Shown here piece after piece: positions 1 to 64,000 of a DNA stretch of 64,000 nt. Where the stretch lies: assembly GCA_964347035.1 (NCBI GenBank), contig CAYFXE010000003.1, forward strand, positions 17,570 to 81,569, written 5' to 3'. The stretch's first letter is position 1. Every line of letters starts with the position of its first letter. The position numbers and the translations under genes are program-made. The stretch comes from an uncultured Eubacteriales bacterium. GTDB taxonomy: Bacteria; Acidobacteriota; Aminicenantia; Aminicenantales; Aminicenantaceae. The notes under the pieces were generated by a model. The model saw nothing but the letters and a program-made list of their open reading frames with translations. It had not been told where the DNA came from and did not search any database.

Positions 1-1011
1 TATTTTATGAAGAGACGTTATGCGAGAGGCTTAAACCTTCAAAATGTCCTCATCGTCGGCGCTGGTGAGATGGGGAAGGCTGTCGCCCAAAGGATTGCCC
101 AGTACAAGGATTTGGGTTTTGTAGCCAGGGGTTTCCTGGACGATGAGAAGAAACCAGGAGAAAAAGTCGAGGTGGACGGAGGGATCGAGATCCTAGGCCC
201 AATCAAGGAATTAGAAACAATTATTGATCGCGAAAATATTAGCGATGTCTACGTGGCTTTGGATTTGAACAATTATCACAAGATTATGGAGATTTTCAAG
301 ATTGTCCATAGACATACGGTGAATGTGCGCTTGATCCCTGATCTCTTCCAGCTTCTGACCCTTAAAGCAAGGCTGGAAGACCTAGATGGATTTCCGGTCA
401 TCAGCATCGATGAGCCCCCCCTGCAGGGATTCATGAGAATCATCAAAAGGATCATGGACATCATGATATCTGGTGTTCTCCTTCTTCTGTTCTCTCCTTT
501 TTTGCTTGTCGTAGCAGCTTTGATAAAGCTTACTTCCAAAGGGCCAGTCATCTATCATCAGGAAAGAGTGGGATTGGATGGGAGAAAGTTCATCATGCAT
601 AAATTCAGGACCATGATCTGCGATGCAGAAAAAATGACGGGTCCTGTGATGTGTACGCCAGAAGATCCTCGGGTCACAAAGGTGGGGCATTTTCTGAGAA
701 AATTCAGCATCGATGAGTTTCCCCAACTCATAAATGTCATAAAAGGGGAAATGAGTTTTGTCGGACCCCGTCCCGAAAGGCCTGAGTTTGTCAAAGATTT
801 TCGAGATAGATATCCAAAATACATGCTCAGGCATAAAGTCAAATCCGGTGTGACAGGCTGGGCCCAGATCCACGGGCTGAGGCAGGATACTTCCATCAGA
901 AAAAGAATCGAATACGACTTCTACTACATGCAGAATTGGTCTATCGGACTAGATCTAAAAATTATCTGGAAGACGTTCAGAAAGGGTTTTATCGACAAGA
1001 AATTAAAGTAA
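1..1011 (+). CDS. Polyprenyl-phosphate sugar phosphotransferase (WbaP/EpsB-type bacterial sugar transferase), probably 5'-truncated by the window edge
   Basis: ORF 7..1011, with the frame open back to base 1. It has an NVLIVGAGEMG Rossmann-like segment and one TM stretch (ISGVLLLLFSPFLLVVAALI). The C-terminal sugar-transferase core is present (PVIYHQERVG, DEFPQLINVIKGEMSFVGPRPERPEF, GWAQI). Full-length family members usually carry extra N-terminal TM helices that are not seen here. Confidence 0.85.
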   Translation, partial: YFMKRRYARGLNLQNVLIVGAGEMGKAVAQRIAQYKDLGFVARGFLDDEKKPGEKVEVDGGIEILGPIKELETIIDRENISDVYVALDLNNYHKIMEIFKIVHRHTVNVRLIPDLFQLLTLKARLEDLDGFPVISIDEPPLQGFMRIIKRIMDIMISGVLLLLFSPFLLVVAALIKLTSKGPVIYHQERVGLDGRKFIMHKFRTMICDAEKMTGPVMCTPEDPRVTKVGHFLRKFSIDEFPQLINVIKGEMSFVGPRPERPEFVKDFRDRYPKYMLRHKVKSGVTGWAQIHGLRQDTSIRKRIEYDFYYMQNWSIGLDLKIIWKTFRKGFIDKKLK

Positions 1012-1097
1012 AAAGCCGCTGTCTCTCTTCCACTTGTAGATGATTTTTCGGCGCTTCTCGTTAAACTCCGGAGCGATGCCACAGAGAATGGCCTCGC

Positions 1098-2105
1098 CTA
1101 AGTTATCTTATTATAAATCGAATCTGCTGTTTTCGTATTAATCAATACAAAATACAAATCATAAATTTTTCTATTCTCCAGAACAAAACTCAATCTTTCC
1201 CTTTCAGAAATGATTTTGTTGATCATTTGTACTTTCCATTTTTTTGTTTTTTTATTCAGAGCTAAAGAAAAGATATCAGTCGAATGTTTTTGCATAGTTT
1301 CCACAGGTTGAACCTCAATTGTACATTTATGCAATCTACCTTCAGTTTTTTCTATATCCTTATGGTATTCAGTTTTATTAGACTTTCCTATCATTCGACT
1401 CAAAATTCCTTCTGTCACGATGTTTATCGCATACATTTTCTTTAGATCCGTACTCATTTGATTGTAAGTCTTTTCAGTCATCACAATTGGTGTATATATA
1501 TGGACGTCCTCTTGATTGCATTTCACCTCAATTTTTTTTTGCTCATGCTCGAGGCTTTCTTCACGAGGACAAACAAGTTCATAGTAAGCGGCAGTGGCGT
1601 TGAGAAGATTATCTGTCAGTTTATTGATATTGAGGCTCTGAAAATACCTGCCACCACTTCCTGTGATATAGGCGAGCTGCATTGCTCCGGATGTGTCATA
1701 GCTCATTGTTTTAAGCTTTCCGGGATTGATTGAATAAAAAATGCTCCCACTTTCTTTTAATGCCTTGATCAATTTTCGAAAATATTCGGACACAATACTT
1801 GTAAAGTTAAAATTTTCTAATCTAAATTTATATGATGATGCTTCGGCATCCGGAGCTTCTGCAATACTCGGGTCAAAATATTTATCGATGAGTTCATAGT
1901 CCTGGTATCCCTCGGAAAAGAGATAGATAATTTTAGGCTTGGTTATCATTTGAAAAGCAAATCTGATTTGATCAACTTTTATACTGAATTTTTCTATTTC
2001 TTGAATATATGCTTTTTTAAAAGAGTCCGGTGTGTTTTCTTTTGTTCTTGTTGGATCCGCGTATTCATTAACCTTATAGTCTGAACTTGCTGAAAACCTG
2101 TCCAT
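1098..2105 (-). CDS. Hypothetical protein in a conspicuously AT-rich gene; only distal VWA-like motifs
   Basis: 335-aa ORF with no competing frame. Segments IIYLFSEGYQD, SGSIFYSINPG and GSGGRYFQ resemble the C-terminal half of von Willebrand-A-type domains. No DxSxS MIDAS motif and no signal peptide are visible. The functional call is weak. Confidence 0.5.
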   Translation of the reverse strand: MDRFSASSDYKVNEYADPTRTKENTPDSFKKAYIQEIEKFSIKVDQIRFAFQMITKPKIIYLFSEGYQDYELIDKYFDPSIAEAPDAEASSYKFRLENFNFTSIVSEYFRKLIKALKESGSIFYSINPGKLKTMSYDTSGAMQLAYITGSGGRYFQSLNINKLTDNLLNATAAYYELVCPREESLEHEQKKIEVKCNQEDVHIYTPIVMTEKTYNQMSTDLKKMYAINIVTEGILSRMIGKSNKTEYHKDIEKTEGRLHKCTIEVQPVETMQKHSTDIFSLALNKKTKKWKVQMINKIISERERLSFVLENRKIYDLYFVLINTKTADSIYNKIT

Positions 2106-2144
2106 AAAAGAATCTCTGCTGGAAAATAAATCTTTAAACCATTT

Positions 2145-2723
2145 TTATTGTTTGAGAGCTTTAAGAAACCGGGCACCAATCAAGAAATATTGAATTCCAG
2201 AAAGGAGAGTCAAGACCAAAGTCAAGGAGTAGAACCACAAAAGAAGAGCAGGTGATGTTTGTAAATAGTTGAAAATGAGAACAAGAAGCAAAACCCCCAT
2301 TTGACAGAAAGTGGAAATTTTTCCGAGAAGCGTTGGGTAAAAGACTTTAGGGCCGGTCAGCTTTATAAGGATAAAAGAGCCAGAGGTGATGAGAACATCT
2401 CGTCCCACAACCACGACCGTCAACCAAAGGGGAATGGGGTTAGGAGAACCGAGGGAAGGAAGAGTCAAGGCGAGGAAGGCAGCGGTCATCAGCAATTTGT
2501 CGGCAGCTGGATCGAGGACCACACCTATTTTTGTTTTTTGATTCCAGATGCGGGCCGCTAGCCCATCCATGATATCTGTCGAACAAGCACAAAGAAATAA
2601 GAGCAAAGCAGCGAAAGATTCGTGGAGAACGAGCATCATTAGAAACACGGGAATAAGAAGAATTCTGAGAAGGCTGAGAATGTTGGCTGCTGTCCAGAAA
2701 GTCCGGTTCCCTTGTTTAGCCAT
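2145..2723 (-). CDS. pgsA: CDP-alcohol phosphatidyltransferase (CDP-diacylglycerol--glycerol-3-phosphate 3-phosphatidyltransferase-like)
   Basis: Exact family motif DG-x2-AR-x8-G-x3-D-x3-D in DIMDGLAARIWNQKTKIGVVLDPAADKLL. The 192-aa protein is multi-TM. Confidence 0.85.
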   Translation of the reverse strand: MAKQGNRTFWTAANILSLLRILLIPVFLMMLVLHESFAALLLFLCACSTDIMDGLAARIWNQKTKIGVVLDPAADKLLMTAAFLALTLPSLGSPNPIPLWLTVVVVGRDVLITSGSFILIKLTGPKVFYPTLLGKISTFCQMGVLLLVLIFNYLQTSPALLLWFYSLTLVLTLLSGIQYFLIGARFLKALKQ

Positions 2724-2762
2724 GTTCTAAGCTCCTTGCGACATCCAAGGATATGAGGGGGA

Positions 2763-4085
2763 TTATTTTATCAAGGCTAAAACAATATCGAGGAGTCTTA
2801 TCGTTTCCCGCCCGGAGATGGGAAGATCGGGGTTAAAGGTTCTGTCAGCGGATAGATCCATGATGTCGTAGGAAACAATCCGCAGGATCGGCTGGTAATA
2901 GTAGTTGTCTGGGGAGACATCGGATATTTGGATTTTTTTAGGCGGGATTTGACTGATGAAGGTAAAATTCTTAGTTTTCAGATGGTTGATCAGGCGGGAC
3001 AGGATTTCTGCCATCTCGGCCCGGGTCACAATTTTTTTGGGTTGAAAAGTATGGTTAGAGTAAACATCCAGAAGGCCGAAGGATGTAATTTTCATTATGT
3101 ATTTGGCGGCCCAAGAAGTGGCGATATCGATGATAATCGGAGGCTTTGTTTTAGGATCCCCGATGGTGTCCTTAAACTTGACGGCAAGAAGGGCCGCGAC
3201 TTCCTCTTTGGAAATCGCTTCTGATGCGGGGATGACATCATACTGGCTGGGAAGCTCAAAAATTCCCAACCTATTCTTCAACCTCTCCACGCGCGCCTTG
3301 ATCTCGTTGTTTTCAGGCTCTAGCTCGAGGACACGCTCATAGATTTCAAGACTGCGAGGGAAGTCTTCTGCCTCGAAAAGAGTTTCCCCGTATAGTTTTA
3401 GAATCTCATTATTCCTAGGTTCATTGTCATTTGCGGATTTGAGATGCAGCAGAGCATTCTCCAGATTATTCTCGTCCTTGAAGATTTGGGCGAGCGCTAG
3501 GTGAGCCTCAGTGGATTGAGGTGAATAGAAAAGAGCTTCGAGGTAAGCCCTTTTGCCGTTATTTGTATCATTTTGGGCCAGGTAGACTTTGGCCTGGTTC
3601 ATCGCTTCTTCTGTTTTCCTGATTCTTAGTGCTTCGTAAGATTGTCTTGCCCACGAGTTGTCGGCTTCACGCTTCAAAATTTCTCTGAATTCGACGAAAG
3701 CCTCCTCATCCCGAGCTGCCTTTTGATAAATCTGAGCCAAACCAATATGAGCGACAGTCATCTCGGGGTAATCCCTCAGAGCCTGTTTGAAGGCTCCCTC
3801 TGCTTCATAAAGCTGGTTGAGAAGAAGAGAGGCATACCCCAATCCCACAAAAAAGAAGGGACTTTCTCTCCCGAGTTTTTGGATGATTTTTTCTGCTTTT
3901 TTAGCTCTTCCCTGCTTCAGACTGTTCCAGGCTTCTTCTGTCATGATTCTCTCATCCAACGTCAGCTCAGTCACTATGGATTCGGGAAGTTCACCGATGT
4001 ATAAGGAGGGAGGCGGAGGCTGGTAGGTGGCGCATGACCATACAAGGGAAGAGAGTAAGATGATGATAAAGGCTTTTTTTACCAA
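2763..4085 (-). CDS. TPR-repeat lipoprotein with C-terminal SLH-like segment
   Basis: Lipobox-type N-terminus MVKKAFIIILLSSLVWSC. Several 34-aa TPR-like repeats follow (for example YERVLELEPENNEIKARV). The C-terminal stretches ISKEEVAALLAVKF and VTRAEMAEILSRLINHL resemble SLH repeats. Confidence 0.65.
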   Translation of the reverse strand: MVKKAFIIILLSSLVWSCATYQPPPPSLYIGELPESIVTELTLDERIMTEEAWNSLKQGRAKKAEKIIQKLGRESPFFFVGLGYASLLLNQLYEAEGAFKQALRDYPEMTVAHIGLAQIYQKAARDEEAFVEFREILKREADNSWARQSYEALRIRKTEEAMNQAKVYLAQNDTNNGKRAYLEALFYSPQSTEAHLALAQIFKDENNLENALLHLKSANDNEPRNNEILKLYGETLFEAEDFPRSLEIYERVLELEPENNEIKARVERLKNRLGIFELPSQYDVIPASEAISKEEVAALLAVKFKDTIGDPKTKPPIIIDIATSWAAKYIMKITSFGLLDVYSNHTFQPKKIVTRAEMAEILSRLINHLKTKNFTFISQIPPKKIQISDVSPDNYYYQPILRIVSYDIMDLSADRTFNPDLPISGRETIRLLDIVLALIK

Positions 4086-5341
4086 TGTGCATCTCCTCTT
4101 TTGATATAAGGTAGGTAATTTATAACCGAATGGGGATGGGCTAAAATTTTTAATTCAAAGTAATTTCCGTTCTCTCTACGTTTGAGGACCATGGCCCACC
4201 TGGGGAAGGAATGGATTATCTCTTTCTTTGATTTGGGGACTCGGATGTAGTACATTTTCAAATCTTTAAACAGAAGGGAGCGAAAAGCCTCCTTGAGATC
4301 CTCTATCCCTTCCCCAGTACGAGCAGAGATATAAGCGACACGGTTTTCAATTTTCTTGTTTTTCTCGAGAAGCCTTTTCTTGGATGGCAGGAGATCGATC
4401 TTGTTAAAAACTTTCAGGATCGGTACTTCTACCACGCCTAGTTCGAAAAGAATATTTTCCACGGCCTGTATCTGTACCTCGCTCGTGGGGGAGGTGATGT
4501 CGATGACATGGCAGATGCAATCTGCCTCTGTGAGTTCCTCCAAAGTCGCTCGAAAAGATGTGATGAGCTCGACTGGGAGGTTTTTGATAAATCCCACTGT
4601 ATCACTCAAGAAAAAATAAGGGCCGTCAGGGAGGGTGACGCGACGGAGAATTGTATCAAGTGTGGAAAAGAATTGAGGGGAGGTAAACATGTTCTCTCGA
4701 GAAAGCCGATTAAACAGAGACGACTTCCCGGCGTTTGTATAGCCCACGAGAGAGACTACCGGAACAGGGCTTTTTTTACGACTTTTTCTCTGATTGGCCC
4801 GCCGTCTTTGAATTTTTTTGATATCTTTTTGAATCTTGGAGATTCTGTCCAGGATTCTGCGCCTGTCTTCCTCCAGTTTTTTTTCACCCGGGCCACGCGT
4901 CCCGATACCTCCGCCCAGTCGGGAGAGTGAGCGACCTTTGCCGAGCAGCCTGGGAAGAAGATAGTTGAGTTGGGCTAATTCGACCTGGAGCTTTCCTTCT
5001 TTACTGCGTGCTCGCTGGGCAAAGATATCCAGAATGAGCTGCGTTCTGTCGATCACTTTGCTTTTGAATTCCTCTTCTAAGCTCCGCTGTTGAATCGGGC
5101 TAAGGTTATGGTCGAAAATAATAAGGTCGGCCTTGAGTTCCTCTTTTAACTCAACAATCTCCATGACCTTTCCTTCTCCAATAAGATATCTAGGACTGAT
5201 CTCTTCGCGGTATTGGAAGACTTCTCCAGCCACTTCAGCTCCTGCGGCTGAAACAAGGCGCTTGAGCTCCTCGATAGATTCCCCGGCCTGTTGTTTTTCT
5301 GTTTTGTTCGTAGCGAGATGGATGAGAAGCGCTCTTTCCAT
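4079..5341 (-). CDS. hflX: GTPase HflX
   Basis: HflX-specific GTRGPGEKKLEEDRRRI motif and G1 motif GYTNAGKSSLFN. I prefer the ATG at 5341 (MERALLIHL...) over the ORF-track start at 5404, because the 21-aa extension overlaps miaA. Confidence 0.9.
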   Translation of the reverse strand: MERALLIHLATNKTEKQQAGESIEELKRLVSAAGAEVAGEVFQYREEISPRYLIGEGKVMEIVELKEELKADLIIFDHNLSPIQQRSLEEEFKSKVIDRTQLILDIFAQRARSKEGKLQVELAQLNYLLPRLLGKGRSLSRLGGGIGTRGPGEKKLEEDRRRILDRISKIQKDIKKIQRRRANQRKSRKKSPVPVVSLVGYTNAGKSSLFNRLSRENMFTSPQFFSTLDTILRRVTLPDGPYFFLSDTVGFIKNLPVELITSFRATLEELTEADCICHVIDITSPTSEVQIQAVENILFELGVVEVPILKVFNKIDLLPSKKRLLEKNKKIENRVAYISARTGEGIEDLKEAFRSLLFKDLKMYYIRVPKSKKEIIHSFPRWAMVLKRRENGNYFELKILAHPHSVINYLPYIKRGDAHW

Positions 5342-5343
5342 TT

Positions 5344-6264
5344 TTAGTTTAAATTGTTTTCTATGTAGCGGACGATGGCCGAGAATTCGTATGGAGAGAA
5401 CCATTGGATTCCTTCCATCTTCTTAAACCAGGTCATCTGCCGTTTGGCGTAGTGACGCGTGTCCCTTTTTGTAAGCTCTATGGCTTCTTCTTGGGTCATT
5501 TCCTTTTTAATATACCTCAGGACGTGTTTATAACCTAAGGCCCGGAAAGGAGGAGCATTTTCCTCCACTCCGGTTTCTCGGAGGCCTCGGACTTCCTCGA
5601 TAATGCCTCTCTCGAACATTTTATCGACTCTCTCTTCGATTTTGCAGTATATTTCTGATCTCTCTAATTTTAACCCAATTTTTATAATAAGAAAATCTTT
5701 GACAAAAGATCTTGTTTTCAGGAAATGCTCCGAGAGAGGTGTTTTGCTGGTCAGGAAAACTTCCAAAGCGCGGATGATTCTTATCCTGTCGTTGCTTCCG
5801 ATTTTTTGGGCGTAGACAGGATCAAACTCATTGAGTTTTTTCCATAACGAGTCTAATCCCTTGTCTGTGGCCTCCTTCTCCAGTCTTCGACGGATGTTTG
5901 GATTGCTTCTGCCTTCAGGAAAAAGTCCATCCAGGAGAGCCTTCAGGTATAATCCGGTTCCTCCAACGATGATAGGAAGCTTCTTGCGTTCCAAGATGGA
6001 TTGGATAGCCTTCAGTGCCAGATAGACAAAATTGGCAGCGGTGAATTGAGTGAACGGGTCGACAATATCCAAAAGATGATGGGGAATGTTTTCTCTTTTT
6101 TCTTGGGGGATTTTATCTGTTCCGATATCGAAGCCTTTGTAGACTTGCATCGAGTCACAATTGATGATTTCACCTTTGAAGATTTTGGCTAGCTTTATGG
6201 AAGTCGTACTCTTCCCCACGCTCGTAGGGCCCAAGACGATGATGAGGTTTTTTTCAGAGTCCAA
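5344..6264 (-). CDS. miaA: tRNA dimethylallyltransferase
   Basis: P-loop GPTSVGKST followed by family-typical DSMQVYKGFDIGTDK. TTG start. The gene lies 2 nt upstream of hflX, with no room for hfq between them. Confidence 0.9.
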   Translation of the reverse strand: MDSEKNLIIVLGPTSVGKSTTSIKLAKIFKGEIINCDSMQVYKGFDIGTDKIPQEKRENIPHHLLDIVDPFTQFTAANFVYLALKAIQSILERKKLPIIVGGTGLYLKALLDGLFPEGRSNPNIRRRLEKEATDKGLDSLWKKLNEFDPVYAQKIGSNDRIRIIRALEVFLTSKTPLSEHFLKTRSFVKDFLIIKIGLKLERSEIYCKIEERVDKMFERGIIEEVRGLRETGVEENAPPFRALGYKHVLRYIKKEMTQEEAIELTKRDTRHYAKRQMTWFKKMEGIQWFSPYEFSAIVRYIENNLN

Positions 6265-6330
6265 TTTTTAGGATCAGAAGAACAAACAGGATAGAGAGAA
6301 AAACGAGCAGAGCCAGGATTTGCTTTCTTT

Positions 6331-7440
6331 TCAAGCCATCTCTCCGATCTTATTCAAGTTGTTGACAAGCATAGATTCATGCTCATCGCCCAGATTTTTT
6401 TTCACAGTCATGACCTCAGCCACGAGGATTTCGTTCAGGTCTCGGATGAGGTCCCTCTTTGTTTCCGCGCTGGCAAAGGCGATATCTGTCTTGAAGATGG
6501 AATCGATACGGATCCGTCCTTCGCTGTCAAACTTGACATCTTTCATGAGAGGAGAGAGATGTGGCTTAAGTTCCTCGATGCATTTTTCTAAAAGATTGAA
6601 TGCCACCGGTCCGAGCTCTTTGGAGATGTATTTATAGATGTAGGAGAATTTGTTGTTGAAAACAGCCAGCTTTATGTCCAATTCAAGAGGCGGAGATTTG
6701 GGTCGATGATGTTCTTGTGTTTTTCCCGGAGCAAAGGATATGAGTCCTAAACTCAGGAAAGCGAACAGGATTTTTTGCGTTTCCTTCTTACCCAATTCAC
6801 TCGTTTCACAGATTGTTTTGATGTTTTTTTGGCGTTTGAGAGCGTTCATAAGATAGTTTTCCGGTGGTTCGAGCTGGATTTGATGGAAGTAATAAGGATT
6901 TAGAACCTGGATTATCGCCTCTTCATCTGGAATTCGGGCTTCGATAGCTTTGTTGTTTTTCATCCGGCGTATACCCTGGAGGATAAAAGGAAGAGTTGGG
7001 ATCAAAGATAGAATTTGGGAGTCTGGGAGGCCGGTTTCTGAATCAAATTCATATGTTCCCTCATCCAGGTCAAATAGGGGTAAAGCCTTTTCTTTGAAAA
7101 AGACTTCCAGGAGTGGCCAAGTCTTGGTGGGACGTAGAGGACAGAGCTCATGTAAGGCCTTGAGTAGCGAACATTTGTTTTGCTCTGCGTAATTCTCGCA
7201 TTCTGTGAGCAGAGATGGATCGAGAATGTTTTTCTCGACCAAATCCCTGAGAAAATCTTTCATTGGGAGTGTTTTTTGGGCCAAGGCGATTTGGCCATCT
7301 TTGAAACCTAATATTTTATCAAGGTCTCCCTGTTTAACTCTCAGAAAACCCGTTTTTTCAGATTGCCAGAGGCGAAAAAGTAAGACGGGGATCGGATGTT
7401 CAGAGAGATTCCCTTGAATCCATTCTTCCTGGTCAGGCAT
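6331..7440 (-). CDS. DUF4388-like (PatA N-terminal-like) domain protein
   Basis: The N-terminal LFRLWQSEKTGFLRVKQGDLDKILGFKDGQI pattern is typical of DUF4388. The rest of the protein is unassigned. Confidence 0.5.
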   Translation of the reverse strand: MPDQEEWIQGNLSEHPIPVLLFRLWQSEKTGFLRVKQGDLDKILGFKDGQIALAQKTLPMKDFLRDLVEKNILDPSLLTECENYAEQNKCSLLKALHELCPLRPTKTWPLLEVFFKEKALPLFDLDEGTYEFDSETGLPDSQILSLIPTLPFILQGIRRMKNNKAIEARIPDEEAIIQVLNPYYFHQIQLEPPENYLMNALKRQKNIKTICETSELGKKETQKILFAFLSLGLISFAPGKTQEHHRPKSPPLELDIKLAVFNNKFSYIYKYISKELGPVAFNLLEKCIEELKPHLSPLMKDVKFDSEGRIRIDSIFKTDIAFASAETKRDLIRDLNEILVAEVMTVKKNLGDEHESMLVNNLNKIGEMA

Positions 7441-7463
7441 GGTTCATGAAACTATCAGTGTGT

Positions 7464-8171
7464 CTATCCCATGAATCGAAGAGTGAGAAGTCCGAGGACG
7501 ATATAGAATATGCTTTTTATGAGCCAAAAGCCGAACGAGATAAACAACGCTTTTTTAAGATCTATTTTAAAAATAAGGGAGAGTGCGTATCCGAAGATGC
7601 CGAAGAGCCAGAGCTGGAAAAAATCGACTTGGCTAAGGACCACATAAGTGGAGGAATTCACCTCTAGATTGGGAAAAAACAGGGCAAGACTGGTCGTGGT
7701 CTGGGCGACAGATTTTCGGGTGAGAATAAGGACTAACCGCACGGCATTGCCCAGAATCTTATCGATAAAATTCGCATGAACATAGGTCGATAGAATCTGT
7801 TTATAGTGCCCTTCTGGAGAAGTGAATCGCCCTATCCCAAGGATGATAAGACTGGAAAACAGGAGACCCACTAGAAAAAAGGCAGGATTTAACAGGAAAG
7901 ACTGAAGGAGAACGCTGATCTGGGAGGGATTCTCCAGTCTTTCGATCATCTGGTTGTACCTTTCTTCTCCCATACGTTCTTTTACTTTGATATTGTCTCT
8001 ATAAAACTCGAGACTGTCATTCCGGGCATAAGGAGAGACGATGTAGGCGAAGACGGCTGACAGGATGAGGAGGATGATGAGGGCATCGATCCAGACAGGT
8101 TTTTCGGAGATGGTTTTGAGGGTCGGCTGGGGATTGAAAAATATGCCCTGGAGACGTGAGAAAAAATTCAC
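7464..8171 (-). CDS. Yip1-family integral membrane protein
   Basis: 235 aa with about 5 predicted TM helices and a Yip1/DUF1282-like layout (N-terminal FFNPQPTLKTISEKPVWIDALIILLI). It starts 4 nt after the ABC ATPase stop. Confidence 0.55.
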   Translation of the reverse strand: MNFFSRLQGIFFNPQPTLKTISEKPVWIDALIILLILSAVFAYIVSPYARNDSLEFYRDNIKVKERMGEERYNQMIERLENPSQISVLLQSFLLNPAFFLVGLLFSSLIILGIGRFTSPEGHYKQILSTYVHANFIDKILGNAVRLVLILTRKSVAQTTTSLALFFPNLEVNSSTYVVLSQVDFFQLWLFGIFGYALSLIFKIDLKKALFISFGFWLIKSIFYIVLGLLTLRFMG

Positions 8172-8174
8172 GGC

Positions 8175-8879
8175 TTATCCTCCTTTTTGTACTTGCCTTT
8201 CGATTCGTCCGTCTCTTAAATAGATAATCCGTTGCGCTTGGTAGGCGATATCTTTATCATGGGTCACTATGATGACCGTATTTCCCTGAGAATGGATTTT
8301 ACTGAAAAGGTTCAGGATTTCTTGGCCTGTTTTGGAGTCCAGGTTGCCGGTGGGTTCGTCTGCAAACAGGAGGGAAGGCTCGTTGACCAGAGCGCGGGCG
8401 ATGGCGATCCTCTGGCGTTCTCCCCCTGAGAGTTCCGAGGGACGATGATTCCGCCTCTCCATCATTTCCACCATTTCCAAGGCTCTATTGACTTTTTCCA
8501 CTCTCTCTTTCTTGTTCGCTCCTTTGTAGATGAGGGGGAGTTCGACATTGTGGAAGGCCGTGGCTCGAGGCAGAAGGTTGAAAACCTGGAAGACAAACCC
8601 GATTTCCTCATTACGGATACGGGCCAGTTCGTTTTCGCTCAGGGTGCTGACGGATTTCCCCTTGAGATAATATTTTCCTTTAGTAGGGGTATCCAAACAT
8701 CCCAAGAGGTTCATCAGAGTGGACTTCCCAGAACCCGAGGGTCCCATGATGGCCACGAATTCGTTAGGCTCAATGGATACAGACACGCCACAGAGAGCTC
8801 TGACCTCTTGTTTGCCGAGCTGGTAGATTTTCCACAAATCTTCGGCGGAGATGAGAAGGTTGTTTTCCTGATCCATCAT
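8175..8879 (-). CDS. ABC transporter ATP-binding protein (MacB/LolD-type NBD)
   Basis: Walker [10 protein letters not shown], signature [15 protein letters not shown], and Walker [13 protein letters not shown]. Confidence 0.9.
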
Positions 8880-10093
8880 TCCGTTTCTTGTCTCTTTTCT
8901 TCCTTGATTAGGGTGTCGTCTTTCAATTGACGGAGAGAATCATACGGACCGACCACGATCTCTTTTCCTTCTTCGAGCCCTTCGAGAATCTCAATCAGCA
9001 TCTCCCCCATAATTCCTTTCTTCACAGGCTGAAATTTCACCCGGCTCATTTCGACAACATACACACCCTCTTCCTGTTCTTCTTTCTTATCTTCTTCCTT
9101 TTCTCGCAGGACTAAAGCAGATATGGGGACAGCCAGGACATCATTTTTCTTCGCGGTGATGATGTCGGCCGAAGCTGACAGCCCAGGCTTTAAGGCTTGA
9201 GGAGGATCTTCCAGAGTTACGACAACCTTGAAATCCTTTGATTCTTCCGCAGCCGTCAACTTCTGGAGGGCCGAACTGCCTACCTCAGTCACCTTGCCGT
9301 TTATGGTTTGATCAGGGAAGGCATCGATCCTGATCTCTGCGTTCTGGCCTATATTGACATTGACAACATCTGTTTCATCGACCTCGACCTCGACTTCCAT
9401 AACAGAAAGGTCGGCAATCGTCATCAGAACAGTGCCGGGGTTATTCATCGTCCCGATCATGGCCACCTCGCCTTCTTCCACCCGGAGGCTGGTTATGATG
9501 CCGTCAATTGGAGAATTGTAGATGGTTTTGCTCAGATTATCCAAGGTGCTCTGAAGAGATGCTTCGGCTTGCTTGATTTGAAAACGGATGGCTTCATGGG
9601 CGGCAAAGGAAATGTCGTACTGTGCCTTGGCCGCTTCTAACTGCTCACCAGAGATGAGTTGTTCGTCAAATAGTTTCTTCTGCCTGTAATAAAAACTTTC
9701 ATCTTTCTTCAACCTTGCTTCAGCTTTGATGAGCTCGGCGTTGTAGGAACTGATAAGAGCCCTATCTCTGTCAGCGTTCGCTTCGTACTGGGTCGAGTCG
9801 AGTTTAAGCAGAAAATCGCCGGTTTCCACCCTCTGACCCTCTTCGACTCCGATTTTGACGATTCGGCCGGGCACGTTGGCGCTGATGTTCACGTTTTTTT
9901 TGGGTTTGACCTCACCTGAGGCAGAGACGATGGATGTTAAATCGTGTGTCTCGACTTTCTCAATGGTCACCTTTATGGATTTTTCTCTTCGGGATTGGAG
10001 GTTGAAGAGGATGATAATTCCGATCAAAATGATCACTGCAAAAACGATGATCAGTTTTTTTCTTCTACGGAAGAAGCCTTGTTTTTCGTTCAT
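8876..10093 (-). CDS. Periplasmic adaptor (HlyD/MacA-type membrane fusion protein)
   Basis: N-terminal TM anchor, lipoyl-like and coiled-coil segments, and a beta-barrel C-terminus. It overlaps the ATPase start by 4 nt. Confidence 0.8.
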
Positions 10094-10366
10094 TTTGTTT
10101 CTTTCCTAAGCTAGTTTCAATATCATATTATACTACGTTTCAAAAGGCAAAAGGTTTGAAGGTAAGGTTTGATGGTAAGCATTTTAATCCTTGATAAATA
10201 ACTGGGAACATATCTTTGGGATGGCTTCGCTCTCCTTCAGGTTTTTGACACTGTTTTTCCTCCAGGTTGACTTCCGAAGGCTGGGGTGGATAGGGTCGGT
10301 GCCTTCAATGGTCGCTTCATCCATCCCCAAATATCTTTTCTATCATGGAGAAAAGACACTACCTAT

Positions 10367-10395
10367 TTGAAAGAGATACAGAGAGTTGGTAATAT
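10367..10395 (+). promoter_or_regulatory. Putative sigma70 promoter of suhB (TTGAAA-17-TAATAT)
   Basis: -35 box at 10367-10372 and -10 box at 10390-10395 with a 17-nt spacer. The -10 ends only 3 nt before the GTG at 10399 and 9 nt before the ATG at 10405. This implies a near-leaderless transcript and possibly the ATG as the true start. Confidence 0.35.
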
Positions 10396-10398
10396 GAA

Positions 10399-11208
10399 GT
10401 GACCATGGATACAGAGCAATATATAAAAGAAGCCAGCTTTATCGCTCGAAAAGCTGGAAAAATGCTGAAGAGTAACATTGACTCCTCCACTGAAATTCAT
10501 TTCAAAGGGGTTGTCGATCTCGTGACGGATTTTGATAATCAAGCCCAGAGGATGATTTTCGAGCATCTATCTGCCTGCTTTCCGGACCATGATTTCATGG
10601 GAGAAGAAGGGTTGATGCAGGATAAAGGCCGCGAGTTCCGTTGGATCGTTGATCCTCTTGATGGAACGACCAATTATGCCCATGGATTTCCGATTTTTTG
10701 TATCTCTATTGCTTTAGAGCAGGAAGGTAGAGTCGTTCTTGGGGTGATCTATGATCCTATGAGAGAAGAGATGTTTTCAGCCGTGGAAGGAGGAGGGGCT
10801 TGGCTCGGCGGAAAAGAGATTCGCGTTTCTGCAGTCGATGAATTAGACAAGAGCCTATTAGCTACCGGATTTCCGTATGATATCCGGGAAAGCAAGGTGA
10901 ACAATATCGATCATTTCAATCATTTTCTCGTCCGGGTCCAGGCCATACGCCGCTGTGGCTCAGCCGCGATGGACTTATGTTACGTGGCCTGTGGTCGGTT
11001 CGACGGGTTTTGGGAATTGAAGCTTCATCCTTGGGATGTGGCGGCTGGAGCCTTGATCGTCAAAGAAGCTGGAGGACGGATCACGGATTTTAGTAATCAA
11101 GAATTCAGTATTTTTGGATCAGAAATTTTGGCCACAAACGGGTCGATCCATGACCAGATGGTTGAGGTATTGCGCCTGGGTAAAAAAAGCTCAGGCTCGT
11201 GGATTTAA
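10399..11208 (+). CDS. suhB: Inositol monophosphatase family protein
   Basis: IMPase motifs WIVDPLDGTTNY and GSAAMDLCYVACGRFDGFWE. Confidence 0.85.
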   Translation: MTMDTEQYIKEASFIARKAGKMLKSNIDSSTEIHFKGVVDLVTDFDNQAQRMIFEHLSACFPDHDFMGEEGLMQDKGREFRWIVDPLDGTTNYAHGFPIFCISIALEQEGRVVLGVIYDPMREEMFSAVEGGGAWLGGKEIRVSAVDELDKSLLATGFPYDIRESKVNNIDHFNHFLVRVQAIRRCGSAAMDLCYVACGRFDGFWELKLHPWDVAAGALIVKEAGGRITDFSNQEFSIFGSEILATNGSIHDQMVEVLRLGKKSSGSWI

Positions 11209-11229
11209 AAAACACAAAAAGAAAACATT

Positions 11230-11802
11230 ATGTTCTGTCATCTAAAAAAAGATTCTTCTGAGCCCAAAGATCGTTGGTGGCATGATGTTTGTCTTGGGGG
11301 GCCTTTACTCCTCCTCACCCTCCTCCTCGTAGTCATATTTTCCTCTTTCCAGGGACAGGAAGGAATAGATAAGGAAGCTGAGGGGGGAGTCCGTCAACTC
11401 ATCGTTGCCGCAAATCAGAGTTGGACCGATACAGGAATTGATGTCGCTGAAGATCTGACCATTTATTTTGAGGCCACAGGTGTCATCTCCCTCCAGAAGG
11501 GAAACCCCATGGCCTATTGTGGGCCCGACGGACTCAGCCTCAGGACTGTCCAACAGCCATTTCCGGATAAGAATATAGGCGCCCTCATCGGCAAGGTGGT
11601 CTTTCTTATCTCAGTAGAGATCGATGAGGAAACCGGGGAAGAAACGCGCAACGAGATAGTTAAGGAGTTCTACATTGGGGAAGAGAATCGAGTCAAAATG
11701 CCTATCAGCGGCCGTCTCTTCTTGGGAATAAACGAGAACGTCGTCGGAGATAACTCCGGGGAATTCAAAGTCTTGCTGCAATTTGGGGTCAGACCTTCCT
11801 AA
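11230..11802 (+). CDS. Membrane-anchored protein with PA-IL (LecA)-like lectin-fold domain
   Basis: N-terminal TM segment (GGPLLLLTLLLVVIFSSF). The pattern W-DTG...A-G...CGPDG...GALIGKV...GRLFLGINENVVGDNSGEFKV resembles PA-IL-like domains. The last five codons and the stop lie inside the left arm of the 31-bp inverted repeat. Confidence 0.45.
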   Translation: MFCHLKKDSSEPKDRWWHDVCLGGPLLLLTLLLVVIFSSFQGQEGIDKEAEGGVRQLIVAANQSWTDTGIDVAEDLTIYFEATGVISLQKGNPMAYCGPDGLSLRTVQQPFPDKNIGALIGKVVFLISVEIDEETGEETRNEIVKEFYIGEENRVKMPISGRLFLGINENVVGDNSGEFKVLLQFGVRPS

Positions 11803-11881
11803 TTTTCATAATGTCCTTCATCGATTATGCGAAGGCATATATCCATAGCTCATTATGAAAATTAGGAAGGTCTGACCCCAA
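11783..11881. terminator. 31-bp perfect inverted repeat between convergent genes (likely bidirectional terminator or palindromic element)
   Basis: Left arm 11783-11813 is TTGGGGTCAGACCTTCCTAATTTTCATAATG. Its exact reverse complement lies at 11851-11881, leaving a 37-nt loop that contains an inner CCTTC/GAAGG stem. The left arm covers the stop of 11230..11802, and the right arm ends 1 nt before the accC stop. Confidence 0.6.
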
Positions 11882-13216
11882 TTAGCTCAGGAAGTCGGTC
11901 ATAAAGTGGATATTGTAGGCACCTTTCCTGAAATTCGAGTTGGAGAGGATATCGATATGGAGAGGGATGTTTGTTTTTATACCGACGACAGTCGTCATCT
12001 CCAGGGCCGCCAGCATTTTCTCGATGGCTTCTTCTCTTCGTGGAGCAATAGCAATGATTTTGGCCACGAGAGAATCGTATTCGGGGGGGATTTCCCAGCC
12101 ACTGTAGGCGGCTGAATCGACTCTGATACCTTGACCAGCAGGCAGGACGAGAAAATCGATCTTCCCTGGAGACGGGATGAATGTTTGTGCGTCCTCTGCG
12201 TTTATCCGGCATTCGAGACTGTGGCCCCTGAACTTTAAATCACTTGGAACGGAAAGCTTTTCTCCCGCAGCAATTTTTATCTGTTCTTTTATGAGGTCGA
12301 TACCGTAGGCCATTTCCGTAATCGGATGTTCGACTTGCACCCTGGTGTTGGCTTCCATGAAATAGTATTTTTTTCTCTCATCGACTAAAAACTCGAATGT
12401 TCCCAAGCTCTGATACCTCACAGAATGAGCCGCCTCCTGAACTGCTTTCATGATCTTTTTTCTTAACTTTTCATCGATATAGGGAGAAGGCGTCTCTTCG
12501 ATTAGCTTTTGGTATTTTCTTTGGATGGAGCATTCTCTTTCACCCAAAGCCAAAACATGTCCTTTCTTATCTCCAACAACTTGAACTTCGATATGACGGG
12601 CCTGGGGAAGGTATTTTTCCATATAAAGGGATGGATCACCGAAGGAAGCCTTGGCTTCGTTTTGTGCGATGGGATACTGCTCTTCCATTTGAACTGAGGA
12701 GCGCACCACCCGCATCCCTTTTCCCCCGCCCCCTGATGAAGCTTTCAGGATGATAGGATAGCCGATTTTTTTAGCTATCTTCTTGGCTTCAGTAAGATCA
12801 TCGATAAGCTCATCGCTTCCTGGAATGACTGGCAATCCCACCTTTCTCATTTCTTGCCTGGCTTTATTTTTATTCCCCATGAGTCTGATCAAAGGAGCGG
12901 GAGGCCCGATGAACGTCATTCCTGAGGTTTCACAAATCTCGGCGAAACGGGCATTCTCTGCTAAAAATCCATACCCAGGATGAACAGCGTCGGCCTTAGT
13001 GATTTCAGCCACACTCATGAGGTTAGGGATGTTGAGATAGCTTTCGGAGGCCTTGGCCGGGCCGATACAGACCTTCTCATCAGCAAACATCGTGTGGAGT
13101 GCATTTTTATCTGCTTCTGAGTAGACCGCGACGGTTTTATACCCGAGTTCCTTGGCGGATCGAATGATGCGCAGTGCGATTTCACCGCGATTAGCAACAA
13201 GAATTTTTGAAAACAT
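11882..13216 (-). CDS. accC: Acetyl-CoA carboxylase, biotin carboxylase subunit
   Basis: Full-length ATP-grasp biotin carboxylase (KILVANRGEIALRIIR, GGGGKGMR, EMNTR-like EANTRVQVEHPITE). Confidence 0.95.
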   Translation of the reverse strand: MFSKILVANRGEIALRIIRSAKELGYKTVAVYSEADKNALHTMFADEKVCIGPAKASESYLNIPNLMSVAEITKADAVHPGYGFLAENARFAEICETSGMTFIGPPAPLIRLMGNKNKARQEMRKVGLPVIPGSDELIDDLTEAKKIAKKIGYPIILKASSGGGGKGMRVVRSSVQMEEQYPIAQNEAKASFGDPSLYMEKYLPQARHIEVQVVGDKKGHVLALGERECSIQRKYQKLIEETPSPYIDEKLRKKIMKAVQEAAHSVRYQSLGTFEFLVDERKKYYFMEANTRVQVEHPITEMAYGIDLIKEQIKIAAGEKLSVPSDLKFRGHSLECRINAEDAQTFIPSPGKIDFLVLPAGQGIRVDSAAYSGWEIPPEYDSLVAKIIAIAPRREEAIEKMLAALEMTTVVGIKTNIPLHIDILSNSNFRKGAYNIHFMTDFLS

Positions 13217-13222
13217 GGATGG

Positions 13223-13681
13223 TTATGAGGGCTTTTGGATAGAAAATAATTTTTGTCCGTATTCGACGGGTTTCCCGTTTTCGACAAAGATCTCTTTGAG
13301 GACACCGTCCACGTCAGACTCGATTTCATTCATCAATTTCATGGCCTCGATGATACAGAGAGTCTGGTTCTTCTTCACTGTTTCACCAATGTCGACAAAA
13401 GGGAGCGAGTTCGGATCTGGGGCACGGTAGAACGTTCCAACCATCGGCGATTTGACGTAATGAAGATGATCTTCGTGCTCTTGAAGGTTCGTCTCTGATG
13501 GTTGAGGATTGGTGTCATCCTCACCGTGTTCTGATCTGGGCTCAGGAGATAGTTGAGGTTGATTTCGACTGATCCTGATCTTAAATCCTTCTGCTTCGAG
13601 TTCAAAATGCGATAGATTCCTCTCTTCGAGCAGATCGATGAGCTTGATAATTTCTTTGTAATTGATCTTGTCGCTTTTCAT
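13223..13681 (-). CDS. accB: Acetyl-CoA carboxylase, biotin carboxyl carrier protein
   Basis: Biotinyl-lysine motif EAMKLMNEIE, located immediately upstream of accC. Confidence 0.9.
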   Translation of the reverse strand: MKSDKINYKEIIKLIDLLEERNLSHFELEAEGFKIRISRNQPQLSPEPRSEHGEDDTNPQPSETNLQEHEDHLHYVKSPMVGTFYRAPDPNSLPFVDIGETVKKNQTLCIIEAMKLMNEIESDVDGVLKEIFVENGKPVEYGQKLFSIQKPS

Positions 13682-13707
13682 TTTCTCTCTCTTAAAAAAT
13701 TAGGTAT

Positions 13708-13736
13708 ACATTAATCGCAATCAGGGAAAATGTCAA
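13708..13736 (-). promoter_or_regulatory. Putative sigma70 promoter of accBC (TTGACA-17-TAATGT on minus strand)
   Basis: The plus strand shows TGTCAA at 13731-13736 and ACATTA at 13708-13713, 17 nt apart, upstream of the accB start at 13681. Confidence 0.4.
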
Positions 13737-13842
13737 GGGTTTCAGACCTTGATTAGACACGCAACTTTTTTTATTTTAATGACTTAACTCTTATTTTCAC
13801 AAATTGTAAAACCGACAAAAATCCAACATTGATTAACGGCAA

Positions 13843-13871
13843 TTGACTTCACCTCAAGGTTCGCTTAACAT
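13843..13871 (+). promoter_or_regulatory. Putative sigma70 promoter of ffh (TTGACT-17-TAACAT)
   Basis: -35 box at 13843-13848 and -10 box at 13866-13871. A GAGGA Shine-Dalgarno sequence precedes the ATG at 13903. Confidence 0.4.
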
Positions 13872-13902
13872 ATTTTCTATCCAGGAATGATCGAGGAATA
13901 AC

Positions 13903-15234
13903 ATGTTTGACCAGTTATCCAACAGACTGCAGAAAGCTCTGAAATTCCTTCGAGGAGAAGGGAAAATCACGGAGAAGAATATGGCCGAGGCCCTAAGGAT
14001 GATTCGTCTGGCCTTCCTCGAAGCTGATGTGAATTACAAGGTGGTTAAAGATTTTATCGAGAGGATTAAGATCAAGGCACTGGACGAAAAAGTTATGCTC
14101 AGTCTCACGCCTGCTCAACAGGTGATCAAGATCGTCAGGGACGAATTAACCGCCATCTTGGGAGAGGAGGAACGAAAGCTAATCTTTTCCAGTCCCCCTC
14201 CTTCCATCTTCATGGTGGTCGGCCTTCAAGGGTCGGGAAAAACGACCACCTGTGGGAAACTGGCCAAATGGGTCTTGCAGATAGGTAAAAAACCTTTGCT
14301 TGTGTCCTTTGACCTGAAGAGGCCGGCAGCTCAGGAGCAGTTGAAGATGATTACCCAGCAGCTCAAACTTCCTTTTTATGAGATGGACGAAGAACAGATG
14401 TCTCATCCCCAGAAGGCACTCAAAGAGCTTCGCAAAGATACGAAGAACCGAGGATTCGACTCTCTCATCGTGGATACAGCTGGAAGGCTTCATATCGATC
14501 AGGAACTCATGGATGAACTTCGTCTTGTCAAGGATATTCTTCGTCCTACGGAAACAATCTATATTGGTGATTCCATGACCGGCCAAGATGCAGTGAAAAG
14601 CGCCCAGATCTTTGAAGAAAAAATCGGTCTGACATCCGTGATTCTGACCAAACTCGACGGTGATGCCCGTGGAGGGGCAGCCTTGTCGATAGTCTCTGTG
14701 ACTCAGAAGCCGATAAAGTTTGTTGGGACTGGAGAAAAATTCGATAAGTTCGAGGTTTTTCATCCCGATCGAATGGCCTCCCGTATCATCGGTATGGGAG
14801 ATATCTTAAGCTTGGTCGAGAAAGCAGAAAAAGAGACTGATTTAGAGGAGGCGGAAGAGTTGGCGCGAAGATTGCAGAAACAGGAGTTTTCGCTCGAAGA
14901 TTTTAAGAAGCAGATCGTTCAAATGAAGAAGATGGGCTCTCTCTCGCAGATCATGAGCCTTTTGCCAGCCGGTGGGCCTTTCAAGAATATCTCTAAGATC
15001 AATATCGATGATAAGAAGATTCTTCATTATGAGGCCATCATCAATTCCATGACCCCTGAAGAGAGAGAAAGGCCCAAGATGATCAACGGAAGTCGGCGGA
15101 GACGGATTGCAGCAGGAAGCGGACGGCCGGTCTCGGAAGTCAATCAGTTACTCAAACAGTTTTTGGAGATGAAGAAAATGATGAAAAAATCTCAGTTCCA
15201 AAGACTTCTTTCTTCCTTTCCTATGAATCGTTGA
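13903..15234 (+). CDS. ffh: Signal recognition particle protein
   Basis: SRP54-type GTPase motifs (GLQGSGKTTTCGKLA, DTAGRL, TKLDGDARGG) and a methionine-rich M domain. Confidence 0.95.
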   Translation: MFDQLSNRLQKALKFLRGEGKITEKNMAEALRMIRLAFLEADVNYKVVKDFIERIKIKALDEKVMLSLTPAQQVIKIVRDELTAILGEEERKLIFSSPPPSIFMVVGLQGSGKTTTCGKLAKWVLQIGKKPLLVSFDLKRPAAQEQLKMITQQLKLPFYEMDEEQMSHPQKALKELRKDTKNRGFDSLIVDTAGRLHIDQELMDELRLVKDILRPTETIYIGDSMTGQDAVKSAQIFEEKIGLTSVILTKLDGDARGGAALSIVSVTQKPIKFVGTGEKFDKFEVFHPDRMASRIIGMGDILSLVEKAEKETDLEEAEELARRLQKQEFSLEDFKKQIVQMKKMGSLSQIMSLLPAGGPFKNISKINIDDKKILHYEAIINSMTPEERERPKMINGSRRRRIAAGSGRPVSEVNQLLKQFLEMKKMMKKSQFQRLLSSFPMNR

Positions 15235-15272
15235 ATTATCTATACTGTCCCTCCATTCACAAAGCATTCGTG

Positions 15273-15400
15273 TCCAAGAAAAAGGGTGATACTTTGGAGA
15301 ACTTCCCCAATTCTGAAGGAAGAGAAGGCGGGGAGCCCGGACGAAATTCGGACGACCGTTAGAAGGGGGAATGCGTAGCGCTCCCCCTGTTACTCCAAGG
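15273..15400 (+). repeat. Copy A of a conserved GC-rich structured intergenic element (core CGACCGTTAGAAGGGGG at 15353-15369)
   Basis: By manual count, 15318-15380 aligns ungapped to 52037-52099 with 53/63 identities. A P1 hairpin forms from TCCAA (15273-15277) and TTGGA (15294-15298). A 3' hairpin has the form GGGGGA-at-GCG-tag-CGC-TCCCCC. The element abuts the rpsP -35 box. Confidence 0.6.
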
Positions 15401-15429
15401 TTGACTTATAGTCGGAATTCGGATATTAT
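15401..15429 (+). promoter_or_regulatory. Putative sigma70 promoter of the rpsP operon (TTGACT-17-TATTAT)
   Basis: -35 box at 15401-15406 and -10 box at 15424-15429 with a 17-nt spacer, 29 nt upstream of the rpsP ATG. Confidence 0.45.
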
Positions 15430-15457
15430 CTTTTTTCATCAAATAAAACGGAAAAAA

Positions 15458-15721
15458 ATGATTTCACTTCGATTGATGCGACTCGGAGCAAAGAAGAGAC
15501 CATTCTACAGAATCGTCGCTATTGATTCTCGAAAACCAAGGGAGAGCAAAGCCAAGGACATCATCGGCTATTATGACCCTTTGAAGGAGCCTCCGGAGAT
15601 TCAGCTCGATCTGGAGAAAGCGAAATTTTGGATTGAGAGAGGAGCGCATGCCTCAAAAACAGTTCAATCTCTTTTACATAAAGTTTCCAAGCTAGAGAAA
15701 CTTACCAATCAACATTCTTAA
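15458..15721 (+). CDS. rpsP: 30S ribosomal protein S16
   Basis: MISLRLMRLGAKKRPFYRIVAIDSR matches the S16 N-terminus. The ORF-track start at 15371 adds 29 non-homologous residues that run across the repeat and promoter. Confidence 0.9.
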   Translation: MISLRLMRLGAKKRPFYRIVAIDSRKPRESKAKDIIGYYDPLKEPPEIQLDLEKAKFWIERGAHASKTVQSLLHKVSKLEKLTNQHS

Positions 15722-15738
15722 ACTAAAAGGAGGTTACA

Positions 15739-15975
15739 GTGAAAGAACTTGTAGAATTGATCGCTAAATCATTAGTTGACAACCCGGAAAAGGTCCAGGT
15801 CTCCCAATTGGAAGGGGAGCAAACCACGATCTTAGAACTCAAGGTCGCTCCGGAAGATTTAGGTAAGGTCATCGGAAAGCAGGGAAGGACGGCCCGAGCC
15901 ATCAGGATTATTCTCGGTGCCGCCGGGATGAAGCTGAAAAGGAGATTTAACCTCGAAATCATCGAAAAAGGATAG
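15739..15975 (+). CDS. KH-domain RNA-binding protein (YlqC/UPF0109 family)
   Basis: [21 protein letters not shown] motif. The position between rpsP and rimM is the conserved one for this family. Confidence 0.8.
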
Positions 15976-15976
15976 C

Positions 15977-16484
15977 TTGGTTAGCATAGGGAGGATTTTA
16001 AGAAGTCAAGGAAGAAAGGGAGAATTAAGGCTCAAGCTTTGCCTGGAGCCTTCGTTCATTCCTTTTTTTTTCTAGGGTCTATCTCCAGAAAAAAGGGATT
16101 CTAAGAGACTATAAGATCGAATCCGTCCGTCCGTATAAGGATAGCTTCATCATCAAATTCAGGGAGATTGAGTCTTTATCAGAAGCCCGGGAGATAGTCG
16201 GAGAAGAGGTCTTTCTTCCTGAAGAGGAATTACAGACCCTTGAGAACGGGTGTTATTACCTCTACCAGCTCATCGGTTGCTCTGTGACCACCAAGAGTGG
16301 AGATAGAATCGGGATTGTCGAAAATATTTTATCGATTTCCGAGTCCGAACTTCTTATCGTTCGAAGTCGCAGGAAGGATATATTAATTCCATTAGTCAGT
16401 GAGATCTGCATCCGGATGAACATCGACAAAAGGGAGATCATCATCGACCCACCCGAGGGCCTTTTAGACTTGAATGAGATTTGA
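15977..16484 (+). pseudogene. rimM: 16S rRNA processing protein RimM, interrupted by a +1-nt frameshift in a T9 run
   Basis: The N-terminal part (TTG 15977, LVSIGRILRSQGRKGELRLKL...) stops at TAG 16073-16075. The remainder (SRVYLQKKG...ENGCYYLYQLIGCSV...[10 protein letters not shown]) continues in another frame to 16484. Removing one T from the run at 16063-16071 gives a continuous RimM. Confidence 0.7.
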
Positions 16485-17226
16485 TATAATCACAATCTTT
16501 CCCGAGATGTTCGGGTGCGTTCTCTCGGCGGGAGTCCTCAAGAGAGGCCTGGAGCGGGGCCTACTTGAGATTCGCATTCACAATTTGAGAGACTTCACCG
16601 AGGATAAGCACAGGCAGGTGGATGATCGCCCCTATGGAGGGGAGCAGGGAATGGTTCTCAAACCAGAGCCAATCTTTACCGCTGTAGAGGCTGTTCGAAA
16701 GAATAAAGGAGTGCCTGTTTATCTGCTTTCCCCACAGGGTAAGACATTCGACTCCCGCTTTGCAGAAGAGCTGTCTCATAGATCGCAGATCATCATCATC
16801 TGCGGTCGGTATGAAGGAGTAGATGAAAGAGTGATCGAACATCTTGTGACCGATGAAATCTCTATCGGAGATTATGTGCTTTCTGGAGGAGAAGTGGCTG
16901 CTTTGGTTATCGTCGAGTCTGTCTCACGGTTTATTCCTGGGGTTGTAGGTAAAATAGAATCGGTCAAGCAGGACTCTTTTTCTGGCGGGCTGTTTGACTA
17001 TCCCCAATACACCCGACCCCGAACCTTCAGAGGGATGAAGGTACCTGATGTCCTTTTTTCAGGAGACCACGAGGCGATAAAATACTGGAGGCGGAAAAAA
17101 TCTTTAGAGAAGACATGGAGCCTCCGGCCTGAGATGCTCAGGACGTCTGAGCTTTCTCCAGAGGATGCAAAGATATTGGAAGGAATCAAATCTGAAAAGA
17201 GGGGGAAGAAAGATGAGCCTGATTGA
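16474..17226 (+). CDS. trmD: tRNA (guanine37-N1)-methyltransferase
   Basis: [13 protein letters not shown] start and the [13 protein letters not shown] and [11 protein letters not shown] motifs. Confidence 0.95.
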
Positions 17227-17560
17227 TTTAGTCCAAGAAAACCAGTTAAAAAAGGATGTTGATACCTTTAGCGTCGGGGATACGGTCAAAATCCATGTCG
17301 TTATCCGGGAGGGAAACAAAGAAAGAATTCAAATATTTCAAGGAAATGTCATCGCAAAAAAGGGATCCGATTTAAGCGCGACGTTCACGGTACGCAAGAT
17401 TTCGTTCGGGATCGGAGTGGAAAGAATTTTTCCCCTCCATTCCAAGATGATAAGGCAGATTGAGGTCGTCAGAAAAGGAAAAGTCAGAAGAGCTAAATTA
17501 TATTATCTTCGCAACTTACGAGGGAAAGCCGCCCGGCTCAAGGAAAAAAGGGAAGCCTAG
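17213..17560 (+). CDS. rplS: 50S ribosomal protein L19
   Basis: [29 protein letters not shown] and RRAKLYYLR match L19. The ATG at 17213 is preferred over the ORF-track start at 17165. Confidence 0.95.
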
Positions 17561-17694
17561 AGAAGATAACAAATCTTTACTGCTTGGGAACATCAGGTCG
17601 TCCAGAGTATGCTCCGAAAGTGAGAGAGCCTCATTAATATGGTTTTTCTCAAGATGCTTTTGTTAAAACAGGTTATACATGCTCGACTAAAGGT

Positions 17695-18315
17695 GTGAAA
17701 TTGACAGATTTTTGGTTAGAGGAACAGATACTCGAGAAGGGATTCACGAACATCGCTGGAGTCGATGAAGTTGGCCGAGGTGCACTCTTCGGCCCGGTCG
17801 TGGCTGCTGCTGTGATTTTACCCGACTGGTGCATCCAGAAACATGAGCCAGAATGGGTCGAGGAAATCGATGATTCCAAGCTTCTTTCCTCTTCAAAGAG
17901 AGAAAGGTTAGCCCGCAAAATCATATCTCATGCTTCCTCTGTGGGAATCGGTTTGGCAACGAATCAAGAGATCGACAAAAGAAACATATACTGGGCTTCC
18001 CTGATGGCGATGAGGAGAGCGATAAAAAAACTGACCACAAGACCTGGTTTTCTCCTAGTTGACGGATTTCAATTGAATGGTGTACATTATCCTCAGATTC
18101 GTGTTCCCCAGGGAGACACGAAATGTATTTCAATCGCAGCGGCTTCAATCATTGCCAAAGTCCGGCGGGATGAGATGATGAGCAGATTGGATAAGATTTA
18201 CGAAGGTTATGCCCTTTCCAGCAACAAAGGATACGGGACGAAAGAGCACTACAAGGCGTTGAGTGAGAAGGGACCGACGCCACTCCACCGCAGAAGTTTT
18301 AACCTCAGGCAATAG
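17695..18315 (+). CDS. rnhB: Ribonuclease HII
   Basis: AGVDEVGRGALFGPVVAAAV catalytic motif plus DSKLLS and ASIIAK. GTG start. Confidence 0.9.
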   Translation: MKLTDFWLEEQILEKGFTNIAGVDEVGRGALFGPVVAAAVILPDWCIQKHEPEWVEEIDDSKLLSSSKRERLARKIISHASSVGIGLATNQEIDKRNIYWASLMAMRRAIKKLTTRPGFLLVDGFQLNGVHYPQIRVPQGDTKCISIAAASIIAKVRRDEMMSRLDKIYEGYALSSNKGYGTKEHYKALSEKGPTPLHRRSFNLRQ

Positions 18316-18318
18316 GCC

Positions 18319-20433
18319 ATGTACTCTAAAAAAGATAAAAAAGGGATTCTGGAACTTGCCGAGAAATATGTTAAAAGGGGGAAGCTCAAAGAGGCAATCC
18401 AAGAATACAAAAAATTATCGACAGCAGATCCTCAAGATCTTCATATAAGGAGCGTGATCGCCGATTTATACATCCAATCAGGCCAAAAAGAAAAGGCGGT
18501 CGCTGAGCTAAAAAAGATAGTCGATTTCTATGAACAAAGAGGTATGCTCAATCAATCCTTGGCCATCTGCAAGAAAATTAACAGGATAGACGAAAAGGAT
18601 GTAGAGACCTCCATCAGACTGGCCGATTTGCTCTACCATCAGGGATACCTCCAAGAGGCCAAAAAGAAATATTTGCTCATAGTCAACAATTTAAGAAAGA
18701 CTGGACAGTTAAAAAAGGCCATAACGTATCTCGAAAAAATTCTGAAGATCGACAATGAAGACGAAAAGGCCAAACTCCTCCTCGCCGAGCTCTGTATTGA
18801 GGAGGGAATGATTCCCAAGGCCGTGGACAAGTTCAATGAAGTGGCAGAATATAAGATAAAAAGAGATGAGTTGAAGGAGGCAAAGGAGATCCTCATCAAA
18901 GCTAAAGTGCTCAAAGAAGATGATTTAAGAACAATTTTAAATCTCATCGAGATATTCAAGAGGCAGAATAAGAAGGAAGAGGCGTTGGGTTTTCTCAATG
19001 ACGTCCTGAAAAAAGATGAGAACAACTTGCAAGCTCTCAGTTTCATGGGAAATCTGTATTTTGAAGATCACAATTACCAGAAGGCTGAGGAAACATACAA
19101 AAAGATCATCTCGATTCGCCCCAAGGATGTGGAGGCCAGAGTGAAACTAGGAAGGATTCATCTCCAAGGGGGAAATCTTGATGAGGCTTATGATCTTTAT
19201 GAACCTCTCGTAGACTCACTGCTCAAGAGACAAAAGGACGATAAAGCTATCGGGCTCCTCGGCCTCATCCTGGCGACAAAGATGGCGCATCTCAAGACAT
19301 TGGAAAAGTTAGTCTCTATATATAAATCAAGAAAGCAGGTCGAAAACTTGGTGCTCGTCTACAGGGCGATTCTAAGTGAGTGTCGCAGAAACGACTGGAA
19401 GGAGAAATCTCTTGCTACCCTAAGAGAGATCCTTAAAGTCTTCCCAATGGACGAGGAATTTTATACTGAGTACAGAAAGCTGAAAAGAGAGGTGGGCATT
19501 TCTGAAGAGGAACCATCCGAAGAACCTCCAGTTTTTATCGACGAGAGTAAAGAGATGATCATGGAAGCCTTTGAGCAGGCAGACCTCTGCGTCGAGCAAG
19601 GATTGATTAGAAACGCCCGAAGAATACTCGAAAGCTTAAGGAGAAAATTTCCGGAAGAATCCGCTATCGAGAGTAAGATCAAGGCCTTGAATCAGATTTC
19701 ACCGAAGGTGAAAGAGGATGAGATTCCAGCCCATGTGGAAAGGGGAGATGAGGAAGAAATCCTGAAGCTCGGGAAGGACATCAAAAGAAAAAAAAGGATG
19801 CCCCGATCATTGCTCGAAGAAGGAGAGGAGATGTTGACCGCGGCCGATGTATTTGCCGAGACCGATATTATCCCCATCGTATCTCAAGATGAAAAAGAGC
19901 TGAAATACTATGACTTGTCAGGAAGAATCGGTGAGGAATTGAAGAGCATTCAAGCGATTTGCCGTCGACAACTGAAAGGGGATACAGCGGAAGTAGAGAA
20001 GGAATTATCGGAGATTGTGGCCACATTCAGAGAAAATGTGAAGAAAAAAATCGGAAAAAAAGACTATGAAAGTCATTTTAATCTCGGGATTGCCTATCTG
20101 GAGCAAGGACTTTTGGATGAAGCCATAGAAGAGTTAGAACTGGCCTCCCAGGATCAGAAGAAAACAATCGATTGCTACAGCATCATAAGCCATTGTTTCA
20201 AGAAAAAAAAGGAATACAAAAAATCTGTTGAGTGGCTCGAGCGCGCTCTTGATATTTCCAAGGAGGGGACAGACCAGTATTTTGGACTCAAGTATGAGTT
20301 GGCCTCTCTGTATGAAGAGATGAAGGAGAAGCAGAGGGCGTTGAATTTATACAAAGAGATAAGAAAATGGAATCCAAAATACAGAGACACAGAGAATAAG
20401 ATCGAGGGGCTTAACAAAAAATTAATGATGTAA
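18319..20433 (+). CDS. Large TPR-repeat protein
   Basis: 704 aa with repeated TPR-like 34-mers throughout, and an acidic central linker. Confidence 0.65.
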   Translation: MYSKKDKKGILELAEKYVKRGKLKEAIQEYKKLSTADPQDLHIRSVIADLYIQSGQKEKAVAELKKIVDFYEQRGMLNQSLAICKKINRIDEKDVETSIRLADLLYHQGYLQEAKKKYLLIVNNLRKTGQLKKAITYLEKILKIDNEDEKAKLLLAELCIEEGMIPKAVDKFNEVAEYKIKRDELKEAKEILIKAKVLKEDDLRTILNLIEIFKRQNKKEEALGFLNDVLKKDENNLQALSFMGNLYFEDHNYQKAEETYKKIISIRPKDVEARVKLGRIHLQGGNLDEAYDLYEPLVDSLLKRQKDDKAIGLLGLILATKMAHLKTLEKLVSIYKSRKQVENLVLVYRAILSECRRNDWKEKSLATLREILKVFPMDEEFYTEYRKLKREVGISEEEPSEEPPVFIDESKEMIMEAFEQADLCVEQGLIRNARRILESLRRKFPEESAIESKIKALNQISPKVKEDEIPAHVERGDEEEILKLGKDIKRKKRMPRSLLEEGEEMLTAADVFAETDIIPIVSQDEKELKYYDLSGRIGEELKSIQAICRRQLKGDTAEVEKELSEIVATFRENVKKKIGKKDYESHFNLGIAYLEQGLLDEAIEELELASQDQKKTIDCYSIISHCFKKKKEYKKSVEWLERALDISKEGTDQYFGLKYELASLYEEMKEKQRALNLYKEIRKWNPKYRDTENKIEGLNKKLMM

Positions 20434-20600
20434 ATTTATAACCTGCTTACTCCTCAGACCTCACCATTCCCCCCAAAAAAAATTTAACCCCAGTAATAGG
20501 GATTAATTTTCTCTTCATTCCTGATAGCGCTCTCTCTGGATGATGAGAATAATTATTCAACAAATCGTTATTTGTAAAGATAAAAGAAAATCTTACGCTC

Positions 20601-22025
20601 ATGACTATCGCTCTCCTCAGAAAAATCATGAATTTGATCAGGGAAGAAATACCTTCAGATCGAATGATGGTCGTGCTGATGAATGTGACTCGTCAGGCGT
20701 TTTTCCGGGACACACACCCCTTTGCTCCAGCAGGGAATGATGAGCTCGAGATGGAAATCATCCGAAGAGTCTTAGACCTTAGACAACCGGTGATCATCGG
20801 TGATAGTAGGACAGATCTCAGGCTTCCCAAGCAAGCTTACTGTAACGCCAAGGAGAAGGAAAACTCTCTCTGTGTTCCCTTTGCACTCAAGAACAAAGCC
20901 GAGGGTGTGTTATTTCTCAAGAGGACAAACAGCTTCCATCCTTTCTCCTTCCTAGACCTTGATTTCTTACTGACATTCTTGAAACCCATTAAGTTGATTT
21001 TGGAGAATTGTGTTGATTTCAAAAGACTCGGAGAGAGAGTTGTCTGTGAATCAGAACCTCTTTTATTAGGTAAGAGTGAAGCTTTTCATCATCTGGTTGC
21101 CTTGATAGAGAGAGTGAAGGATAGAGATGCTCCTGTCTTTATCTATGGCGAAAGCGGAACAGGGAAAGAAGTCGTCGCCCGGGCTATTCATCAAAGAGGG
21201 ATAAGACGTGCAGGGAAGTTTGTGCCTGTCAATTGTGGAGCCATCCCCGATCTTCTCCTAGAAAGTGAATTGTTCGGGCATGCACGAGGAGCGTTCACCG
21301 GGGCGGTAAGGGATAAGCCTGGTCTCATCGAAGAGGCTGATGGAGGAACGTTCTTCTTGGATGAAATCTGTGATCTTTCGCCTCCTCTGCAAGCCAAACT
21401 TCTTCGCCTTCTCCAGGAGAGTGAAATAAGAAGAATTGGCGAGAATCATATGCGTAGAGTCAATACCAGGTTCATAAGTGCCACCAACAAGGACATCGAA
21501 GAGCAGATGCGTCTGGGTAATTTCCGGGAGGATTTGTACTATCGGTTGAAGATCATCACGATCGAACTTTCTCCTCTAAGACAAAGAAAAGAAGACCTTC
21601 TTTTTCTGTTGAATTATTTCTTGGATAAATACTGTCAAGATATGGAGCGTGACAGAGCCTATTTTTCGCCTAGAGCACTGGAACTCCTCCTTGATTATGC
21701 TTGGCCAGGTAATGTTAGAGAGCTTCAGAGCGAGATTCAAAGATGTTTGATCCTGTCTGGGGATGATGATCTGATCAAGGAGGAACATCTCTCGCCCAAG
21801 GTCAATCCGCAAGCCGAGGTGTTTACCCCGTCAGTGTTCGATTTTTCTCAGGCAAAAGCAGAATTCGAGAAACGATTCCTGAATCAAGCATTAGCCCGGT
21901 GGAATTTCAACAGGGCAAAAACGGCAGAGAACATCGGACTGAGCAGGCAGGGACTGTTTAAATTAACAAGAAAGCACAATATTTTATTGCCGAGAAGGAA
22001 ACAAGATACTCATCCCTCGAGTTAG
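20601..22025 (+). CDS. Sigma54-dependent transcriptional activator (GAF-like N-terminus, AAA+ domain, Fis-type HTH)
   Basis: GESGTGKEVVARAIH Walker A, the GAFTGA sigma54-contact loop, ESELFGH, and a C-terminal HTH (AKTAENIGLSRQGLFKLTRK). Confidence 0.85.
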   Translation: MTIALLRKIMNLIREEIPSDRMMVVLMNVTRQAFFRDTHPFAPAGNDELEMEIIRRVLDLRQPVIIGDSRTDLRLPKQAYCNAKEKENSLCVPFALKNKAEGVLFLKRTNSFHPFSFLDLDFLLTFLKPIKLILENCVDFKRLGERVVCESEPLLLGKSEAFHHLVALIERVKDRDAPVFIYGESGTGKEVVARAIHQRGIRRAGKFVPVNCGAIPDLLLESELFGHARGAFTGAVRDKPGLIEEADGGTFFLDEICDLSPPLQAKLLRLLQESEIRRIGENHMRRVNTRFISATNKDIEEQMRLGNFREDLYYRLKIITIELSPLRQRKEDLLFLLNYFLDKYCQDMERDRAYFSPRALELLLDYAWPGNVRELQSEIQRCLILSGDDDLIKEEHLSPKVNPQAEVFTPSVFDFSQAKAEFEKRFLNQALARWNFNRAKTAENIGLSRQGLFKLTRKHNILLPRRKQDTHPSS

Positions 22026-22083
22026 GATTCTAGGGAAGTGTTGGCTTGCTCCACCTCCTATTTTTTGGTAAATTTCTTTTTGA

Positions 22084-22359
22084 ATGGAAAATCAGAAGAA
22101 AAAAAAAGAAGTATTCCAACTGCCCTGTCCATGCTGTGGCACTTTGCTCTGGATTGATCCTATATCTCGAAAGGTGATGCAGTTTGAAAAGAAAGCCAAG
22201 AAAAAGGGTTCTCTTGATGATTTGTTGCTCAAAGAAAAAAAGAAGAAACAGGAATTCGAACGCAAATTTCAGGCCACAGCTGAGCTGGAGAGGGAGAAGC
22301 GGAAGAAAGCTCAAGAACAGTTTAAAAAAGCTTTAACCCGAATAGAAAAGGATAATTAG
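22084..22359 (+). CDS. Small lysine-rich protein with N-terminal zinc-ribbon-like CPCCG motif
   Basis: 91-aa ORF with LPCPCCGTLLWIDP followed by a charged, coiled-coil-like tail. No family recognised. Confidence 0.4.
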   Translation: MENQKKKKEVFQLPCPCCGTLLWIDPISRKVMQFEKKAKKKGSLDDLLLKEKKKKQEFERKFQATAELEREKRKKAQEQFKKALTRIEKDN

Positions 22360-22392
22360 AAAAGGACGGCCGGTTCCCCCTCCAAGTTTGCT

Positions 22393-23826
22393 TCAGCTTC
22401 CTATCTGGGTTTCGTCCTCTCTTATCTTGGGGGCCATGGTGAATCTCGTGAATCCATACAGAGCCAAGATGATCACTGCAGCATAGTTCATGATGGCCCA
22501 AGGAAGATAGCTGAAGGTTGAAACACCAATAGTGCCGGTGATGTACACACCAGCCATACTCCAAGGGATAAGGGGTACGATGATGGCCCCGCTCTCCTCG
22601 ATGATGCGTGATAAATTTTTAGCCGCGAGTCCTTTCTTTTTATAAACGGGAGCCAAGAGCTCTCCAGGAATGATCATCGATAGGTAAGAACTTCCCGTCA
22701 CTAAGGCTGTGACCACAGAGGATCCGATAGTGGTCAGAACGATGCTCCAGATTTTGTTGGCAAACTTCATCACCCTATCTAGGATTACCGAAAGGAGTCC
22801 TGTCCTCTGCATAATACCTCCGAAGCTGAAGGCCGTAAAAGCAACGAGTTGAGTCTCCATCATGCTCATCATTCCCCCTCTCGAGATGAGATCGTCCACT
22901 TTTGGGACTCCGGTTTGGGCTTGATAACCGGTGTTCATGGCTGTGGCCACATCTGGAACAGAGGCCTTCTGGAAGATGATGGCTAGGGCGCCAGCGACAA
23001 AGGAGGAGAGAAGCATCCCCGGTATGGTGGGTTTCTTGGTAAAGGCGAAGTAGAAGACGATCGCCATCGGAAGAAGAAGGAGAAGGTTAAAGCGAAAATG
23101 TGTCTTTAAAGTCTGGGTGATAGTGATGATATCCACAGTTTCCGATTCCACTCGACCTCCCCCGTACCGCAGTCCAACCAGGAAATAAATCAGCAATCCC
23201 AGAAGCCAAGCCGGCGTGGCCGACCAAAGCATGTGTTTGATGTGGTCGAACAGGTTGCAACCGACGGCGACAGGGGCGAGGTTCGTCACATCAGAAAACG
23301 GAGACATCTTGTCTCCGAAGTAGGCCCCGGCCACGATCGCTCCCGCGGCCGGACCGAGAGGAATGCCAAGCCCCATGGCAATCCCCATGAAGGCCACGCC
23401 CAGTGTGCCGATCGTCCCCCATGATGTTCCTGTAGCCAAGGAGGTGATCGAGCAGACAAAACAGGCTGTCACCAGAAAAAACTTAGGGGAGATAAGCTTC
23501 AATCCATAATAGATGATCATCGGGATCGTACCGCAGGCGATCCACGATCCGATGAGAATTCCCACACAGAGCATGATCAGGATAGCTGGCATGGCCTTGT
23601 GAATGCTGTCGACGATTCCTCTTTCCATTTCCTGCCATTTGAAACGTAAAAATAGCCCGAGGCAGCCGGTGATGAAGGCGGCAGCGACGAGGAGGACTTG
23701 GGGACGGATTTGGTAGATACCGTAGCCGACTCCAAGCAGAAGGCCCATGGCGATCAACGGAGTAAGAGCGACAGCCAGCCTAGGCTCTTTTGTTTTTCGA
23801 TGTTCATTATTGGTTGATTTATTCAT
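22393..23826 (-). CDS. nhaC: Na+/H+ antiporter, NhaC family
   Basis: 477-aa polytopic membrane protein whose N-terminal region and overall pattern are typical of the NhaC family. Confidence 0.75.
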   Translation of the reverse strand: MNKSTNNEHRKTKEPRLAVALTPLIAMGLLLGVGYGIYQIRPQVLLVAAAFITGCLGLFLRFKWQEMERGIVDSIHKAMPAILIMLCVGILIGSWIACGTIPMIIYYGLKLISPKFFLVTACFVCSITSLATGTSWGTIGTLGVAFMGIAMGLGIPLGPAAGAIVAGAYFGDKMSPFSDVTNLAPVAVGCNLFDHIKHMLWSATPAWLLGLLIYFLVGLRYGGGRVESETVDIITITQTLKTHFRFNLLLLLPMAIVFYFAFTKKPTIPGMLLSSFVAGALAIIFQKASVPDVATAMNTGYQAQTGVPKVDDLISRGGMMSMMETQLVAFTAFSFGGIMQRTGLLSVILDRVMKFANKIWSIVLTTIGSSVVTALVTGSSYLSMIIPGELLAPVYKKKGLAAKNLSRIIEESGAIIVPLIPWSMAGVYITGTIGVSTFSYLPWAIMNYAAVIILALYGFTRFTMAPKIREDETQIGS

Positions 23827-23862
23827 TAGTCTTTCCTTTTATAAAATCCTGCCATTCGGACA

Positions 23863-25041
23863 TCAATCACGATTTGACGTGAATGTTCCTTTGGCGGTCA
23901 GATCTCCGTCTGAGATCACCTGCCTCCCCAGGACGATGAAATCAGTGACCTGAAAATCCTTATCGAAGATAAGAAGGTCTGCATCCTTGCCTTGTTTGAT
24001 CTCTCCCTTGACTTCGAGTTTGTAGAACGTGGCGACGTTGGTGGAAAAGAGTTTTATCGCCTCTTCAAGGGATAAAATGTGTTCTGAAACCAAGTACCGG
24101 AGGTTTTCCAGGAGAGTTTTTTGACTGGCGATGGTCAGGCCTACAAGATTGCCCTCTTGGTCAAAGACAGGAAAACTCCCGTTGCCATCAGAGCTCACCG
24201 TGATATGGGAGAGAGGAGCTTTTTTTTCGAGGCATAATCGGATAGCTGTACCAATGCTTATCCCTTCCTCATCGCTTCTTGGATCCACGCCAGCCGTCAG
24301 ATCCATATAACCGGCTTGGAGAATAAAATCTATCGCTTCTGCCAACAATTCAGGATTGCGGTTGACATGTGTTGGGATGACTTGAGTCGGGGGAATTTCT
24401 GTTTCCTTGATCAATCTGAAGAGCATCTCTAATCTCCGATTGCCGTCACCGAGGTGGAGGTGAAGAACTCCGGCCTTTCCGCCCAGCATCCCACCAACAC
24501 GACACTCGGCAGCAAGGCGAGCGATCTCTTCAAATGTGGGTTGGGACGAGCGGTGATCAGAGATGGCGATTTCTCCGGCACCGATGACCTTTTCGATGAG
24601 AACAAGGTCAGAACGAACGCTTCCAGTTATCGTCACCACTGGAATTTGGTAAGAACCTGAATAGATAAAGGTCGAAATTCCCTCTTTTTCTAGACCTCTG
24701 GCCTTGGCCAAGAGTGATTCCATATGCCGTGTTGTTCCATCTGTTCCTAAGCAGCCGACCACAGTCGACACACCGCTGCGGAAGATATCCTCAACGGAGA
24801 TTTCTGGGGCCCTTGTTGCTGGTCCCCCTTCTCCTCCTCCTCCGAGAATATGAACATGACTATCGATAAGGCCAGGGACGATTGTTTTGCCTGAGGCATC
24901 CAGAGTTCGAACCGGCATCCCCTCGACCTTGATTTGTCCAGGTTGAATGACAGCTCCGATTTTATGACCAAGGATCAGGACATCTTTTTTCCCCAACGGT
25001 GTCGGAGAGAAAATATCTCCATTTCGAATTAAGGTAACCAT
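23863..25041 (-). CDS. iadA: Isoaspartyl dipeptidase (beta-aspartyl peptidase)
   Basis: The amidohydrolase motif GLIDSHVHILGGGGEGGPATR is characteristic of IadA. Confidence 0.8.
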   Translation of the reverse strand: MVTLIRNGDIFSPTPLGKKDVLILGHKIGAVIQPGQIKVEGMPVRTLDASGKTIVPGLIDSHVHILGGGGEGGPATRAPEISVEDIFRSGVSTVVGCLGTDGTTRHMESLLAKARGLEKEGISTFIYSGSYQIPVVTITGSVRSDLVLIEKVIGAGEIAISDHRSSQPTFEEIARLAAECRVGGMLGGKAGVLHLHLGDGNRRLEMLFRLIKETEIPPTQVIPTHVNRNPELLAEAIDFILQAGYMDLTAGVDPRSDEEGISIGTAIRLCLEKKAPLSHITVSSDGNGSFPVFDQEGNLVGLTIASQKTLLENLRYLVSEHILSLEEAIKLFSTNVATFYKLEVKGEIKQGKDADLLIFDKDFQVTDFIVLGRQVISDGDLTAKGTFTSNRD

Positions 25042-25235
25042 TTTACCTCCTTGTCATGTACCATTGATGGATTTGATGTCTTTTGTAATGGCTAAATTAT
25101 CACGACTCTTTTTTCTTTTCAACAGAGTTAATATCTTTTTTTCTGTGATGAAATGCCAGGAATGTGTATATGGGGATGGCTTAGCTCCCTTTCATATTTT
25201 TAACGCCATTCTACATTTGGCCCTTTTGATTGCTC

Positions 25236-25318
25236 CTGGGGTCAGGCCTTGTCGTCTGGAAGCGCTGCGTCTCTACCTTTACCCGAATACAAAACCTTGG
25301 GATAAGGCCTGACCCCAG
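25236..25318 (+). repeat. 83-nt hairpin element with a 15-bp perfect stem (CTGGGGTCAGGCCTT / AAGGCCTGACCCCAG)
   Basis: Arms at 25236-25250 and 25304-25318. By manual count, 25232-25316 matches the reverse complement of 45739-45823 at 74/85 positions, ungapped. Confidence 0.65.
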
Positions 25319-25380
25319 TTCAGACATACTCGCAAGTCGACTTCCCTCGAAGGCCAACAGCGTTGCGGAGGAACATTGTT

Positions 25381-25489
25381 TGGGGGTACAAGGGAGTATG
25401 CCCCCTTGTTCGCAGGGCAAGGGATCATCCCTCGCCTGAGAAGGGGAGGAAGGGAGTCCGAAGGTATGACGGACGACCGTTGGAAGGGG
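25381..25489 (+). repeat. Copy B of the conserved GC-rich structured element (core CGACCGTTGGAAGGGG at 25474-25489)
   Basis: By manual count, 25435-25489 aligns ungapped to 52033-52087 with 43/55 identities. A P1 hairpin forms from ACAAGGG (25388-25394) and CCCTTGT (25403-25409). P2 is GGC-a-AGGGA-tca-TCCCT-c-GCC. Confidence 0.6.
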
Positions 25490-25495
25490 TAAATT

Positions 25496-25524
25496 TTGAA
25501 TTTTATATTCAATTCGCTTAAAAT
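25496..25524 (+). promoter_or_regulatory. Putative sigma70 promoter (TTGAAT-17-TAAAAT) directly after repeat copy B
   Basis: -35 box at 25496-25501 and -10 box at 25519-25524. The ATG at 25533 lies 8 nt after the -10, so the transcript would be leaderless or nearly so. Confidence 0.4.
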
Positions 25525-25532
25525 AAAAATTA

Positions 25533-26318
25533 ATGACAATCTCTATGGATAGATTCGAACAAGAGCTCAAGCGCGTCGAACCGGCGGTGAGGCGGTTGTG
25601 TCGGTTTGCTCTTTTGGGTAAAAAAATTGTGATAAGCGGTAAAGAAAATTTCGTCAAGAACGGCCCTAACATCATCGTCGGTAATCATATCGGGACGTTC
25701 AAGGATATAGCCACAGTCTACAAGATTGTTCCGCGTCCCATCTTTTTTACCGCCAACAAGATGCTCTTTAACAAAGAAGAATTTAATTTTCTGATAAGAA
25801 AACACTTTCGCCTCCATCTGAAGAGCTTAGGGCCTATGCTGGAATTTCTGGTCAGTCCCTTGAAGGAATACATTGTTAATTATATTTCCACCAACATCAC
25901 CAAGGTGGGAACCATTCCAGTCGATTTATACCAAAAGAAAAGGTTGGCCATAAAGGCCTGTCAAGATTATCTAAAAAAAGGAAGGGCCATCATAGCCCTC
26001 CAAGGTCATGGACGTGTCGTCAAAGACAGCCTTCATCCTTACGTGAGTTCTTTTAGGCGTGGTGTGTCCATCATTTCGTATAATCTTTTTCAAGAAGAAG
26101 GGATGAGGGTTCCCGTCACTCCCATCGCCATGTTTGGAACTCAGACGCCTCTGCTTGTTCCGGCAAAAATAAGAGTCAATATCGGCCAGCCGATGTACAT
26201 AACAGACTACATTGGGGAAGGATTCAATGAGTCAGTAGATCGATTTAGAGAGGCGTTGGAAAACCGAGTGAAGGTGCTTCTCACCGAGGTCCTTAGACGG
26301 CCTTTAACGAAGAAATGA
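25533..26318 (+). CDS. Lysophospholipid (1-acyl-glycerol-3-phosphate) acyltransferase family protein
   Basis: HX4D acyltransferase motif in GNHIGTFKD. The size and layout are PlsC-like. Confidence 0.65.
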   Translation: MTISMDRFEQELKRVEPAVRRLCRFALLGKKIVISGKENFVKNGPNIIVGNHIGTFKDIATVYKIVPRPIFFTANKMLFNKEEFNFLIRKHFRLHLKSLGPMLEFLVSPLKEYIVNYISTNITKVGTIPVDLYQKKRLAIKACQDYLKKGRAIIALQGHGRVVKDSLHPYVSSFRRGVSIISYNLFQEEGMRVPVTPIAMFGTQTPLLVPAKIRVNIGQPMYITDYIGEGFNESVDRFREALENRVKVLLTEVLRRPLTKK

Positions 26319-26440
26319 TTAGGTAGGATGCATCGGCATGGGAAGAGTCCTGAAAGGATTCTTGTCCTCGTATGAATTCTTGATCTCTCTTCAATGGTAG
26401 GGGGAGATGAATTTGATTTTCTTGATCATCAGTGGAGCTA

Positions 26441-26469
26441 TTGACATAATTATACAAAATCGATAGAAT
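26441..26469 (+). promoter_or_regulatory. Putative sigma70 promoter (TTGACA-17-TAGAAT)
   Basis: -35 box at 26441-26446 and -10 box at 26464-26469. An AAAGGAG Shine-Dalgarno sequence precedes the ATG at 26536. Confidence 0.4.
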
Positions 26470-26535
26470 AATGAGGAATTATAGTTTAGTTCCTCGCAGG
26501 TCAGTTGAGATGACACTAGTAAAAGGAGTACCAAA

Positions 26536-27942
26536 ATGAAACGAAGGAATACATCTGTTCTCCTTCTTTTTGTCTCCAGTCTGCTCCTGATTGTTCTTAT
26601 CCAAGCCCGGGAAAATGAATCTTTCTTTGAATCTTCTTTCGATGGAGGTTGGGCAGGATTTATCCGCTTAACAACACAGTCCGGGAAAAGAGATTTCCCT
26701 GTGGTGTTTAACTTGAACTGCCAGGAGAAAGGGGGAATAGGATTTTCGGTTTTTCCAGATAGTCTCAAGACAGCACCGAATGGATTCGAGATTTACTCTT
26801 TGATGGATGTCCAAAAAAAAGGAAAGAAGCTGATACTGAAAGTTGAAACACCTGCCGAGACCTCTGGTATTGCCCAGAAAGGGAATTTTATCCACGCCTT
26901 TACCCTTAGATACAAAAAGGCCAAAGGATTCATCAAAGGAAACATGAAATCCACAGACCCTGATCTCAAAAAAGGAGTGGTCTTCCTTTATCCTCAAAGC
27001 GATGTCAAGACCCTTCAAAAGGCATGGCAGGGGAAGATCAAGATAAACCAGGTCAACACGCCGGTCATCCTCCAACTCATCCAGAAACAGTCTGTCGGCC
27101 AAGCTGGACTTGCTCAAGCTACGAGTGTTACTGGATCAGGCTCTGTCGGGGAAGACTTTGGTGTGGTAAAAAACGGCAGTTTCGATGGAACAAAATTCAC
27201 CGGCCAGTTGAACCTTCCCGACGAAACAGTAGCCTTTGATTTTGACCTCAAAGGGCTCTCACTAAAAGGGAAGATGAACGGCGCCACTTTTTCAGGGGGC
27301 GTGACCTTGAATCCTGCCGGGACGAAAGGCAAATTTCTTAAGGTGGATATGGCCTCACCGAGCGAATTGCTCCTTGGCAACAGCAATATTGTCGATATCG
27401 AGGGAGAAAATCTTTACAATGGTGTCGTTATCCATGTGGATGAAACCCAGATCGAGGTGGGGGCAGTAGAATTCGTCAATAGCAAAAAGATCATGGGGAG
27501 TCTGGTTCCTTCGGATAACCTCCCTGAAAACCAAAACGTCTCATTACTGGTCATAAATCCCGATGGACAGATCGTTGAGCTTGACAAAGCCTTTGTCACC
27601 AAGATGAAAGAAGACTCGACAACGGTAAGTTTTGCTCAGGATATTCAGCCTGTATTCAACCAGAACTGTGCCCTCTCTGGCTGTCATACAGGTTCTTTTC
27701 CGGCGGCTGGGTTGAATCTACAGAGCAGCCAGGCCTACAATAATATTGTCAATATTCCCAGCTCACAACGATCTTCTCTCAACCTGATCACTCCGTCTGA
27801 TCCTGATAACAGCTATTTGATCCGGAAGATCAAAGGCGAAGATATCTCCGGCTCCAGAATGCCTCTAAGCCGCTCAGCCTTGGACATGACTACGATCGCC
27901 ACCTTTGAAACCTGGGTGAGAGAAGGTGCTCAGAATAACTAA
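26536..27942 (+). CDS. Secreted protein with IPT/TIG-like segment and C-terminal CxxxxCH module
   Basis: Signal-like N-terminus (SVLLLFVSSLLLIVLIQA). The C-terminal FAQDIQPVFNQNCALSGCHTG...NSYLIRKIKGE...RMP resembles heme-c-like or PSCyt-like tails seen on many uncharacterised exported proteins. Confidence 0.5.
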   Translation: MKRRNTSVLLLFVSSLLLIVLIQARENESFFESSFDGGWAGFIRLTTQSGKRDFPVVFNLNCQEKGGIGFSVFPDSLKTAPNGFEIYSLMDVQKKGKKLILKVETPAETSGIAQKGNFIHAFTLRYKKAKGFIKGNMKSTDPDLKKGVVFLYPQSDVKTLQKAWQGKIKINQVNTPVILQLIQKQSVGQAGLAQATSVTGSGSVGEDFGVVKNGSFDGTKFTGQLNLPDETVAFDFDLKGLSLKGKMNGATFSGGVTLNPAGTKGKFLKVDMASPSELLLGNSNIVDIEGENLYNGVVIHVDETQIEVGAVEFVNSKKIMGSLVPSDNLPENQNVSLLVINPDGQIVELDKAFVTKMKEDSTTVSFAQDIQPVFNQNCALSGCHTGSFPAAGLNLQSSQAYNNIVNIPSSQRSSLNLITPSDPDNSYLIRKIKGEDISGSRMPLSRSALDMTTIATFETWVREGAQNN

Positions 27943-28002
27943 ACGCGGACGCGCCCTCTATTTTATCGACCGCAGATGAATCTCTTTCGAATATTGCCAT
28001 TA

Positions 28003-28802
28003 CTATTCGATAGTAACGTTCTCTAGATTTTCCTCAGGCTGGGGATAGTTCATCTTCAGCTTTTCCAGAGTATTGACAATGATTGTCCCAATGACTAGAT
28101 TGCGATACCATTTGCGATTCGCTGGAACGACATACCAGGGAGCCCAGTGCTTGTTTTACTCAGAACGTCTTCATAAGCCTTCATATATTTAGACCAGAGC
28201 TTACGTTCCTCGAGGTCTCCCAGCTTGAACTTCCAGCGTTTGTGAGGTGTGTCTAATCTAGCCTTGAAACGATTTTTCTGTTCGTCCAGGTCGATATTTA
28301 GGTAGAATTTAAGGATGGTCATTCCCTCTTCGGCCAGCATTTTTTCAAAAGCATTAATCTGTTCATAACGCCTGCGCCAAACCTTGGGAGGTACAAGGTT
28401 GTGCACCCGAACAACGAGGACATCCTCGTAGTGGCTCCGGTTGAAGATCGTTATCTCTCCCTTCCCAGGCACATGTTTGTGCACTCGCCACAGGTAGTCG
28501 TGATCCAGTTCCTCGGGTGTCGGAACCTTAAAGCTGGCGACCTTTACGCCCTGAGGATTGACTCCTTCAAAAACATGACGGATGGTTCCGTCTTTACCTC
28601 CTGTATCCATAGCCTGCAGAACAATCAGGACCCTGTGTTTATGCTGCGCATAAAGCATCTCTTGAAGCTCTTCCAGTTTCATGTTCAAACCTAAAATTTT
28701 TTCCCTCGCTTCCGTTTTCTTCCCTTTGAATTCGCTTTTATCATTAGGATCCCATTGGCCTAAATCGATTTTCTTTCCCGGCTTAATCCGATACCGATCC
28801 AT
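28003..28802 (-). pseudogene. ppk2: Polyphosphate kinase 2 (PPK2) with a 1-nt frameshift near the C-terminus
   Basis: ORF 28095..28802 carries VLIVLQAMDTGGKDGTIRHVF (the PPK2 P-loop). It loses homology after ...LSKTST. The conserved continuation HWAPWYVVPANRKWYRNLVIGTIIVNTLEKL... is read in another frame down to the stop at 28003-28005. The switch point is near 28146-28158. Confidence 0.7.
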
Positions 28803-28906
28803 TGTCTCTCCTTTCCTCTGATTTTGATGTCATTTTGTTGAGTTTATCCCTAAAAATAGGTTGTCCTTTGATATACCATAGGACATAATTCTGTTCAATT
28901 GGTTGA

Positions 28907-28941
28907 TTCAGTTATCAGTTGCCAGCTCTCAGTTCATCAGT
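28907..28941 (+). promoter_or_regulatory. CAGTT-repeat motif cluster (TTCAGTTATCAGTTGCCAGCTCTCAGTTCATCAGT), candidate activator binding site
   Basis: It contains CAGTTATCAGTT (28909-28920), identical to the reverse complement of 61093-61104. TCATCAGT (28934-28941) is mirrored by ACTGATGA (28985-28992). It lies about 135-170 nt upstream of the sigma54 promoter at 29076. Confidence 0.35.
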
Positions 28942-29075
28942 AATAATTAAATCCTTTCTTGGACCGAAAGCTGAGACCTGTGTCACTGATGATACTGTCT
29001 GTCTCCAAATATGGCAATTGACCTTTATGAGGTACAATTCGGGACCAAGCAGATTCTTCTTACCCTAAGATCATT

Positions 29076-29091
29076 TGGCACGTGGCTTGCA
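29076..29091 (+). promoter_or_regulatory. Sigma54 (-24/-12) promoter TGGCAC-GTGGC-TTGCA
   Basis: Exact match to the TGGCAC-N5-TTGCW consensus, about 77 nt upstream of the ATG at 29168. Confidence 0.6.
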
Positions 29092-29167
29092 GTTCTGTCC
29101 AAGTAGCCCTGTAATCGTCAGAGGGAAGAAATAGACTTTGAAGGAAAATCTAGAGGGAGGTTTCTTG

Positions 29168-29881
29168 ATGAAAGAATTGAGTCTATTCGCAGCCGTATGC
29201 CTGATTTTCTTCTTGGTCGTGTCTTCAGGGTATTCACTGGAAAGATTTCAAGCGAATGCCAATTTTGATCTCGGATTTCCGCAGGATGAGTTCAAAGAGA
29301 ATGTGGACAGAACCAGTATTGGCGGCATGGGATTTTTTATCTATAAAATTCCTCGGTCTCCTCTACGGGTCGGTCTCTCTCTTGGGCTCCAGGTCTATGG
29401 AAACGAGACAAGAGAAGAACCCATAAGCTCGGCCATTCCTGATGTCTTTGTCGATGTCAAGACAAGAAACTATATGTTGATGTGTCATCTTCTATTACGT
29501 ATTCAGCCTAAGGAAGGGAGATTGCTTCCGTATTTCGATGGACTGGTCGGATTCCATTACTTGTGGACACAAACAGGCATCTACAGCCAAAGCGGACTCG
29601 GTCTTAACAAGGTGGCAAGTACTGTCCATTTGAGTGATACTGCCTTGAGTTATGGTGCTGGTGGCGGTCTGATGGTGCGCGTCTATGAAAAGAGAGGAGA
29701 TAAAAGTAAATCGACGATCAGGGTTTATACGGACTTTGGGATTCGTTACTTAAAGGGAGGGAAGGCCGAGTATATGCGGGAAGGCTCAATACTCTTGGAG
29801 GACGATAGGCTCGTGTATGATATTAGGGAATCGAAAACGAATATCATCATGACGTATATTGGCGTCACCTTCGCATTCTAA
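29168..29881 (+). CDS. Outer-membrane beta-barrel-like protein
   Basis: Signal peptide MKELSLFAAVCLIFFLVVSSGYS, alternating beta-strand-like pattern, and a terminal aromatic signature ...YIGVTFAF. The ATG at 29168 has a GGAGG Shine-Dalgarno sequence 7 nt upstream. The ORF-track TTG start at 29138 is less likely. Confidence 0.55.
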   Translation: MKELSLFAAVCLIFFLVVSSGYSLERFQANANFDLGFPQDEFKENVDRTSIGGMGFFIYKIPRSPLRVGLSLGLQVYGNETREEPISSAIPDVFVDVKTRNYMLMCHLLLRIQPKEGRLLPYFDGLVGFHYLWTQTGIYSQSGLGLNKVASTVHLSDTALSYGAGGGLMVRVYEKRGDKSKSTIRVYTDFGIRYLKGGKAEYMREGSILLEDDRLVYDIRESKTNIIMTYIGVTFAF

Positions 29882-29988
29882 CAGGCGAGAGATCGAGTGA
29901 AATTGGAGGCCTGATCGGATCATATATGAGAGGGAGCTGAATAGTTCATCGAATATCTGCTAGATGTTGCAGCTTATATTCAATAAGG

Positions 29989-30942
29989 CTAAAATCTGAA
30001 ATGACCGTCCTTCATAATGTATTTTCCCTTGGCCTTGATCGTAACTTTTTTGACAAGGGCATCGTAATGATGGGAGCTTCTGTTCTTTCCCAAGCCGTAG
30101 GAATCACCGATGGCAAAATGGGCAGTCCCGAAGGCTTTTTCCGCTTCCAACATATTCGCGGTCAGCCGGGCGCGAGGGTTGGTTCCGATGCCGAATTCAC
30201 CGATCGTCCGGCCGGTTTCATCGCGGCCTATAGTCTTTAGAATGGCCTCGATGCCTTTTCCTCTCGATCGTACTAACTTTCCCTGCTCAAACTCCATCAC
30301 CCCGCGGCCCAGTTTGTCGTCGATTAGACTGATAACCAGTTGGCCAGTAAACGTTTTCTCAACAGGGGCTGTAAAACATTCCCCGGCAGGAAGGTTTCCG
30401 TGTTCTCCTTTGCGGCTGATGTCGCCGTTATCGTTAACCCATTTTCGTCCTTTGACGCTGAATGTAATTTTCGTCCCTTCTGGATTCTCCACCAAAACAT
30501 CATCGGCATTGTTCAGTGCTTTGATGACTCTCTTCGTGAACATGTCCATTTTTTTAAAGTCGATGTTGACCAGACGTTCCATCATTTCCTGGGTTATCCC
30601 GGGCATCATACAGATGCGGCTGTTTCTCATCCCAACCTTAACCATGTATCCTCGGAAGGGTTTTTCCTCGATCCGAGCATCAAGCATGTAGGCGATGCAG
30701 GTGGCCTTGTCTGCCATTTCCTCGAAAAGGCGGGTGGGCTGGGTGATCGGTCTGAGAGTCTCAGTCATGAAATAAGTGGTGGTTTCGGCTCCGCTTTGTT
30801 TGGCCCAATATGCGAGAGCTTCGGCAATCTTCATCTTTTCTCGATCCGTGACGAGTAAGAAATGCTCTCGGCTCCGCAGTCGAAGGGATTGCTTAATGGC
30901 CCTTTCAGCGGCCTTATAAAGCCTTGTCATCCTCATTGTCAT
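29989..30942 (-). CDS. Aminopeptidase (M29/AmpS-like family)
   Basis: GEFGIGTNPRARL and GTAHFAIGDSYG motifs. The start is chosen at MTMRMTRLYK (30942; 30936 or 30930 are also possible). The ORF-track start at 31071 overlaps ppiD. Confidence 0.65.
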   Translation of the reverse strand: MTMRMTRLYKAAERAIKQSLRLRSREHFLLVTDREKMKIAEALAYWAKQSGAETTTYFMTETLRPITQPTRLFEEMADKATCIAYMLDARIEEKPFRGYMVKVGMRNSRICMMPGITQEMMERLVNIDFKKMDMFTKRVIKALNNADDVLVENPEGTKITFSVKGRKWVNDNGDISRKGEHGNLPAGECFTAPVEKTFTGQLVISLIDDKLGRGVMEFEQGKLVRSRGKGIEAILKTIGRDETGRTIGEFGIGTNPRARLTANMLEAEKAFGTAHFAIGDSYGLGKNRSSHHYDALVKKVTIKAKGKYIMKDGHFRF

Positions 30943-31000
30943 TTCCTTGATTATAGTGGATTGTGGCTCAGGACCTTCCCGAGATAGAGAAGGAAGAAGG

Positions 31001-32932
31001 TCATTCTCCTTCAAAGCGCGACAGGACGTCGGAGTTGATTTTAAGAAAAAGATCGTATTTAATCTTGACACCCTTCGAGTTCCTTAATTTGAGCAGGTAG
31101 GACTGGAGAAATCTATTCTTATGTTCTGCGAGAAGAGTGTCTTTTTCTTCTTTTTTCTTCGTTTCGAAATCTTCTCGGGTCACCTCTGTGCGGTCCAAAA
31201 CTCTTAGCAGGGCATATCCAGTATCGAACTCTACGGGTTCGCTTGGTTCTCCGATCGGCAGAGAAAAAGCCAAGCGGTCCACATCTTCATTCTCACCAAC
31301 TGTACTCAAATACTGTCCGCGCTTATGCTCCTCCGCTGTTTTAAATTCAAGGTCATATGTTTTTGCCAGCGTTTCTAGATCTGTCCTGGTAAGCTCCTGT
31401 TTGATCTTTTGAATTATCTCTAGGGTTTTCTCCTTTTTCTTGACAGTTATCAGTCCTTCTTTGGCTTCTTCACGAGCCTCTTCGAACACGGCTTGATGTG
31501 AGGGGGCAATGTTTTTAAGCTGAGCAATACCCAGACCTTTATAAGTGTAAACGAGATCAGAAATCTCTGTTTCTTCGAGTTTGAAGAGCGCCTGACTGAT
31601 CGTTCCGGAAGGATCGATCTCCTTGATTTCCTCGCCTTGTTTGACGAGTCCTGTTTGTCGAATCTTCAAGCCCATTTTTTGAGCCGCCACATCCAGGTTT
31701 TTCTCCTTCCTTACCTGTTTTTCTAGATGGGACATTCTCCTCTCAGCGAGGTCGCGGGCCTGTTGATCTTCAAGGATAGTAACAATCTTTTCCTTGACTT
31801 CTTGAAGAGGTTTTGTCACAGCCGCCTCTTTTTCGGTGACCTTGAGGAGAGAGAGGCCTTCTTCAAGTTCGATGAGCTCAGAGGATTCCCCCGATTCCAA
31901 CCTTTCGACTTCTTTCCTTTCCTGGGGAGAAAGTCTTTTCCAATCCATAAGGCCCCAATCGCCCCCGTCCTTTGCTTTTTCATCCTCGGAATGGGCTCTG
32001 GCCAATGCGGCAAAATCTTCTCCGGCACGTATCTTTTCCAGGAGACTTTGAGCCTCAGCCCGAACAAGACCAGGGTCCTTGTCCTCATACGGAAGATAGA
32101 TTCGGCTGACCTTGATTTTTTCCGGCTCTTCGAATTGTTCGAGATTGTCTTTGTAGTATTTTTCGATCTCCGAATCTTTGACTTCGACTTCCTCCTTCAA
32201 GTCGTCTGTCTGGAGAAAGACAAAAATCCCTTCTCTTTTTTCTGGCACCTGAAATTTTTCCTTGTTCTTCTCATAATAGGCTTGAATCTCCTCGACCGAA
32301 GGATCCTCTTGTAGTTCAATCTGATTTGTCTCTCCCAGCACGTATTCCAGCTTGGCACTCTCGTTTCTTTTTTTATAATTTTCCCAGATTTCGTCTTCGG
32401 TCACGGCGACCCCGGCTGTAAGCACCTTGATCAGCTTATCGATGACGACTTCTTTTTGAAGACTTTGTTCGAATCTGGAGATGGAAATCCTGTTGTACTC
32501 AAGAATCCTTTTGTACTGTTCGAAACCGATAAATTTTCCATCCTGCAAAAATACAGGATAGCTCATGATTTTTTCCCGGATCTCCTCAGGAGTAGCGACG
32601 ATGCCCATGTCCTGAGCCGTTTGAAGCAGAAGCTCTTGTTGGATGATCTGTTCTAGAACCTGCTGGGGTATGTTGAGCTGTTGGATAAAGTTGCGGTTGA
32701 GTTCCTTGAATTCTCTCTGAAGCGTCTCCAGGCGCTGCCTAAGATTTTGAAAATAGACATCCGCCGATATCTTTTCCTTCCCGACCCAGACAATTGTGTT
32801 GGTTGCCCGAGACCCTCCTGATCCTCCGACACCCCCTCCCCAGACCGCAAAGATGGTGATGATAAAGGCAGCTATGACAATCCAAAGAGTGGGAGCTAGT
32901 TGTTTTACATTTTTTCGCATTGTTTTTAACAT
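31001..32932 (-). CDS. ppiD: Periplasmic chaperone / peptidyl-prolyl isomerase PpiD-like (SurA N-terminal domain plus parvulin-like domain)
   Basis: N-terminal anchor MRKNVKQLAPTLWIVIAAFIITIFAVWG, a long chaperone region, and a degenerate parvulin segment (VSRIYLPYED...AGEDFAALARAHSED...GGDWGLM). Confidence 0.7.
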   Translation of the reverse strand: MLKTMRKNVKQLAPTLWIVIAAFIITIFAVWGGGVGGSGGSRATNTIVWVGKEKISADVYFQNLRQRLETLQREFKELNRNFIQQLNIPQQVLEQIIQQELLLQTAQDMGIVATPEEIREKIMSYPVFLQDGKFIGFEQYKRILEYNRISISRFEQSLQKEVVIDKLIKVLTAGVAVTEDEIWENYKKRNESAKLEYVLGETNQIELQEDPSVEEIQAYYEKNKEKFQVPEKREGIFVFLQTDDLKEEVEVKDSEIEKYYKDNLEQFEEPEKIKVSRIYLPYEDKDPGLVRAEAQSLLEKIRAGEDFAALARAHSEDEKAKDGGDWGLMDWKRLSPQERKEVERLESGESSELIELEEGLSLLKVTEKEAAVTKPLQEVKEKIVTILEDQQARDLAERRMSHLEKQVRKEKNLDVAAQKMGLKIRQTGLVKQGEEIKEIDPSGTISQALFKLEETEISDLVYTYKGLGIAQLKNIAPSHQAVFEEAREEAKEGLITVKKKEKTLEIIQKIKQELTRTDLETLAKTYDLEFKTAEEHKRGQYLSTVGENEDVDRLAFSLPIGEPSEPVEFDTGYALLRVLDRTEVTREDFETKKKEEKDTLLAEHKNRFLQSYLLKLRNSKGVKIKYDLFLKINSDVLSRFEGE

Positions 32933-32997
32933 CGTCTTACCTCAATTTTTTTTTATTTATTCCCTTTAGTATCAATCCGTAAAAAAAAAAGGATCCA

Positions 32998-34143
32998 TCA
33001 GTCTCTCTTTATAAGATATCTCGAAATAACTAGGCGCTGGATTTCGGAAGTGCCTTCGTAGATAGAAAACACCCGAGCATCTCTGTAGAGCTGTTCGATG
33101 AGGAACTCTCTGGAGTAGCCGTAGCCTCCATGGATTTGGAGAGCTTGATAGACAGTTTTGTTGGCGGCTTCTGAGGCAAAAAGCTTGGCCATCGCAGATT
33201 CTTTTCCGAAGGGCTCCCCCCTATCGCATAAATCAGCGGCTTTATAAGTCAACAATCGAGCCGCTTCGATCTGGGTCGACATATCGGCGATCATGAATTG
33301 AATCGCCTGAAATTCAGAGATTTTCTTGCCGAAAGCTTCTCTTTGTTTGGCATACCGAACGGCCTCGTCCAAAGCCTGGGCGGCCAGGCCCACAGACTGA
33401 GCTGCGACTCCGATTCTGGATCCATCCAAACAGTGTAAGGCTATTGAGGCTCCTTTTCCTTCCTCACCCAGGAGATTTTCGACTGGAACTTGACAATCCT
33501 CGAGGACAATATCGGAGGTAACAGAGGAATGAAGCCCCATTTTCTCTTCGATTTTAGAAATCCGCACTCCTGGGAAATTCCTATCGACGATGAATGCGTT
33601 TAGTTTTTGAACACCTGGCTCGACCTCGGCCTGAGCAAACAGGATAAAAACATCCGCATCATTGCCCGAAGTGACCCAAGCCTTTGTTCCGTTTATAAGA
33701 TAAATGTCGCCTCGTTTAAAAGCCTTGGTCTTGAGGCTGGTGACATCAGAGCCTATGCCTGGCTCGGTTAGACTAAATGCTCCCAAGATCTCTCCTCTTG
33801 CTGCACCGGGGAGGTATTTTTTCTTCTGCTCTTCGCTTCCAAATCTGAGTATGGCGTAACAGAATAATGAGCAATGGACGCTGACAATCACAGCCATAGA
33901 AGCAGAGGCTCTTCCGATCTCTTCTAGGGCCAAAACCAGAGAGAGTGCACCTGTTTTTGTGCCTTCGTATTCAGAGGGAATGGTCATCCCGAGTATTCCG
34001 AGCGAGGATAATTTTTTCAGCAGATCATGGGGAAACTGATGGTTTTCTTCTAATTCTCTAGCTTTTGGTCGGATTTCCTTTTGGGCAAAATCCCTGACCA
34101 TATCCTTGAGTAATTTTTGATCTTCAGTCAGCTCGAAATTCAC
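32998..34143 (-). CDS. Acyl-CoA dehydrogenase (short/medium-chain type)
   Basis: The full ACAD fold pattern is present, including GAFSLTEPGIGSD and QIHGGYGYSREFLIEQLYRDARVFSIYEGTSEIQ. Confidence 0.9.
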   Translation of the reverse strand: MNFELTEDQKLLKDMVRDFAQKEIRPKARELEENHQFPHDLLKKLSSLGILGMTIPSEYEGTKTGALSLVLALEEIGRASASMAVIVSVHCSLFCYAILRFGSEEQKKKYLPGAARGEILGAFSLTEPGIGSDVTSLKTKAFKRGDIYLINGTKAWVTSGNDADVFILFAQAEVEPGVQKLNAFIVDRNFPGVRISKIEEKMGLHSSVTSDIVLEDCQVPVENLLGEEGKGASIALHCLDGSRIGVAAQSVGLAAQALDEAVRYAKQREAFGKKISEFQAIQFMIADMSTQIEAARLLTYKAADLCDRGEPFGKESAMAKLFASEAANKTVYQALQIHGGYGYSREFLIEQLYRDARVFSIYEGTSEIQRLVISRYLIKRD

Positions 34144-34175
34144 GTCTGTCCCTTTTTGTCTTTTATTGTGTCTAT

Positions 34176-34676
34176 TTATGGACGGGTTTTCCTCTCCTTT
34201 TCGAAGAGGGGGAACAGCCTTTCATAGGTAGTCTCCAATCCTTCTATGATGACCTTTGTCCTGCTGACGATAGGCATAAAATTTGAATCTCCTGTCCAAC
34301 GGGGAAGAACATGAAGGTGGAAATGATCAGTGACTCCAGCCCCGGCACTCCGGCCAAGATTCATTCCTGTGTTAAAACCGTGTGGCTGATAGTTTTTCTT
34401 GAGCACTTTCAGGCTTAATTTCAGAAGGTCGGTCATCTCATCGGTGGTTTCCTTCTTTGATCGTTCGAATGAGGAGATGTGTTTGTACGGAGCAATCATT
34501 AGATGCCCAGGTGTGTAAGGGTATTTGTTGAGCATGATGAAGTTGTGTTTCCCTCTAAACAGGATGTAAGCCTTTTTGTCGTGTTTATGCTTGAGTGCCT
34601 GGCAGAAAATACATTCGTTCATCTGACATACGTTCCTAACATACTCCTCTCGCCACGGGGCTTCGATGTATTCCAT
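34176..34676 (-). CDS. HIT-family nucleotide hydrolase/transferase
   Basis: Histidine triad HFHLHVLPR, with an N-terminal CIFC zinc-like motif. Confidence 0.8.
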   Translation of the reverse strand: MEYIEAPWREEYVRNVCQMNECIFCQALKHKHDKKAYILFRGKHNFIMLNKYPYTPGHLMIAPYKHISSFERSKKETTDEMTDLLKLSLKVLKKNYQPHGFNTGMNLGRSAGAGVTDHFHLHVLPRWTGDSNFMPIVSRTKVIIEGLETTYERLFPLFEKERKTRP

Positions 34677-34951
34677 TATTCATTAATCATATTTTTCAAT
34701 AATTTGCTCGGTTTGAAATACAAGACTTTTTTAGGAGGAACCTCCACTGGCTCCCCAGTTCGTGGGTTTCTCCCCGAACGGGCCCCTCTGTCTCGAAAAC
34801 GAAAACTCCCGAAGCCTCTTAGTTCGATTTCTTCACCTCTCAGGATGGCTTCTTTTATGGTGCTAAAAAAAAGATTAACGCCAGTCTCTGCTTCCTGTTT
34901 GGAGATATTCATTTCCTTGGCAATTTTGTTGACTAAATCTACCTTAATCAT
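34676..34951 (-). CDS. HU/IHF-family DNA-binding protein (IHF-beta-like by synteny with rpsA)
   Basis: RGFGSFRFRDRGARSGRNPRTGEPVEV beta-arm motif. The position immediately downstream of rpsA matches the classic rpsA-ihfB arrangement. Confidence 0.8.
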   Translation of the reverse strand: MIKVDLVNKIAKEMNISKQEAETGVNLFFSTIKEAILRGEEIELRGFGSFRFRDRGARSGRNPRTGEPVEVPPKKVLYFKPSKLLKNMINE

Positions 34952-36686
34952 CTTTTTTCTCCTTTTTTGTTTTTTTCTGGGGTCCGATGTTTTTAAGCTG
35001 GTCTTTCATGATGTCCCCTAAAGTGAGTCTGTCATCTTGGCTTTGCATGTATTTTTGATACTCCAGTTTCTGCATTTCCAACTGAGCCTGTCTAAAGCTA
35101 AGAGAGATTTTTTTATTCCTTTGGTCCATCTTGAGGATCTTAGCCATCAGCTCTTGACCGACAGAGAAAGCTTCCTCAGGGTTCTCAATCTTTTTCTCAT
35201 CGAGCTCTGAGAGAAAGACGACGCCTTCGATTCCAGGCGTGATTTCTGCAAAGACACCGAAGTTAGTGAGCCGAACCACTTTCACCTTGACCAGATCTCC
35301 GACTTTCTGCCGCTTAAAAAAATCTTCCCAGATATCTCCTTCCAACTGTTTTATGCCCAAGGAGAGCTTTTGTTTTCCGATATCGATATTAAGGATGATC
35401 GCTTCAATCTCATCTCCCACCTTGAGCTTATCTGAAGGATGCTTAATTTTTTCCCATGATATATCCGAGATATGGATGAGCCCTTCAATGCCCTTGTCCA
35501 CCTCCATGAAGGCCCCGAAGTCGGTGATGCTCGTGATTGTCCCCTTGACGTGTGATCCAGGACTGTATTTTTGTTTCAGGAGTTCGAGAGGATGCGGGGT
35601 GACCTGCTTGAGGCCGAGGGAAATCCGTTTTTGTGTCGGATTGATATCGAGAATGGTCACGGCCACTTCCTCTCCAGGCACCAAAACCTTTTTGGGATGA
35701 ATGAGCTTCCTCGACCAGGTCAGATCAGAGATGTGAACTAGCCCTTCCACTCCTTTTTCGAGTTCGATAAAAGCACCAAAATCGGTGAGGCTCACGACTT
35801 TTCCCTGGACCTTCTGGCCGACGCTGTACTTTTCTTGGATGGTTTCCCAAGGATCATCTGTCAACTGTTTATAGCCGAGGGAAATCCGCTCCTCTTTTTC
35901 GTTGAAATCTAGGACTACGACCTCGACCTCTTCCTCCGCTTGAAAAACTTCTGAAGGATGATTAATTTTTCCCCAAGAAATATCTGAAATATGCAGAAGG
36001 CCCTCGATTCCTCCCAGATCTATGAAGGCTCCAAAATTCGTTAGTGATTTGATTTGACCTTTGAGTTTTTTTCCACGGCTGAGTTTTTCGAAAACCCTCC
36101 TTTTTCGTTTTTCTTTTTCATCCTGCAAATAGAGTTTCCGGGAAAGGACAGCATTTTCGGTTTTTCTATCAAATTTGATGACCTTGAACTTGTATTTTTG
36201 ACCGATGAGTTTCTCTGGGTCTTTAACAGCTCTGATATCCGCATGAGAATCAGGTAAGAAGGTTTTAATCCCGACGTCGACTGCGTAGCCGGTTTTGATT
36301 TTTTCTATGATCGTCCCGAGCACCCATCCCTTATGGAGGTAAGCTCGCTCCAGATCATTCAATCCTTTCAGAGCCACAGCCTTTTTTTGGGATAAGACAA
36401 GATATCCTTCTTGTAAATTCCCTCTTTCTAAAACAGCTTCCACGATGTCTCCAAGATGAATTTCACCGGCGTCCGGGCTTTCGTTGAAATCTTCGATGGG
36501 AATGATTCCTTCGGATTTGTACCCGACATCTACGATGACATGCGTCGACGTGATCTTTATCACCTTCCCTTTGATGATTTTCCCAGGAGTAAGTTCTTTG
36601 GTATTGAACTGATAGTGCTCCAGAAGGTTTTTATAATCTTCAGAGGAAATTTGGTCGTCTTTTTCTGTTTTTTTTGTTTCTGTCAT
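34944..36686 (-). CDS. rpsA: 30S ribosomal protein S1
   Basis: Six tandem S1 domains with repeated G-V-LT-FGAF-E/D-GIEGL-HISD patterns. Confidence 0.95.
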   Translation of the reverse strand: MTETKKTEKDDQISSEDYKNLLEHYQFNTKELTPGKIIKGKVIKITSTHVIVDVGYKSEGIIPIEDFNESPDAGEIHLGDIVEAVLERGNLQEGYLVLSQKKAVALKGLNDLERAYLHKGWVLGTIIEKIKTGYAVDVGIKTFLPDSHADIRAVKDPEKLIGQKYKFKVIKFDRKTENAVLSRKLYLQDEKEKRKRRVFEKLSRGKKLKGQIKSLTNFGAFIDLGGIEGLLHISDISWGKINHPSEVFQAEEEVEVVVLDFNEKEERISLGYKQLTDDPWETIQEKYSVGQKVQGKVVSLTDFGAFIELEKGVEGLVHISDLTWSRKLIHPKKVLVPGEEVAVTILDINPTQKRISLGLKQVTPHPLELLKQKYSPGSHVKGTITSITDFGAFMEVDKGIEGLIHISDISWEKIKHPSDKLKVGDEIEAIILNIDIGKQKLSLGIKQLEGDIWEDFFKRQKVGDLVKVKVVRLTNFGVFAEITPGIEGVVFLSELDEKKIENPEEAFSVGQELMAKILKMDQRNKKISLSFRQAQLEMQKLEYQKYMQSQDDRLTLGDIMKDQLKNIGPQKKTKKEKKDD

Positions 36687-37552
36687 TGGATCATGATCTC
36701 CCTTGGAATGTGATGAGACAGGCTCGCTTTGATTTTAAGAACGGCTTCCCGGATGGCCTCTGGAGGTGTGGAGGCGCCTCCTGACAATCCTATCCTTTTA
36801 GCTCCTTTAAGCATACGCGGTGTTATTTGATCTGCTCTTTCGATGAAATAGGTATTGGGCTGAATTTTCTTTGAGATTTCGTAGAGTTTGTTCGTGTTTG
36901 AACTATTCCTCCCTCCAATTATGAAGAGTGTGTCGACAGAGGCGGCGAGTTCGGAAGTAGATTTCTGTCTTTTTTGGACGGATTGACAGATTGTATTGTG
37001 GACACTGAGCTCTTCAGTTTTTTCGATGAGCGCGGCGACGATCGTTTCGAAGAGGTGGAGATCCTGTGTGGATTGGGCAAGAACAGATCTTTTCTTCCTC
37101 CGAGGTGATCGCTTGGCCTCTTGCACATTCTCTGTGATCTTAACTTTTCCCCGGCTGTGTCCGATTAAACCCTTGATTTCTGGATGCTCTCTGTTGCCGA
37201 CGATGATGATGTCTTCATTTTTTTTGGCCAATCTTTCGACTAGCTTCTGAATTTTTTTGACGTTCGGACAGGTAGCATCAACGATGCTCATGTTTTTCTT
37301 TTTCAGTCTCTGGAAAATTTTAGGAGAGATCCCGTGGCTTCGGATAATTACTGTTCCTTCCTTCAGTTCGCCCAGAGATTTGATGGTTTGGATCCCTTGA
37401 TTTTTCAAGTCGGTGATAACCCTGGGATTGTGGATGAGTTCCCCGTGACAAAAGACATTGCCGTTTCGACTTTGTCGAGTATCTTGAGCGATTTTCAGGG
37501 CGCGTTTAACCCCATAGCACAATCCCGCATTTTTAGCGACGATAATTTCCAT
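36683..37552 (-). CDS. ispH: 4-hydroxy-3-methylbut-2-enyl diphosphate reductase
   Basis: MEIIVAKNAGLCYGVKRAL, the first cluster cysteine, ATCPNV, and the overall LytB layout. It overlaps rpsA by 4 nt. Confidence 0.9.
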   Translation of the reverse strand: MEIIVAKNAGLCYGVKRALKIAQDTRQSRNGNVFCHGELIHNPRVITDLKNQGIQTIKSLGELKEGTVIIRSHGISPKIFQRLKKKNMSIVDATCPNVKKIQKLVERLAKKNEDIIIVGNREHPEIKGLIGHSRGKVKITENVQEAKRSPRRKKRSVLAQSTQDLHLFETIVAALIEKTEELSVHNTICQSVQKRQKSTSELAASVDTLFIIGGRNSSNTNKLYEISKKIQPNTYFIERADQITPRMLKGAKRIGLSGGASTPPEAIREAVLKIKASLSHHIPREIMIQ

Positions 37553-37630
37553 TTTTTATAAAAAATATGACTTATTATATTATTATAGAATATGGGTTTT
37601 GTCAATGCTAAATATAGGTAAAATCTTGAC

Positions 37631-38770
37631 TTAGCTCTCTTTGGATGGCTTGAGAAAAGCGCCGATTCCAAGTTTCTCGACCTGTGAGGGGAGAGGCAGA
37701 TAGTCGATGTCTAGGTCCCTCTCTGGATGGAGTTCAGCAAGACTTTTGAGAAGGGCTTTCAGGGAAGCCAGATGCCGGGCCACTCTGACTCTGAGCGGAA
37801 TTCCTTCTTCACCGTAGGGAACGAACAGATGACCTAGCTTGGCGGCCTTGGCATAATTTTTATCTTTTCCATCCACAATCAGTGCAGGGGAGGTCTTTCC
37901 CTTCAGTCTCCCATGGGAGGCGTTGGTCGTCTCCAGCAGAATTGCCTGAATGCCAGCTGAGTCTCCCCATTCGCGGTGACTCAGTCCCCTCAGGTTTGGA
38001 GGGGAAGCCTCGAGCCGGAGGTCGTAGCCCTCCACTTGAAGCTCCATTTGAGATAAGGCGGCCAGTTCGGCGCTGTTCTCATGGAAGACGATGGCGTTGA
38101 TCACCGGGTATTCGGGTGCCGCTTCATGGAGATCGATCCCCAAGTGGATCCTCTCTTTTTTGATGAGCTCTATGATACCATAAGCGATTCTTTCCGTGAG
38201 ATATCCACTCTCCTTCCCTGGGTAGCAACGGTTCAGATTTCGGATTTCTGTTCCTGAGAGCTTTTGTCCAGAAGGATTCATGTAAAGAGCTGGGTCTGGC
38301 CACTGGTGAACCGGGTTGGTCAAACGTGAACCGTAGCGGAAAAATCTTTGTCCTCCCGAAGTTTCAAGAACGAAATATTGGGGGCTGGCTTCTTGGGGAT
38401 CGTTATGGGTAAAACCGCTGTTATTCGCTCTCGGAACAATGATGACCTTTCCCCTTTGGACTTTGATATTTTCCGCCAGAAGCACAGCCGTGATGAAACC
38501 AGCCGGCTCGTTGGGATGAGTTCCTCCTAAGACCAAAAGATGCCCACCCTCCTCCTGCCCTTGGTATATGTAGACATCTGTATCGCCTGGTGTGCCATTT
38601 AGACCTGGGAAGTAAGAGCTCAACATTTTTTTCGATGAGAGTGACTTACTGGGATAGATCGGCTCCTTCTCGTGAATCTTCAAGAATTGGAAGCCAGAAA
38701 ATAGACTCAGACAAATGGATCCTAGAAAGAGGAGAAGTCCAGAAAGAAAGTGTCTCCTGAAATGAGTCAT
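37631..38770 (-). CDS. Exported/anchored zinc deacylase of the succinylglutamate desuccinylase/aspartoacylase (M14-like) family
   Basis: N-terminal hydrophobic anchor (LSGLLLFLGSICLSLFSGF), the zinc motif GGTHPNEPAG, and a later DLHEA. Confidence 0.65.
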   Translation of the reverse strand: MTHFRRHFLSGLLLFLGSICLSLFSGFQFLKIHEKEPIYPSKSLSSKKMLSSYFPGLNGTPGDTDVYIYQGQEEGGHLLVLGGTHPNEPAGFITAVLLAENIKVQRGKVIIVPRANNSGFTHNDPQEASPQYFVLETSGGQRFFRYGSRLTNPVHQWPDPALYMNPSGQKLSGTEIRNLNRCYPGKESGYLTERIAYGIIELIKKERIHLGIDLHEAAPEYPVINAIVFHENSAELAALSQMELQVEGYDLRLEASPPNLRGLSHREWGDSAGIQAILLETTNASHGRLKGKTSPALIVDGKDKNYAKAAKLGHLFVPYGEEGIPLRVRVARHLASLKALLKSLAELHPERDLDIDYLPLPSQVEKLGIGAFLKPSKES

Positions 38771-38773
38771 GGC

Positions 38774-38920
38774 CTATTTAATCAAGAGAAGTCGTAGGAG
38801 GAACATGATCAGAACGATGGCTGTGCTCACTTGATTCCAAAATTTCTTTTCTCGGAAGATGTAGACGATAAAATTCACAGCCAGGTAAGCAACGATCAGA
38901 TGATAGACGATGGTCATCAT
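38774..38920 (-). CDS. Possible 48-aa two-helix membrane mini-protein (below ORF-track cutoff)
   Basis: Manual translation gives MMTIVYHLIVAYLAVNFIVYIFREKKFWNQVSTAIVLIMFLLRLLLIK. The ATG lies 5 nt after the permease stop and the stop codon lies 4 nt before the M14 gene start. No clear Shine-Dalgarno sequence. Confidence 0.3.
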   Translation of the reverse strand: MMTIVYHLIVAYLAVNFIVYIFREKKFWNQVSTAIVLIMFLLRLLLIK

Positions 38921-38924
38921 GGTC

Positions 38925-40193
38925 TCAGATGATTTTATCCAAAAACGGAGATAGGAACAAAACTCCTATCCCCATCGCCAGTTCAAAAAGAGCCGGGACC
39001 AGGCAGTAACGGAGCACACGGAAATAGTTCGATTCCCCCACGACTTGGGCGGCAAAGATGCCGGCCAGAGCTGTTGGCGGCATCAAGTCCCCGAGTCCGG
39101 CCACTGCCGAAAGGGCTGAGGAGGTGATGATGGCATTCTTCTCGATCAGGGTGAGAATGAAGGGAACTCCCAGGATGGAGGCTGAGCCAAAGGCAGAGAC
39201 GGCACCAAAAAGAGGCATGCTGGTTGCTATTCCGAGATACAGAAGGAAAGGAGGTAAGGAAAGGAAAGAGATGACGGTCCAGCCTCGACCTCCGGTGAGA
39301 GTCATGATCTGGATGAACATCCCTACTCCAGCCAGAATACAGAGAATCGGCATGGCATCCTTGATGGCCTCTTGAGTGATTTTAAAAAAATTAAAACGGC
39401 GGCCACAGATAATGCCGGCTAGGCTTCCTAAGAAAAAGATGGCAGGGATGCCTATGTCTGGCATGACCTTGACAAGAAGTCCTTGGGTGATCATCAAGAA
39501 GAGGACGAGGATCAACGGGAGATAGAGACGGAAACCGTACATTCGAAAGTAAGATTCGGGAACAATTGCTTTCATTTGTTCATAGCCGATGATCTGGATA
39601 TCTTTGTAACCCAGCCAGAGGGAAATAATTATCGCAAGAGGCACGACGATGATTAGAAGAGGGAAGGTCAGCCCCACGTAGGGCATATCTACTCCGCCTC
39701 CCATGATCATCACCAAGATGTTCACTGGAGGCGCAATCATACCCAAAATGCCTCCCATGGCGATCAAAGCAGCTGTTTTGACCTTAGAAAGGCCGAGCTT
39801 GATAAGCACTGGAGCCACCAGCGCTCCGGTGCTCAAGACAGCTGTTGTCGATGACCCGGTGATCATTCCAGGAAACATGACTAGGAACATTACTGTCAAC
39901 AACAGAGAAACTTTTCTTCTGTAAAAGGTCTTCAGAAGGAGAGAGGTGACCGTATCCAAGATGCCTGAGGCTTGGAGAACCTTCATGAAGATCATGGCCG
40001 TGACGATGATGAGGATAGTGTCAAAATACCCAAAACTTCCTTCGATGAGGTGTCGCAGAGCGATCCCCTGACCGCCGAGGAGAGAACCAGCCAGAGCCGA
40101 AAGAGCAAGAGAAACGCCGATAGGTAGCTTGAGGATCATGGCCAGAAGGGCAAAAATGGCCACCATCAGGAGAAAGACCAGGTATTCAGGCAC
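38925..40193 (-). CDS. DctM-like large permease (TRAP large subunit / ion-transporter superfamily)
   Basis: 422 aa with about 12 TM helices. The N-terminal pattern LKLPIGVSLALSALAGSLL...DTILIIVTAMIFMKVLQASGI resembles DctM. No DctQ or DctP gene is adjacent. Confidence 0.6.
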   Translation of the reverse strand: MPEYLVFLLMVAIFALLAMILKLPIGVSLALSALAGSLLGGQGIALRHLIEGSFGYFDTILIIVTAMIFMKVLQASGILDTVTSLLLKTFYRRKVSLLLTVMFLVMFPGMITGSSTTAVLSTGALVAPVLIKLGLSKVKTAALIAMGGILGMIAPPVNILVMIMGGGVDMPYVGLTFPLLIIVVPLAIIISLWLGYKDIQIIGYEQMKAIVPESYFRMYGFRLYLPLILVLFLMITQGLLVKVMPDIGIPAIFFLGSLAGIICGRRFNFFKITQEAIKDAMPILCILAGVGMFIQIMTLTGGRGWTVISFLSLPPFLLYLGIATSMPLFGAVSAFGSASILGVPFILTLIEKNAIITSSALSAVAGLGDLMPPTALAGIFAAQVVGESNYFRVLRYCLVPALFELAMGIGVLFLSPFLDKII

Positions 40194-40220
40194 TGCGACT
40201 GAACCTCTGATACGTGCTCA

Positions 40221-40811
40221 TCACCTGATCAATCCGGGTTTTTTTGATTGGCTGGATTGGAAAGCCTGCTGGAGTGGTTCTAGGGCATCGATGGTTTTTT
40301 CGACTTGTATCAAAGGAATGTTATTCTCGTCGCAGATACGGGTGAAGAGTCCGTCTTTATTTCCAGAGGCAAGGACGATAGCCATCTGAGCGTTGGGAAG
40401 AAAGCTCGTGATGAAATCATCAGTCAACTCGCCTCTTCTCGCTTCTCCTCCAAGATGGAGACAGAGGAGAGGGATGTCTTGCGTCCGAGCCTCCTTTATC
40501 AACGATCCGACTCTTTTCTTTTCTTCGTCAACATCAAGCCCGGCCGCACCCAGCCCCTTGAGACTGGCTCCGAGAACTAGGACGACCGTTTTTTTGTTGG
40601 CCAAATCTTCAGCCGTAGCTAACTTAGAAAGCGTGGCCTCGAGTCCAGCCCTTTTGACTAAGACAGAGGCTATTTGTACTTCAGCACTCTGGCCTGCCGA
40701 GGTGATCAAGATCGGTTGCTCGAAAGAGGGGAGTGCTTCTTCTGTTGGGGCCTCAGCCAATCCGGTGCCGACAAGAAGAAAGATAATCATTGTCATCAAG
40801 GTTTTTTTCAT
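40221..40811 (-). CDS. Secreted protein of unknown function (possible transporter accessory)
   Basis: Signal peptide MKKTLMTMIIFLLVGTGLAEA. The alternating alpha/beta-like pattern is not recognisably DctP or TAXI. Confidence 0.45.
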   Translation of the reverse strand: MKKTLMTMIIFLLVGTGLAEAPTEEALPSFEQPILITSAGQSAEVQIASVLVKRAGLEATLSKLATAEDLANKKTVVLVLGASLKGLGAAGLDVDEEKKRVGSLIKEARTQDIPLLCLHLGGEARRGELTDDFITSFLPNAQMAIVLASGNKDGLFTRICDENNIPLIQVEKTIDALEPLQQAFQSSQSKKPGLIR

Positions 40812-40860
40812 CGGTTCACCTATGAATATAATTTCTATTTCTTACAAAGCCATCCCGACT

Positions 40861-42669
40861 TTAATATCCAGCCCCATATCCATCTCTTCTTGAATCGGCT
40901 CCACCGAGGATGAGGTTTTTTTCCTTGATGATGAGCAAACCCTGAGCCCCGCCAAAATATTTATCGTAGGCCTTTCGTTTCACTACTTTGTGTCCGATAG
41001 CTTCAAGAGATCGGATGACAGAGGTAGAAATCCGGGATTCGACATACACGTCTCGAGCCTTTCCTTGGGAGGAGTAGGTATAGAAGCGGGGAGCTTCGAT
41101 GGCTTCATCCAGGGTCATACCAAACTCCACGATGTTCAGGATGATTTGGGTCAGCGAAGGGAAAATTCTCGTTCCTCCCGGAGATCCGAGCACAAGGAAA
41201 GGCTCTTGCTTCTTGAAGAGAATAAGGGGACCCATCGAACTCACCGGGCGTCGGCCGGGACGAGGGGCATTTATGGAGTTTGGATCGTTGGCAAAATCAT
41301 CCATGTGATTATTCAACAGAAATCCAGTCTGTTCAGGGACAATACCAGATCCAAAAAAATGATTGATGGACTGGGTGAGAGAAACAATGTTTCCTTGTCT
41401 ATCGATGACACAGAGGTGACTCGTGTTCTCTTTTTCATTTTCTCGGTCATCGAAGGAGCCTGGTGGGTAGGAGTTGAGGAGACGGTCTTGCTGGATTTTT
41501 GAGGCAATCTCAGAGGCATAGGGCTTGGAAATAAGGCCAGAAACCGGGATCTTAACAAATTCAGGATCTCCCAGGTACTGGGCTCGGTCAGCGAAAACGA
41601 AGCGAAGGGCTTCGCTGAAGTGATGGATGTAGGCAGGAGTGTTCGGTCCCCATTTCTCGAGAGGCCAGTTTTCAGCAATGTTCAGGAGCTGGATGATATG
41701 CAGACCGCCGGATCCAGGGGGAGAGAGGGTATAAAGTGTAAAATCTTTGTATTTTCCGACAAGGGGAGTCTGCTCTAGGGGCTTGTAGCGAGCTAGATCT
41801 TCCAAACTCATGATTCCGCCTTTGTCTCGGACAGCCTTGATAATTCTTTTGGCGATATCCCCTTTGTAGAACTCGTCGCTTCCTTTGAGGGCAAGATTCC
41901 TGAATGTCTGGGCCAAATCCGGGTTTTTGAAGGTATCGCCGGGTTCATACGGAAGGCCTTGATTCAGATAATGGCTGTCTTCTCCATCATTCAGCACCAA
42001 TTTTTCATACTCATCTTTGTTGATCGTACTGAAAGTTTGACTAATTGTATAACCCTTTTCAGCGATGGTTATCGCTTCCTCAGCAACGTCTCTCAGGGAT
42101 TGAGTCCCGTATTTTTTTAGAGCGTAAGTCCAGCCAGCTAGTGCTCCGGGTACAGCGACCGCCAGGCCGTGAGTTCTTTTCCAATCTCTTCTGAGCTTGC
42201 CCTCCGAGATAAACATTTCAGGGGAAGCTCGGGATGGGGCCTTTTCTCTGTAATTGATTACGGTCAATTTCTTGGATGAGGCGAGATAGATGACCATGAA
42301 GCCGCCGCCGCCGATGCCCGAGGCAAAGGGTTCAGCCGCGTTTAGAGCGAATGCTGTCGCCACAGCCGCGTCGACAGCATTCCCTCCTCCCTTGAGTATC
42401 TTCAATCCCGCCTTCGCGGCCAGATGATGAGCTGCTACGACCATTCCCGATTTTCCGACAAAGTTGTAGGGCTGATGACGATCAGCCGGGAGTTGGTCAG
42501 GGGCTGTACCCTTAGCCTGAAAACCAAGGGAAGACAACACAACGATGAGAGTCGAGAGGATCAACAGCGTGTCCGGCTCAGGGATGAAACGTCTAATCTT
42601 CAATCTCTGATTCCTCCTCCATAATTTTGGATATTTCCTCTTGAGAAGGAAGATCCTTGATGTTATCAA
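40861..42669 (-). CDS. ggt: Gamma-glutamyltransferase
   Basis: GGT family pattern, including the autoprocessing nucleophile region ENTSHLCVIDRQGN and GSPGGTRI. The start is uncertain: the ORF-track start overlaps scpB by 77 nt, whereas the TTG at 42603 would overlap by only 11 nt. Confidence 0.88.
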   Translation of the reverse strand: MITSRIFLLKRKYPKLWRRNQRLKIRRFIPEPDTLLILSTLIVVLSSLGFQAKGTAPDQLPADRHQPYNFVGKSGMVVAAHHLAAKAGLKILKGGGNAVDAAVATAFALNAAEPFASGIGGGGFMVIYLASSKKLTVINYREKAPSRASPEMFISEGKLRRDWKRTHGLAVAVPGALAGWTYALKKYGTQSLRDVAEEAITIAEKGYTISQTFSTINKDEYEKLVLNDGEDSHYLNQGLPYEPGDTFKNPDLAQTFRNLALKGSDEFYKGDIAKRIIKAVRDKGGIMSLEDLARYKPLEQTPLVGKYKDFTLYTLSPPGSGGLHIIQLLNIAENWPLEKWGPNTPAYIHHFSEALRFVFADRAQYLGDPEFVKIPVSGLISKPYASEIASKIQQDRLLNSYPPGSFDDRENEKENTSHLCVIDRQGNIVSLTQSINHFFGSGIVPEQTGFLLNNHMDDFANDPNSINAPRPGRRPVSSMGPLILFKKQEPFLVLGSPGGTRIFPSLTQIILNIVEFGMTLDEAIEAPRFYTYSSQGKARDVYVESRISTSVIRSLEAIGHKVVKRKAYDKYFGGAQGLLIIKEKNLILGGADSRRDGYGAGY

Positions 42670-43141
42670 GTCCGAAATGAGTCAAGAAGCGGTTAGTTGT
42701 CCTGTAGATGAGAGGCTTACCAGGGCTTTTTTTTCTCCCGACGATTTTAACAAGTTTTTTCTGGAGAAGGACTTTCAAGGTGTGAGTCGAATCCACACCC
42801 CGGATGGCCGAGATTTCGGACAGAGTTATAGGCTGGTTGTAGGCGATAGCAGACAAGGTCTCGAGAGAAGCCCGGGAAAGACGGCTCCGCCTTTCGGCTT
42901 GGAGAAGACGCCTGATGTAGTCGTCAAATTCGGGCCTGGTCGCAAAAAGATAGCCTCCCGCAGACAGTACGATTTGGATGCCCCTCTCGTTCGACGTGTA
43001 GCTTTCCAGAAGCTCGTTTATGGCTTGTTCTATTTCTGAGTCTGGGAATTCATGCAGGACACTCTTGATCTTCTCCAGGGATAGGGGCTCTAAAGAGACA
43101 AAGATAAGAGATTCGATGAGTTCTTTCAATCTGTCTTTCAT
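42593..43141 (-). CDS. scpB: Segregation and condensation protein B
   Basis: ScpB winged-helix repeats (IESLIFVS..PLSLEKI, ETLAIIAY-like ETLSAIAYNQPITLSEISAIRG). Confidence 0.85.
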   Translation of the reverse strand: MKDRLKELIESLIFVSLEPLSLEKIKSVLHEFPDSEIEQAINELLESYTSNERGIQIVLSAGGYLFATRPEFDDYIRRLLQAERRSRLSRASLETLSAIAYNQPITLSEISAIRGVDSTHTLKVLLQKKLVKIVGRKKSPGKPLIYRTTNRFLTHFGLDNIKDLPSQEEISKIMEEESEIED

Positions 43142-43872
43142 GTTGAAAATGATGTCCTCGGTTTTTTCCTAAGCCAGACCTTGATCGATTGGAAAAGTGT
43201 CTCTTGTGCCGCCAACACGATCCTGGCTTTGATCAGTTCCAGTAGAGCGAAAAAGGCAACCAGCGATTCCTGGAGCGATGCGTGATCGTAGAAATATTCG
43301 TAGAAGTCAAGATAGCCCTTATCTTCCAGGATGGTGATGATTTCCCTCATCTTCTCCTCGACGGTGTATTCCTTGCCCTTGATGAGGCGGACATCCTCTT
43401 TCTCTTTCCGCTTCATGAGTAGGAAGAAGGCCTCAGCCAGGTCGAAAAGTGAAATGTCTTCAAGCTCTTCCTCTTCCTCGGGAAGATATGATGGAATATA
43501 GATGCGCTTCCATTTTTTGAGTTCTTCTCCCTCTTTTATCCTCAACACGGAACTTAGAGCTTTCATTTTTTGGAAGTCTAGAAGTCGATCGACGATAGTC
43601 TGACGCGGGTCTTCGTCGGACTCGGGTTTCTCATCAGGCAGAAGCATTTGAGACTTGATGTAGATTAGGAGGGCAGCCATCAGGAGGAATTCTGCCTCAC
43701 GATCCAGGTTGATCTTCTCCTTCTGGTTGAGATAGTCAAGGTATTCTTTGGTGATGGTCGCTATTGGAATGTCATGGATATCGATTTTCTGCTTCTTGAT
43801 CAGAAACAGAAGGAGATCGAGAGGGCCCTGAAAGAACTCCAGATTGACCTGGTAGCTTTGCCTCACATCCAT
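43138..43872 (-). CDS. scpA: Segregation and condensation protein A
   Basis: FQGPLDLLLFLIKKQKIDIHDIPIATIT kleisin N-terminus. It overlaps scpB by 4 nt. Confidence 0.85.
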   Translation of the reverse strand: MDVRQSYQVNLEFFQGPLDLLLFLIKKQKIDIHDIPIATITKEYLDYLNQKEKINLDREAEFLLMAALLIYIKSQMLLPDEKPESDEDPRQTIVDRLLDFQKMKALSSVLRIKEGEELKKWKRIYIPSYLPEEEEELEDISLFDLAEAFFLLMKRKEKEDVRLIKGKEYTVEEKMREIITILEDKGYLDFYEYFYDHASLQESLVAFFALLELIKARIVLAAQETLFQSIKVWLRKKPRTSFST

Positions 43873-43894
43873 AGAACGAATCGCTTTGTACCTT

Positions 43895-44872
43895 CTAAAT
43901 TCCTATCGCATTCCTGACTTCTTCCATAGTTTTTTGGGCTACCTGGCGAGCCTTTTTATTCCCTTCTTCGAGGATATTCCAGACAAGCTGGGGATTATTC
44001 TCAAAATTCTTCCTCTTTTTCCAGAAAGGAGTTAGGGTCTGGATGACGTGTTCGATGGCCACGGTCTTGCACTCCAGGCAACCGATCCCGGCTGTTCGAC
44101 ATCCCTCGACCAACGGCTCTCTGGCTTCTTCCGGAACGAATGCCATATGAAGTGTGAAAGCCGGACAGTCATCCGGCTCTCCCGGGTCCTGACGCCTTTG
44201 GCGCCGGGTATCGGTAACCATCGGCGAGATCTTGCGGCGGATCTCATTCGGATTGTCCTTGAGGTAGATAGCGTTTTGAAAGGAATTGCTCATCTTACGG
44301 CCATCCGTCCCGGCTAATTTCGGCACTTGGGTGAGATGGATTTGTGGCTCGGGAAAGACAGGACCATACAGACGGTTAAACCGTCTGGTGATTTCTCTTG
44401 CCAGCTCTAGATGGTATGCTTGGTCTTCTCCGACAGGAACAATTTCAGCCTTGTAGATTATGATATCCGCCGTCTGGAGAACGGGATATCCCAAAAATCC
44501 ATAGGTGTTGAGATCCTTATCCGGTAGTTCTCTTTGCATTTCTTTGAAGGTTGGAACTCTCTGGAGCCAAGGCAGTGGAATGATCATCGAGAGAAGGAGG
44601 TGGAGTTCTGCATGTTCTTTGACTTCGGATTGGACAAAGATAACACTTCTCTCTGAGTCGAGCCCGATGCTCAACCAGTCGGCGGCGTAATCGAACGTGA
44701 ACTGACGGATGGATTGGGAATTCTGGTATTCAGAACTCAGCGCATGCCAGGTGACAATAGTATAGAAGCAGCGGTATTTTTCCTGCATGGCTATCCAGTT
44801 GCGCAAGGCCCCAGCCAGATGACCGAGATGGAGAGGCCCTGTCGGTCGCATCCCACTGAGGACTGTTTTCAC
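43895..44872 (-). CDS. trpS: Tryptophan--tRNA ligase
   Basis: HIGH-type motif PTGPLHLGHLAG and KMSKS-type motif RKMSNS. The size is right for TrpRS. Confidence 0.93.
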   Translation of the reverse strand: MKTVLSGMRPTGPLHLGHLAGALRNWIAMQEKYRCFYTIVTWHALSSEYQNSQSIRQFTFDYAADWLSIGLDSERSVIFVQSEVKEHAELHLLLSMIIPLPWLQRVPTFKEMQRELPDKDLNTYGFLGYPVLQTADIIIYKAEIVPVGEDQAYHLELAREITRRFNRLYGPVFPEPQIHLTQVPKLAGTDGRKMSNSFQNAIYLKDNPNEIRRKISPMVTDTRRQRRQDPGEPDDCPAFTLHMAFVPEEAREPLVEGCRTAGIGCLECKTVAIEHVIQTLTPFWKKRKNFENNPQLVWNILEEGNKKARQVAQKTMEEVRNAIGI

Positions 44873-44890
44873 TTTTTTTCCTTTTATATG

Positions 44891-45571
44891 TTACATAAAC
44901 ATTATTGTGTAAATGATGAATTGGATAGGTTGAATGATAAGGTTCAAGAGTCCTAAATAGATGAGTCCGAGGACGATGATGAAGCCAAAAGGGCGAATCC
45001 TTTCGTACTTAACGGCGGCTTCCTCAGAGAGAAGTCCGGAAAGCACTCCGCTGCCGTCTAGCGGAGGTATAGGGATGAGGTTGAACACAGCTAGGTAGGT
45101 GTTAATCAGGACTCCATAAAACAATATCAAAGCCAGGCCTTCTAAAGGATAAAAACCCCGAGGAAGAGCTCCTTGTCCGAGTAGGAAATTCCTCAGGAAA
45201 TACCCGACATTCGGACTCAAGAATTTCAGAACAACGATGCCCACCAAGGCGAAGCCAGCCACAGACAGGTTGGAAAAAGGGCCAGCCGCTGATATCCAGA
45301 GGTTGTCCTTCCTAGGATTCCTGAGGTTAAGTGGATTGACAGGCACGGGTTTAGCCCAACCGAACACGGGAAAATTAAGGATAATCAGGATGATAGGGAA
45401 GAGAATAGTACCTATGGGATCGATATGAGCCAGTGGATTGAGGGTTACTCTTCCCATCGCATAGGCTGTCGGATCTCCGAATTTATTCGCGGCCCAGCCG
45501 TGGGCCGCTTCGTGGATGGTGACGGCAAAGAGCAGGACAAAAATTCCGATAACGATGGTAACGATACTCAT
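44891..45571 (-). CDS. Site-2 protease family (M50) membrane metalloprotease
   Basis: HEAAHG zinc motif within the first TM region. The start is chosen at MSIVTIVIG (45571), because the 35-aa ORF-track extension lacks homology-like features. Confidence 0.8.
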   Translation of the reverse strand: MSIVTIVIGIFVLLFAVTIHEAAHGWAANKFGDPTAYAMGRVTLNPLAHIDPIGTILFPIILIILNFPVFGWAKPVPVNPLNLRNPRKDNLWISAAGPFSNLSVAGFALVGIVVLKFLSPNVGYFLRNFLLGQGALPRGFYPLEGLALILFYGVLINTYLAVFNLIPIPPLDGSGVLSGLLSEEAAVKYERIRPFGFIIVLGLIYLGLLNLIIQPIQFIIYTIMFM

Positions 45572-45739
45572 GTTAGACCAGAGGTATTTATAACATAACA
45601 GGTAAGAAGCGTAAAGCCTAAAAAATGAATATTCCGCCTGATCTTTCTTCCTGATTCCGCAGATAAAAAATTCCATTTGGCGCTTTAGAATCGGGGGGTC
45701 TCACAATACGAACGGTTGGTTTTTCTTACAGATAGACTT

Positions 45740-45820
45740 GGGATTAGGCCTTATCCCAAGGTTTTGTACTTGGGTGAAGTTAAGGACACAGCGCTTCCAG
45801 GCGACAAGGCCTGACCCCAG
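45740..45820 (-). repeat. Inverted, diverged second copy of the 25236-25318 hairpin element
   Basis: The reverse complement of 45739-45823 matches 25232-25316 at 74/85 positions (manual count). One stem arm is degraded (GGGATTAGGCCTT versus GGGGTCAGGCCTT). An inner CCCAAG/CTTGGG stem is present. Confidence 0.6.
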
Positions 45821-45925
45821 CAGCTACGGAGAAGGACGGTGAGGGAATTGCCTGAAAAATCATGAGATATTTCCCTACACCTCGAGATGACAATTATTTA
45901 ATCCCTTATTTTTATTAGGCTGAGT

Positions 45926-47506
45926 TTAGCTGTTTAAGATTTTTTCGACTTCTTCCTTGTCCACTTCTGTAACCATCGGGATTCCGCTGATCGTGGCGGC
46001 ATCCTGAGTCAGGGCGGCAATGTCATCGCGCGTGATGTAGGACAGGTTGAATTTGCGGTTACCGGCCATGAGCTGTTTTAAACCCTGACTCAACCGTTTG
46101 AAATACCCATTCACACCGATAGCTCCGGTGGGGATATCCTTGAATCTTTCTCCAAACTGATGCTTTAAGTCGGTAGCGGTGACGAAGATTTCTTCCACCT
46201 TATTTCCGAATCTTTCCACATAAACAGGAATCTGATCTTCACTGATTCTCTTCCCGATGGTTTTGCCGACCATGGCGGCAGCCATCGGTCCTCTGGCCAT
46301 TCCGACGGCTTTAAAGTAAGGCGCTCCTAAGGCCAGAGCTTTATAGATCTGGTCTTCGAACGTGATACCTCCGGCAGCAGCGACGTCAGGGATGTATTCC
46401 CCTTTTTCATCGAGTTTGCGGAGGTACTTGTACAGGAGGGACCAGATTTCAACACTTGGAATGCCCCATTCATTCATCATCCGCCAAGGACTCATCCCAG
46501 TTCCGCCACCAGCACCGTCGACGGTCAGGAAGTCGAGTTTGGCTTTGGAGGCAAACTTAACAGCTCGGGCCAAATCGGCGGGTCTATAGGCTCCTGTCTT
46601 AAGAAAGATATATTTAGCGCCCGCTTTCCTAAGTTCCTCGACTCTTTGCATGAAGCTTTCCTCTTCGACCATCCCCAGGCGCGAGTGTCTTTCGAACTCT
46701 TTAAACGCCCCATGTTCAAAGGCTTTTATTATGTCTGGGTTCTCAGGATCCGGGAGAACAATATAGCCCTTTTTTTTCAGAGCTTGGGCCTTATCGAGTG
46801 TCTTGATCTTGACTTCTCCGCCGATATCTTTGGCCCCCTGTCCCCATTTCAGCTCAGCAACTTCAACACCGAGTTTATCGATTACGTACTCCTGCACACC
46901 CAACCTGGTGTCCTCGACATTGGCTTGGACCACGACGGCTCCGTAGCCATCCGTTTGCCACTCCTGGAAGAGTTTCACCCGGGTTTCCATTTCCGGGGAG
47001 CGGGCGATTCTTCCGTTTTTGATCTCGGATTCGTCATCCATGGCGCAGACGTTTTCTCCGATAGTGAGGAGTGATCCTGAGATAGCCGCTCCGATGGCCA
47101 ATCCGTCCCAGTTCTGTTTAGCCACGTTTGTCGATCCCATACCCGAAATGACAAACGGAACTTTGAGTTTGATTCCCTTATCGTGTCCGATGGCTGTCTC
47201 GATAGTCACTTTGGGAAAAGTCGCCTTATCGGGATCGGCCTCGACACCATGGGCTCCGACCGCTGTCCCCATTATGGTGAAGTGCGAAAGATCAACCGGA
47301 TATTCTTTTTCAGATGCAGCGGTGATGATCCCGAACGGCTGAGGATAAAGGACCTCTGCTCCCCTGTAGGCTGATTTTCCAATCTCGCACATCCCGATAC
47401 AACCATCAACACAGGTCACACACATTCCACTGAAAGGACTGATGGAACCTTCGGTTCTGTTTTTGGTTAGTGTTGCAGCACTCCTGTTGAGTTTTGTATA
47501 AGCCAT
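45926..47506 (-). CDS. Glutamate-synthase-related FMN-binding protein (GltB domain-2-like only)
   Basis: N-terminal Cys cluster CVTCVDGCIGMC, a TIM-barrel FMN region with DGAGGGTGMSP, and AAGGI. There is no amidotransferase or GXGXG domain in the protein. Confidence 0.8.
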   Translation of the reverse strand: MAYTKLNRSAATLTKNRTEGSISPFSGMCVTCVDGCIGMCEIGKSAYRGAEVLYPQPFGIITAASEKEYPVDLSHFTIMGTAVGAHGVEADPDKATFPKVTIETAIGHDKGIKLKVPFVISGMGSTNVAKQNWDGLAIGAAISGSLLTIGENVCAMDDESEIKNGRIARSPEMETRVKLFQEWQTDGYGAVVVQANVEDTRLGVQEYVIDKLGVEVAELKWGQGAKDIGGEVKIKTLDKAQALKKKGYIVLPDPENPDIIKAFEHGAFKEFERHSRLGMVEEESFMQRVEELRKAGAKYIFLKTGAYRPADLARAVKFASKAKLDFLTVDGAGGGTGMSPWRMMNEWGIPSVEIWSLLYKYLRKLDEKGEYIPDVAAAGGITFEDQIYKALALGAPYFKAVGMARGPMAAAMVGKTIGKRISEDQIPVYVERFGNKVEEIFVTATDLKHQFGERFKDIPTGAIGVNGYFKRLSQGLKQLMAGNRKFNLSYITRDDIAALTQDAATISGIPMVTEVDKEEVEKILNS

Positions 47507-47557
47507 TATGTTTACCTCCTAAAGTTCTCGTTGTATTGATTGCAGTGAGAAACTTGC

Positions 47558-48289
47558 TTAGCGAGCATTTTTTTCCTTTTTTTTCTTCTCACTGTCGGGT
47601 TCTTCTGGCGGTCTCACACATGTTCCACACCGCCCAGCGTCGTACATCCAGCACTGGAGCTCATCATGAACATCTACGCAGGTGGGGTCCATGTTCAGAC
47701 AGGCATTGCAGACAACGGTGTCTGCATCCGGACCTGGACATTTCAACTGGCAGGCCGGACAGATATATATGCACCCCCCGCATTGTCGGCAGACATTAGA
47801 TTTCATGTCGAAAGGTGTAGCGATTTTTCTCTGGAAACCCCGATTCTGGAAGCCGATAGCTTTGGCGTCCATCTGTTCGGCGCACATCCGAACGCAGAGA
47901 CCACACAGGACACACTCCTCGTTGCGCACTTCAAACCTGACCTGGTTGACACCAAATCGTGATGCCAGATCTTGGATGATTTTTGAATTCGGTGCGACCG
48001 AGAGCATGAGCTCGATCATCATCTTCCGCGTTTCGAGGACACGCTTCGTGTCTGTCCTGATGGCAAGCCCTTCCTCCGCTGGATAGGTACAGGAAGAAAC
48101 AAGTTTGGTTTTTGGGGCTTCTCCAATTTCAACGAGACAAAGGCGGCAGCCTCCGAAGGGAGTGAGCCCTTCGTTGTAGCAGAGAGTGGGGATTTCGAGT
48201 CCATAGAATTTAGCTGTTTCGAGGATGGTCCAGCCTTCCTCAGCTTTGACTTCTAATCCATTTAATATGATGTTGATCATTTTTTCCAT
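47558..48289 (-). CDS. Multi-cluster Fe-S protein resembling the NuoG/HydA N-terminus (2Fe-2S plus 2x 4Fe-4S) with an extra Cys-rich tail
   Basis: The 2Fe-2S pattern is IPTLCYNEGLTPFGGCRLCLVEI...SSC. The ferredoxin motifs are CVLCGLCVRMC and CRQCGGCIYICP. There are additional cysteines toward the C-terminus. Confidence 0.75.
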   Translation of the reverse strand: MEKMINIILNGLEVKAEEGWTILETAKFYGLEIPTLCYNEGLTPFGGCRLCLVEIGEAPKTKLVSSCTYPAEEGLAIRTDTKRVLETRKMMIELMLSVAPNSKIIQDLASRFGVNQVRFEVRNEECVLCGLCVRMCAEQMDAKAIGFQNRGFQRKIATPFDMKSNVCRQCGGCIYICPACQLKCPGPDADTVVCNACLNMDPTCVDVHDELQCWMYDAGRCGTCVRPPEEPDSEKKKKEKNAR

Positions 48290-51200
48290 CCTATTGCTTT
48301 TTTACCTTCCTCAGTCTCCAATTCACATCTCAGGCATCGCCTTGCTTCTTTTATAGCCATTTCTTTCGTTAATCCCAGTTCAACTTCCTTAAAGTTTTTC
48401 TGTCTTGCTTGTACTCTCAGCTTTGGCATCTTTGATCGTGTTGCCTTTTCTATTTCTTCTTCTGTGAGTTCTACAGGTTCGACATAGAGGGAGGGTCTAT
48501 TCAGCTTATATTCCTTATCCATACTTTTTCCTGAAATGTACTTATCGATGGATTCAGCCGCTTCTTTCCCCGCAGCCATTGCTTCCACGACGGTTTTAGG
48601 CCCTGTCACAACGTCTCCTCCAGCGAAAACTCCCTGTTGACTGGTCAAAAGTGACTCATCATCAGCCTCTATGGTGCCCCATTTTGAGATTTTTATCTGA
48701 CTCTTGTCGCCAAGAAACGAAATGTCAGGTCTTTCACCAATCGCTGGTATAAGTGTGTCTAATTCTATCTCAAATTCAGAGCCCTCAATAGGGATAGGCC
48801 TTCGTCTTCCGCTGGAATCAATATCGCCTAATTTCATTTGTAGACATTCCACCCCCACAACCTTTCCACGATGAGTTAAGACTTTTATGGGAGCAACCAA
48901 GAATTGAATATCTATTCCTTCTTCAAGAGCACTATCGATTTCTTCTTCAAAGGCGGGCATTTCTTTTCTCGTTCTTCTGTATAGGATTGTAACCTTTTTA
49001 CATTTTTTATCTCTTATCGAGACTCGAGCCGCATCAATTGCAGCGTTTCCTCCACCAATAATGCCTATTCTTTCGCCGATCTCCACATCCTTACCTAGGT
49101 TTACGGATTTAAGCAAGTCCATGGCCTGTATAACACCTTTTGCTTTTTCACCTGGAATATTAAGCTTCATTGGCTTATGAGCTCCTATGGCAAGGAAGAC
49201 AGCCTTATACCCTTTCTTGAAAAGATCATCGATAGAAAAATCTCGACCCAAAGCTCGGTTCGTTTCAACCGTGACTCCGGACTGGATAATGTTTTCGATG
49301 TCTGAATTTAATAATTTCTTGGGTAATCTGTGCTCTGGGATGCCGGTGGTGAGCATTCCTCCCAACACAGGCAAGGACTCGAAGATTGTCACAGCATATC
49401 CCTTTTGATTCAGGACGTAGCCGGCGGTGAGGCCAGCCGGTCCACCGCCAATTATTGCCACTTTTGTATTTTTGTGGGATCTTTCCTGATTGATATGCAA
49501 ATGATAGCCATTTTCAAGCGCCCAATCCATTACAAATCGTTTTAGGGAACGGATTGCTATGGATTCTCCAAATTCACCTGCTCGACATACGGTCTCACAA
49601 GGATGGTGACAGACACGGCCGCATACAGAAGGTAAAGGATTGTCCTTTAGAATGATATCCAGTGCCTCTTCAAATTTTTCTTGAGCGATATGGGCAATAT
49701 AAACTGAGGCCTCCTGGTCAATCGGACAGATGTATTGACAAGGGGAAGAAACAATTTCTTTACAAACAAGCGCGGAGCACTTCTTGCGCTTGATATGATC
49801 TTCATATTCTTCCTTAAAATATCTCAGTGTGGAGAGGACCGGATTGGCAGCTGTCTGTCCAAGACCGCACATGGAGGCATCTTTGACAGCCTCTGCTAAA
49901 GATTCGAGGATTTCGATATTCCCGTCTTTTCCGTTTCCCCTGGATATATCTCTGACGATTTCCCACATGCGTTGTGTTCCTTCTCGGCAGGAAAGGCATT
50001 TACCACAGGATTCATCGCGGAGAAAATTCAAAAAGTACTTGGCCACGTCCACCATGCACGTGTTTTCATCCATAACGATCATTCCGCCTGAACCCATGAT
50101 GGATCCAGCTTGGGTCAGACTCTCATAATCAATCGGCAAGTCTAATTTTTTTCTGGGGATGCATCCCCCTGAAGGGCCCCCTGTTTGGACGGCTTTGAAT
50201 TCTTTCCCGTCAGGGATTCCCCCCCCTATGTCAAAAATTATTTCTCTTAAAGTGAGACCCATCGGGACTTCTACCAAGCCTGTGTTATTGATTTTTCCGA
50301 CAAGAGAGAAGATTTTTGTTCCCTTGCTTCCGTTTGTGCCGATTTGTGAGAACCATTCCGGACCTTTTTGGATGATGATAGGAATGTTGGCCCATGTCTC
50401 TACATTGTTGATATTGGTGGGTTTTTTCCATAGTCCTTTAACGGCCGGAAAAGGAGGTCTCTGACTAGGTATTCCCACTTTTCCCTCTACAGAGGCAATC
50501 AAAGCCGTCTCTTCACCGCAGACAAAAGCTCCTGCCCCCTTTGCGATATGGATACTTAAGTCGAAGCCACTTCCTAGAATATTCTTTCCCAGGAAACCCA
50601 ATTGTTCAGCCTGTTCAATAGCAAGTGTAATATGCCGAAGAGCAAGAGGATATTCATCGCGGATGTAAATATAACCCTCCTCGGCTCCGATGGCGTAGGC
50701 GCCTATTATCATCCCTTCTAACACTCTGTGAGGATTTCCCTCCAGCAGGCTGCGGTCCATGTAGGCGCCGGGATCACCCTCATCAGCATTGCAAATGATA
50801 TACTTAGTGTCACCCTTGGCCTTTCTCGCCAAGTCCCATTTGCTTCCTGTTGGGAAACCTGCACCTCCCCGTCCTCTCAAACCAGATTGCTTAACACTCT
50901 CAATAATGCCTTCTGGATTGCCTTCCGAGATAGTACATGCTAGAGAACCGTAGCCTCCTACGGAGATATAATCAAAGACATCGGTAGGATCAATGAGAGC
51001 ATTGTCTCCAAGGATAAGACGTTTCTGTTTCTTATAAAACGTGATTTCTTTTTCATTAAGAGCCGTTGTCTCTGAGGCTGGATCGAGATAAAGAAGATGA
51101 TCGATGACTCTATTTTCTAGTATCGTTGATAAAATGATATCCTTGGCATCTTTTGGTTCGACTTTTTGGTAAAAGAAGTCTAGGGGTTGAATGATGATGT

Positions 51201-51441
51201 TGGGCTCAGCCTCACAGAACCCATGACAGCCAGTGACCTTAATTTGGGCCTTGTCCTCAAGATTTTCTTTCTTAATGGCTTTTTCTAAAGATTCAATAAC
51301 TTTCATCGAACCTCTAGCGCGTCCACAGGTTCCTGCTGAAACTATCAAAATCGGTCTTGTCTCAGATTTTTTCTTCTGAATTTCATCGGCGATGGTCTGC
51401 TCCAACTCTGTAACAGATTTAATTTTCTTTAGGCTCTTCAT
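48277..51441 (-). CDS. Fusion protein: thioredoxin-like 2Fe-2S domain + NuoF-like NADH/FMN module + GltD-like (glutamate synthase small-subunit type) FAD/NAD(P)H oxidoreductase
   Basis: NuoF motifs are GLRGRGGAGFPTGSKW, DEGDPGAYMDR, ESCGKCLSCREG and MCGLGQTA. The GltD part has CGRVCHHPCETVC, VAIIGGGPAGLTAGY, IGIIGGGNAAIDAAR and GVFAGGDVVTGP. Confidence 0.85.
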   Translation of the reverse strand: MKSLKKIKSVTELEQTIADEIQKKKSETRPILIVSAGTCGRARGSMKVIESLEKAIKKENLEDKAQIKVTGCHGFCEAEPNIIIQPLDFFYQKVEPKDAKDIILSTILENRVIDHLLYLDPASETTALNEKEITFYKKQKRLILGDNALIDPTDVFDYISVGGYGSLACTISEGNPEGIIESVKQSGLRGRGGAGFPTGSKWDLARKAKGDTKYIICNADEGDPGAYMDRSLLEGNPHRVLEGMIIGAYAIGAEEGYIYIRDEYPLALRHITLAIEQAEQLGFLGKNILGSGFDLSIHIAKGAGAFVCGEETALIASVEGKVGIPSQRPPFPAVKGLWKKPTNINNVETWANIPIIIQKGPEWFSQIGTNGSKGTKIFSLVGKINNTGLVEVPMGLTLREIIFDIGGGIPDGKEFKAVQTGGPSGGCIPRKKLDLPIDYESLTQAGSIMGSGGMIVMDENTCMVDVAKYFLNFLRDESCGKCLSCREGTQRMWEIVRDISRGNGKDGNIEILESLAEAVKDASMCGLGQTAANPVLSTLRYFKEEYEDHIKRKKCSALVCKEIVSSPCQYICPIDQEASVYIAHIAQEKFEEALDIILKDNPLPSVCGRVCHHPCETVCRAGEFGESIAIRSLKRFVMDWALENGYHLHINQERSHKNTKVAIIGGGPAGLTAGYVLNQKGYAVTIFESLPVLGGMLTTGIPEHRLPKKLLNSDIENIIQSGVTVETNRALGRDFSIDDLFKKGYKAVFLAIGAHKPMKLNIPGEKAKGVIQAMDLLKSVNLGKDVEIGERIGIIGGGNAAIDAARVSIRDKKCKKVTILYRRTRKEMPAFEEEIDSALEEGIDIQFLVAPIKVLTHRGKVVGVECLQMKLGDIDSSGRRRPIPIEGSEFEIELDTLIPAIGERPDISFLGDKSQIKISKWGTIEADDESLLTSQQGVFAGGDVVTGPKTVVEAMAAGKEAAESIDKYISGKSMDKEYKLNRPSLYVEPVELTEEEIEKATRSKMPKLRVQARQKNFKEVELGLTKEMAIKEARRCLRCELETEEGKKAIGWKK

Positions 51442-51913
51442 TTTTTTTCTCTTTTTTCATGTACTTTTTTATGATCGAATTAACGTCACGCATATTGGTC
51501 TGGGCGTGATAATCATCGTCAACCACGACAACAGGACCGATGGCACAGCAGCCCAGACATGCTACGGTTTCCAAGCTGAAATGGCCATCTTGTGTTGTCT
51601 CTCCAGGCTGGATGTTCAGTTTTCTTTCAAATTCTTCTAGTATCTTCAATCCGCCTCTGACGTGACAAGCGGTTCCCATGCAGACAGTGACGAGGTGCTC
51701 TCCTCTCGGCTCAAGACTGAAGGAGCGATAAAATGTGGCTACTCCTAAGATATCGATAAGCGGAATATTCAATGCTTCTGAGACAGTGATTAGACTTGGT
51801 TCCGGTAGATAATTAAACTCAGCTTGGATGTCTTGAAGAATAGCTATAAGGGCCTTTTTTTCCTTATTGTATTTTTCGATGAATTCTTTGACCTTTTGAG
51901 TTTCGACATTCAT
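51419..51913 (-). CDS. NuoE-like (24-kDa type) thioredoxin-fold 2Fe-2S protein
   Basis: AILQDIQAEFNYLP and VCMGTACHVRGG motifs. The ATG at 51913 has a GGAGG Shine-Dalgarno sequence. The ORF-track GTG at 52030 would extend translation into repeat copy C. Confidence 0.85.
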   Translation of the reverse strand: MNVETQKVKEFIEKYNKEKKALIAILQDIQAEFNYLPEPSLITVSEALNIPLIDILGVATFYRSFSLEPRGEHLVTVCMGTACHVRGGLKILEEFERKLNIQPGETTQDGHFSLETVACLGCCAIGPVVVVDDDYHAQTNMRDVNSIIKKYMKKEKKNEEPKEN

Positions 51914-51976
51914 AGGTTTTCCTCCAATTTGACGATCAGTTGATTTGCTCCACGTCTTGCCTTGGGGAACCGATCG

Positions 51977-52114
51977 TCGGGGGATCCAAAGGGGTATGCC
52001 CTCTTGGTCGCAGGGAGTGGGGTTATGCACTGCCCGAGAAGAGTAGGCAGGGAGGTCGGACGAATTTCGGGCGACCGTTGGAAGGGGGAACGCGAAGCGA
52101 TTCCAGCTCCAGGG
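51977..52114 (+). repeat. Copy C of the conserved GC-rich structured element (core CGACCGTTGGAAGGGGG at 52072-52088)
   Basis: It aligns to copy A (53/63) and copy B (43/55). P1 forms from CCAA (51986-51989) and TTGG (52004-52007). The 3' hairpin is GGAA-CGC-gaa-GCG-a-TTCC. TTGAAT follows at 52115-52120. Confidence 0.6.
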
Positions 52115-52401
52115 TTGAATCTATCTATCCTGGAGATTTTCGCAAAGGCAAAAAATATGAGGGGATTTTGGAGAAAATTATCGTATGGACTCATTGTTAT
52201 TGCCAACAGAAGGAATCTTGGACTTGAAATAGCGGATCTAAGAATAACGGAGACTTGTCTTTAATGCGGGTAATATTTATGATTCCTTCTCTAAAATTAT
52301 TACTTTATAGAAAATAAGTTGAAACAAACTAATAACGAAATTTTATAACAATATGTTCAAAAGTTGTCAAGACATTTACGCTTTCAAAAATTTTTCTGGT
52401 G

Positions 52402-52430
52402 TTGACCAAATCAAGATAATTTCATATGAT
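52402..52430 (+). promoter_or_regulatory. Possible sigma70 promoter in the AT-rich spacer upstream of asnC (TTGACC-17-TATGAT)
   Basis: -35 box at 52402-52407 and -10 box at 52425-52430. This would give a leader of about 130 nt. Confidence 0.3.
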
Positions 52431-52565
52431 TTTGTTCCGAATAAAGCATTTTAAATTAGTTTTAATAATTCTGTGTTTTTGGTTTAAATGTCAGCTATTT
52501 ATTCAAAAAGAAAAAAATATCTTCTATAAATGGATGTTAGATAGACGAATATTAGGCGGTGTGAT

Positions 52566-53009
52566 ATGGTAGATGATCTCGATAAAAAAATCATTCGCGT
52601 CCTTAACGAGAACGCCCGACGGAGTTTTCGGGAGATAGCCCGGGAGGTAGGGAGTTCTGTCACAGGGATTATCCACAGGATCAAAAAATTCGAAGATTCT
52701 GGAATCATCAAAGGATATATTCCTGTTGTTGATCCGGAATACTTTGGTTATGACCTAATCGCGATCATTGCTCTCCGGATCTCCCAGGGACGGCTTCTGG
52801 AAACCCAGGGGGAGATCGCAGCCGACCCTCGGGCCGTGGCTGTTTACGATATCACGGGAGAATGGGATTCGCTAATCATTGGTCGTTTCAAGGGGCGAGA
52901 GGACCTCAACAACTTTATAAAAAACGTGCTATCCAAAAAGTATGTCGACAGGACTGTGACTCATATCGTTCTGAATGTCGTCAAAGAAGAGAAACGGACA
53001 GTCGTCTGA
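52566..53009 (+). CDS. Lrp/AsnC-family transcriptional regulator
   Basis: N-terminal HTH (LDKKIIRVLNENARRSFREIAREVGSSVTGIIHRIKKFEDSGIIKGY) and a C-terminal RAM-like domain. Confidence 0.85.
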   Translation: MVDDLDKKIIRVLNENARRSFREIAREVGSSVTGIIHRIKKFEDSGIIKGYIPVVDPEYFGYDLIAIIALRISQGRLLETQGEIAADPRAVAVYDITGEWDSLIIGRFKGREDLNNFIKNVLSKKYVDRTVTHIVLNVVKEEKRTVV

Positions 53010-53083
53010 TCCCTGATATGACGCCTTGACAGAGTTAGAGCATATCGCCTACATTTAATCTATCCTCAGTCGGGAGAGAACCA

Positions 53084-53512
53084 ATGGCCAAAAAAAAACA
53101 TTCTTCGATAGGCCACCATTATATCGTCGAAGCCTCAGGATGTGACCCGAAAATTATCAGCAGTGTCGAGAAAGTACAGCAGATCTTGGTCAAGACGGCC
53201 GAAATCGCCGGAGCTCAGGTTTGGTCGGTCTCGCTCAACAGATTTCCCCCCAACGGAGTGAGTGGTGTTATCGTCATCTCCGAGTCCCATATCTCGACGC
53301 ACACCTGGCCTGAGTTCGGTTACGGGGCTTTGGATTTTTACACGTGCGGTAACGAACTCGATCCTGAGAAAGCCGTTTTTTATGCGGTCGAAGCGTTCGG
53401 AGCCAGGACCTCCCACATCACAGAGATCACCCGAGGTATTGATGAGGGAGATCGAATTTATTATCACAGCTTGATCACTTGGGAGGAGGACTTCAAGGAC
53501 AACACAAAGTAG
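53084..53512 (+). CDS. speH: S-adenosylmethionine decarboxylase proenzyme (class 1, SpeH-type)
   Basis: Self-processing site motif VISESHISTHTWPE. The size of about 140 aa fits the family. Confidence 0.85.
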   Translation: MAKKKHSSIGHHYIVEASGCDPKIISSVEKVQQILVKTAEIAGAQVWSVSLNRFPPNGVSGVIVISESHISTHTWPEFGYGALDFYTCGNELDPEKAVFYAVEAFGARTSHITEITRGIDEGDRIYYHSLITWEEDFKDNTK

Positions 53513-53656
53513 AAATGATGGCCAGTTGCACTTAGTAGCTCTCCTCGATTGACCTTGGTCGAAGGAGATACCTGAATAGGAGCATCAAGAATTTCGACTT
53601 ATTCCTTCCCGACCTAGGATCCTCTCTCAGTCCCAGAGAGTCGGAGAGGTTAAGGT

Positions 53657-53675
53657 TTGTAAATTTTTTTTACAA
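53657..53675. promoter_or_regulatory. Inverted repeat TTGTAAA-N5-TTTACAA, candidate enhancer-binding-protein site
   Basis: Arms at 53657-53663 and 53669-53675, about 75-85 nt upstream of the sigma54 -24 element at 53742. Confidence 0.3.
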
Positions 53676-53741
53676 GTTTTCAGATTTTAATCGAGTGTTT
53701 TCTTGTTATCTCTGGTAGAATTTTTCTGGACGTGTTATATC

Positions 53742-53757
53742 TGGCACAAATATTGCT
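53742..53757 (+). promoter_or_regulatory. Sigma54 (-24/-12) promoter TGGCAC-AAATA-TTGCT
   Basis: Exact TGGCAC-N5-TTGCW match upstream of the M1 peptidase gene. The predicted transcription start, near 53768, falls at the ORF-track TTG start, which favours a downstream ATG. Confidence 0.6.
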
Positions 53758-53838
53758 TATTCTCAGTTGATCATGGGATACTTTAGACGAGACTTATATT
53801 CTTTTGTGAGAGCCCGTCTATTTTGCTATAATACTTAT

Positions 53839-56451
53839 ATGAAAAATAGACTTATTATCTTTCTTCTCCTGTTACCCTTATCCATTTCCACCCGACCGCT
53901 TCTAGCAACGGAATCATCAAGCGTCGGTGATCTCGTTTCAGAGATTCAGGAGTCTTTGAGGACAAGCAATCTCGAAGAGTACTTGATGAATTTTTCCCCT
54001 GAAATCAGAGAAAAAGAAGGAGAGAAGATTAGATATTTATTCGATCGATTTAAAATCGAAAATGTAACTCTTTTCAGGACGAGAAAGAGCCCACTCAATC
54101 ATGATGAATCCACGATCTATGTGCAAGCTCTTTTTCAGAATCCGTATTCCGTAGTGATCGAGACCTGGAAGATGCTTCTTCAGGAGGAGAATGGCCGCTG
54201 GCAGATAAGAGAGAAGAGCATATCTGGAGAAGTCAAGGAGCTCTACAAGGTCATGATTCCTTCCGATAATATCGAACGCGTAAGACGGATCGAGATTGAT
54301 CATGTCGATATCAAACTGACTTTCGAGAATGCTCTGCTTCTTTATGACAATATTCCCGGATTTGAAACTGCTCTGATCGTCCTCGGCGATGGGTTTCTTC
54401 ACTTTGATCCATCGAATCGTGAAGAGAAGCACCAGCTTGAGATGATCTTTAACAAGAGAGTCCTCGAAGATAAGCTAAGCTATGCTTACTTAAGGTTTTC
54501 AGACTTTTTTTTCAGCACGAATATCAAGATTGTCCGATATTCTCGGCCTCAAAAACTGAATATTACCCAGGAGGAACGGAACAAAGCCAGTTCATTGTTT
54601 TCTAAACATTATCCTCGTTCCTTCACTATCGAGAACTCTCTCAACGGAGAACTCCTTTCTTTCTTGCCTAAAGGAAAGGAGACTGTCTTCGAATTCGAGG
54701 GAAGCCGGATAGGGACATACACATATATATATTCGCCTTTTGCTGAAGAAGAAGTGAATCTTTTCCAGTGGGAAGATGAAAAAATCATCAGCTTGTATTC
54801 TCCCCAGGATGATGAGAAGGAGAGGAAGATATTTTTCTCATTTGATCGGATGTTCGACATCACAAATTACGAAATCGATATTGCGTTTGAACCCAAAGAT
54901 GCATATCTATCGGGGAAAGCAAGAATTTACATAAGTTCAGGAGTTGGGTCTCTGGACGGGATTAAATTGAAATTCAACCCTGCTTTGGAGATTCTCCGCA
55001 TCAATGATAAAGAGAAACATGCGCTATTTTACACTCAAGATAGACTCAGGAAATACGTGTATATCTATTTTATTCAGCCGTTGACAAAGGGAGAAGAAAG
55101 CGCGATCGAGGTTTTCTACAGAGGAAAACTTATCCCTCCTAGGCAAACCACAGATGTTGTTGCCGGCCCTCAGGTTATCGATGAAACGTTCATCAATACA
55201 CCTATACGATATGAGAGTTATCTCTACACCCAATCTGCCTACTGGTATCCCTCTCCTCCTGGTGACGATTACTTTCAGGCCAGATTGAAGATCATCTGTC
55301 CACCAGAATATACTTGTGTTGCTAACGGAGAAAAAATAGAAGAATACGTACTCAACGGTATCGAGAGGGTTGAAGAAATAGAAAAAATGGGAAATTCTGT
55401 TTATGTTTTTGAGACGAAACGTCCGATCAAATACATTTCCTTTATCGTCGGAAAATTCAAAAAGGTTGAAGAAAAACACTCTGGCCTACCTTTAAGGTTT
55501 TTTAGATCATCCTTTCTTCGGATTCAAAAGAGAGATCTTCTCGAAGAGGCGAAGAAGATCATTCGGTTTTACGAGAGTAAATTTGGCTCTTATCCCTATG
55601 AAAAATTGACCATCGTCTACAGGATTTGGCCGAGGAGCGGAGGACACAGTCCAGCCTCATTCATTGTGCTCAATGAGTTGCCCGTTACTCGGAATACAAG
55701 ACGTTTCCTGAATAGACAAAGCCCCGTGGATTTTTCCCGTTGGAAGGAATATTTTCTCGCCCACGAAATTGCCCACCAGTGGTGGGGACAAGGGATGACC
55801 TGGAAGAGTTACCATGATCAGTGGTTGAGTGAGGGGCTGGCCCAATTTTCATCCATTCTGTATTTGAGAGAGAAACATGGGGATAAGGTGATCGCTCCGA
55901 TCCTGAAACAACTGTCCAGTTGGAGTGAGAGAAAATCGGACTGGGGAGCCATAACCATGGGCTCCCGGATAAGCTACTTTGATTATGAGGCCTTCCAATC
56001 GATCATCTACAATAAGACCTCTTTGGTCTTGAATTTATTGTGGGATCTTCTTGGTGATGAGCTTTTTTTTGAAGGATTGACGACATTTTTTTCCGAGCAT
56101 AAATACGATGTGGCCAGCACGAATGACTTCATCCGAACCTTTAATCAGATTTCTGGACAGGATCTGAGTCTGTTTTTCGAAGGTTGGCTCAAATCCCATA
56201 CTCTTCCTGAAGTGAAAGTCATGCATTCTTACAAAAAGGAAGGCGGACGTTATATCCTTGAACTAACCATCCGACAGATAAAGGATATTTTTGTCTTTCC
56301 TCTCTGGGTGGAGTGGTCTCATAACGGCGGGAAAATCACTGAGAAGATTATAATTGATGATAAGAATGAAAAATTTAACTTTGAATTAGGGGATAAGCCT
56401 AGAAAAATCAAAGTGAATCCGAGAAAAGCAGTCCCCGGAAGATTTCATTAG
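53839..56451 (+). CDS. M1-family zinc metallopeptidase (aminopeptidase N-like), exported
   Basis: HEIAHQWWG plus WLSEGLAQF gluzincin motifs. The signal peptide MKNRLIIFLLLLPLSIS starts at the ATG at 53839. The ORF-track start at 53767 is less likely. Confidence 0.85.
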   Translation: MKNRLIIFLLLLPLSISTRPLLATESSSVGDLVSEIQESLRTSNLEEYLMNFSPEIREKEGEKIRYLFDRFKIENVTLFRTRKSPLNHDESTIYVQALFQNPYSVVIETWKMLLQEENGRWQIREKSISGEVKELYKVMIPSDNIERVRRIEIDHVDIKLTFENALLLYDNIPGFETALIVLGDGFLHFDPSNREEKHQLEMIFNKRVLEDKLSYAYLRFSDFFFSTNIKIVRYSRPQKLNITQEERNKASSLFSKHYPRSFTIENSLNGELLSFLPKGKETVFEFEGSRIGTYTYIYSPFAEEEVNLFQWEDEKIISLYSPQDDEKERKIFFSFDRMFDITNYEIDIAFEPKDAYLSGKARIYISSGVGSLDGIKLKFNPALEILRINDKEKHALFYTQDRLRKYVYIYFIQPLTKGEESAIEVFYRGKLIPPRQTTDVVAGPQVIDETFINTPIRYESYLYTQSAYWYPSPPGDDYFQARLKIICPPEYTCVANGEKIEEYVLNGIERVEEIEKMGNSVYVFETKRPIKYISFIVGKFKKVEEKHSGLPLRFFRSSFLRIQKRDLLEEAKKIIRFYESKFGSYPYEKLTIVYRIWPRSGGHSPASFIVLNELPVTRNTRRFLNRQSPVDFSRWKEYFLAHEIAHQWWGQGMTWKSYHDQWLSEGLAQFSSILYLREKHGDKVIAPILKQLSSWSERKSDWGAITMGSRISYFDYEAFQSIIYNKTSLVLNLLWDLLGDELFFEGLTTFFSEHKYDVASTNDFIRTFNQISGQDLSLFFEGWLKSHTLPEVKVMHSYKKEGGRYILELTIRQIKDIFVFPLWVEWSHNGGKITEKIIIDDKNEKFNFELGDKPRKIKVNPRKAVPGRFH

Positions 56452-56462
56452 ACTTTCCTTCC

Positions 56463-57854
56463 TCAATCATAGATACTGTTTGTATTGATTTTCAATCTTT
56501 TGATCATCTCATTTAACGTCGTCGGCTTTATTCCCAATATACTGGCTGCCTTTTTTTGCACGCCCTTGGTCTCTTTCAGGGCTTCTATGATGGCTTTTTT
56601 CTGGTAGGATTGAATCTGTTCCTTCAGATTGATTTCATTGTTATAAGAGGTAATGGTTTTCCGTTCTTCTCTCTGGGTTCCCAGGAGGAATGGAGGAAGG
56701 GTATTCCGGGTGATGAGCTTTGACTTGGTAAGAACGACTGCTCTCTCGATGAGATTTTCTAACTCACGAATATTTCCTGGCCAATCGTATTCGTCGAAAA
56801 TTTCCATCACATCTTCAGAGACGCCGAGAATTTCCTTTTTATTTTCTTTGGCATAGATATCCAGAAAGTGTTTAACGAGGAGAGGAATGTCTTCCTTTCG
56901 ATCTCGAAGAGGCGGTAGTTCGATTTTGATAACGTTTAACCTGTAAAAAAGGTCATCTCTGAAATTCTTCTCCTCGATGAGCTTCTCTAGGTCTGCGTTG
57001 GTGGCGGCGATGACCCGGACATTCACTCGGGTCGTCTTGGTTCCGCCCAGTCTCATGAATTCTCGATCCTGCATGACCCGAAGCAATTTGGCCTGCGTTT
57101 CAAGGTTGAGGGAGGATATTTCATCGAAGAAAATAGTTCCTTTATCTGCTGCTTCGAAGAGGCCTTTTTTATTGCTTACGGCTCCGGTGAAGGCTCCTTT
57201 CACATGGCCAAAAAGATGACTCTCTAAAAGATCGGGGGGGAGTGAACCGCTGTTAACGACGATGAAAGGAAAGCTCGAACGGGCACTGTTTTGATGGATG
57301 GCTCTCGCTACCAGTTCCTTACCTGTGCCGCTTTCGCCCTGGATGAGGATCGTGCTCCGTGTGGGAGCTGAGGCCTTTATGGTTTCGAACACATTTTGCA
57401 TCAGTTTGCTATTGCCGATGATGTTTTCGAAACTGAATTTCTTCTTGAGCTCGTCCTTCAAACGAAGATTTTCTTCTTGGAGTTTCTTATGTCCCAGGGC
57501 TCTCTTGACGGTCAACAGCAACTCATCGTGCTTGAACGGTTTTTGAATGTAGTCGAAGGCTCCCATCTTCATGGCGGAAATCGCGGATTCCAAAGACGCA
57601 TAGGCCGTGATGATAATGATGACGGCAGAGGGATCTATCTTTTTCAGCTGCTTGAGGACCTCTAGTCCGTCAATTCCGGGCATCAGGAGGTCCAGAAGCA
57701 CAAGATCAAATTCTTGGCTAGAATGCTTGTCGAGGGCCTCCTCTCCGCTGGCTGACATTTCCACGTCAAAACCCTCGGCTGTGAGTAGGTCACCCAGGAC
57801 TTCATGGATTATGGGTTCATCGTCGATAATGTGTATCGATCCGTTTTCGTTCAT
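56463..57854 (-). CDS. NtrC-family sigma54-dependent response regulator
   Basis: Receiver domain (LVLLDLLMPGIDG), an AAA+ domain with GESGTGKELVARAIH and GAFTGA, and a C-terminal Fis-type HTH. Confidence 0.9.
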   Translation of the reverse strand: MNENGSIHIIDDEPIIHEVLGDLLTAEGFDVEMSASGEEALDKHSSQEFDLVLLDLLMPGIDGLEVLKQLKKIDPSAVIIIITAYASLESAISAMKMGAFDYIQKPFKHDELLLTVKRALGHKKLQEENLRLKDELKKKFSFENIIGNSKLMQNVFETIKASAPTRSTILIQGESGTGKELVARAIHQNSARSSFPFIVVNSGSLPPDLLESHLFGHVKGAFTGAVSNKKGLFEAADKGTIFFDEISSLNLETQAKLLRVMQDREFMRLGGTKTTRVNVRVIAATNADLEKLIEEKNFRDDLFYRLNVIKIELPPLRDRKEDIPLLVKHFLDIYAKENKKEILGVSEDVMEIFDEYDWPGNIRELENLIERAVVLTKSKLITRNTLPPFLLGTQREERKTITSYNNEINLKEQIQSYQKKAIIEALKETKGVQKKAASILGIKPTTLNEMIKRLKINTNSIYD

Positions 57855-60667
57855 TGTTCAGTCTCTTTATAAGATTTCTTAACAGTGTTTTTTTTGTCTA
57901 GATCCATCGGGATAAAAATGGTGAAGGTCGAACCTTTGTTTTCCTCGCTTTCGACAGCTAAGTGTCCTTCGTGTTCCTTGATAACAGCATAACTTATGGA
58001 AAGACCAAGACCAGTTCCCTTACCCAATCCTTTGGTCGTGAAAAAAGGGTCAAATATATGAGGCAAATGCTGGTCTTTTATCCCTGTTCCTGTGTCCTCT
58101 ATTCTGATGATTGCCTCATTATCCTTTTGATCGAGTTCGATTTTAAGGGTTCCTCCTTCGGGCATGGCATCAATGGCATTGAGGATGATGTTGATAAAAA
58201 CTTGCTGGAGTCTTTCCCCTTGAGCCAAGATAGGACTGAGGGGAGACAGGTTCAGTTCAAGATCTATGTTCAGAGTTTTTAATTTATAATCAATCAAAGA
58301 AATAATCTCCTGAAGGCTTTCTTTGAGGTTGACGTAATAGAAAGACGTCTCGGATGGATTTCGGGCGAAGTTCAGGAGATTTTTAATGATGCGAGCCACT
58401 CTTTCAGTTTGCGCTTCGATTTTATCCAGAATTTGGCCATGTCCGGAAGCTGAGAGCTTTTTTTGAAGGATTTGAACATAGCTCGAAATTCCTGTGAGAG
58501 GTGTGTTGATCTCATGGGCTACTCCGGCTGAAAGGAGTCCGATAGAAGCTAGTTTTTCAGATGTCACCAGCTGTTGCTGAAGAGAAATTTTTTCTGTGAT
58601 ATCCTCGAAAACAATCACTGTTCCGTAGGGATTCAATTCATTATCGAGAAGTGGGGTTTTGGCGATGTCGAATATTTTTTTTCGTCCTGATGGCATCTCG
58701 AGCGTGATCTCGCTCAGCAGACGAAAACCTTTCTGTGTGTCCGAGGGAAAGAGAGCTCTGAAATTTTTACTTCCCAAAATTTCTATCAGGTTTTTATCTA
58801 TAACATCTTCTTTTTTCTTATCAAAGGTTTCCTCGAGCACACGATTCCAGCCAATGATCACACCTTTCTGATCAAGCACGGCCACTCCGACGGTTAAGCT
58901 CTCGATGATGTTTTCACTATAATCCTTGAGCCTTCCCAGCTCCAATGCTCTCTCGCTGGCCTGGTTGTACAGATAAGCATTCTCCAGAGCTAAAGCCACG
59001 GGAGAAGAGATGGTTCGTAAAAGTTCCCAGTCCTCAGAGGTCAGGAAGGTGTTGTCGACTTTTTTCCCCATCCCCAGACATCCGATCAATTTGTCCTCGA
59101 CCTTGAGAGGCATGAAGTGGAAAAAGCCGAAGGTTGTCGCTTTGTTGGCTGAATAGAATGAGAGAGACTCTTTCTTCTTCAAATTTTGATAAAGGTTCTC
59201 GTCGAAAGTAATGATGTTTCGAGAAAGCGGTACCTTTCCTTTAGATTTTAAGATCGTGAACGAATTTTTTTTGTTGTCTATCGGAAGGAGAAGAGCAATG
59301 GATTTGAGAGATAGAGCATTAGCAATGAGTTCCAGAAGCGATTGTGACAGTCTTTGGAGATTCCGTTCACGAGAGATCTCCTGACTTATTGAGAGAAGAG
59401 TTTTACGGTATTTGTAGCTTCGTTTGTAAAAGGCTCTATCGATGAGCGATTGGAAAAGCTTTTTAAGCGGAGTGAACAACGTGGCCCCGAGAATGATGGC
59501 CATGATTCCCAAAACGAGGGCGGTCGGTCTGTTCTCAGAAAAAATCTTTGTCTGTGAGCTGACGATAAAATAGACGATGGCGATGACGACATAAGATGAA
59601 ATCAGGGTTAAGGCTTTCTTGAGGAGAACTTCAAAATCCATGATCTTGTAGCGAGAAATAGAGTAGGCGAACGTGAGAGGGATCAGGGCCTGAAGAATGA
59701 CGGTGAGCTCAGCGGCCTTGGAGGGCAGGTGGCCGAAGATAAAAGGAACGATGTAGAAAAGGGTAAAGGGAATGATGCCAAAACCCAAGCCATAAGCAAT
59801 CCATTTCAGTTGCTTCTTGATGATGAGGCTTGGAGGCTTAAGACTGCTTTGGAGGATAATTCCCATGGTGATGATAGAGAAGAGGGCAAAGTGGATAAGA
59901 TCTAGTTTTTCTGAGGTTTTATACAATCGAAGGACGAGGAAATCCTCCATCCCTTTGAGAAAAGGCAGATGAAGCATAATTTTGGAAACGAGGAGCACGG
60001 CAGCCGGAACGTATAAGAAAAAAACAGAAGAGGGTTTTTCTTTGAGGGTTTTTTTTCTGTTGGGAAAGATGAGGAAAAAGTGAAGAAACAACGGAGGGAA
60101 AAGACAAAAGGCGACTTTGTCTAACCAGTAGAACACACTGTCTAGTGTATTCATTTCTCCGGTTGGTGAGAAAATGTAGAAGGAGTAGAATGTCAACGAA
60201 AGGAGATAAAAATAGATATAGGGCATGGAAAATGGTCTTTTCGAATTCAGGAAAACGATGATCCCGATGATCAGCGTGGTGAGACCAATAAGGGCCAGGT
60301 AGTAGTAGATAAGGCTGGCCCCTTTACGTGTTACGAAAAAAGAGGGAAAAATCAGCTCTCCCTCTCGATTGACTTGATAGGTGACTTTTTGATCGGAACT
60401 CCACGCCATCCAGAGATTCTTGGCTACATCTATCCGGTTTCCGACAGGGCTGTTGTTAATCGAGTAGAGAATGTCTCCCTTCTTGATTCCCGCGAGATAG
60501 GCGGGGCTATCGATCTCGACAGTCAATGCAACCAGGGCTCCGGATTTTTTCTGCCAGTACACGCCGTCTGTCGGTTCTTTCCATGTGATTTTCTTTGTGA
60601 TATTCCAGATGCCCAGAACAAGGAAGATCAGAACGGGAAGAATAGCCAGAAAGATTTTTTTATTCAT
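57851..60667 (-). CDS. Sensor histidine kinase with N-terminal PDZ-like domain, polytopic membrane region, GAF/PAS segments, HisKA and HATPase_c
   Basis: PDZ-like segment (VALTVEIDSPAYLAGIKKGDILYSINN), about 8 TM helices, the H-box AGVAHEINTPL, and the G-boxes DTGTGI / GTGLGLS. It overlaps the regulator gene by 4 nt. Confidence 0.85.
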   Translation of the reverse strand: MNKKIFLAILPVLIFLVLGIWNITKKITWKEPTDGVYWQKKSGALVALTVEIDSPAYLAGIKKGDILYSINNSPVGNRIDVAKNLWMAWSSDQKVTYQVNREGELIFPSFFVTRKGASLIYYYLALIGLTTLIIGIIVFLNSKRPFSMPYIYFYLLSLTFYSFYIFSPTGEMNTLDSVFYWLDKVAFCLFPPLFLHFFLIFPNRKKTLKEKPSSVFFLYVPAAVLLVSKIMLHLPFLKGMEDFLVLRLYKTSEKLDLIHFALFSIITMGIILQSSLKPPSLIIKKQLKWIAYGLGFGIIPFTLFYIVPFIFGHLPSKAAELTVILQALIPLTFAYSISRYKIMDFEVLLKKALTLISSYVVIAIVYFIVSSQTKIFSENRPTALVLGIMAIILGATLFTPLKKLFQSLIDRAFYKRSYKYRKTLLSISQEISRERNLQRLSQSLLELIANALSLKSIALLLPIDNKKNSFTILKSKGKVPLSRNIITFDENLYQNLKKKESLSFYSANKATTFGFFHFMPLKVEDKLIGCLGMGKKVDNTFLTSEDWELLRTISSPVALALENAYLYNQASERALELGRLKDYSENIIESLTVGVAVLDQKGVIIGWNRVLEETFDKKKEDVIDKNLIEILGSKNFRALFPSDTQKGFRLLSEITLEMPSGRKKIFDIAKTPLLDNELNPYGTVIVFEDITEKISLQQQLVTSEKLASIGLLSAGVAHEINTPLTGISSYVQILQKKLSASGHGQILDKIEAQTERVARIIKNLLNFARNPSETSFYYVNLKESLQEIISLIDYKLKTLNIDLELNLSPLSPILAQGERLQQVFINIILNAIDAMPEGGTLKIELDQKDNEAIIRIEDTGTGIKDQHLPHIFDPFFTTKGLGKGTGLGLSISYAVIKEHEGHLAVESEENKGSTFTIFIPMDLDKKNTVKKSYKETEQ

Positions 60668-60733
60668 CGTGATTGATTTTTTCCGAAGAATCCAAAAAAT
60701 TGAATCATGACTATAAAAAAATTTAATGGAGAA

Positions 60734-61009
60734 TTACTCTAATATATGCCCCTCCCCAGCTCTTATGGCCCATTTGATGCTCGATTGCTTAAGGAGTTTT
60801 TTCAAAAAGAGATCTTCCTTTAATCCCAGAGGCTTGGTATCACGTGATAGGAATGTGCTCATGTAGTCGTATTTCGGTTTTTTCACACTCTGGGGGTGAG
60901 GTGATCTGGCCAGCATGAGTCTTGAGCTTGGTTCTTTCTCTTGCTGGAAGGTATGGAGAAGGGAGACGAGGAGGAAGGCTAAAATAATGGTGAAAATCTT
61001 GGTTTTCAT
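60734..61009 (-). CDS. Small secreted protein of unknown function upstream of the kinase gene
   Basis: 91 aa with the signal peptide MKTKIFTIILAFLLVSLLHTF. No recognisable domain. Confidence 0.4.
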   Translation of the reverse strand: MKTKIFTIILAFLLVSLLHTFQQEKEPSSRLMLARSPHPQSVKKPKYDYMSTFLSRDTKPLGLKEDLFLKKLLKQSSIKWAIRAGEGHILE

Positions 61010-61048
61010 TACTTAAAAACATAAAACTTTCCTGGTTTTTTGTCAATA

Positions 61049-61110
61049 TCAGTTCAGTTGTCAGAATAAAAGAAAATCTTTCTTTAAATGATAACTGATA
61101 ACTGGGAACT
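61049..61110. promoter_or_regulatory. Imperfect inverted array of CAGTT repeats in the divergent promoter region
   Basis: TCAGTTCAGTTGTCAG lies at 61049-61064. On the opposite strand, 61086-61110 reads CTTCAGTTCCCAGTTATCAGTTATC. The 12-mer CAGTTATCAGTT (reverse complement of 61093-61104) is identical to 28909-28920. Confidence 0.35.
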
Positions 61111-61189
61111 GAAGAAAAAATTCAAACAATTTTGTGTTGAATAGACTAAATAGTATAGGGGATAGGGTTGTAGGTGAACTCTGTGTGAT

Positions 61190-61218
61190 TTGACAAAATA
61201 TAGAGTATAACCTAATAT
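61190..61218 (+). promoter_or_regulatory. Putative sigma70 promoter of gspF/gspE (TTGACA-17-TAATAT)
   Basis: -35 box at 61190-61195 and -10 box at 61213-61218, upstream of the GTG at 61256. Confidence 0.45.
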
Positions 61219-61255
61219 GATTCCTAGATAACCTACAGGAAACAAAGGATAAACA

Positions 61256-62464
61256 GTGCCTCATTTCATCTGTCGATTAGCCAAAGAAGACGGTATTTCC
61301 TTTTTACAGTCTTATTTTGCTCCTTCCCCCCGAGAGTGTCGAGTTCATTTTGAATCGGAGGGGCTGTGCGTCCTTTCTGTCAAGAGGGATTGGCGAAAAT
61401 TCAAAGCTCCTCTCATCCCTTTTGAGAGAAAGATCAAGGACAGAGACTTCATCATGTTCAACCAGGAGTTTGTGGCTCTGATCAAGGCGGGCTATCCTAT
61501 ACTCAAGAGCATCGAAATCATTGTCAGCCGAGTCAAAAATCTCCATTTGAAAGAAATATTGATGAAGGTCGAGAGCGAAATCCGAGGAGGCAAGTCGATC
61601 TCAGAAGCCTTCAGTCCTTACAGAAAAGTCTTCTCCAACGTTTATATCGCAGCTCTCATGGCTGGAGAGCGAAGCGGGAATCTCGCTGATACCATCACCC
61701 GTTATGTCGATTATGCGCGGATTATTGCCAGGACAAAATCCCGAATACGATCGGCCTTGAGTTATCCCACTCTGCTTCTCTTCTTTTCTTTGCTTCTGCT
61801 GTTTATTCTGCTCAATTTCGTCCTTCCTCGTTTTTCTGATTTCTATGCGGACTTCGAAGCTCAACTCCCTGGAATAACCCAGACTTTGATGTCCATTTCC
61901 TTGGCTGTGAGGAGCAACATCTGGATTCTCACTGGCTTTGTTTTCTTGATTATTTTGATATCTTTCCGGATTCGCAAGAACGAAAAAGCGCTCGTCCTTA
62001 TTGACAGAGCCAAGTTAAAGATTCCTTACGGAGGTGCTATTTGGCTCGAATCATCCATTTCGCTCTTTTGTCGAACGCTGAGCCTTCTTCTCGAAGGAGG
62101 AATCTCGCTTCTCGCTTCTGTAGGAGTGGCGCGCCAAGCGGTCCCGAATAAATGTCTTGGACAAATGCTGGACAGGCTCCCCGAGGATATCAAGAATGGA
62201 GAGAGCTTATCGGAGTCGCTGACACATTCAGGATTCTTTCCCCTGCTCGCTCTCGATATGATTCGTATTGGAGAAACCTCAGCCAACTTGGAGGGGATGT
62301 TGATTGATGTCGCCGATGTCTACGATGAAAGAATTCAATCCAAAATCAATACGTTTGTTTCGCTTGTGGAGCCGATTATCATTATTTTCATGGGTCTGGT
62401 TGTGGCCGGCATGCTCCTCTCGGTTTATCTCCCGATTTTTAATATAATAAAAGTAGCAAGATAA
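61256..62464 (+). CDS. Type II secretion / type IV pilus platform protein (GspF/PilC family)
   Basis: Two T2SF-type repeats, three TM segments, and the family-typical ending LLSVYLPIFNI. Confidence 0.85.
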   Translation: MPHFICRLAKEDGISFLQSYFAPSPRECRVHFESEGLCVLSVKRDWRKFKAPLIPFERKIKDRDFIMFNQEFVALIKAGYPILKSIEIIVSRVKNLHLKEILMKVESEIRGGKSISEAFSPYRKVFSNVYIAALMAGERSGNLADTITRYVDYARIIARTKSRIRSALSYPTLLLFFSLLLLFILLNFVLPRFSDFYADFEAQLPGITQTLMSISLAVRSNIWILTGFVFLIILISFRIRKNEKALVLIDRAKLKIPYGGAIWLESSISLFCRTLSLLLEGGISLLASVGVARQAVPNKCLGQMLDRLPEDIKNGESLSESLTHSGFFPLLALDMIRIGETSANLEGMLIDVADVYDERIQSKINTFVSLVEPIIIIFMGLVVAGMLLSVYLPIFNIIKVAR

Positions 62465-64000
62465 TGAGCAAATCAAAGAAAGAAGAACTGGAAAAAACCA
62501 TCCTCTCTGAAGAAAAGGAGACTCAGAAAATCGCAGAGAGATACCATGTGCCTTATATCGATCTCTCTTCCTACACGTTGAGCCGTGATTTGGTTCAGTC
62601 TTTTCCGGTGGAGTTTCTTTACCGGTCGAATTTCATCCCGATTGAAGAAAACGAGAATATCGTCAAGATCGCCATCTCTGATCCCTCTGATATCAAGACC
62701 ATAGATGCTATTGAGTCCTATTTGGGGAAGAAAGTCCAGGTTTTTGCGGCCTCGAAGAGGGCGATTCATGAAGCCTTGAGGAAGAGCGAGACGGCCCTTC
62801 AAGTGCTCCGCGAAGCCACAGAAGGGTTTATTACTCAAGTTGTTGAAAAAGAGGGAGTCGAACAGGAGGAGGTCATCTCTGTCGAAAAACTGGCTGATCA
62901 AGATGGATCTATCATTAAACTGGTCAACTCTATAATTTTTACAGCGGTGCAGAAGAGAGCCAGTGATGTCCACATCGAGTCCAAAGAGGAGGGCGTGACC
63001 ATCAAATACCGCATCGATGGGGTTTTAAGCGAAGCCATGGAGCCGATCGACAAGAAATTTCAATCACCGATCATCTCTAGAGTCAAAGTCATGTCCGACT
63101 TGGATATCGCCGAACGACGAGTCCCTCAGGATGGGAGATTTCGTCTGAAGATCAAGGACAAGACGATCGATTTTCGAGTCTCCATCATGCCCAGCATCTA
63201 CGGAGAGGATGCTGTGATCCGGATCCTGGATAAAGAAATGATTACCGAGGCCATTTCGGAATTGAGGATGGACCTGCTCGGTTTTTCAGATGAAGTGCTA
63301 GCCAAGTTCCGGAAGTACATCGTCCAACCCTACGGAATGGTTCTGGTGACCGGGCCCACGGGGAGCGGAAAAACCACAACCCTGTATGCGGCCCTGACAG
63401 AGATCAAAGCTCCAGAGGATAAAATCGTCACCATCGAAGATCCGGTGGAATACCAGATAGATGGAATCACCCAGATTCCTGTCAACGAGAAGAAGGGGCT
63501 CACGTTTGCCCGGGGATTACGCTCCATTTTAAGACATGATCCAGATAAGATCATGGTCGGTGAGATCAGAGATCCCGAGACAGCTCAGATCGCCATCCAA
63601 TCGGCCCTGACCGGACATCTGGTTTTTACCACGGTTCATGCCAACAATGTGTTCGATGTCATCGGACGGTTTCTTCATATGCAGGTAGATCCTTACAGCT
63701 TTATTTCTGCGCTGAATTGTATCTTGGCCCAGCGTCTGGTGAGGGTGCTTTGTCCGCATTGTAAGATAGGTCATAAATACGACAATGACATGTTGCTAGA
63801 ATCTGGACTTGACCCGAAAATTTACAGAGACAAAGTGTTTTGCGAAGCCAAAGAATGTCCTGAGTGCAGTTACACTGGGTACCGGGGGAGAACAGCCATT
63901 GCTGAGCTGCTGGAGCTATCGGATGAAATCCGAGAGATGATATTAGATAAGAAGCCACTCTCCGAAGTTAGGAAGAGAGCCAAGGTCGAAGGAATGGTCT
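62464..64000 (+). CDS. Type II secretion / type IV pilus assembly ATPase (GspE/PilB family), 3'-truncated by the window end
   Basis: Not in the ORF track because there is no stop codon in the window. The ATG at 62464 overlaps the gspF stop. Manual translation shows the N-terminal T2SE_Nter-like region (ERYHVPYIDL...), Walker A VLVTGPTGSGKTTTLYAAL, the Asp box and the tetracysteine region CPHCK...CPECS. Confidence 0.9.
   Translation, partial: MSKSKKEELEKTILSEEKETQKIAERYHVPYIDLSSYTLSRDLVQSFPVEFLYRSNFIPIEENENIVKIAISDPSDIKTIDAIESYLGKKVQVFAASKRAIHEALRKSETALQVLREATEGFITQVVEKEGVEQEEVISVEKLADQDGSIIKLVNSIIFTAVQKRASDVHIESKEEGVTIKYRIDGVLSEAMEPIDKKFQSPIISRVKVMSDLDIAERRVPQDGRFRLKIKDKTIDFRVSIMPSIYGEDAVIRILDKEMITEAISELRMDLLGFSDEVLAKFRKYIVQPYGMVLVTGPTGSGKTTTLYAALTEIKAPEDKIVTIEDPVEYQIDGITQIPVNEKKGLTFARGLRSILRHDPDKIMVGEIRDPETAQIAIQSALTGHLVFTTVHANNVFDVIGRFLHMQVDPYSFISALNCILAQRLVRVLCPHCKIGHKYDNDMLLESGLDPKIYRDKVFCEAKECPECSYTGYRGRTAIAELLELSDEIREMILDKKPLSEVRKRAKVEGMV

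Follow-up and report, generated by a model that had tools for sequence, protein, structure and literature searches.

The 64-kb stretch of DNA analysed here (the window) contains three related sequences, A, B and C, all on its plus strand, which is the G-rich strand at each of the three sites. A repeat search of the window gave 74% identity between B and C over 118 nt and identified a 53-nt block common to all three, in which A was 87% identical to C and 75% identical to B. A 16-nt core (CGACCGTTGGAAGGGG) was the same in B and C and matched at 15 of 16 positions in A, as the first-pass annotation of this DNA had counted. Its count of three plus-strand copies was also confirmed independently using a covariance model of the 3' half of the repeat, trained solely on copies from other contigs. 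This model matched the window only at C, A and B (E values of 2.9e-20, 1.3e-15 and 5.7e-10, respectively), always on the plus strand, and its best match elsewhere in the window had an E value of 0.22. The three copies were placed on the full-length repeat using an nhmmer profile built from 17 full copies, and the features at the three sites, together with one related promoter, are as follows.

13843–13871, plus strand: ffh promoter, TTGACT-17-TAACAT, an unoccupied target in the window (promoter scan)
15319–15406, plus strand: copy A, profile positions 110–192, the 3' 45% of the element (nhmmer; covariance model 62.2 bits, E 1.3e-15), made up of a purine-rich junction, hairpin H4, the core CGACCGTTAGAAGGGG, hairpin H5 and the tail CTCCAAGGTTGACT
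15401–15429, plus strand: rpsP promoter, TTGACT-17-TATTAT (promoter scan, 10 of 12 matches), with its TTGAC formed by the last five bases of copy A
25370–25492, plus strand: copy B, profile positions 38–162 (nhmmer; covariance model E 5.7e-10)
25496–25524, plus strand: promoter of an acyltransferase gene, TTGAAT-17-TAAAAT, native and outside copy B (promoter scan), present also in the related locus L058
51929–51933, plus strand: target pentamer TTGAC directly 5' of copy C, 16 nt upstream of the start codon of a divergent nuoE-like gene
51934–52120, plus strand: copy C, full length (nhmmer 172 bits over profile positions 1–191; alignment)
51931–51978, 51986–52007, 52013–52035, 52055–52071 and 52083–52108, plus strand: hairpins H1, H2, H3, H4 and H5 of copy C (alignment)
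52068–52086, plus strand: core of copy C (alignment)
52115–52120, plus strand: TTGAAT, the terminal hexamer of copy C and the element's own end

The repeat unit proved to be about 190 nt long rather than the 110–130 nt first proposed, and the boundaries of the copies changed accordingly. Copy C together with its target pentamer spans 51929–52120 and starts 48 nt before the position originally assigned, copy B spans 25370–25492, and homology in copy A is confined to 15319–15406. The adjoining bases 15273–15318 are local flank, and the same flank sequence is found before the full copy in the related locus L056. The TCCAA/TTGGA stem and the second hairpin that had been ascribed to A belong to this flank; they are not homologous to the hairpins of B and C and are not covariation. 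The apparent flip of an inner helix from GCG-tag-CGC in A to CGC-gaa-GCG in C amounts to a shift in register by a single base at the H5 tip. Copy B, which is 81% identical to the consensus, retains a remnant of H1 as well as H2, H3, H4 and the core, and is without the 5' end, the 3' hairpin and the tail. Copy C is 87% identical to the consensus and 44 of the 54 pairs in the structural model can still form. The window copies are thus truncated or decayed, with a third to half of the structure missing. Single-sequence folding at the coordinates first given yielded z-scores of –0.2 to –2.2 for the plus strand and did not decide the strand.

The wider family was retrieved by scanning two collections with an exact 19-mer taken from the core pattern (CGGRCGACCGTTRGAAGGG). 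Among 185,579 representative genomes it was found once, in a Candidatus Aminicenantes metagenome-assembled genome. In the metagenomes it was found in 49 stretches, about 35 of which are family members in which the similarity ends abruptly at TTGAC on both sides. Ten of the 49 were false positives, unrelated sequences in which the 19-mer had arisen by chance or formed part of a soil gene. Retrieval by an exact 19-mer biases the sample of copies and is in part responsible for the conservation seen in the core. A BLAST search of plasmid and phage collections with a consensus-like copy gave no match, and a 17-mer scan of viral contigs gave five chance matches, none of which was recognised by the family profile.

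The full unit is a dispersed, non-coding, sharp-ended sequence of about 190 nt with five hairpins, found on about 35 metagenomic Aminicenantes contigs in unrelated contexts. Written with a bracketed flanking pentamer, the consensus reads (TTGAC)GATCGGTTGATATGCCCCGCGGCTTGCCGCGGGGAACCGATCGTCGGGGGATCCAAGGGGGTATGCCCCCTTGGTCGCAGGGCGCGGGTTCATGCCCCGCCCGAGAAGGGGAGGCAGGGAGCCCGGACGAAGTTCGGGCGACCGTTGGAAGGGGGAACGCGAAGCGGTTCCCCCTCCAAG(G)TTGAC. The ends are asymmetric (5' GATCGGTTGATATGCC... and 3' ...CTCCAAG(G)TTGAC) and no terminal inverted repeats were found, the termini GATCGGTTGAT... and ...CTCCAAGGTTGAC not being inverted copies of each other; the two ends do have the direct repeat GGTTGA in common. 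In two independent cases a full copy begins directly after the TTGAC at the 3' end of another copy, giving a tandem arrangement. Several of the metagenomic contigs break inside the element.

A subfamily, represented by the copies in L056 (11394–11591) and L058 (210–435), carries in the centre of the core a clean 16-nt insertion (GAAAACAGAGCTTTAC) that forms a small hairpin (AAAGC/GCTTT), and the pattern-based sample therefore overstates how well the core is conserved. Copy A corresponds to this variant minus the 16-nt insertion, and TAGAAGG is present in both. Other departures from the standard unit were also seen. In the copy shared by L028 and L049 (4114–4323), H2 is expanded by 18 nt and the CTTG loop of H1 is swapped for its complement CAAG, which resembles the flipped hairpin tips of DNA palindromes. 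A 70-nt 'mini' element in L041 (7832–7905) has H1 fused directly to the H5 tail, and is followed (7900–8100) by another repeat with inverted ends (TAATATTAACGCAATAA...) that was found also upstream of ffh in L066.

The five hairpins of the consensus are the following.

H1: 11-bp outer stem around CCCCGCGG-CTTG-CCGCGGGG
H2: CCAAGGGGG-TATG-CCCCCTTGG
H3: a long form and a short form
H4: CCCGGAC-GAA-GTTCGGG
H5: GGGGGAAC-GCGAAGC-GGTTCCCCC

RNAalifold, applied to an alignment that included partial copies, gave only H4 and H5, and the model was therefore set by hand and its pairs counted. In 28 distinct copies, standard pairs were present in 92% of cells, compared with 38–55% in controls with the pairing partner slid along the sequence. 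Compensatory changes were found at 16 pairs against 5.4±2 in shuffled alignments, a value reached in none of 500 shuffles. Three distant copies (L025, L016 and L003) keep H1, H2 and H3 despite a largely different sequence. The consensus-like copy folds into the five-hairpin model with z-scores of –5.8 as DNA and –5.0 as RNA, whereas copy C no longer does so (–0.7). Wobble pairs numbered 93 G-T and 40 A-C, a difference that favours the given strand. The pairing is under selection on this strand, as RNA or as single-stranded DNA. The covarying hairpins of the first-pass annotation were therefore real once about 28 copies from other contigs were compared, but not among the window copies in the form described. 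A candidate long-range helix (GGTCG/CGACC) has a 3' partner that was fixed by the 19-mer retrieval pattern.

With respect to the ends, H1 begins 0–14 nt inside the left end and H5 finishes 12–13 nt before the right end, and the two hairpins (CCCCGCGG/CCGCGGGG and GGGGGAAC/GTTCCCCC) are unlike each other. Three of the loops are of the C-GAA-G or GCGAAGC type, with GCGAAGC and CGAAG recurrent; d(GCGAAGC) is a very stable DNA mini-hairpin.

Thirteen syntenic loci (L056–L068) from related genomes, fetched via homologs of Ffh and NuoE, allowed filled and empty sites to be compared. The Ffh homologs also placed the source of the window in Aminicenantes. The rpsP promoter site is filled in the window by copy A and in L056/L057 by a full copy, includes a relic of about 40 nt in L066, and is empty in L058, L059/L060, L067 and L068. 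The empty site in L059 reads AAAAAAGTTGAC|TTAAAGGAGGAATTCATATATTAT and the filled site in L056 reads AAAAAAAGTTGAC[AATCGG...CTCCAAGGTTGAC]TTATACTCGTAATTCGGATATTAT. Copy A has the same right junction as the copy in L056, with the 5' half of the element deleted. In the empty sites of L058, L059, L067 and L068, GTTGACT, a spacer of 16–17 nt and TAT(A/T)(A/T)T are found in the same place, and the terminal TTGAC of copy A thus takes the place of the native rpsP –35 box, with the spacing to the –10 box unchanged.

The ffh promoter site is filled only in L058 (210–435), where the element lies exactly between the TTGAC and the T of the –35 box (ATTGAC[GATCGG...GAGTTGAC]TTCACG...TAACAT). It is empty in the window and in L056 (ATTGAC|TTCACC...TAACAT in both) as well as in L059, L066, L067 and L068. 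Across seven distinct loci both promoters are conserved, as TTGACT-17-TAACAT for ffh and TTGACT-16/17-TAT(A/T)(A/T)T for rpsP. Site B is empty in L058, which has TTGAAT-17-TAAAAT without the element, and site C is empty in L061–L065, with L063 and L064 reading AATTTCAC|ATTT. In every comparison of a filled with an empty site, the element was directly 3' of a TTGAC-like pentamer, which at ffh and rpsP is the conserved –35 box.

These findings lead us to conclude, with a probability of roughly 0.8, that A, B and C represent three insertions, now decaying, of a single mobile element of about 190 nt that is non-autonomous and non-coding. This element, here named the TTGAC element, occurs in genomes of several Candidatus Aminicenantes and makes up a new family within an already known type of selfish DNA. 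The first-pass annotation had left a choice between a structured RNA and a mobile module; the mobile part stands, given some 35 sharp-ended copies and the filled and empty sites, and nothing shows an RNA product. The reading as a pure RNA gene is also weakened by the MITE-like termini, which that annotation had itself set against it.

The element is inserted directly 3' of a TTGAC-like pentamer, mostly before a T, and where this is a sigma-70 –35 box (TTGACt) a complete –35 box remains, so that the downstream gene may keep its promoter. As the last five bases of the element are TTGAC, the –35 box is made whole again at the native spacing from the –10 box and the insertion should be tolerated. 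The –35 boxes originally noted after A (TTGACT-17-TATTAT) and B (TTGAAT-17-TAAAAT) are indeed there, and they are the key to the insertion mechanism rather than a sign of a leader RNA. The TTGA(C/A)T that follows copy A is the element's own end serving as the rpsP –35 box, the one that follows copy B is a native –35 box since this copy is without its own end, and at copy C the element ends in TTGAAT with no usable –10 box beyond it. Insertion of an element that brings its own TTGAC accounts for the well-spaced promoters after A and B, and for the tendency of the 3' end to point towards a gene read in the same direction.

This tendency was seen in about 20 of 26 distinct loci, with a convergent gene faced in six. 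A bias of this kind is expected if –35 boxes are the main supply of intergenic TTGAC and insertions that keep the promoter are tolerated. Recognisable promoters house only some of the copies, and copy C is not in one. When all copies were considered, –10 boxes were found downstream in 5 of 29 compared with about 1.6 at control offsets, a weak enrichment. GC skew on the strand of the element was positive at 26 loci and negative at nine, a weak and noisy bias that is confounded with gene orientation. The downstream genes, which lie about 50 to 750 nt away, are mutually unrelated and include those for S16, Ffh, an acyltransferase, Lrp and ThiE.

The gene context also bears on whether the element is a cis-regulatory RNA (a leader or riboswitch) or a small RNA gene selected by the host. 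Conserved pairing with compensatory changes and the intergenic locations would fit such a role, as would the absence of the element from Rfam: in Rfam 15 no family matched the window at the gathering threshold, and at E≤10 the best match around A, B, C or the consensus-like copy scored 20.3 bits, far below the gathering scores. However, a host regulatory RNA is unlikely, since the –35 box lies downstream of the element at copies A and B and wherever the ffh or rpsP site is filled, which leaves the element outside the transcripts of those promoters, the downstream genes are unrelated and at widely differing distances, the sites are empty in close relatives, and the window copies have lost much of the structure. 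Moreover, six of the 26 copies face a convergent gene, and copy C is antisense within the likely long leader of the nuoE-like operon. Taken together, these features make selection by the host scarcely credible, and the conservation of pairing in what we regard as a mobile element would instead reflect selection on its own propagation.

Near copy C, one block of the nuoE-lrp intergenic region (52342–52370, minus strand) is conserved in all relatives and has the promoter-like sequence TTGACA-17-TATAAA, directed towards the nuoE-like operon. The leader implied for this operon is about 230 nt in the relatives and about 420 nt in the window, where it is lengthened by the antisense copy C.

The junctions were examined for evidence of the mechanism of transposition. 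Of 20 junctions, 15 had TTGAC as the left pentamer and the other five had a pentamer that differed from it at one base. The base after the right end, which derives from the flank, was T in 18 of 20 copies, indicating TTGAC|T as the preferred target. Among the 20 full-length copies that were tabulated, 11 had TTGAC on either side, and in seven, including all of the five youngest, the two sides differed. These five, the copies nearest to the consensus (97–99%), have TTAAC, TTTAC (twice), CTGAC and TTGAT on the left and always TTGAC on the right. A left pentamer that varies beside a constant right one suggests that the left is target DNA and the right belongs to the element, and speaks against duplication of the target. 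In L067, a divergent copy (11492–11650) is bordered by GTCGAC on either side, an arrangement that would also be compatible with a duplication or with a core shared in recombination.

If the element were a classical DDE-type MITE, with TTGAC as its preferred site and a target duplication of 5 bp, this would account for the L067 copy and for the 11 copies with TTGAC on both sides. Such a MITE is nonetheless very unlikely, as the ends share the direct repeat GGTTGA in place of terminal inverted repeats and the pentamers differ in the five copies nearest to the consensus.

For the TTGAC element, we favour mobilisation in trans by an IS200/IS605-type transposase of the HUH/Y1 class, which acts on single strands by 'peel and paste', in the manner of the gene-less IS200/IS605 derivatives known as PATEs. 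The variable left pentamer, the TTGAC|T target and the tandem insertions are hallmarks of IS200/IS605, and a PATE-like mechanism was taken as the most likely on these grounds, tentatively and at a little under even odds. TTGAC would then be the transposon-adjacent motif, H1 and H5 would be the subterminal hairpins, and excision would be scar-free. The form on which selection for pairing acts would be folded single-stranded DNA, possibly also a guide-RNA scaffold. ISDra2 inserts 3' of TTGAT without a target duplication (PMC8612924), gene-less PATEs are mobilised in trans (PMC10055086), and TTGAC is the predicted adjacent motif (TAM) of a TnpB ortholog (PMC12415229).

Like the PATEs, which derive from IS200/IS605 elements such as ISDra2 (target TTGAT) and IS608 (target TTAC), the TTGAC element is short, non-coding and multicopy. 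As in PATEs, insertion is 3' of a 4–5-nt motif without evident target duplication (with some ambiguity from the L067 copy), the ends are not inverted repeats and the subterminal hairpins are specific to one strand; TTGAC is a single base different from the ISDra2 target. The two subterminal hairpins at the ends of IS608 are alike, whereas the left and right hairpins of the TTGAC element are dissimilar and there are five hairpins rather than two. Also unlike PATEs, the right end repeats the target motif and rebuilds a –35 box, the host phylum is Aminicenantes, and no cognate TnpA or TnpB was found in the ORFs and loci scanned. A Pfam search of 30 ORFs (20 beside copies in the window and other loci, and 10 other large ORFs in the window) revealed no transposase or autonomous copy, and no Y1 transposase or TnpB was present among the called genes of the 13 syntenic loci L056–L068; about 0.5 Mb of sequence was covered in all.

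The main alternative to a PATE-like mechanism is a site-specific recombinase that exchanges strands within TTGAC as a short shared core, which could be an IS110-type DEDD, IS607-type serine or IS91-like rolling-circle enzyme or an integrase. TTGAC at both junctions, the GTCGAC on either side of the divergent L067 copy, asymmetric ends without inverted repeats and the lack of a Y1 transposase among the 30 ORFs scanned are all consistent with such an enzyme. We consider it unlikely, as the youngest copies deviate at the left pentamer while the right is always TTGAC, the geometry of hairpins 14 nt inside the left end and 12–13 nt inside the right resembles that of IS200/IS605, and the nearest known target is the TTGAT of ISDra2 (PMC8612924).

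The structure of the TTGAC element raises the question of whether it is, or also is, a TnpB-type omega RNA (reRNA) scaffold that ends at the right boundary, with the flank as guide, TTGAC as the TAM and TnpB supplied in trans. Five conserved hairpins and conserved unpaired purine-rich segments exceed what a transposase needs at two ends, and the structure stops exactly at the boundary of the element, with a variable flank beyond. Its length of about 190 nt is near that of a reRNA scaffold (about 150 nt plus a 16-nt guide, PMC8612924) and within the 150–200 nt typical of these structured RNAs; the adjacent motif would likewise equal the insertion target. PATEs 'often encode omega RNAs' used in trans (PMC10055086), and the wobble pairs point to the same strand as the putative RNA. 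On the other hand, no tnpB was found beside any copy when the adjacent ORFs were scanned, there is no similarity to any Rfam family, none of the promoters is directed into the element, the truncated window copies show no sign of being selected, and the GCGAAGC-type loops point to DNA hairpins. A role of this kind seems improbable.

A variant of the guide-RNA interpretation is that the element is a free-standing scaffold, with TnpB encoded elsewhere or with a nuclease-dead TldR-like relative that homes to promoters or represses them. As the element always ends at TTGAC, often followed by a spacer and a –10 box, a transcript would carry a promoter-directed guide, and the –35 box of the promoters addressed would serve as the TAM. 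If true, –35 boxes would be the targets of a naturally occurring RNA-guided system, a prospect that we regard as quite remote.

Among other repeats, the TTGAC element has features in common with the Correia elements of Neisseria and with the outward-facing –35 boxes of IS1, IS2, IS30 and IS911, in that a –35 box supplied by an end works with a –10 box in the flank. Those elements have inverted repeats and give rise to new hybrid promoters by chance; the TTGAC element instead lands within a –35 box that is already there and makes it whole again. REP/REPIN and ERIC/BOX-type repeats are similarly GC-rich, hairpin-forming, intergenic and multicopy, but the TTGAC element is much longer than REP, is not a palindromic doublet, and has a defined insertion motif and asymmetric ends.

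In the reading preferred here, what appeared to be a novel structured RNA turns out to be a mobile element, and its association with –35 boxes is explained. A spare TTGAC lets the element occupy the promoters of essential genes (ffh, rpsP) without destroying them, making it a clear example of a bacterial transposable element with promoter boxes as tolerated landing sites. The family also points to a probable TTGAC-specific system of the IS200/IS605 type, possibly with TnpB and a guide RNA, in an uncultured phylum. In practical terms, it flags a repeat that breaks Aminicenantes metagenome assemblies, for which the profile can be used in masking.

Two further repeat families were seen near the copies. 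One, unrelated to the TTGAC element, is found in the window at 11778–11886, 25238–25316 and 45739–45824 and has the inverted termini GGGGTCAG(A/G)CCTT. One of its copies is a near-perfect palindromic unit with 36-nt arms that are 94% complementary. A second copy is found immediately upstream of copy B, with its 86-nt body repeated in inverted orientation 20 kb away (87%). This family is absent at the L058 site, and it looks like a classical MITE. The other, with the terminal inverted repeats GGGGATGGATGAAGCGACC and GGTCGCTTCATCCATCCCC, is found at about 10215–10328 in the window and at 11380–11760 in L067, where the divergent TTGAC element sits within it, after GTCGAC. Fragments of it are also found in the window at about 25172–25200 and 25333–25369, and copy B abuts one of these pieces. 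The intergenic regions that include this family are nests of small mobile elements.

Downstream of copy A, rimM (15976–16473, between khpA and trmD) is in two frames in the window, with the N-terminal part followed by the PRC-barrel part and the switch at a T run. A complete rimM was not called in L056, L058 or L066; it is intact (147 aa) in L059 and L068, and a 127-aa call was made in L067. The split could stem from an error in sequencing the homopolymer, or the gene could be a pseudogene or one with a programmed frameshift.

Follow-up and report, generated by a model that had tools for sequence, protein, structure and literature searches.

The four-gene cluster on the minus strand (45926-51913) of an uncultured Aminicenantes bacterium appears to encode an enzyme that is uncharacterised in the literature but very widespread, in which a Bfu NADH core is joined to a divergent glutamate-synthase-like subunit and which most likely makes glutamate. 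The explanation we favour, at roughly an even chance, is one soluble multi-subunit Fe-S flavoenzyme of the Bfu (HydABC) type that acts as a glutaminase-less glutamate synthase, using NADH and NADPH here to convert 2-oxoglutarate and ammonia to glutamate. The sequences show the domains and cofactor motifs, the Bfu signatures, the domain swap, the kept gene order and the contextual tie to glutamate metabolism. Assembly of all four proteins into a single complex is inferred, as are the substrate and the way the electrons run, and obligatory coupling of the two donors is a possibility. No paper describing this enzyme was found, and every named close homologue came from a MAG, in keeping with the uncharacterised status proposed in a preliminary description of this DNA.

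The window (the whole 64-kb stretch of DNA analysed) contained minus-strand ORFs at 45926-47506 (526 aa), 47558-48289 (243 aa), 48277-51441 (1054 aa) and 51419-52030, with overlaps of 13 and 23 nt and a gap of 51 nt, reproducing the four tightly packed genes and the spacing given in the preliminary description. An ATG at 51913, with GGAGG just upstream, starts the NuoE-like gene (164 aa) and agrees with the end coordinate proposed earlier. The features of the locus were as follows.

51419..51913, minus strand: BfuC / NuoE-like 24-kDa-type [2Fe-2S] subunit, 164 aa (Pfam, PDB matches, conserved Cys)
49750..51441, minus strand: BfuB part of the 1054-aa fusion, aa 1-564 (PDB matches, Bfu signature residues)
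48280..49749, minus strand: GltD/NfnL-type module of the fusion, aa 565-1054 (Pfam, NfnA/StnC PDB matches)
47558..48289, minus strand: short BfuA, a conduit like the NuoG/HydA N-terminus, 243 aa (Pfam, WorA match, Cys)
45926..47506, minus strand: divergent glutamate-synthase FMN-domain (TIM-barrel) protein, 526 aa, catalytic candidate (Pfam, hhalign, motifs)
52566..53009, plus strand: AsnC/Lrp-type regulator, divergently transcribed (Pfam HTH_24, HTH_AsnC-type, AsnC_trans_reg)
45737..45760, minus strand: hairpin with a perfect 8-bp stem, possible operon end, in the 250-nt spacer after the last gene

The NuoE-like protein matched Pfam 2Fe-2S_thioredx (1.4e-50), its top PDB matches were BfuC chains (7t2r_C at 5.3e-45, 8a6t_C and 9mqx_C), and Cys78, Cys83, Cys119 and Cys123 were kept in 47-48 of 48 aligned sequences, the lone exception being an X. 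The NuoF half of the fusion contained Complex1_51K (2.7e-48), SLBB and NADH_4Fe-4S (6.8e-32), and aa 31-103 formed a thioredoxin-like domain with a weak match to 2Fe-2S_thioredx. This half was closest to BfuB chains (1e-187 to 1e-211; top matches 7t2r_B at 1.7e-211, 8a6t_B and 9mqx_B), followed by T. maritima HydB (7p5h_B, 1e-172), whereas non-bifurcating NuoF chains reached only about 1e-111. The BfuB part carried an NADH/FMN site, the [4Fe-4S] B1 cluster, a His/Cys3 'B2' site and the motifs EGDPGAYMDRS and GAGAFVCGEETAL. H525, C438, C531 and C536 (A. mobile numbering) were kept in all 61 BfuB orthologues, as were A202, M204, F282, the B1 cysteines and the B2 site. With these matches and with every Bfu signature residue checked (the set of Schut 2022) present, the proposed Bfu kinship of the NuoE/NuoF pair stood. 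The wider Bfu-type reading held for the core but not for the C-terminal 2x[4Fe-4S] ferredoxin domain (B3/B4), which is absent from this copy and is a defining Bfu feature according to Schut 2022 (PMC9304861). Canonical NAD/ferredoxin bifurcation is therefore not to be assumed here and is plausible only for a sister variant that has the ferredoxin domain. Because the N-terminal B5 site also has only three of its four usual Cys, the Bfu bifurcation machinery may be incomplete in this copy.

The GltD module occupies exactly the BfuB position of the ferredoxin domain. The Pfam scan confirmed the NuoF and GltD modules named earlier, the latter with Fer4_20 (3.5e-26) and Pyr_redox_2 (2.8e-35), and the GltD module is predicted to hold FAD, a site for NADPH and two [4Fe-4S] clusters. 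Its top PDB matches were residues 102-567 of NfnA/StnC (9bov_A at 1.3e-123, 9n5u_A and 8oh5_C), and the 'RCLxC' cysteine pair (C1036, C1039) was shifted to the C-terminus relative to E. coli GltD. The module that had been described as a complete GltD thus kept its FAD/NAD(P)H unit and Fe-S linker but proved to be of the permuted NfnA/StnC type rather than canonical. Its YRR motif is shared with E. coli GltD, an NADPH-dependent enzyme. Sister loci had at this position a ferredoxin domain with two CxxCxxCxxxCP motifs. Two operon forms were found, the fusion in 38 loci and canonical BfuB with the ferredoxin domain in 22, and the two modules swapped at this one position within the same phylum.

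The 243-aa protein matched Fer2_4 (5.1e-16) and, slightly under the 27-bit Pfam cut-off, Fer4_7 (2.3e-05, 25.2 bits). It had one [2Fe-2S] site, two CxxCxxCxxxC [4Fe-4S] sites and no catalytic domain, and the Cys-rich tail noted earlier was confirmed as eight Cys (aa 180-224, nt 47618-47752) that are conserved in the aligned orthologues; all 20 Cys were kept in 53-57 of 57. Its best PDB match was WorA (9mqx_A, 4.8e-36, aa 3-190) of WorABCSL, a bifurcating tungsten aldehyde oxidoreductase-Bfu complex of solved structure (PDB 9mqx; PMC12318220) classed as a 'Type 2' Bfu enzyme by Schut et al. 2022 (PMC9304861). WorABCSL likewise combines a BfuC and BfuB core, also among the best matches here (9mqx_B, 9mqx_C), with a short BfuA (~245 aa), devoid of the A3 cluster and of a catalytic domain, that exchanges electrons with a separate catalytic module. 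That module is a GltS-like FMN/[4Fe-4S] protein here and the tungstopterin WorSL nanowire there; in addition, the BfuA tail has eight conserved Cys here and a 4-Cys zinc finger in WorA, and the B3/B4 ferredoxin domain has been lost from BfuB here.

The 526-aa protein belonged to Pfam Glu_synthase (PF01645, 7.5e-19; 68.6 bits against a cut-off of 20.4). The predicted N-terminal CxxCxxxCxxxC cluster was present (C29-x2-C32-x3-C36-x3-C40, nt 47387-47422) and conserved in the aligned orthologues; these four Cys, together with K226, R273, H274 and R276, were invariant in 76 sequences. The GltB-type FMN barrel claimed earlier held at the family level, but the protein is a remote relative of GltS rather than close kin of GltB: phmmer against the PDB gave no match, and the family profile reached GltS at E = 0.065 only. 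The AlphaFold2 model (pLDDT 85.8) matched FMN TIM barrels in Foldseek, GltS (1ofd_A) among them, with flavocytochrome b2, lactate oxidases and IDI-2 at the top and alpha-hydroxy-acid oxidases and IDI-2 placed level with GltS. This remoteness, these top matches and the existence of other short GltS-like proteins without assigned function would suit the same complex acting on another substrate (such as a different 2-oxo or imino acid, a 2-hydroxy acid or a compound with some other C=N or C=C bond), which we regard as possible but doubtful. Against this, hhalign of the family profile favoured the FMN domain of E. coli GltB (73.8% probability, E = 2.9e-5) over the alpha-hydroxy-acid dehydrogenase family (E. 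coli LldD, 0.4%), and the QGAK lysine and the basic R/K246, which aligns with the Arg of the GltB 'AKLRY' motif, were conserved. The motifs QGAK-DIGGE, R/K246, GGGTGMSP and AGG..ED were all colinear with GltB. Glutamate is the suggested product, an assignment drawn from motif alignment and gene context only.

Comparison with GltBD (E. coli; A. brasilense, PDB 2vdc) showed the same succession of a GltD-type NADPH/FAD/2x[4Fe-4S] unit, an Fe-S cluster and a Glu_synthase FMN TIM-barrel, with colinear FMN-binding and QGAK motifs. The sequence similarity of the 526-aa protein to GltB is, however, marginal; the glutamine amidotransferase, central and GXGXG domains are missing, the GltD module, in circularly permuted form, is joined to NuoF, and there is an extra NADH/FMN entry module. 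Alignment with GltB showed that the 3Fe-4S motif of GltS (CX5CX4C) is absent from the 526-aa protein, whose N-terminal 4-Cys motif is in turn absent from GltB. The preliminary description had noted the lack of glutamine amidotransferase (GATase) and GXGXG domains, and this was upheld: neither was detected when the 64-kb window and 80 related loci (up to ~21 kb each) were searched by tblastn with the GltB domains of E. coli, and a Pfam scan of the neighbouring genes in the window likewise found neither. An ordinary GOGAT in parts was also considered, with glutaminase and GXGXG proteins encoded elsewhere and NuoE/NuoF as an added NADH entry; it would fit the glutamine synthetase that adjoins the operon in about 10 Aminicenantes loci, and archaeal-type GOGATs, whose domains are separate proteins. 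The tblastn result and the missing 3Fe-4S motif make this very unlikely, as do the neighbourhoods of paralogues (stand-alone genes at ~50% identity), which also contained no GATase or GXGXG genes.

The genes around the cluster tie the enzyme to the metabolism of glutamate and ammonium: its neighbours across the loci include glutamine synthetase (GS), glutamate dehydrogenase (GDH), 2-oxoacid:ferredoxin oxidoreductase (KOR) and succinyl-CoA synthetase (SCS) genes. About 24 of 80 loci, from many phyla, had GS or GDH next to the cluster. In most of the ~10 Aminicenantes loci GS preceded the operon by no more than ~2 kb (farther away in L014 and L043). GDH occurred at up to 10 kb from the cluster in 15 loci, which represent several phyla; in 6 of these it followed the cluster immediately, on the same strand. 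One cluster (L032) was flanked by KorAB-like, NfnSL-like and SCS genes. These neighbours argue against another substrate, under which they would reflect merely a shared nitrogen or amino-acid regulon; in favour of that alternative, the 64-kb window itself has no GS or GDH gene, and about 70% of loci have no glutamate gene within 10 kb.

The survey of gene neighbourhoods showed the four-gene order to be kept: in 60 of the 61 loci that were informative (at least 4.6 kb of upstream flank), the GltS-like gene was immediately preceded by the genes for the 243-aa Fe-S protein and NuoF, and operon-bearing loci came from more than 15 phyla, including archaea (Methanoperedens, Methanophagales, Thermoplasmata). 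This linkage across both domains of life, along with the conserved BfuA tail, argues against the idea of two enzymes, in which the first three proteins form a transhydrogenase like Stn/NfnABC and the GltS-like gene is merely co-transcribed. NfnABC/StnABC, a Bfu-type NADH-dependent ferredoxin:NADP+ transhydrogenase (PDB 9bov, 9n5u, 8oh5; PMC11829005, PMC12018979, PMC10482914), does share the BfuBC core and a permuted GltD/NfnL-type module (two [4Fe-4S], FAD, NADPH), and the fusion has both NADH and NADPH sites. In NfnABC/StnABC, however, it is BfuA that contains the module, through which mid-potential electrons enter the core, and BfuB retains its ferredoxin domain; in our cluster the module is fused to BfuB where that domain would be, and a GltS-like protein is added as a fourth subunit. 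Furthermore, the 22 non-fusion loci have no NADPH site, yet the GltS-like gene is always there, and its product is the only candidate third-substrate site in these loci. We consider two separate enzymes extremely unlikely.

In the favoured single glutamate synthase, whose architecture has three flavin and two pyridine-nucleotide sites, in line with the earlier count, the BfuC/BfuB core would bind NADH at FMN. The exchange of the ferredoxin domain for the NfnA/StnC-type module means that NADPH would fill ferredoxin's place, so that the sister form would be fed by NADH and ferredoxin and this copy by NADH and NADPH. Electrons from both donors would pass to the WorA-like BfuA ([2Fe-2S], two [4Fe-4S], 8-Cys tail), and from there through the N-terminal 4-Cys cluster to the FMN of the GltS-like subunit, where 2-iminoglutarate, arising from 2-oxoglutarate and free ammonia, would most likely be reduced to glutamate. 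The role of the complex would be to assimilate ammonium in bacteria and archaea that are strict anaerobes and for the most part uncultured. The 2-oxoglutarate+NH4+/glutamate couple lies at roughly -0.1 to -0.15 V. If oxidation of both donors is obligatorily coupled, the reaction would be a confurcation, as predicted for Bfu members with high-potential acceptors (Schut 2022, PMC9304861). A high-potential acceptor has no need of a low-potential co-donor, which counts against the favoured reading.

The same architecture would also allow the opposite direction, a bifurcating glutamate synthase with NADH as sole donor (2 NADH + NADP+ or oxidised ferredoxin + 2-oxoglutarate + NH4+ -> 2 NAD+ + NADPH or reduced ferredoxin + glutamate). 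One path would be driven by the reduction of 2-iminoglutarate, which is strongly exergonic, and the low-potential carrier (NADP+ here, ferredoxin in the sister form) would receive the other. The interchange of the two modules at one BfuB position within the same phylum fits this, that position being the low-potential exit in solved Bfu enzymes. By our own estimate from textbook potentials, NADH to 2-oxoglutarate/NH4+ would yield roughly 35-40 kJ/mol, which should suffice to raise the second electron pair to NADPH or ferredoxin. However, in every characterised Bfu enzyme the mid-potential role falls to the third substrate, and the Bfu FMN is proposed to take single electrons from BfuA, with NADH not the bifurcated donor; bifurcation would therefore need Etf/Bcd-like chemistry at a Bfu site. 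We judge this direction unlikely. The archaeal hybrid [FeFe]/[NiFe] hydrogenase HydBCD has a NuoF-like HydB with a glutamate-synthase small-subunit ('GltA') domain, where its authors put the low-potential partner (Cell 2024; PMC11216029). By description HydBCD resembles our cluster in this HydB, the NuoE-like HydC and the short NuoG-like conduit HydD, but it is known from models only, and its module sits on hydrogenase subunits rather than on a GltS-like FMN protein.

The hairpin after the last gene is a candidate terminator only, because it has no clear U-tract. Regulators associated with the loci were of the AsnC/Lrp, NtrC-type sigma-54 and IclR types. An AsnC/Lrp homologue lay upstream of the operon in 12 loci, called Aminicenantes by synteny and record titles rather than by one-by-one checks, and on the opposite strand in 11 of them; the gene at 52566..53009 is the probable local regulator of the operon.

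Four open reading frames were called on the minus strand in the order listed below, and their places, the overlaps of 13 and 23 nt and the 51-nt gap were borne out as the preliminary description had given them. The ATG at which the first gene starts lies seven bases downstream of GGAGG, and a 250-nt spacer with a perfect hairpin separates the GltS-like gene, the last of the operon, from an M50 peptidase gene.

Genes of the operon in order of transcription (ORF calls)
51419-52030, minus strand: NuoE-like ORF (BfuC); true start ATG 51913, product 164 aa
48277-51441, minus strand: BfuB::GltD fusion, 1054 aa
47558-48289, minus strand: short BfuA, 243 aa
45926-47506, minus strand: GltS-like protein, 526 aa

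A Pfam scan recovered every domain that had been named from the sequence: 2Fe-2S_thioredx in the NuoE-like protein; a weak thioredoxin-like domain, Complex1_51K, SLBB, NADH_4Fe-4S, Fer4_20 and Pyr_redox_2 in the fusion; Fer2_4 and Fer4_7 in the 243-aa protein; and Glu_synthase in the 526-aa protein. The neighbours of the operon were identified by Pfam as M50 peptidase, TrpRS, ScpA, ScpB, gamma-glutamyltranspeptidase, an AsnC/Lrp regulator, AdoMet decarboxylase and M1 peptidase. The nearest homologues, at 84-94% identity, assign the window to Candidatus Aminicenantes.

The two proteins encoded first were compared with the Bfu family of bifurcating enzymes. The NuoE-like protein (Pfam match at 1.4e-50) had BfuC chains as its top PDB matches and conserves the four cysteines of the BfuC [2Fe-2S] cluster (C1). 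For residues 6/32-564 of the fusion, the E-values against the BfuB chains of bifurcating enzymes with solved structures (PDB) ran from 1e-187 to 1e-211, and the PDB matches of this part included NiFe-Bfu 7t2r_B (~60% identity), HydB 8a6t_B, WorB 9mqx_B and NfnB/StnB; T. maritima HydB 7p5h_B matched more weakly (1e-172), whereas complex I and other non-bifurcating NuoF chains reached ~1e-111 at most. The residues that separate bifurcating from non-bifurcating homologues are given in the supplementary figures of Schut et al. 2022 (PMC9304861), and the signature of the BfuB NADH/FMN site consists of EGDPGAF/YMDR, GAGAFVCGE and the residues A202, M204 and F282 (PMC9304861). The window BfuB carries this signature in IICNADEGDPGAYMDRS and KGAGAFVCGEETALI and contains EGDPGAYMDRS and GAGAFVCGEETAL; the A, M and F were conserved in 61/61 aligned BfuB orthologues. 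The four cysteines of the B1 [4Fe-4S] cluster aligned in the window protein and in 61/61 orthologues, as did the His/Cys3 site (H525, C438, C531 and C536 in A. mobile numbering), which is named 'B2' and holds either [2Fe-2S] or Zn (PMC9304861).

The C-terminal 2x[4Fe-4S] ferredoxin domain of BfuB (B3/B4), the proposed ferredoxin-reducing site (PMC9304861), was absent from the window protein. The PDB alignments end at ~540 of 597 residues, ~57 residues short of the ends of the solved chains, and Fer4_20 and the FAD/NADPH module follow directly. The proposal that the NuoEF pair is of Bfu type held for the conserved core and for all signature residues, but not for the defining B3/B4 domain. Because this one defining feature is missing, we do not file the window enzyme as a full Bfu member; the conserved core and the sister form, in which BfuB carries B3/B4, suggest that it would nevertheless work like a Bfu enzyme.

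The N-terminal thioredoxin-like domain of BfuB (aa 31-103; window 51133-51351), the [2Fe-2S] site of which is B5 in the later nomenclature, reads S-x-G-T-C-G in the window protein, not C-x-G-T-G-C, and has three of the four usual cysteines. Both forms occurred among the orthologues, CxGTGC with four cysteines and S/PxGTCG with three, the former kept in 21 of 61 (22 at the second Cys position). The three-cysteine form may use a non-standard ligand, bind Zn or hold no cluster at all; T. sibiricus NfnB has Zn at this site, yet bifurcates. A C-terminal extension of ~130 aa with several CxxC pairs, zinc-ribbon-like, was seen in NuoE of Planctomycetes, Bacteroidota and Zixibacteria (for example at 5237-6085 in L061 and 1241-2089 in L047, two of the related loci from the genome scan). 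It is a separate 135-aa ORF in locus L026 (5592-5999), and the window copy is without it.

Residues 566-1040 of the fusion were closest to the NfnL-like part of NfnA/StnC (9bov_A, 1.3e-123). As in NfnA/StnC, this GltD module is circularly permuted relative to E. coli GltD, with the 'RCLxC' cysteine pair at the C-terminus (C1036, C1039), so that eight cysteines are available for two clusters; the YRR motif, common to NADPH-dependent E. coli GltD, is present. In NfnABC/StnABC the NfnL/GltD-like NADPH module stands in BfuA beside a NuoG/Fdh-like domain and BfuB keeps its ferredoxin domain, whereas in the window the module is on BfuB, BfuA has only 243 aa and the ferredoxin domain is missing, so that the operon does not belong to that type. 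The modelled archaeal hybrid hydrogenases combine a NuoF-like HydB bearing a 'GltA' domain with HydC and a short NuoG-like HydD (PMC11216029), and their authors placed the low-potential partner of HydB at the 'GltA' domain (PMC11216029).

The 243-aa protein was closest to WorA (9mqx_A, 4.8e-36) and matched the N-termini of HydA and NfnA as well, which places it with the BfuA proteins. All 20 of its cysteines, including eight in the tail, were conserved in 53-57 of 57 orthologues. WorA, which serves as the short BfuA in the complex of Bfu with tungsten aldehyde oxidoreductase, has neither the A3 cluster nor a catalytic domain; judged from its sequence, the BfuA of the operon is of this WorA type ('Type 2').

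The 526-aa protein scored 68.6 bits against PF01645 (cut-off 20.4), but the best-aligned stretch was confined to the central part of the 369-position profile (185-310); a further stretch matched as well (coordinates not reported). By phmmer no homologous PDB chain was found, and a 21-sequence family profile matched nothing in the PDB beyond de novo TIM barrels and, at E = 0.065, GltS. The family gave 1089 matches in a search of 1.8 billion representative proteins, indicating that it is small and tight. With hhalign, the probability was 73.8% (E = 2.9e-5) against the FMN domain of E. coli GltB and 0.4% against E. coli LldD, an alpha-hydroxy-acid dehydrogenase, and this profile-profile comparison favours kinship with GltS. 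On the LldD value, an alpha-hydroxy-acid dehydrogenase, as the top Foldseek matches had it, was dropped at the sequence level. A motif-anchored alignment with E. coli GltB was colinear.

Motifs of E. coli GltB and their counterparts in the 526-aa protein
MSxGA: GMGST
SGEGGE: IGENV
QGAKPGEGG: QGAKDIGGE
AKLRY: LK(K/R)(R/K)GY
DGGTGASP: GGGTGMSP
DGGLKTG: AGGITFE

Residues K226, R/K246, R273, H274 and R276 were invariant or nearly so in 76 sequences. From a shallow alignment of sequences with 84-94% identity, AlphaFold2 gave an unreliable first model (pLDDT 62); a model built from diverse homologues reached a pLDDT of 85.8 and a pTM of 0.87, and Foldseek placed it among the FMN TIM barrels at superfamily level only. 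Among the 50 matches listed by Foldseek, GltS (1ofd_A) had the highest query-normalised TM-score (0.49) and, at 16%, the highest identity of the chains with a similar fold. The matches to lactate oxidases, flavocytochrome b2 and IDI-2 did not stand apart from that to GltS, and thus the fold alone fails to identify the substrate. A different substrate for the GltS-like subunit would agree with this placement; set beside the profile comparison, it appears rather unlikely. The putative assignment to glutamate draws on remote homology and on gene context.

No class II (Ntn) glutamine amidotransferase domain was matched by Pfam in the operon or its neighbours, and tblastn with residues 1-430 of E. 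coli GltB (the amidotransferase) returned nothing in the window or in the 80 loci of the main set. The GXGXG beta-helix domain was likewise absent by Pfam (operon and neighbours) and by tblastn (window and 80 loci), and none of the four E. coli GltB domains gave a tblastn match in the window or these loci. These searches agree with the earlier claim that the operon lacks both domains. Two downstream ORFs of 261 and 325 aa, considered as the missing GXGXG and amidotransferase parts, were rejected, being M50 peptidase and TrpRS by Pfam, with ScpA and ScpB beyond them. Compared with canonical GOGAT, the operon has the PF01645 FMN domain in common and is missing the amidotransferase, the GXGXG domain and the [3Fe-4S] motif: the region aligned with CX5CX4C, after the FMN barrel of GltS, contains no Cys. 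In place of that motif the 526-aa protein has an N-terminal CxxCxxxCxxxC, the four cysteines of which were invariant in 76 sequences. With the other parts missing from the window and the 80 loci, we regard an ordinary GOGAT split into separate genes as very unlikely. GltS-like paralogues, 50-59% identical and with the same N-terminal Cys motif, also occur without Bfu genes (L031 4129-5712, L037 5015-6604, and L082-L087). One of them, in Dethiobacter, has IclR regulators as neighbours, and another, in Methanoperedens, sits beside riboflavin kinase and DHBP synthase genes; the others are solitary.

The genome scan, with one genome per species and the GltS-like catalytic subunit as the query, found at least 595 relatives in species-representative genomes. 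The best 80 of these were 68-87% identical and came from more than 15 bacterial and archaeal phyla, almost all of them uncultured anaerobes. The bacteria among them were Aminicenantes, Zixibacteria, Planctomycetota/Phycisphaerae, Bacteroidota, Ignavibacteria, KSB1, Acetothermia, Aerophobetes, Stahlbacteria, Coatesbacteria, Holophagales and Dethiobacter, and the archaea were Methanoperedens, Methanophagales and Thermoplasmata; the catalytic subunit is ~70% identical across the two domains of life. All named close homologues came from MAGs, and a homologue search for cultured hosts, seeded from a Firmicutes copy, gave MAGs only. An upstream flank of 4.6 kb or more was available for 61 loci; in 60 of these, short BfuA and BfuB lie directly upstream of the GltS-like gene, and NuoE normally precedes them. 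Two unrelated enzymes, one Bfu-like and one GltS-like, that merely share a locus would be very improbable beside such an arrangement.

BfuB is the BfuB::GltD fusion, as in the window, in 38 loci, and a canonical protein of ~616 aa in 22; the tail of the latter, CxxCxxCxxxCP...CxxCxxCxxxC, is the B3/B4 ferredoxin domain, and a Methanoperedens and a Zixibacteria copy are of this non-fusion form. The two forms sometimes occur within one phylum. In an enzyme that is orthologous in its other parts, one position of BfuB is thus filled in nature by either the ferredoxin-binding domain or the NADPH/FAD module. In one Aminicenantes locus (L027; WVZL01000029.1, 2444-11581), two tandem BfuC-BfuB sets precede a single GltS-like gene: NuoE with BfuB::GltD, and NuoE with a canonical BfuB (616 aa) and a 259-aa BfuA-like protein, followed by the usual short BfuA and the GltS-like gene.

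The gene-neighbourhood survey that the preliminary description had called for was carried out, and genes for glutamine synthetase (GS), glutamate dehydrogenase (GDH), 2-oxoacid:ferredoxin oxidoreductase and succinyl-CoA synthetase adjoined the module in related loci. GDH (Pfam ELFV_dehydrog) was within 10 kb in 15 loci of several phyla, directly downstream on the same strand in six (L026, L029, L030, L034, L048 and L054), and ~10 Aminicenantes loci had GS upstream of the operon, most of them at a distance of no more than ~2 kb (farther in L014 and L043). Overall, ~24 of the 80 loci had a GS or GDH gene within 10 kb, against ~2% expected by chance, a rough estimate rather than a computed control that assumes one to three GS/GDH genes per genome. 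The window has neither gene within 64 kb. An Aerophobetes locus (L032; JAYEHT010000068.1, 840-17475) has the module flanked on one side by KorAB-like 2-oxoacid:ferredoxin oxidoreductase and NfnS/NfnL-like genes and on the other by the beta and alpha genes of succinyl-CoA synthetase. The module there is set between two KorABG-like OFOR sets, the NfnS/NfnL-like pair and succinyl-CoA synthetase, and the region as a whole resembles a gene island for the route glutamate <-> 2-oxoglutarate <-> succinyl-CoA <-> succinate.

Cofactor motifs were present for NADH/FMN, B1 and the B2 site in BfuB and for C1 in BfuC; for FAD/NADPH and two [4Fe-4S] clusters in the fused module; for [2Fe-2S], two [4Fe-4S] and an 8-Cys site in BfuA; and for a 4-Cys cluster and FMN in the GltS-like subunit. 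We infer that the four proteins would form one complex, in which NADH and NADPH (in the sister form, NADH and ferredoxin) would both supply electrons to the GltS-like FMN, and that 2-iminoglutarate, arising from 2-oxoglutarate and free ammonia, would be reduced at this FMN. The couple for this reduction (2-oxoglutarate + ammonia) lies near -0.1 to -0.15 V by textbook values, well above NADH, which makes confurcation onto a high-potential acceptor the reading consistent with the family. Such confurcation was predicted for Nuo-Bfu and Rub-Bfu by Schut et al. (PMC9304861). An electron-bifurcating glutamate synthase, in which NADH is bifurcated and the amination of 2-oxoglutarate drives the uphill reduction of NADP+ (fusion form) or ferredoxin (sister form), is thermodynamically possible, but it departs from the Bfu model, where FMN takes single mid-potential electrons from BfuA, and we consider it unlikely. 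If it were true, nitrogen assimilation would be a source of low-potential reductant in energy-starved anaerobes, and the point at which ferredoxin domain and NADPH module replace each other would be where low-potential electrons leave the Bfu core. If instead the preferred reading of a glutaminase-less, Bfu-driven glutamate synthase is true, a central enzyme is missing from nitrogen assimilation as it has been reconstructed for lineages such as Aminicenantes, Zixibacteria, Planctomycetes, Bacteroidota, ANME and Methanoperedens.

The full-text literature on Bfu, NuoE/F, HydB/C, Aminicenantes and glutamate synthase yielded no description of the four-gene module, and the coupling of a NuoF/GltD-type module to a GltS-like FMN subunit was not found anywhere in the literature searched. 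Current annotation of the module gives only 'NuoF' and 'FMN-binding glutamate synthase family protein'. From its entry number, we take IPR017896 to be the 4Fe-4S ferredoxin-type domain. The domain set by which the 2022 survey picked BfuB appears to include IPR017896 (PMC9304861), and if that entry was required, the BfuB::GltD fusion forms were excluded from the survey. The 12 types of that survey (Codh, FdhFeFe, F420, Fdh, FeFe, Mbh, Nfn, NiFe, Nuo, Por, Rub and Wor) include none related to glutamate, and 17-18 clades were left without a type (PMC9304861). As far as the literature searched can tell, what is new here is the coupling to a GltS-like FMN subunit, the Bfu core, the WorA-type BfuA and the NfnA/StnC-type module being known. 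The operon would add a third-substrate module outside the 12 Bfu types of 2022. It also provides a natural experiment in which BfuB has an NADPH/FAD module in place of its ferredoxin domain and the rest of the enzyme is unchanged, an exchange that bears directly on how the low-potential branch works in Bfu enzymes.

Downstream of ScpAB, the minus strand at 38925-42669 carries a cluster of DctM-like transporter, DUF6305 and gamma-glutamyltranspeptidase genes; a succinylglutamate-desuccinylase/aspartoacylase-like gene lies at 37631-38770, and the window holds several peptidases (M1, M29 and M50). These genes fit a lifestyle of peptide and amino-acid scavenging.

An AsnC/Lrp gene was located upstream of the operon, almost always divergent, in 12 Aminicenantes-type loci and in the window, and IclR occurred in the Firmicutes loci. 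NtrC-type sigma-54 response regulators were present in 19 loci and GAF histidine kinases in 14, and the window has both (56463-60667). No sigma-54 promoter was found in front of the operon in the window. The same idea was set aside for the related loci, where motifs upstream of nuoE (7 of 46 loci, against 22 of 400 control segments) were too weak a signal to use. A perfect sigma-54 -24/-12 consensus, TGGCACAAATATTGCT, is found at 53742-53757 (plus strand); the M1-family peptidase ORF (53767-56451) starts with a TTG 10 nt downstream of it. Just beyond this ORF are, on the minus strand, the sigma-54-dependent response regulator (56463-57854) and a PDZ/7TM/GAF/PAS histidine kinase (57851-60667), and regulator pairs homologous to these flank the four-gene module in many other phyla.
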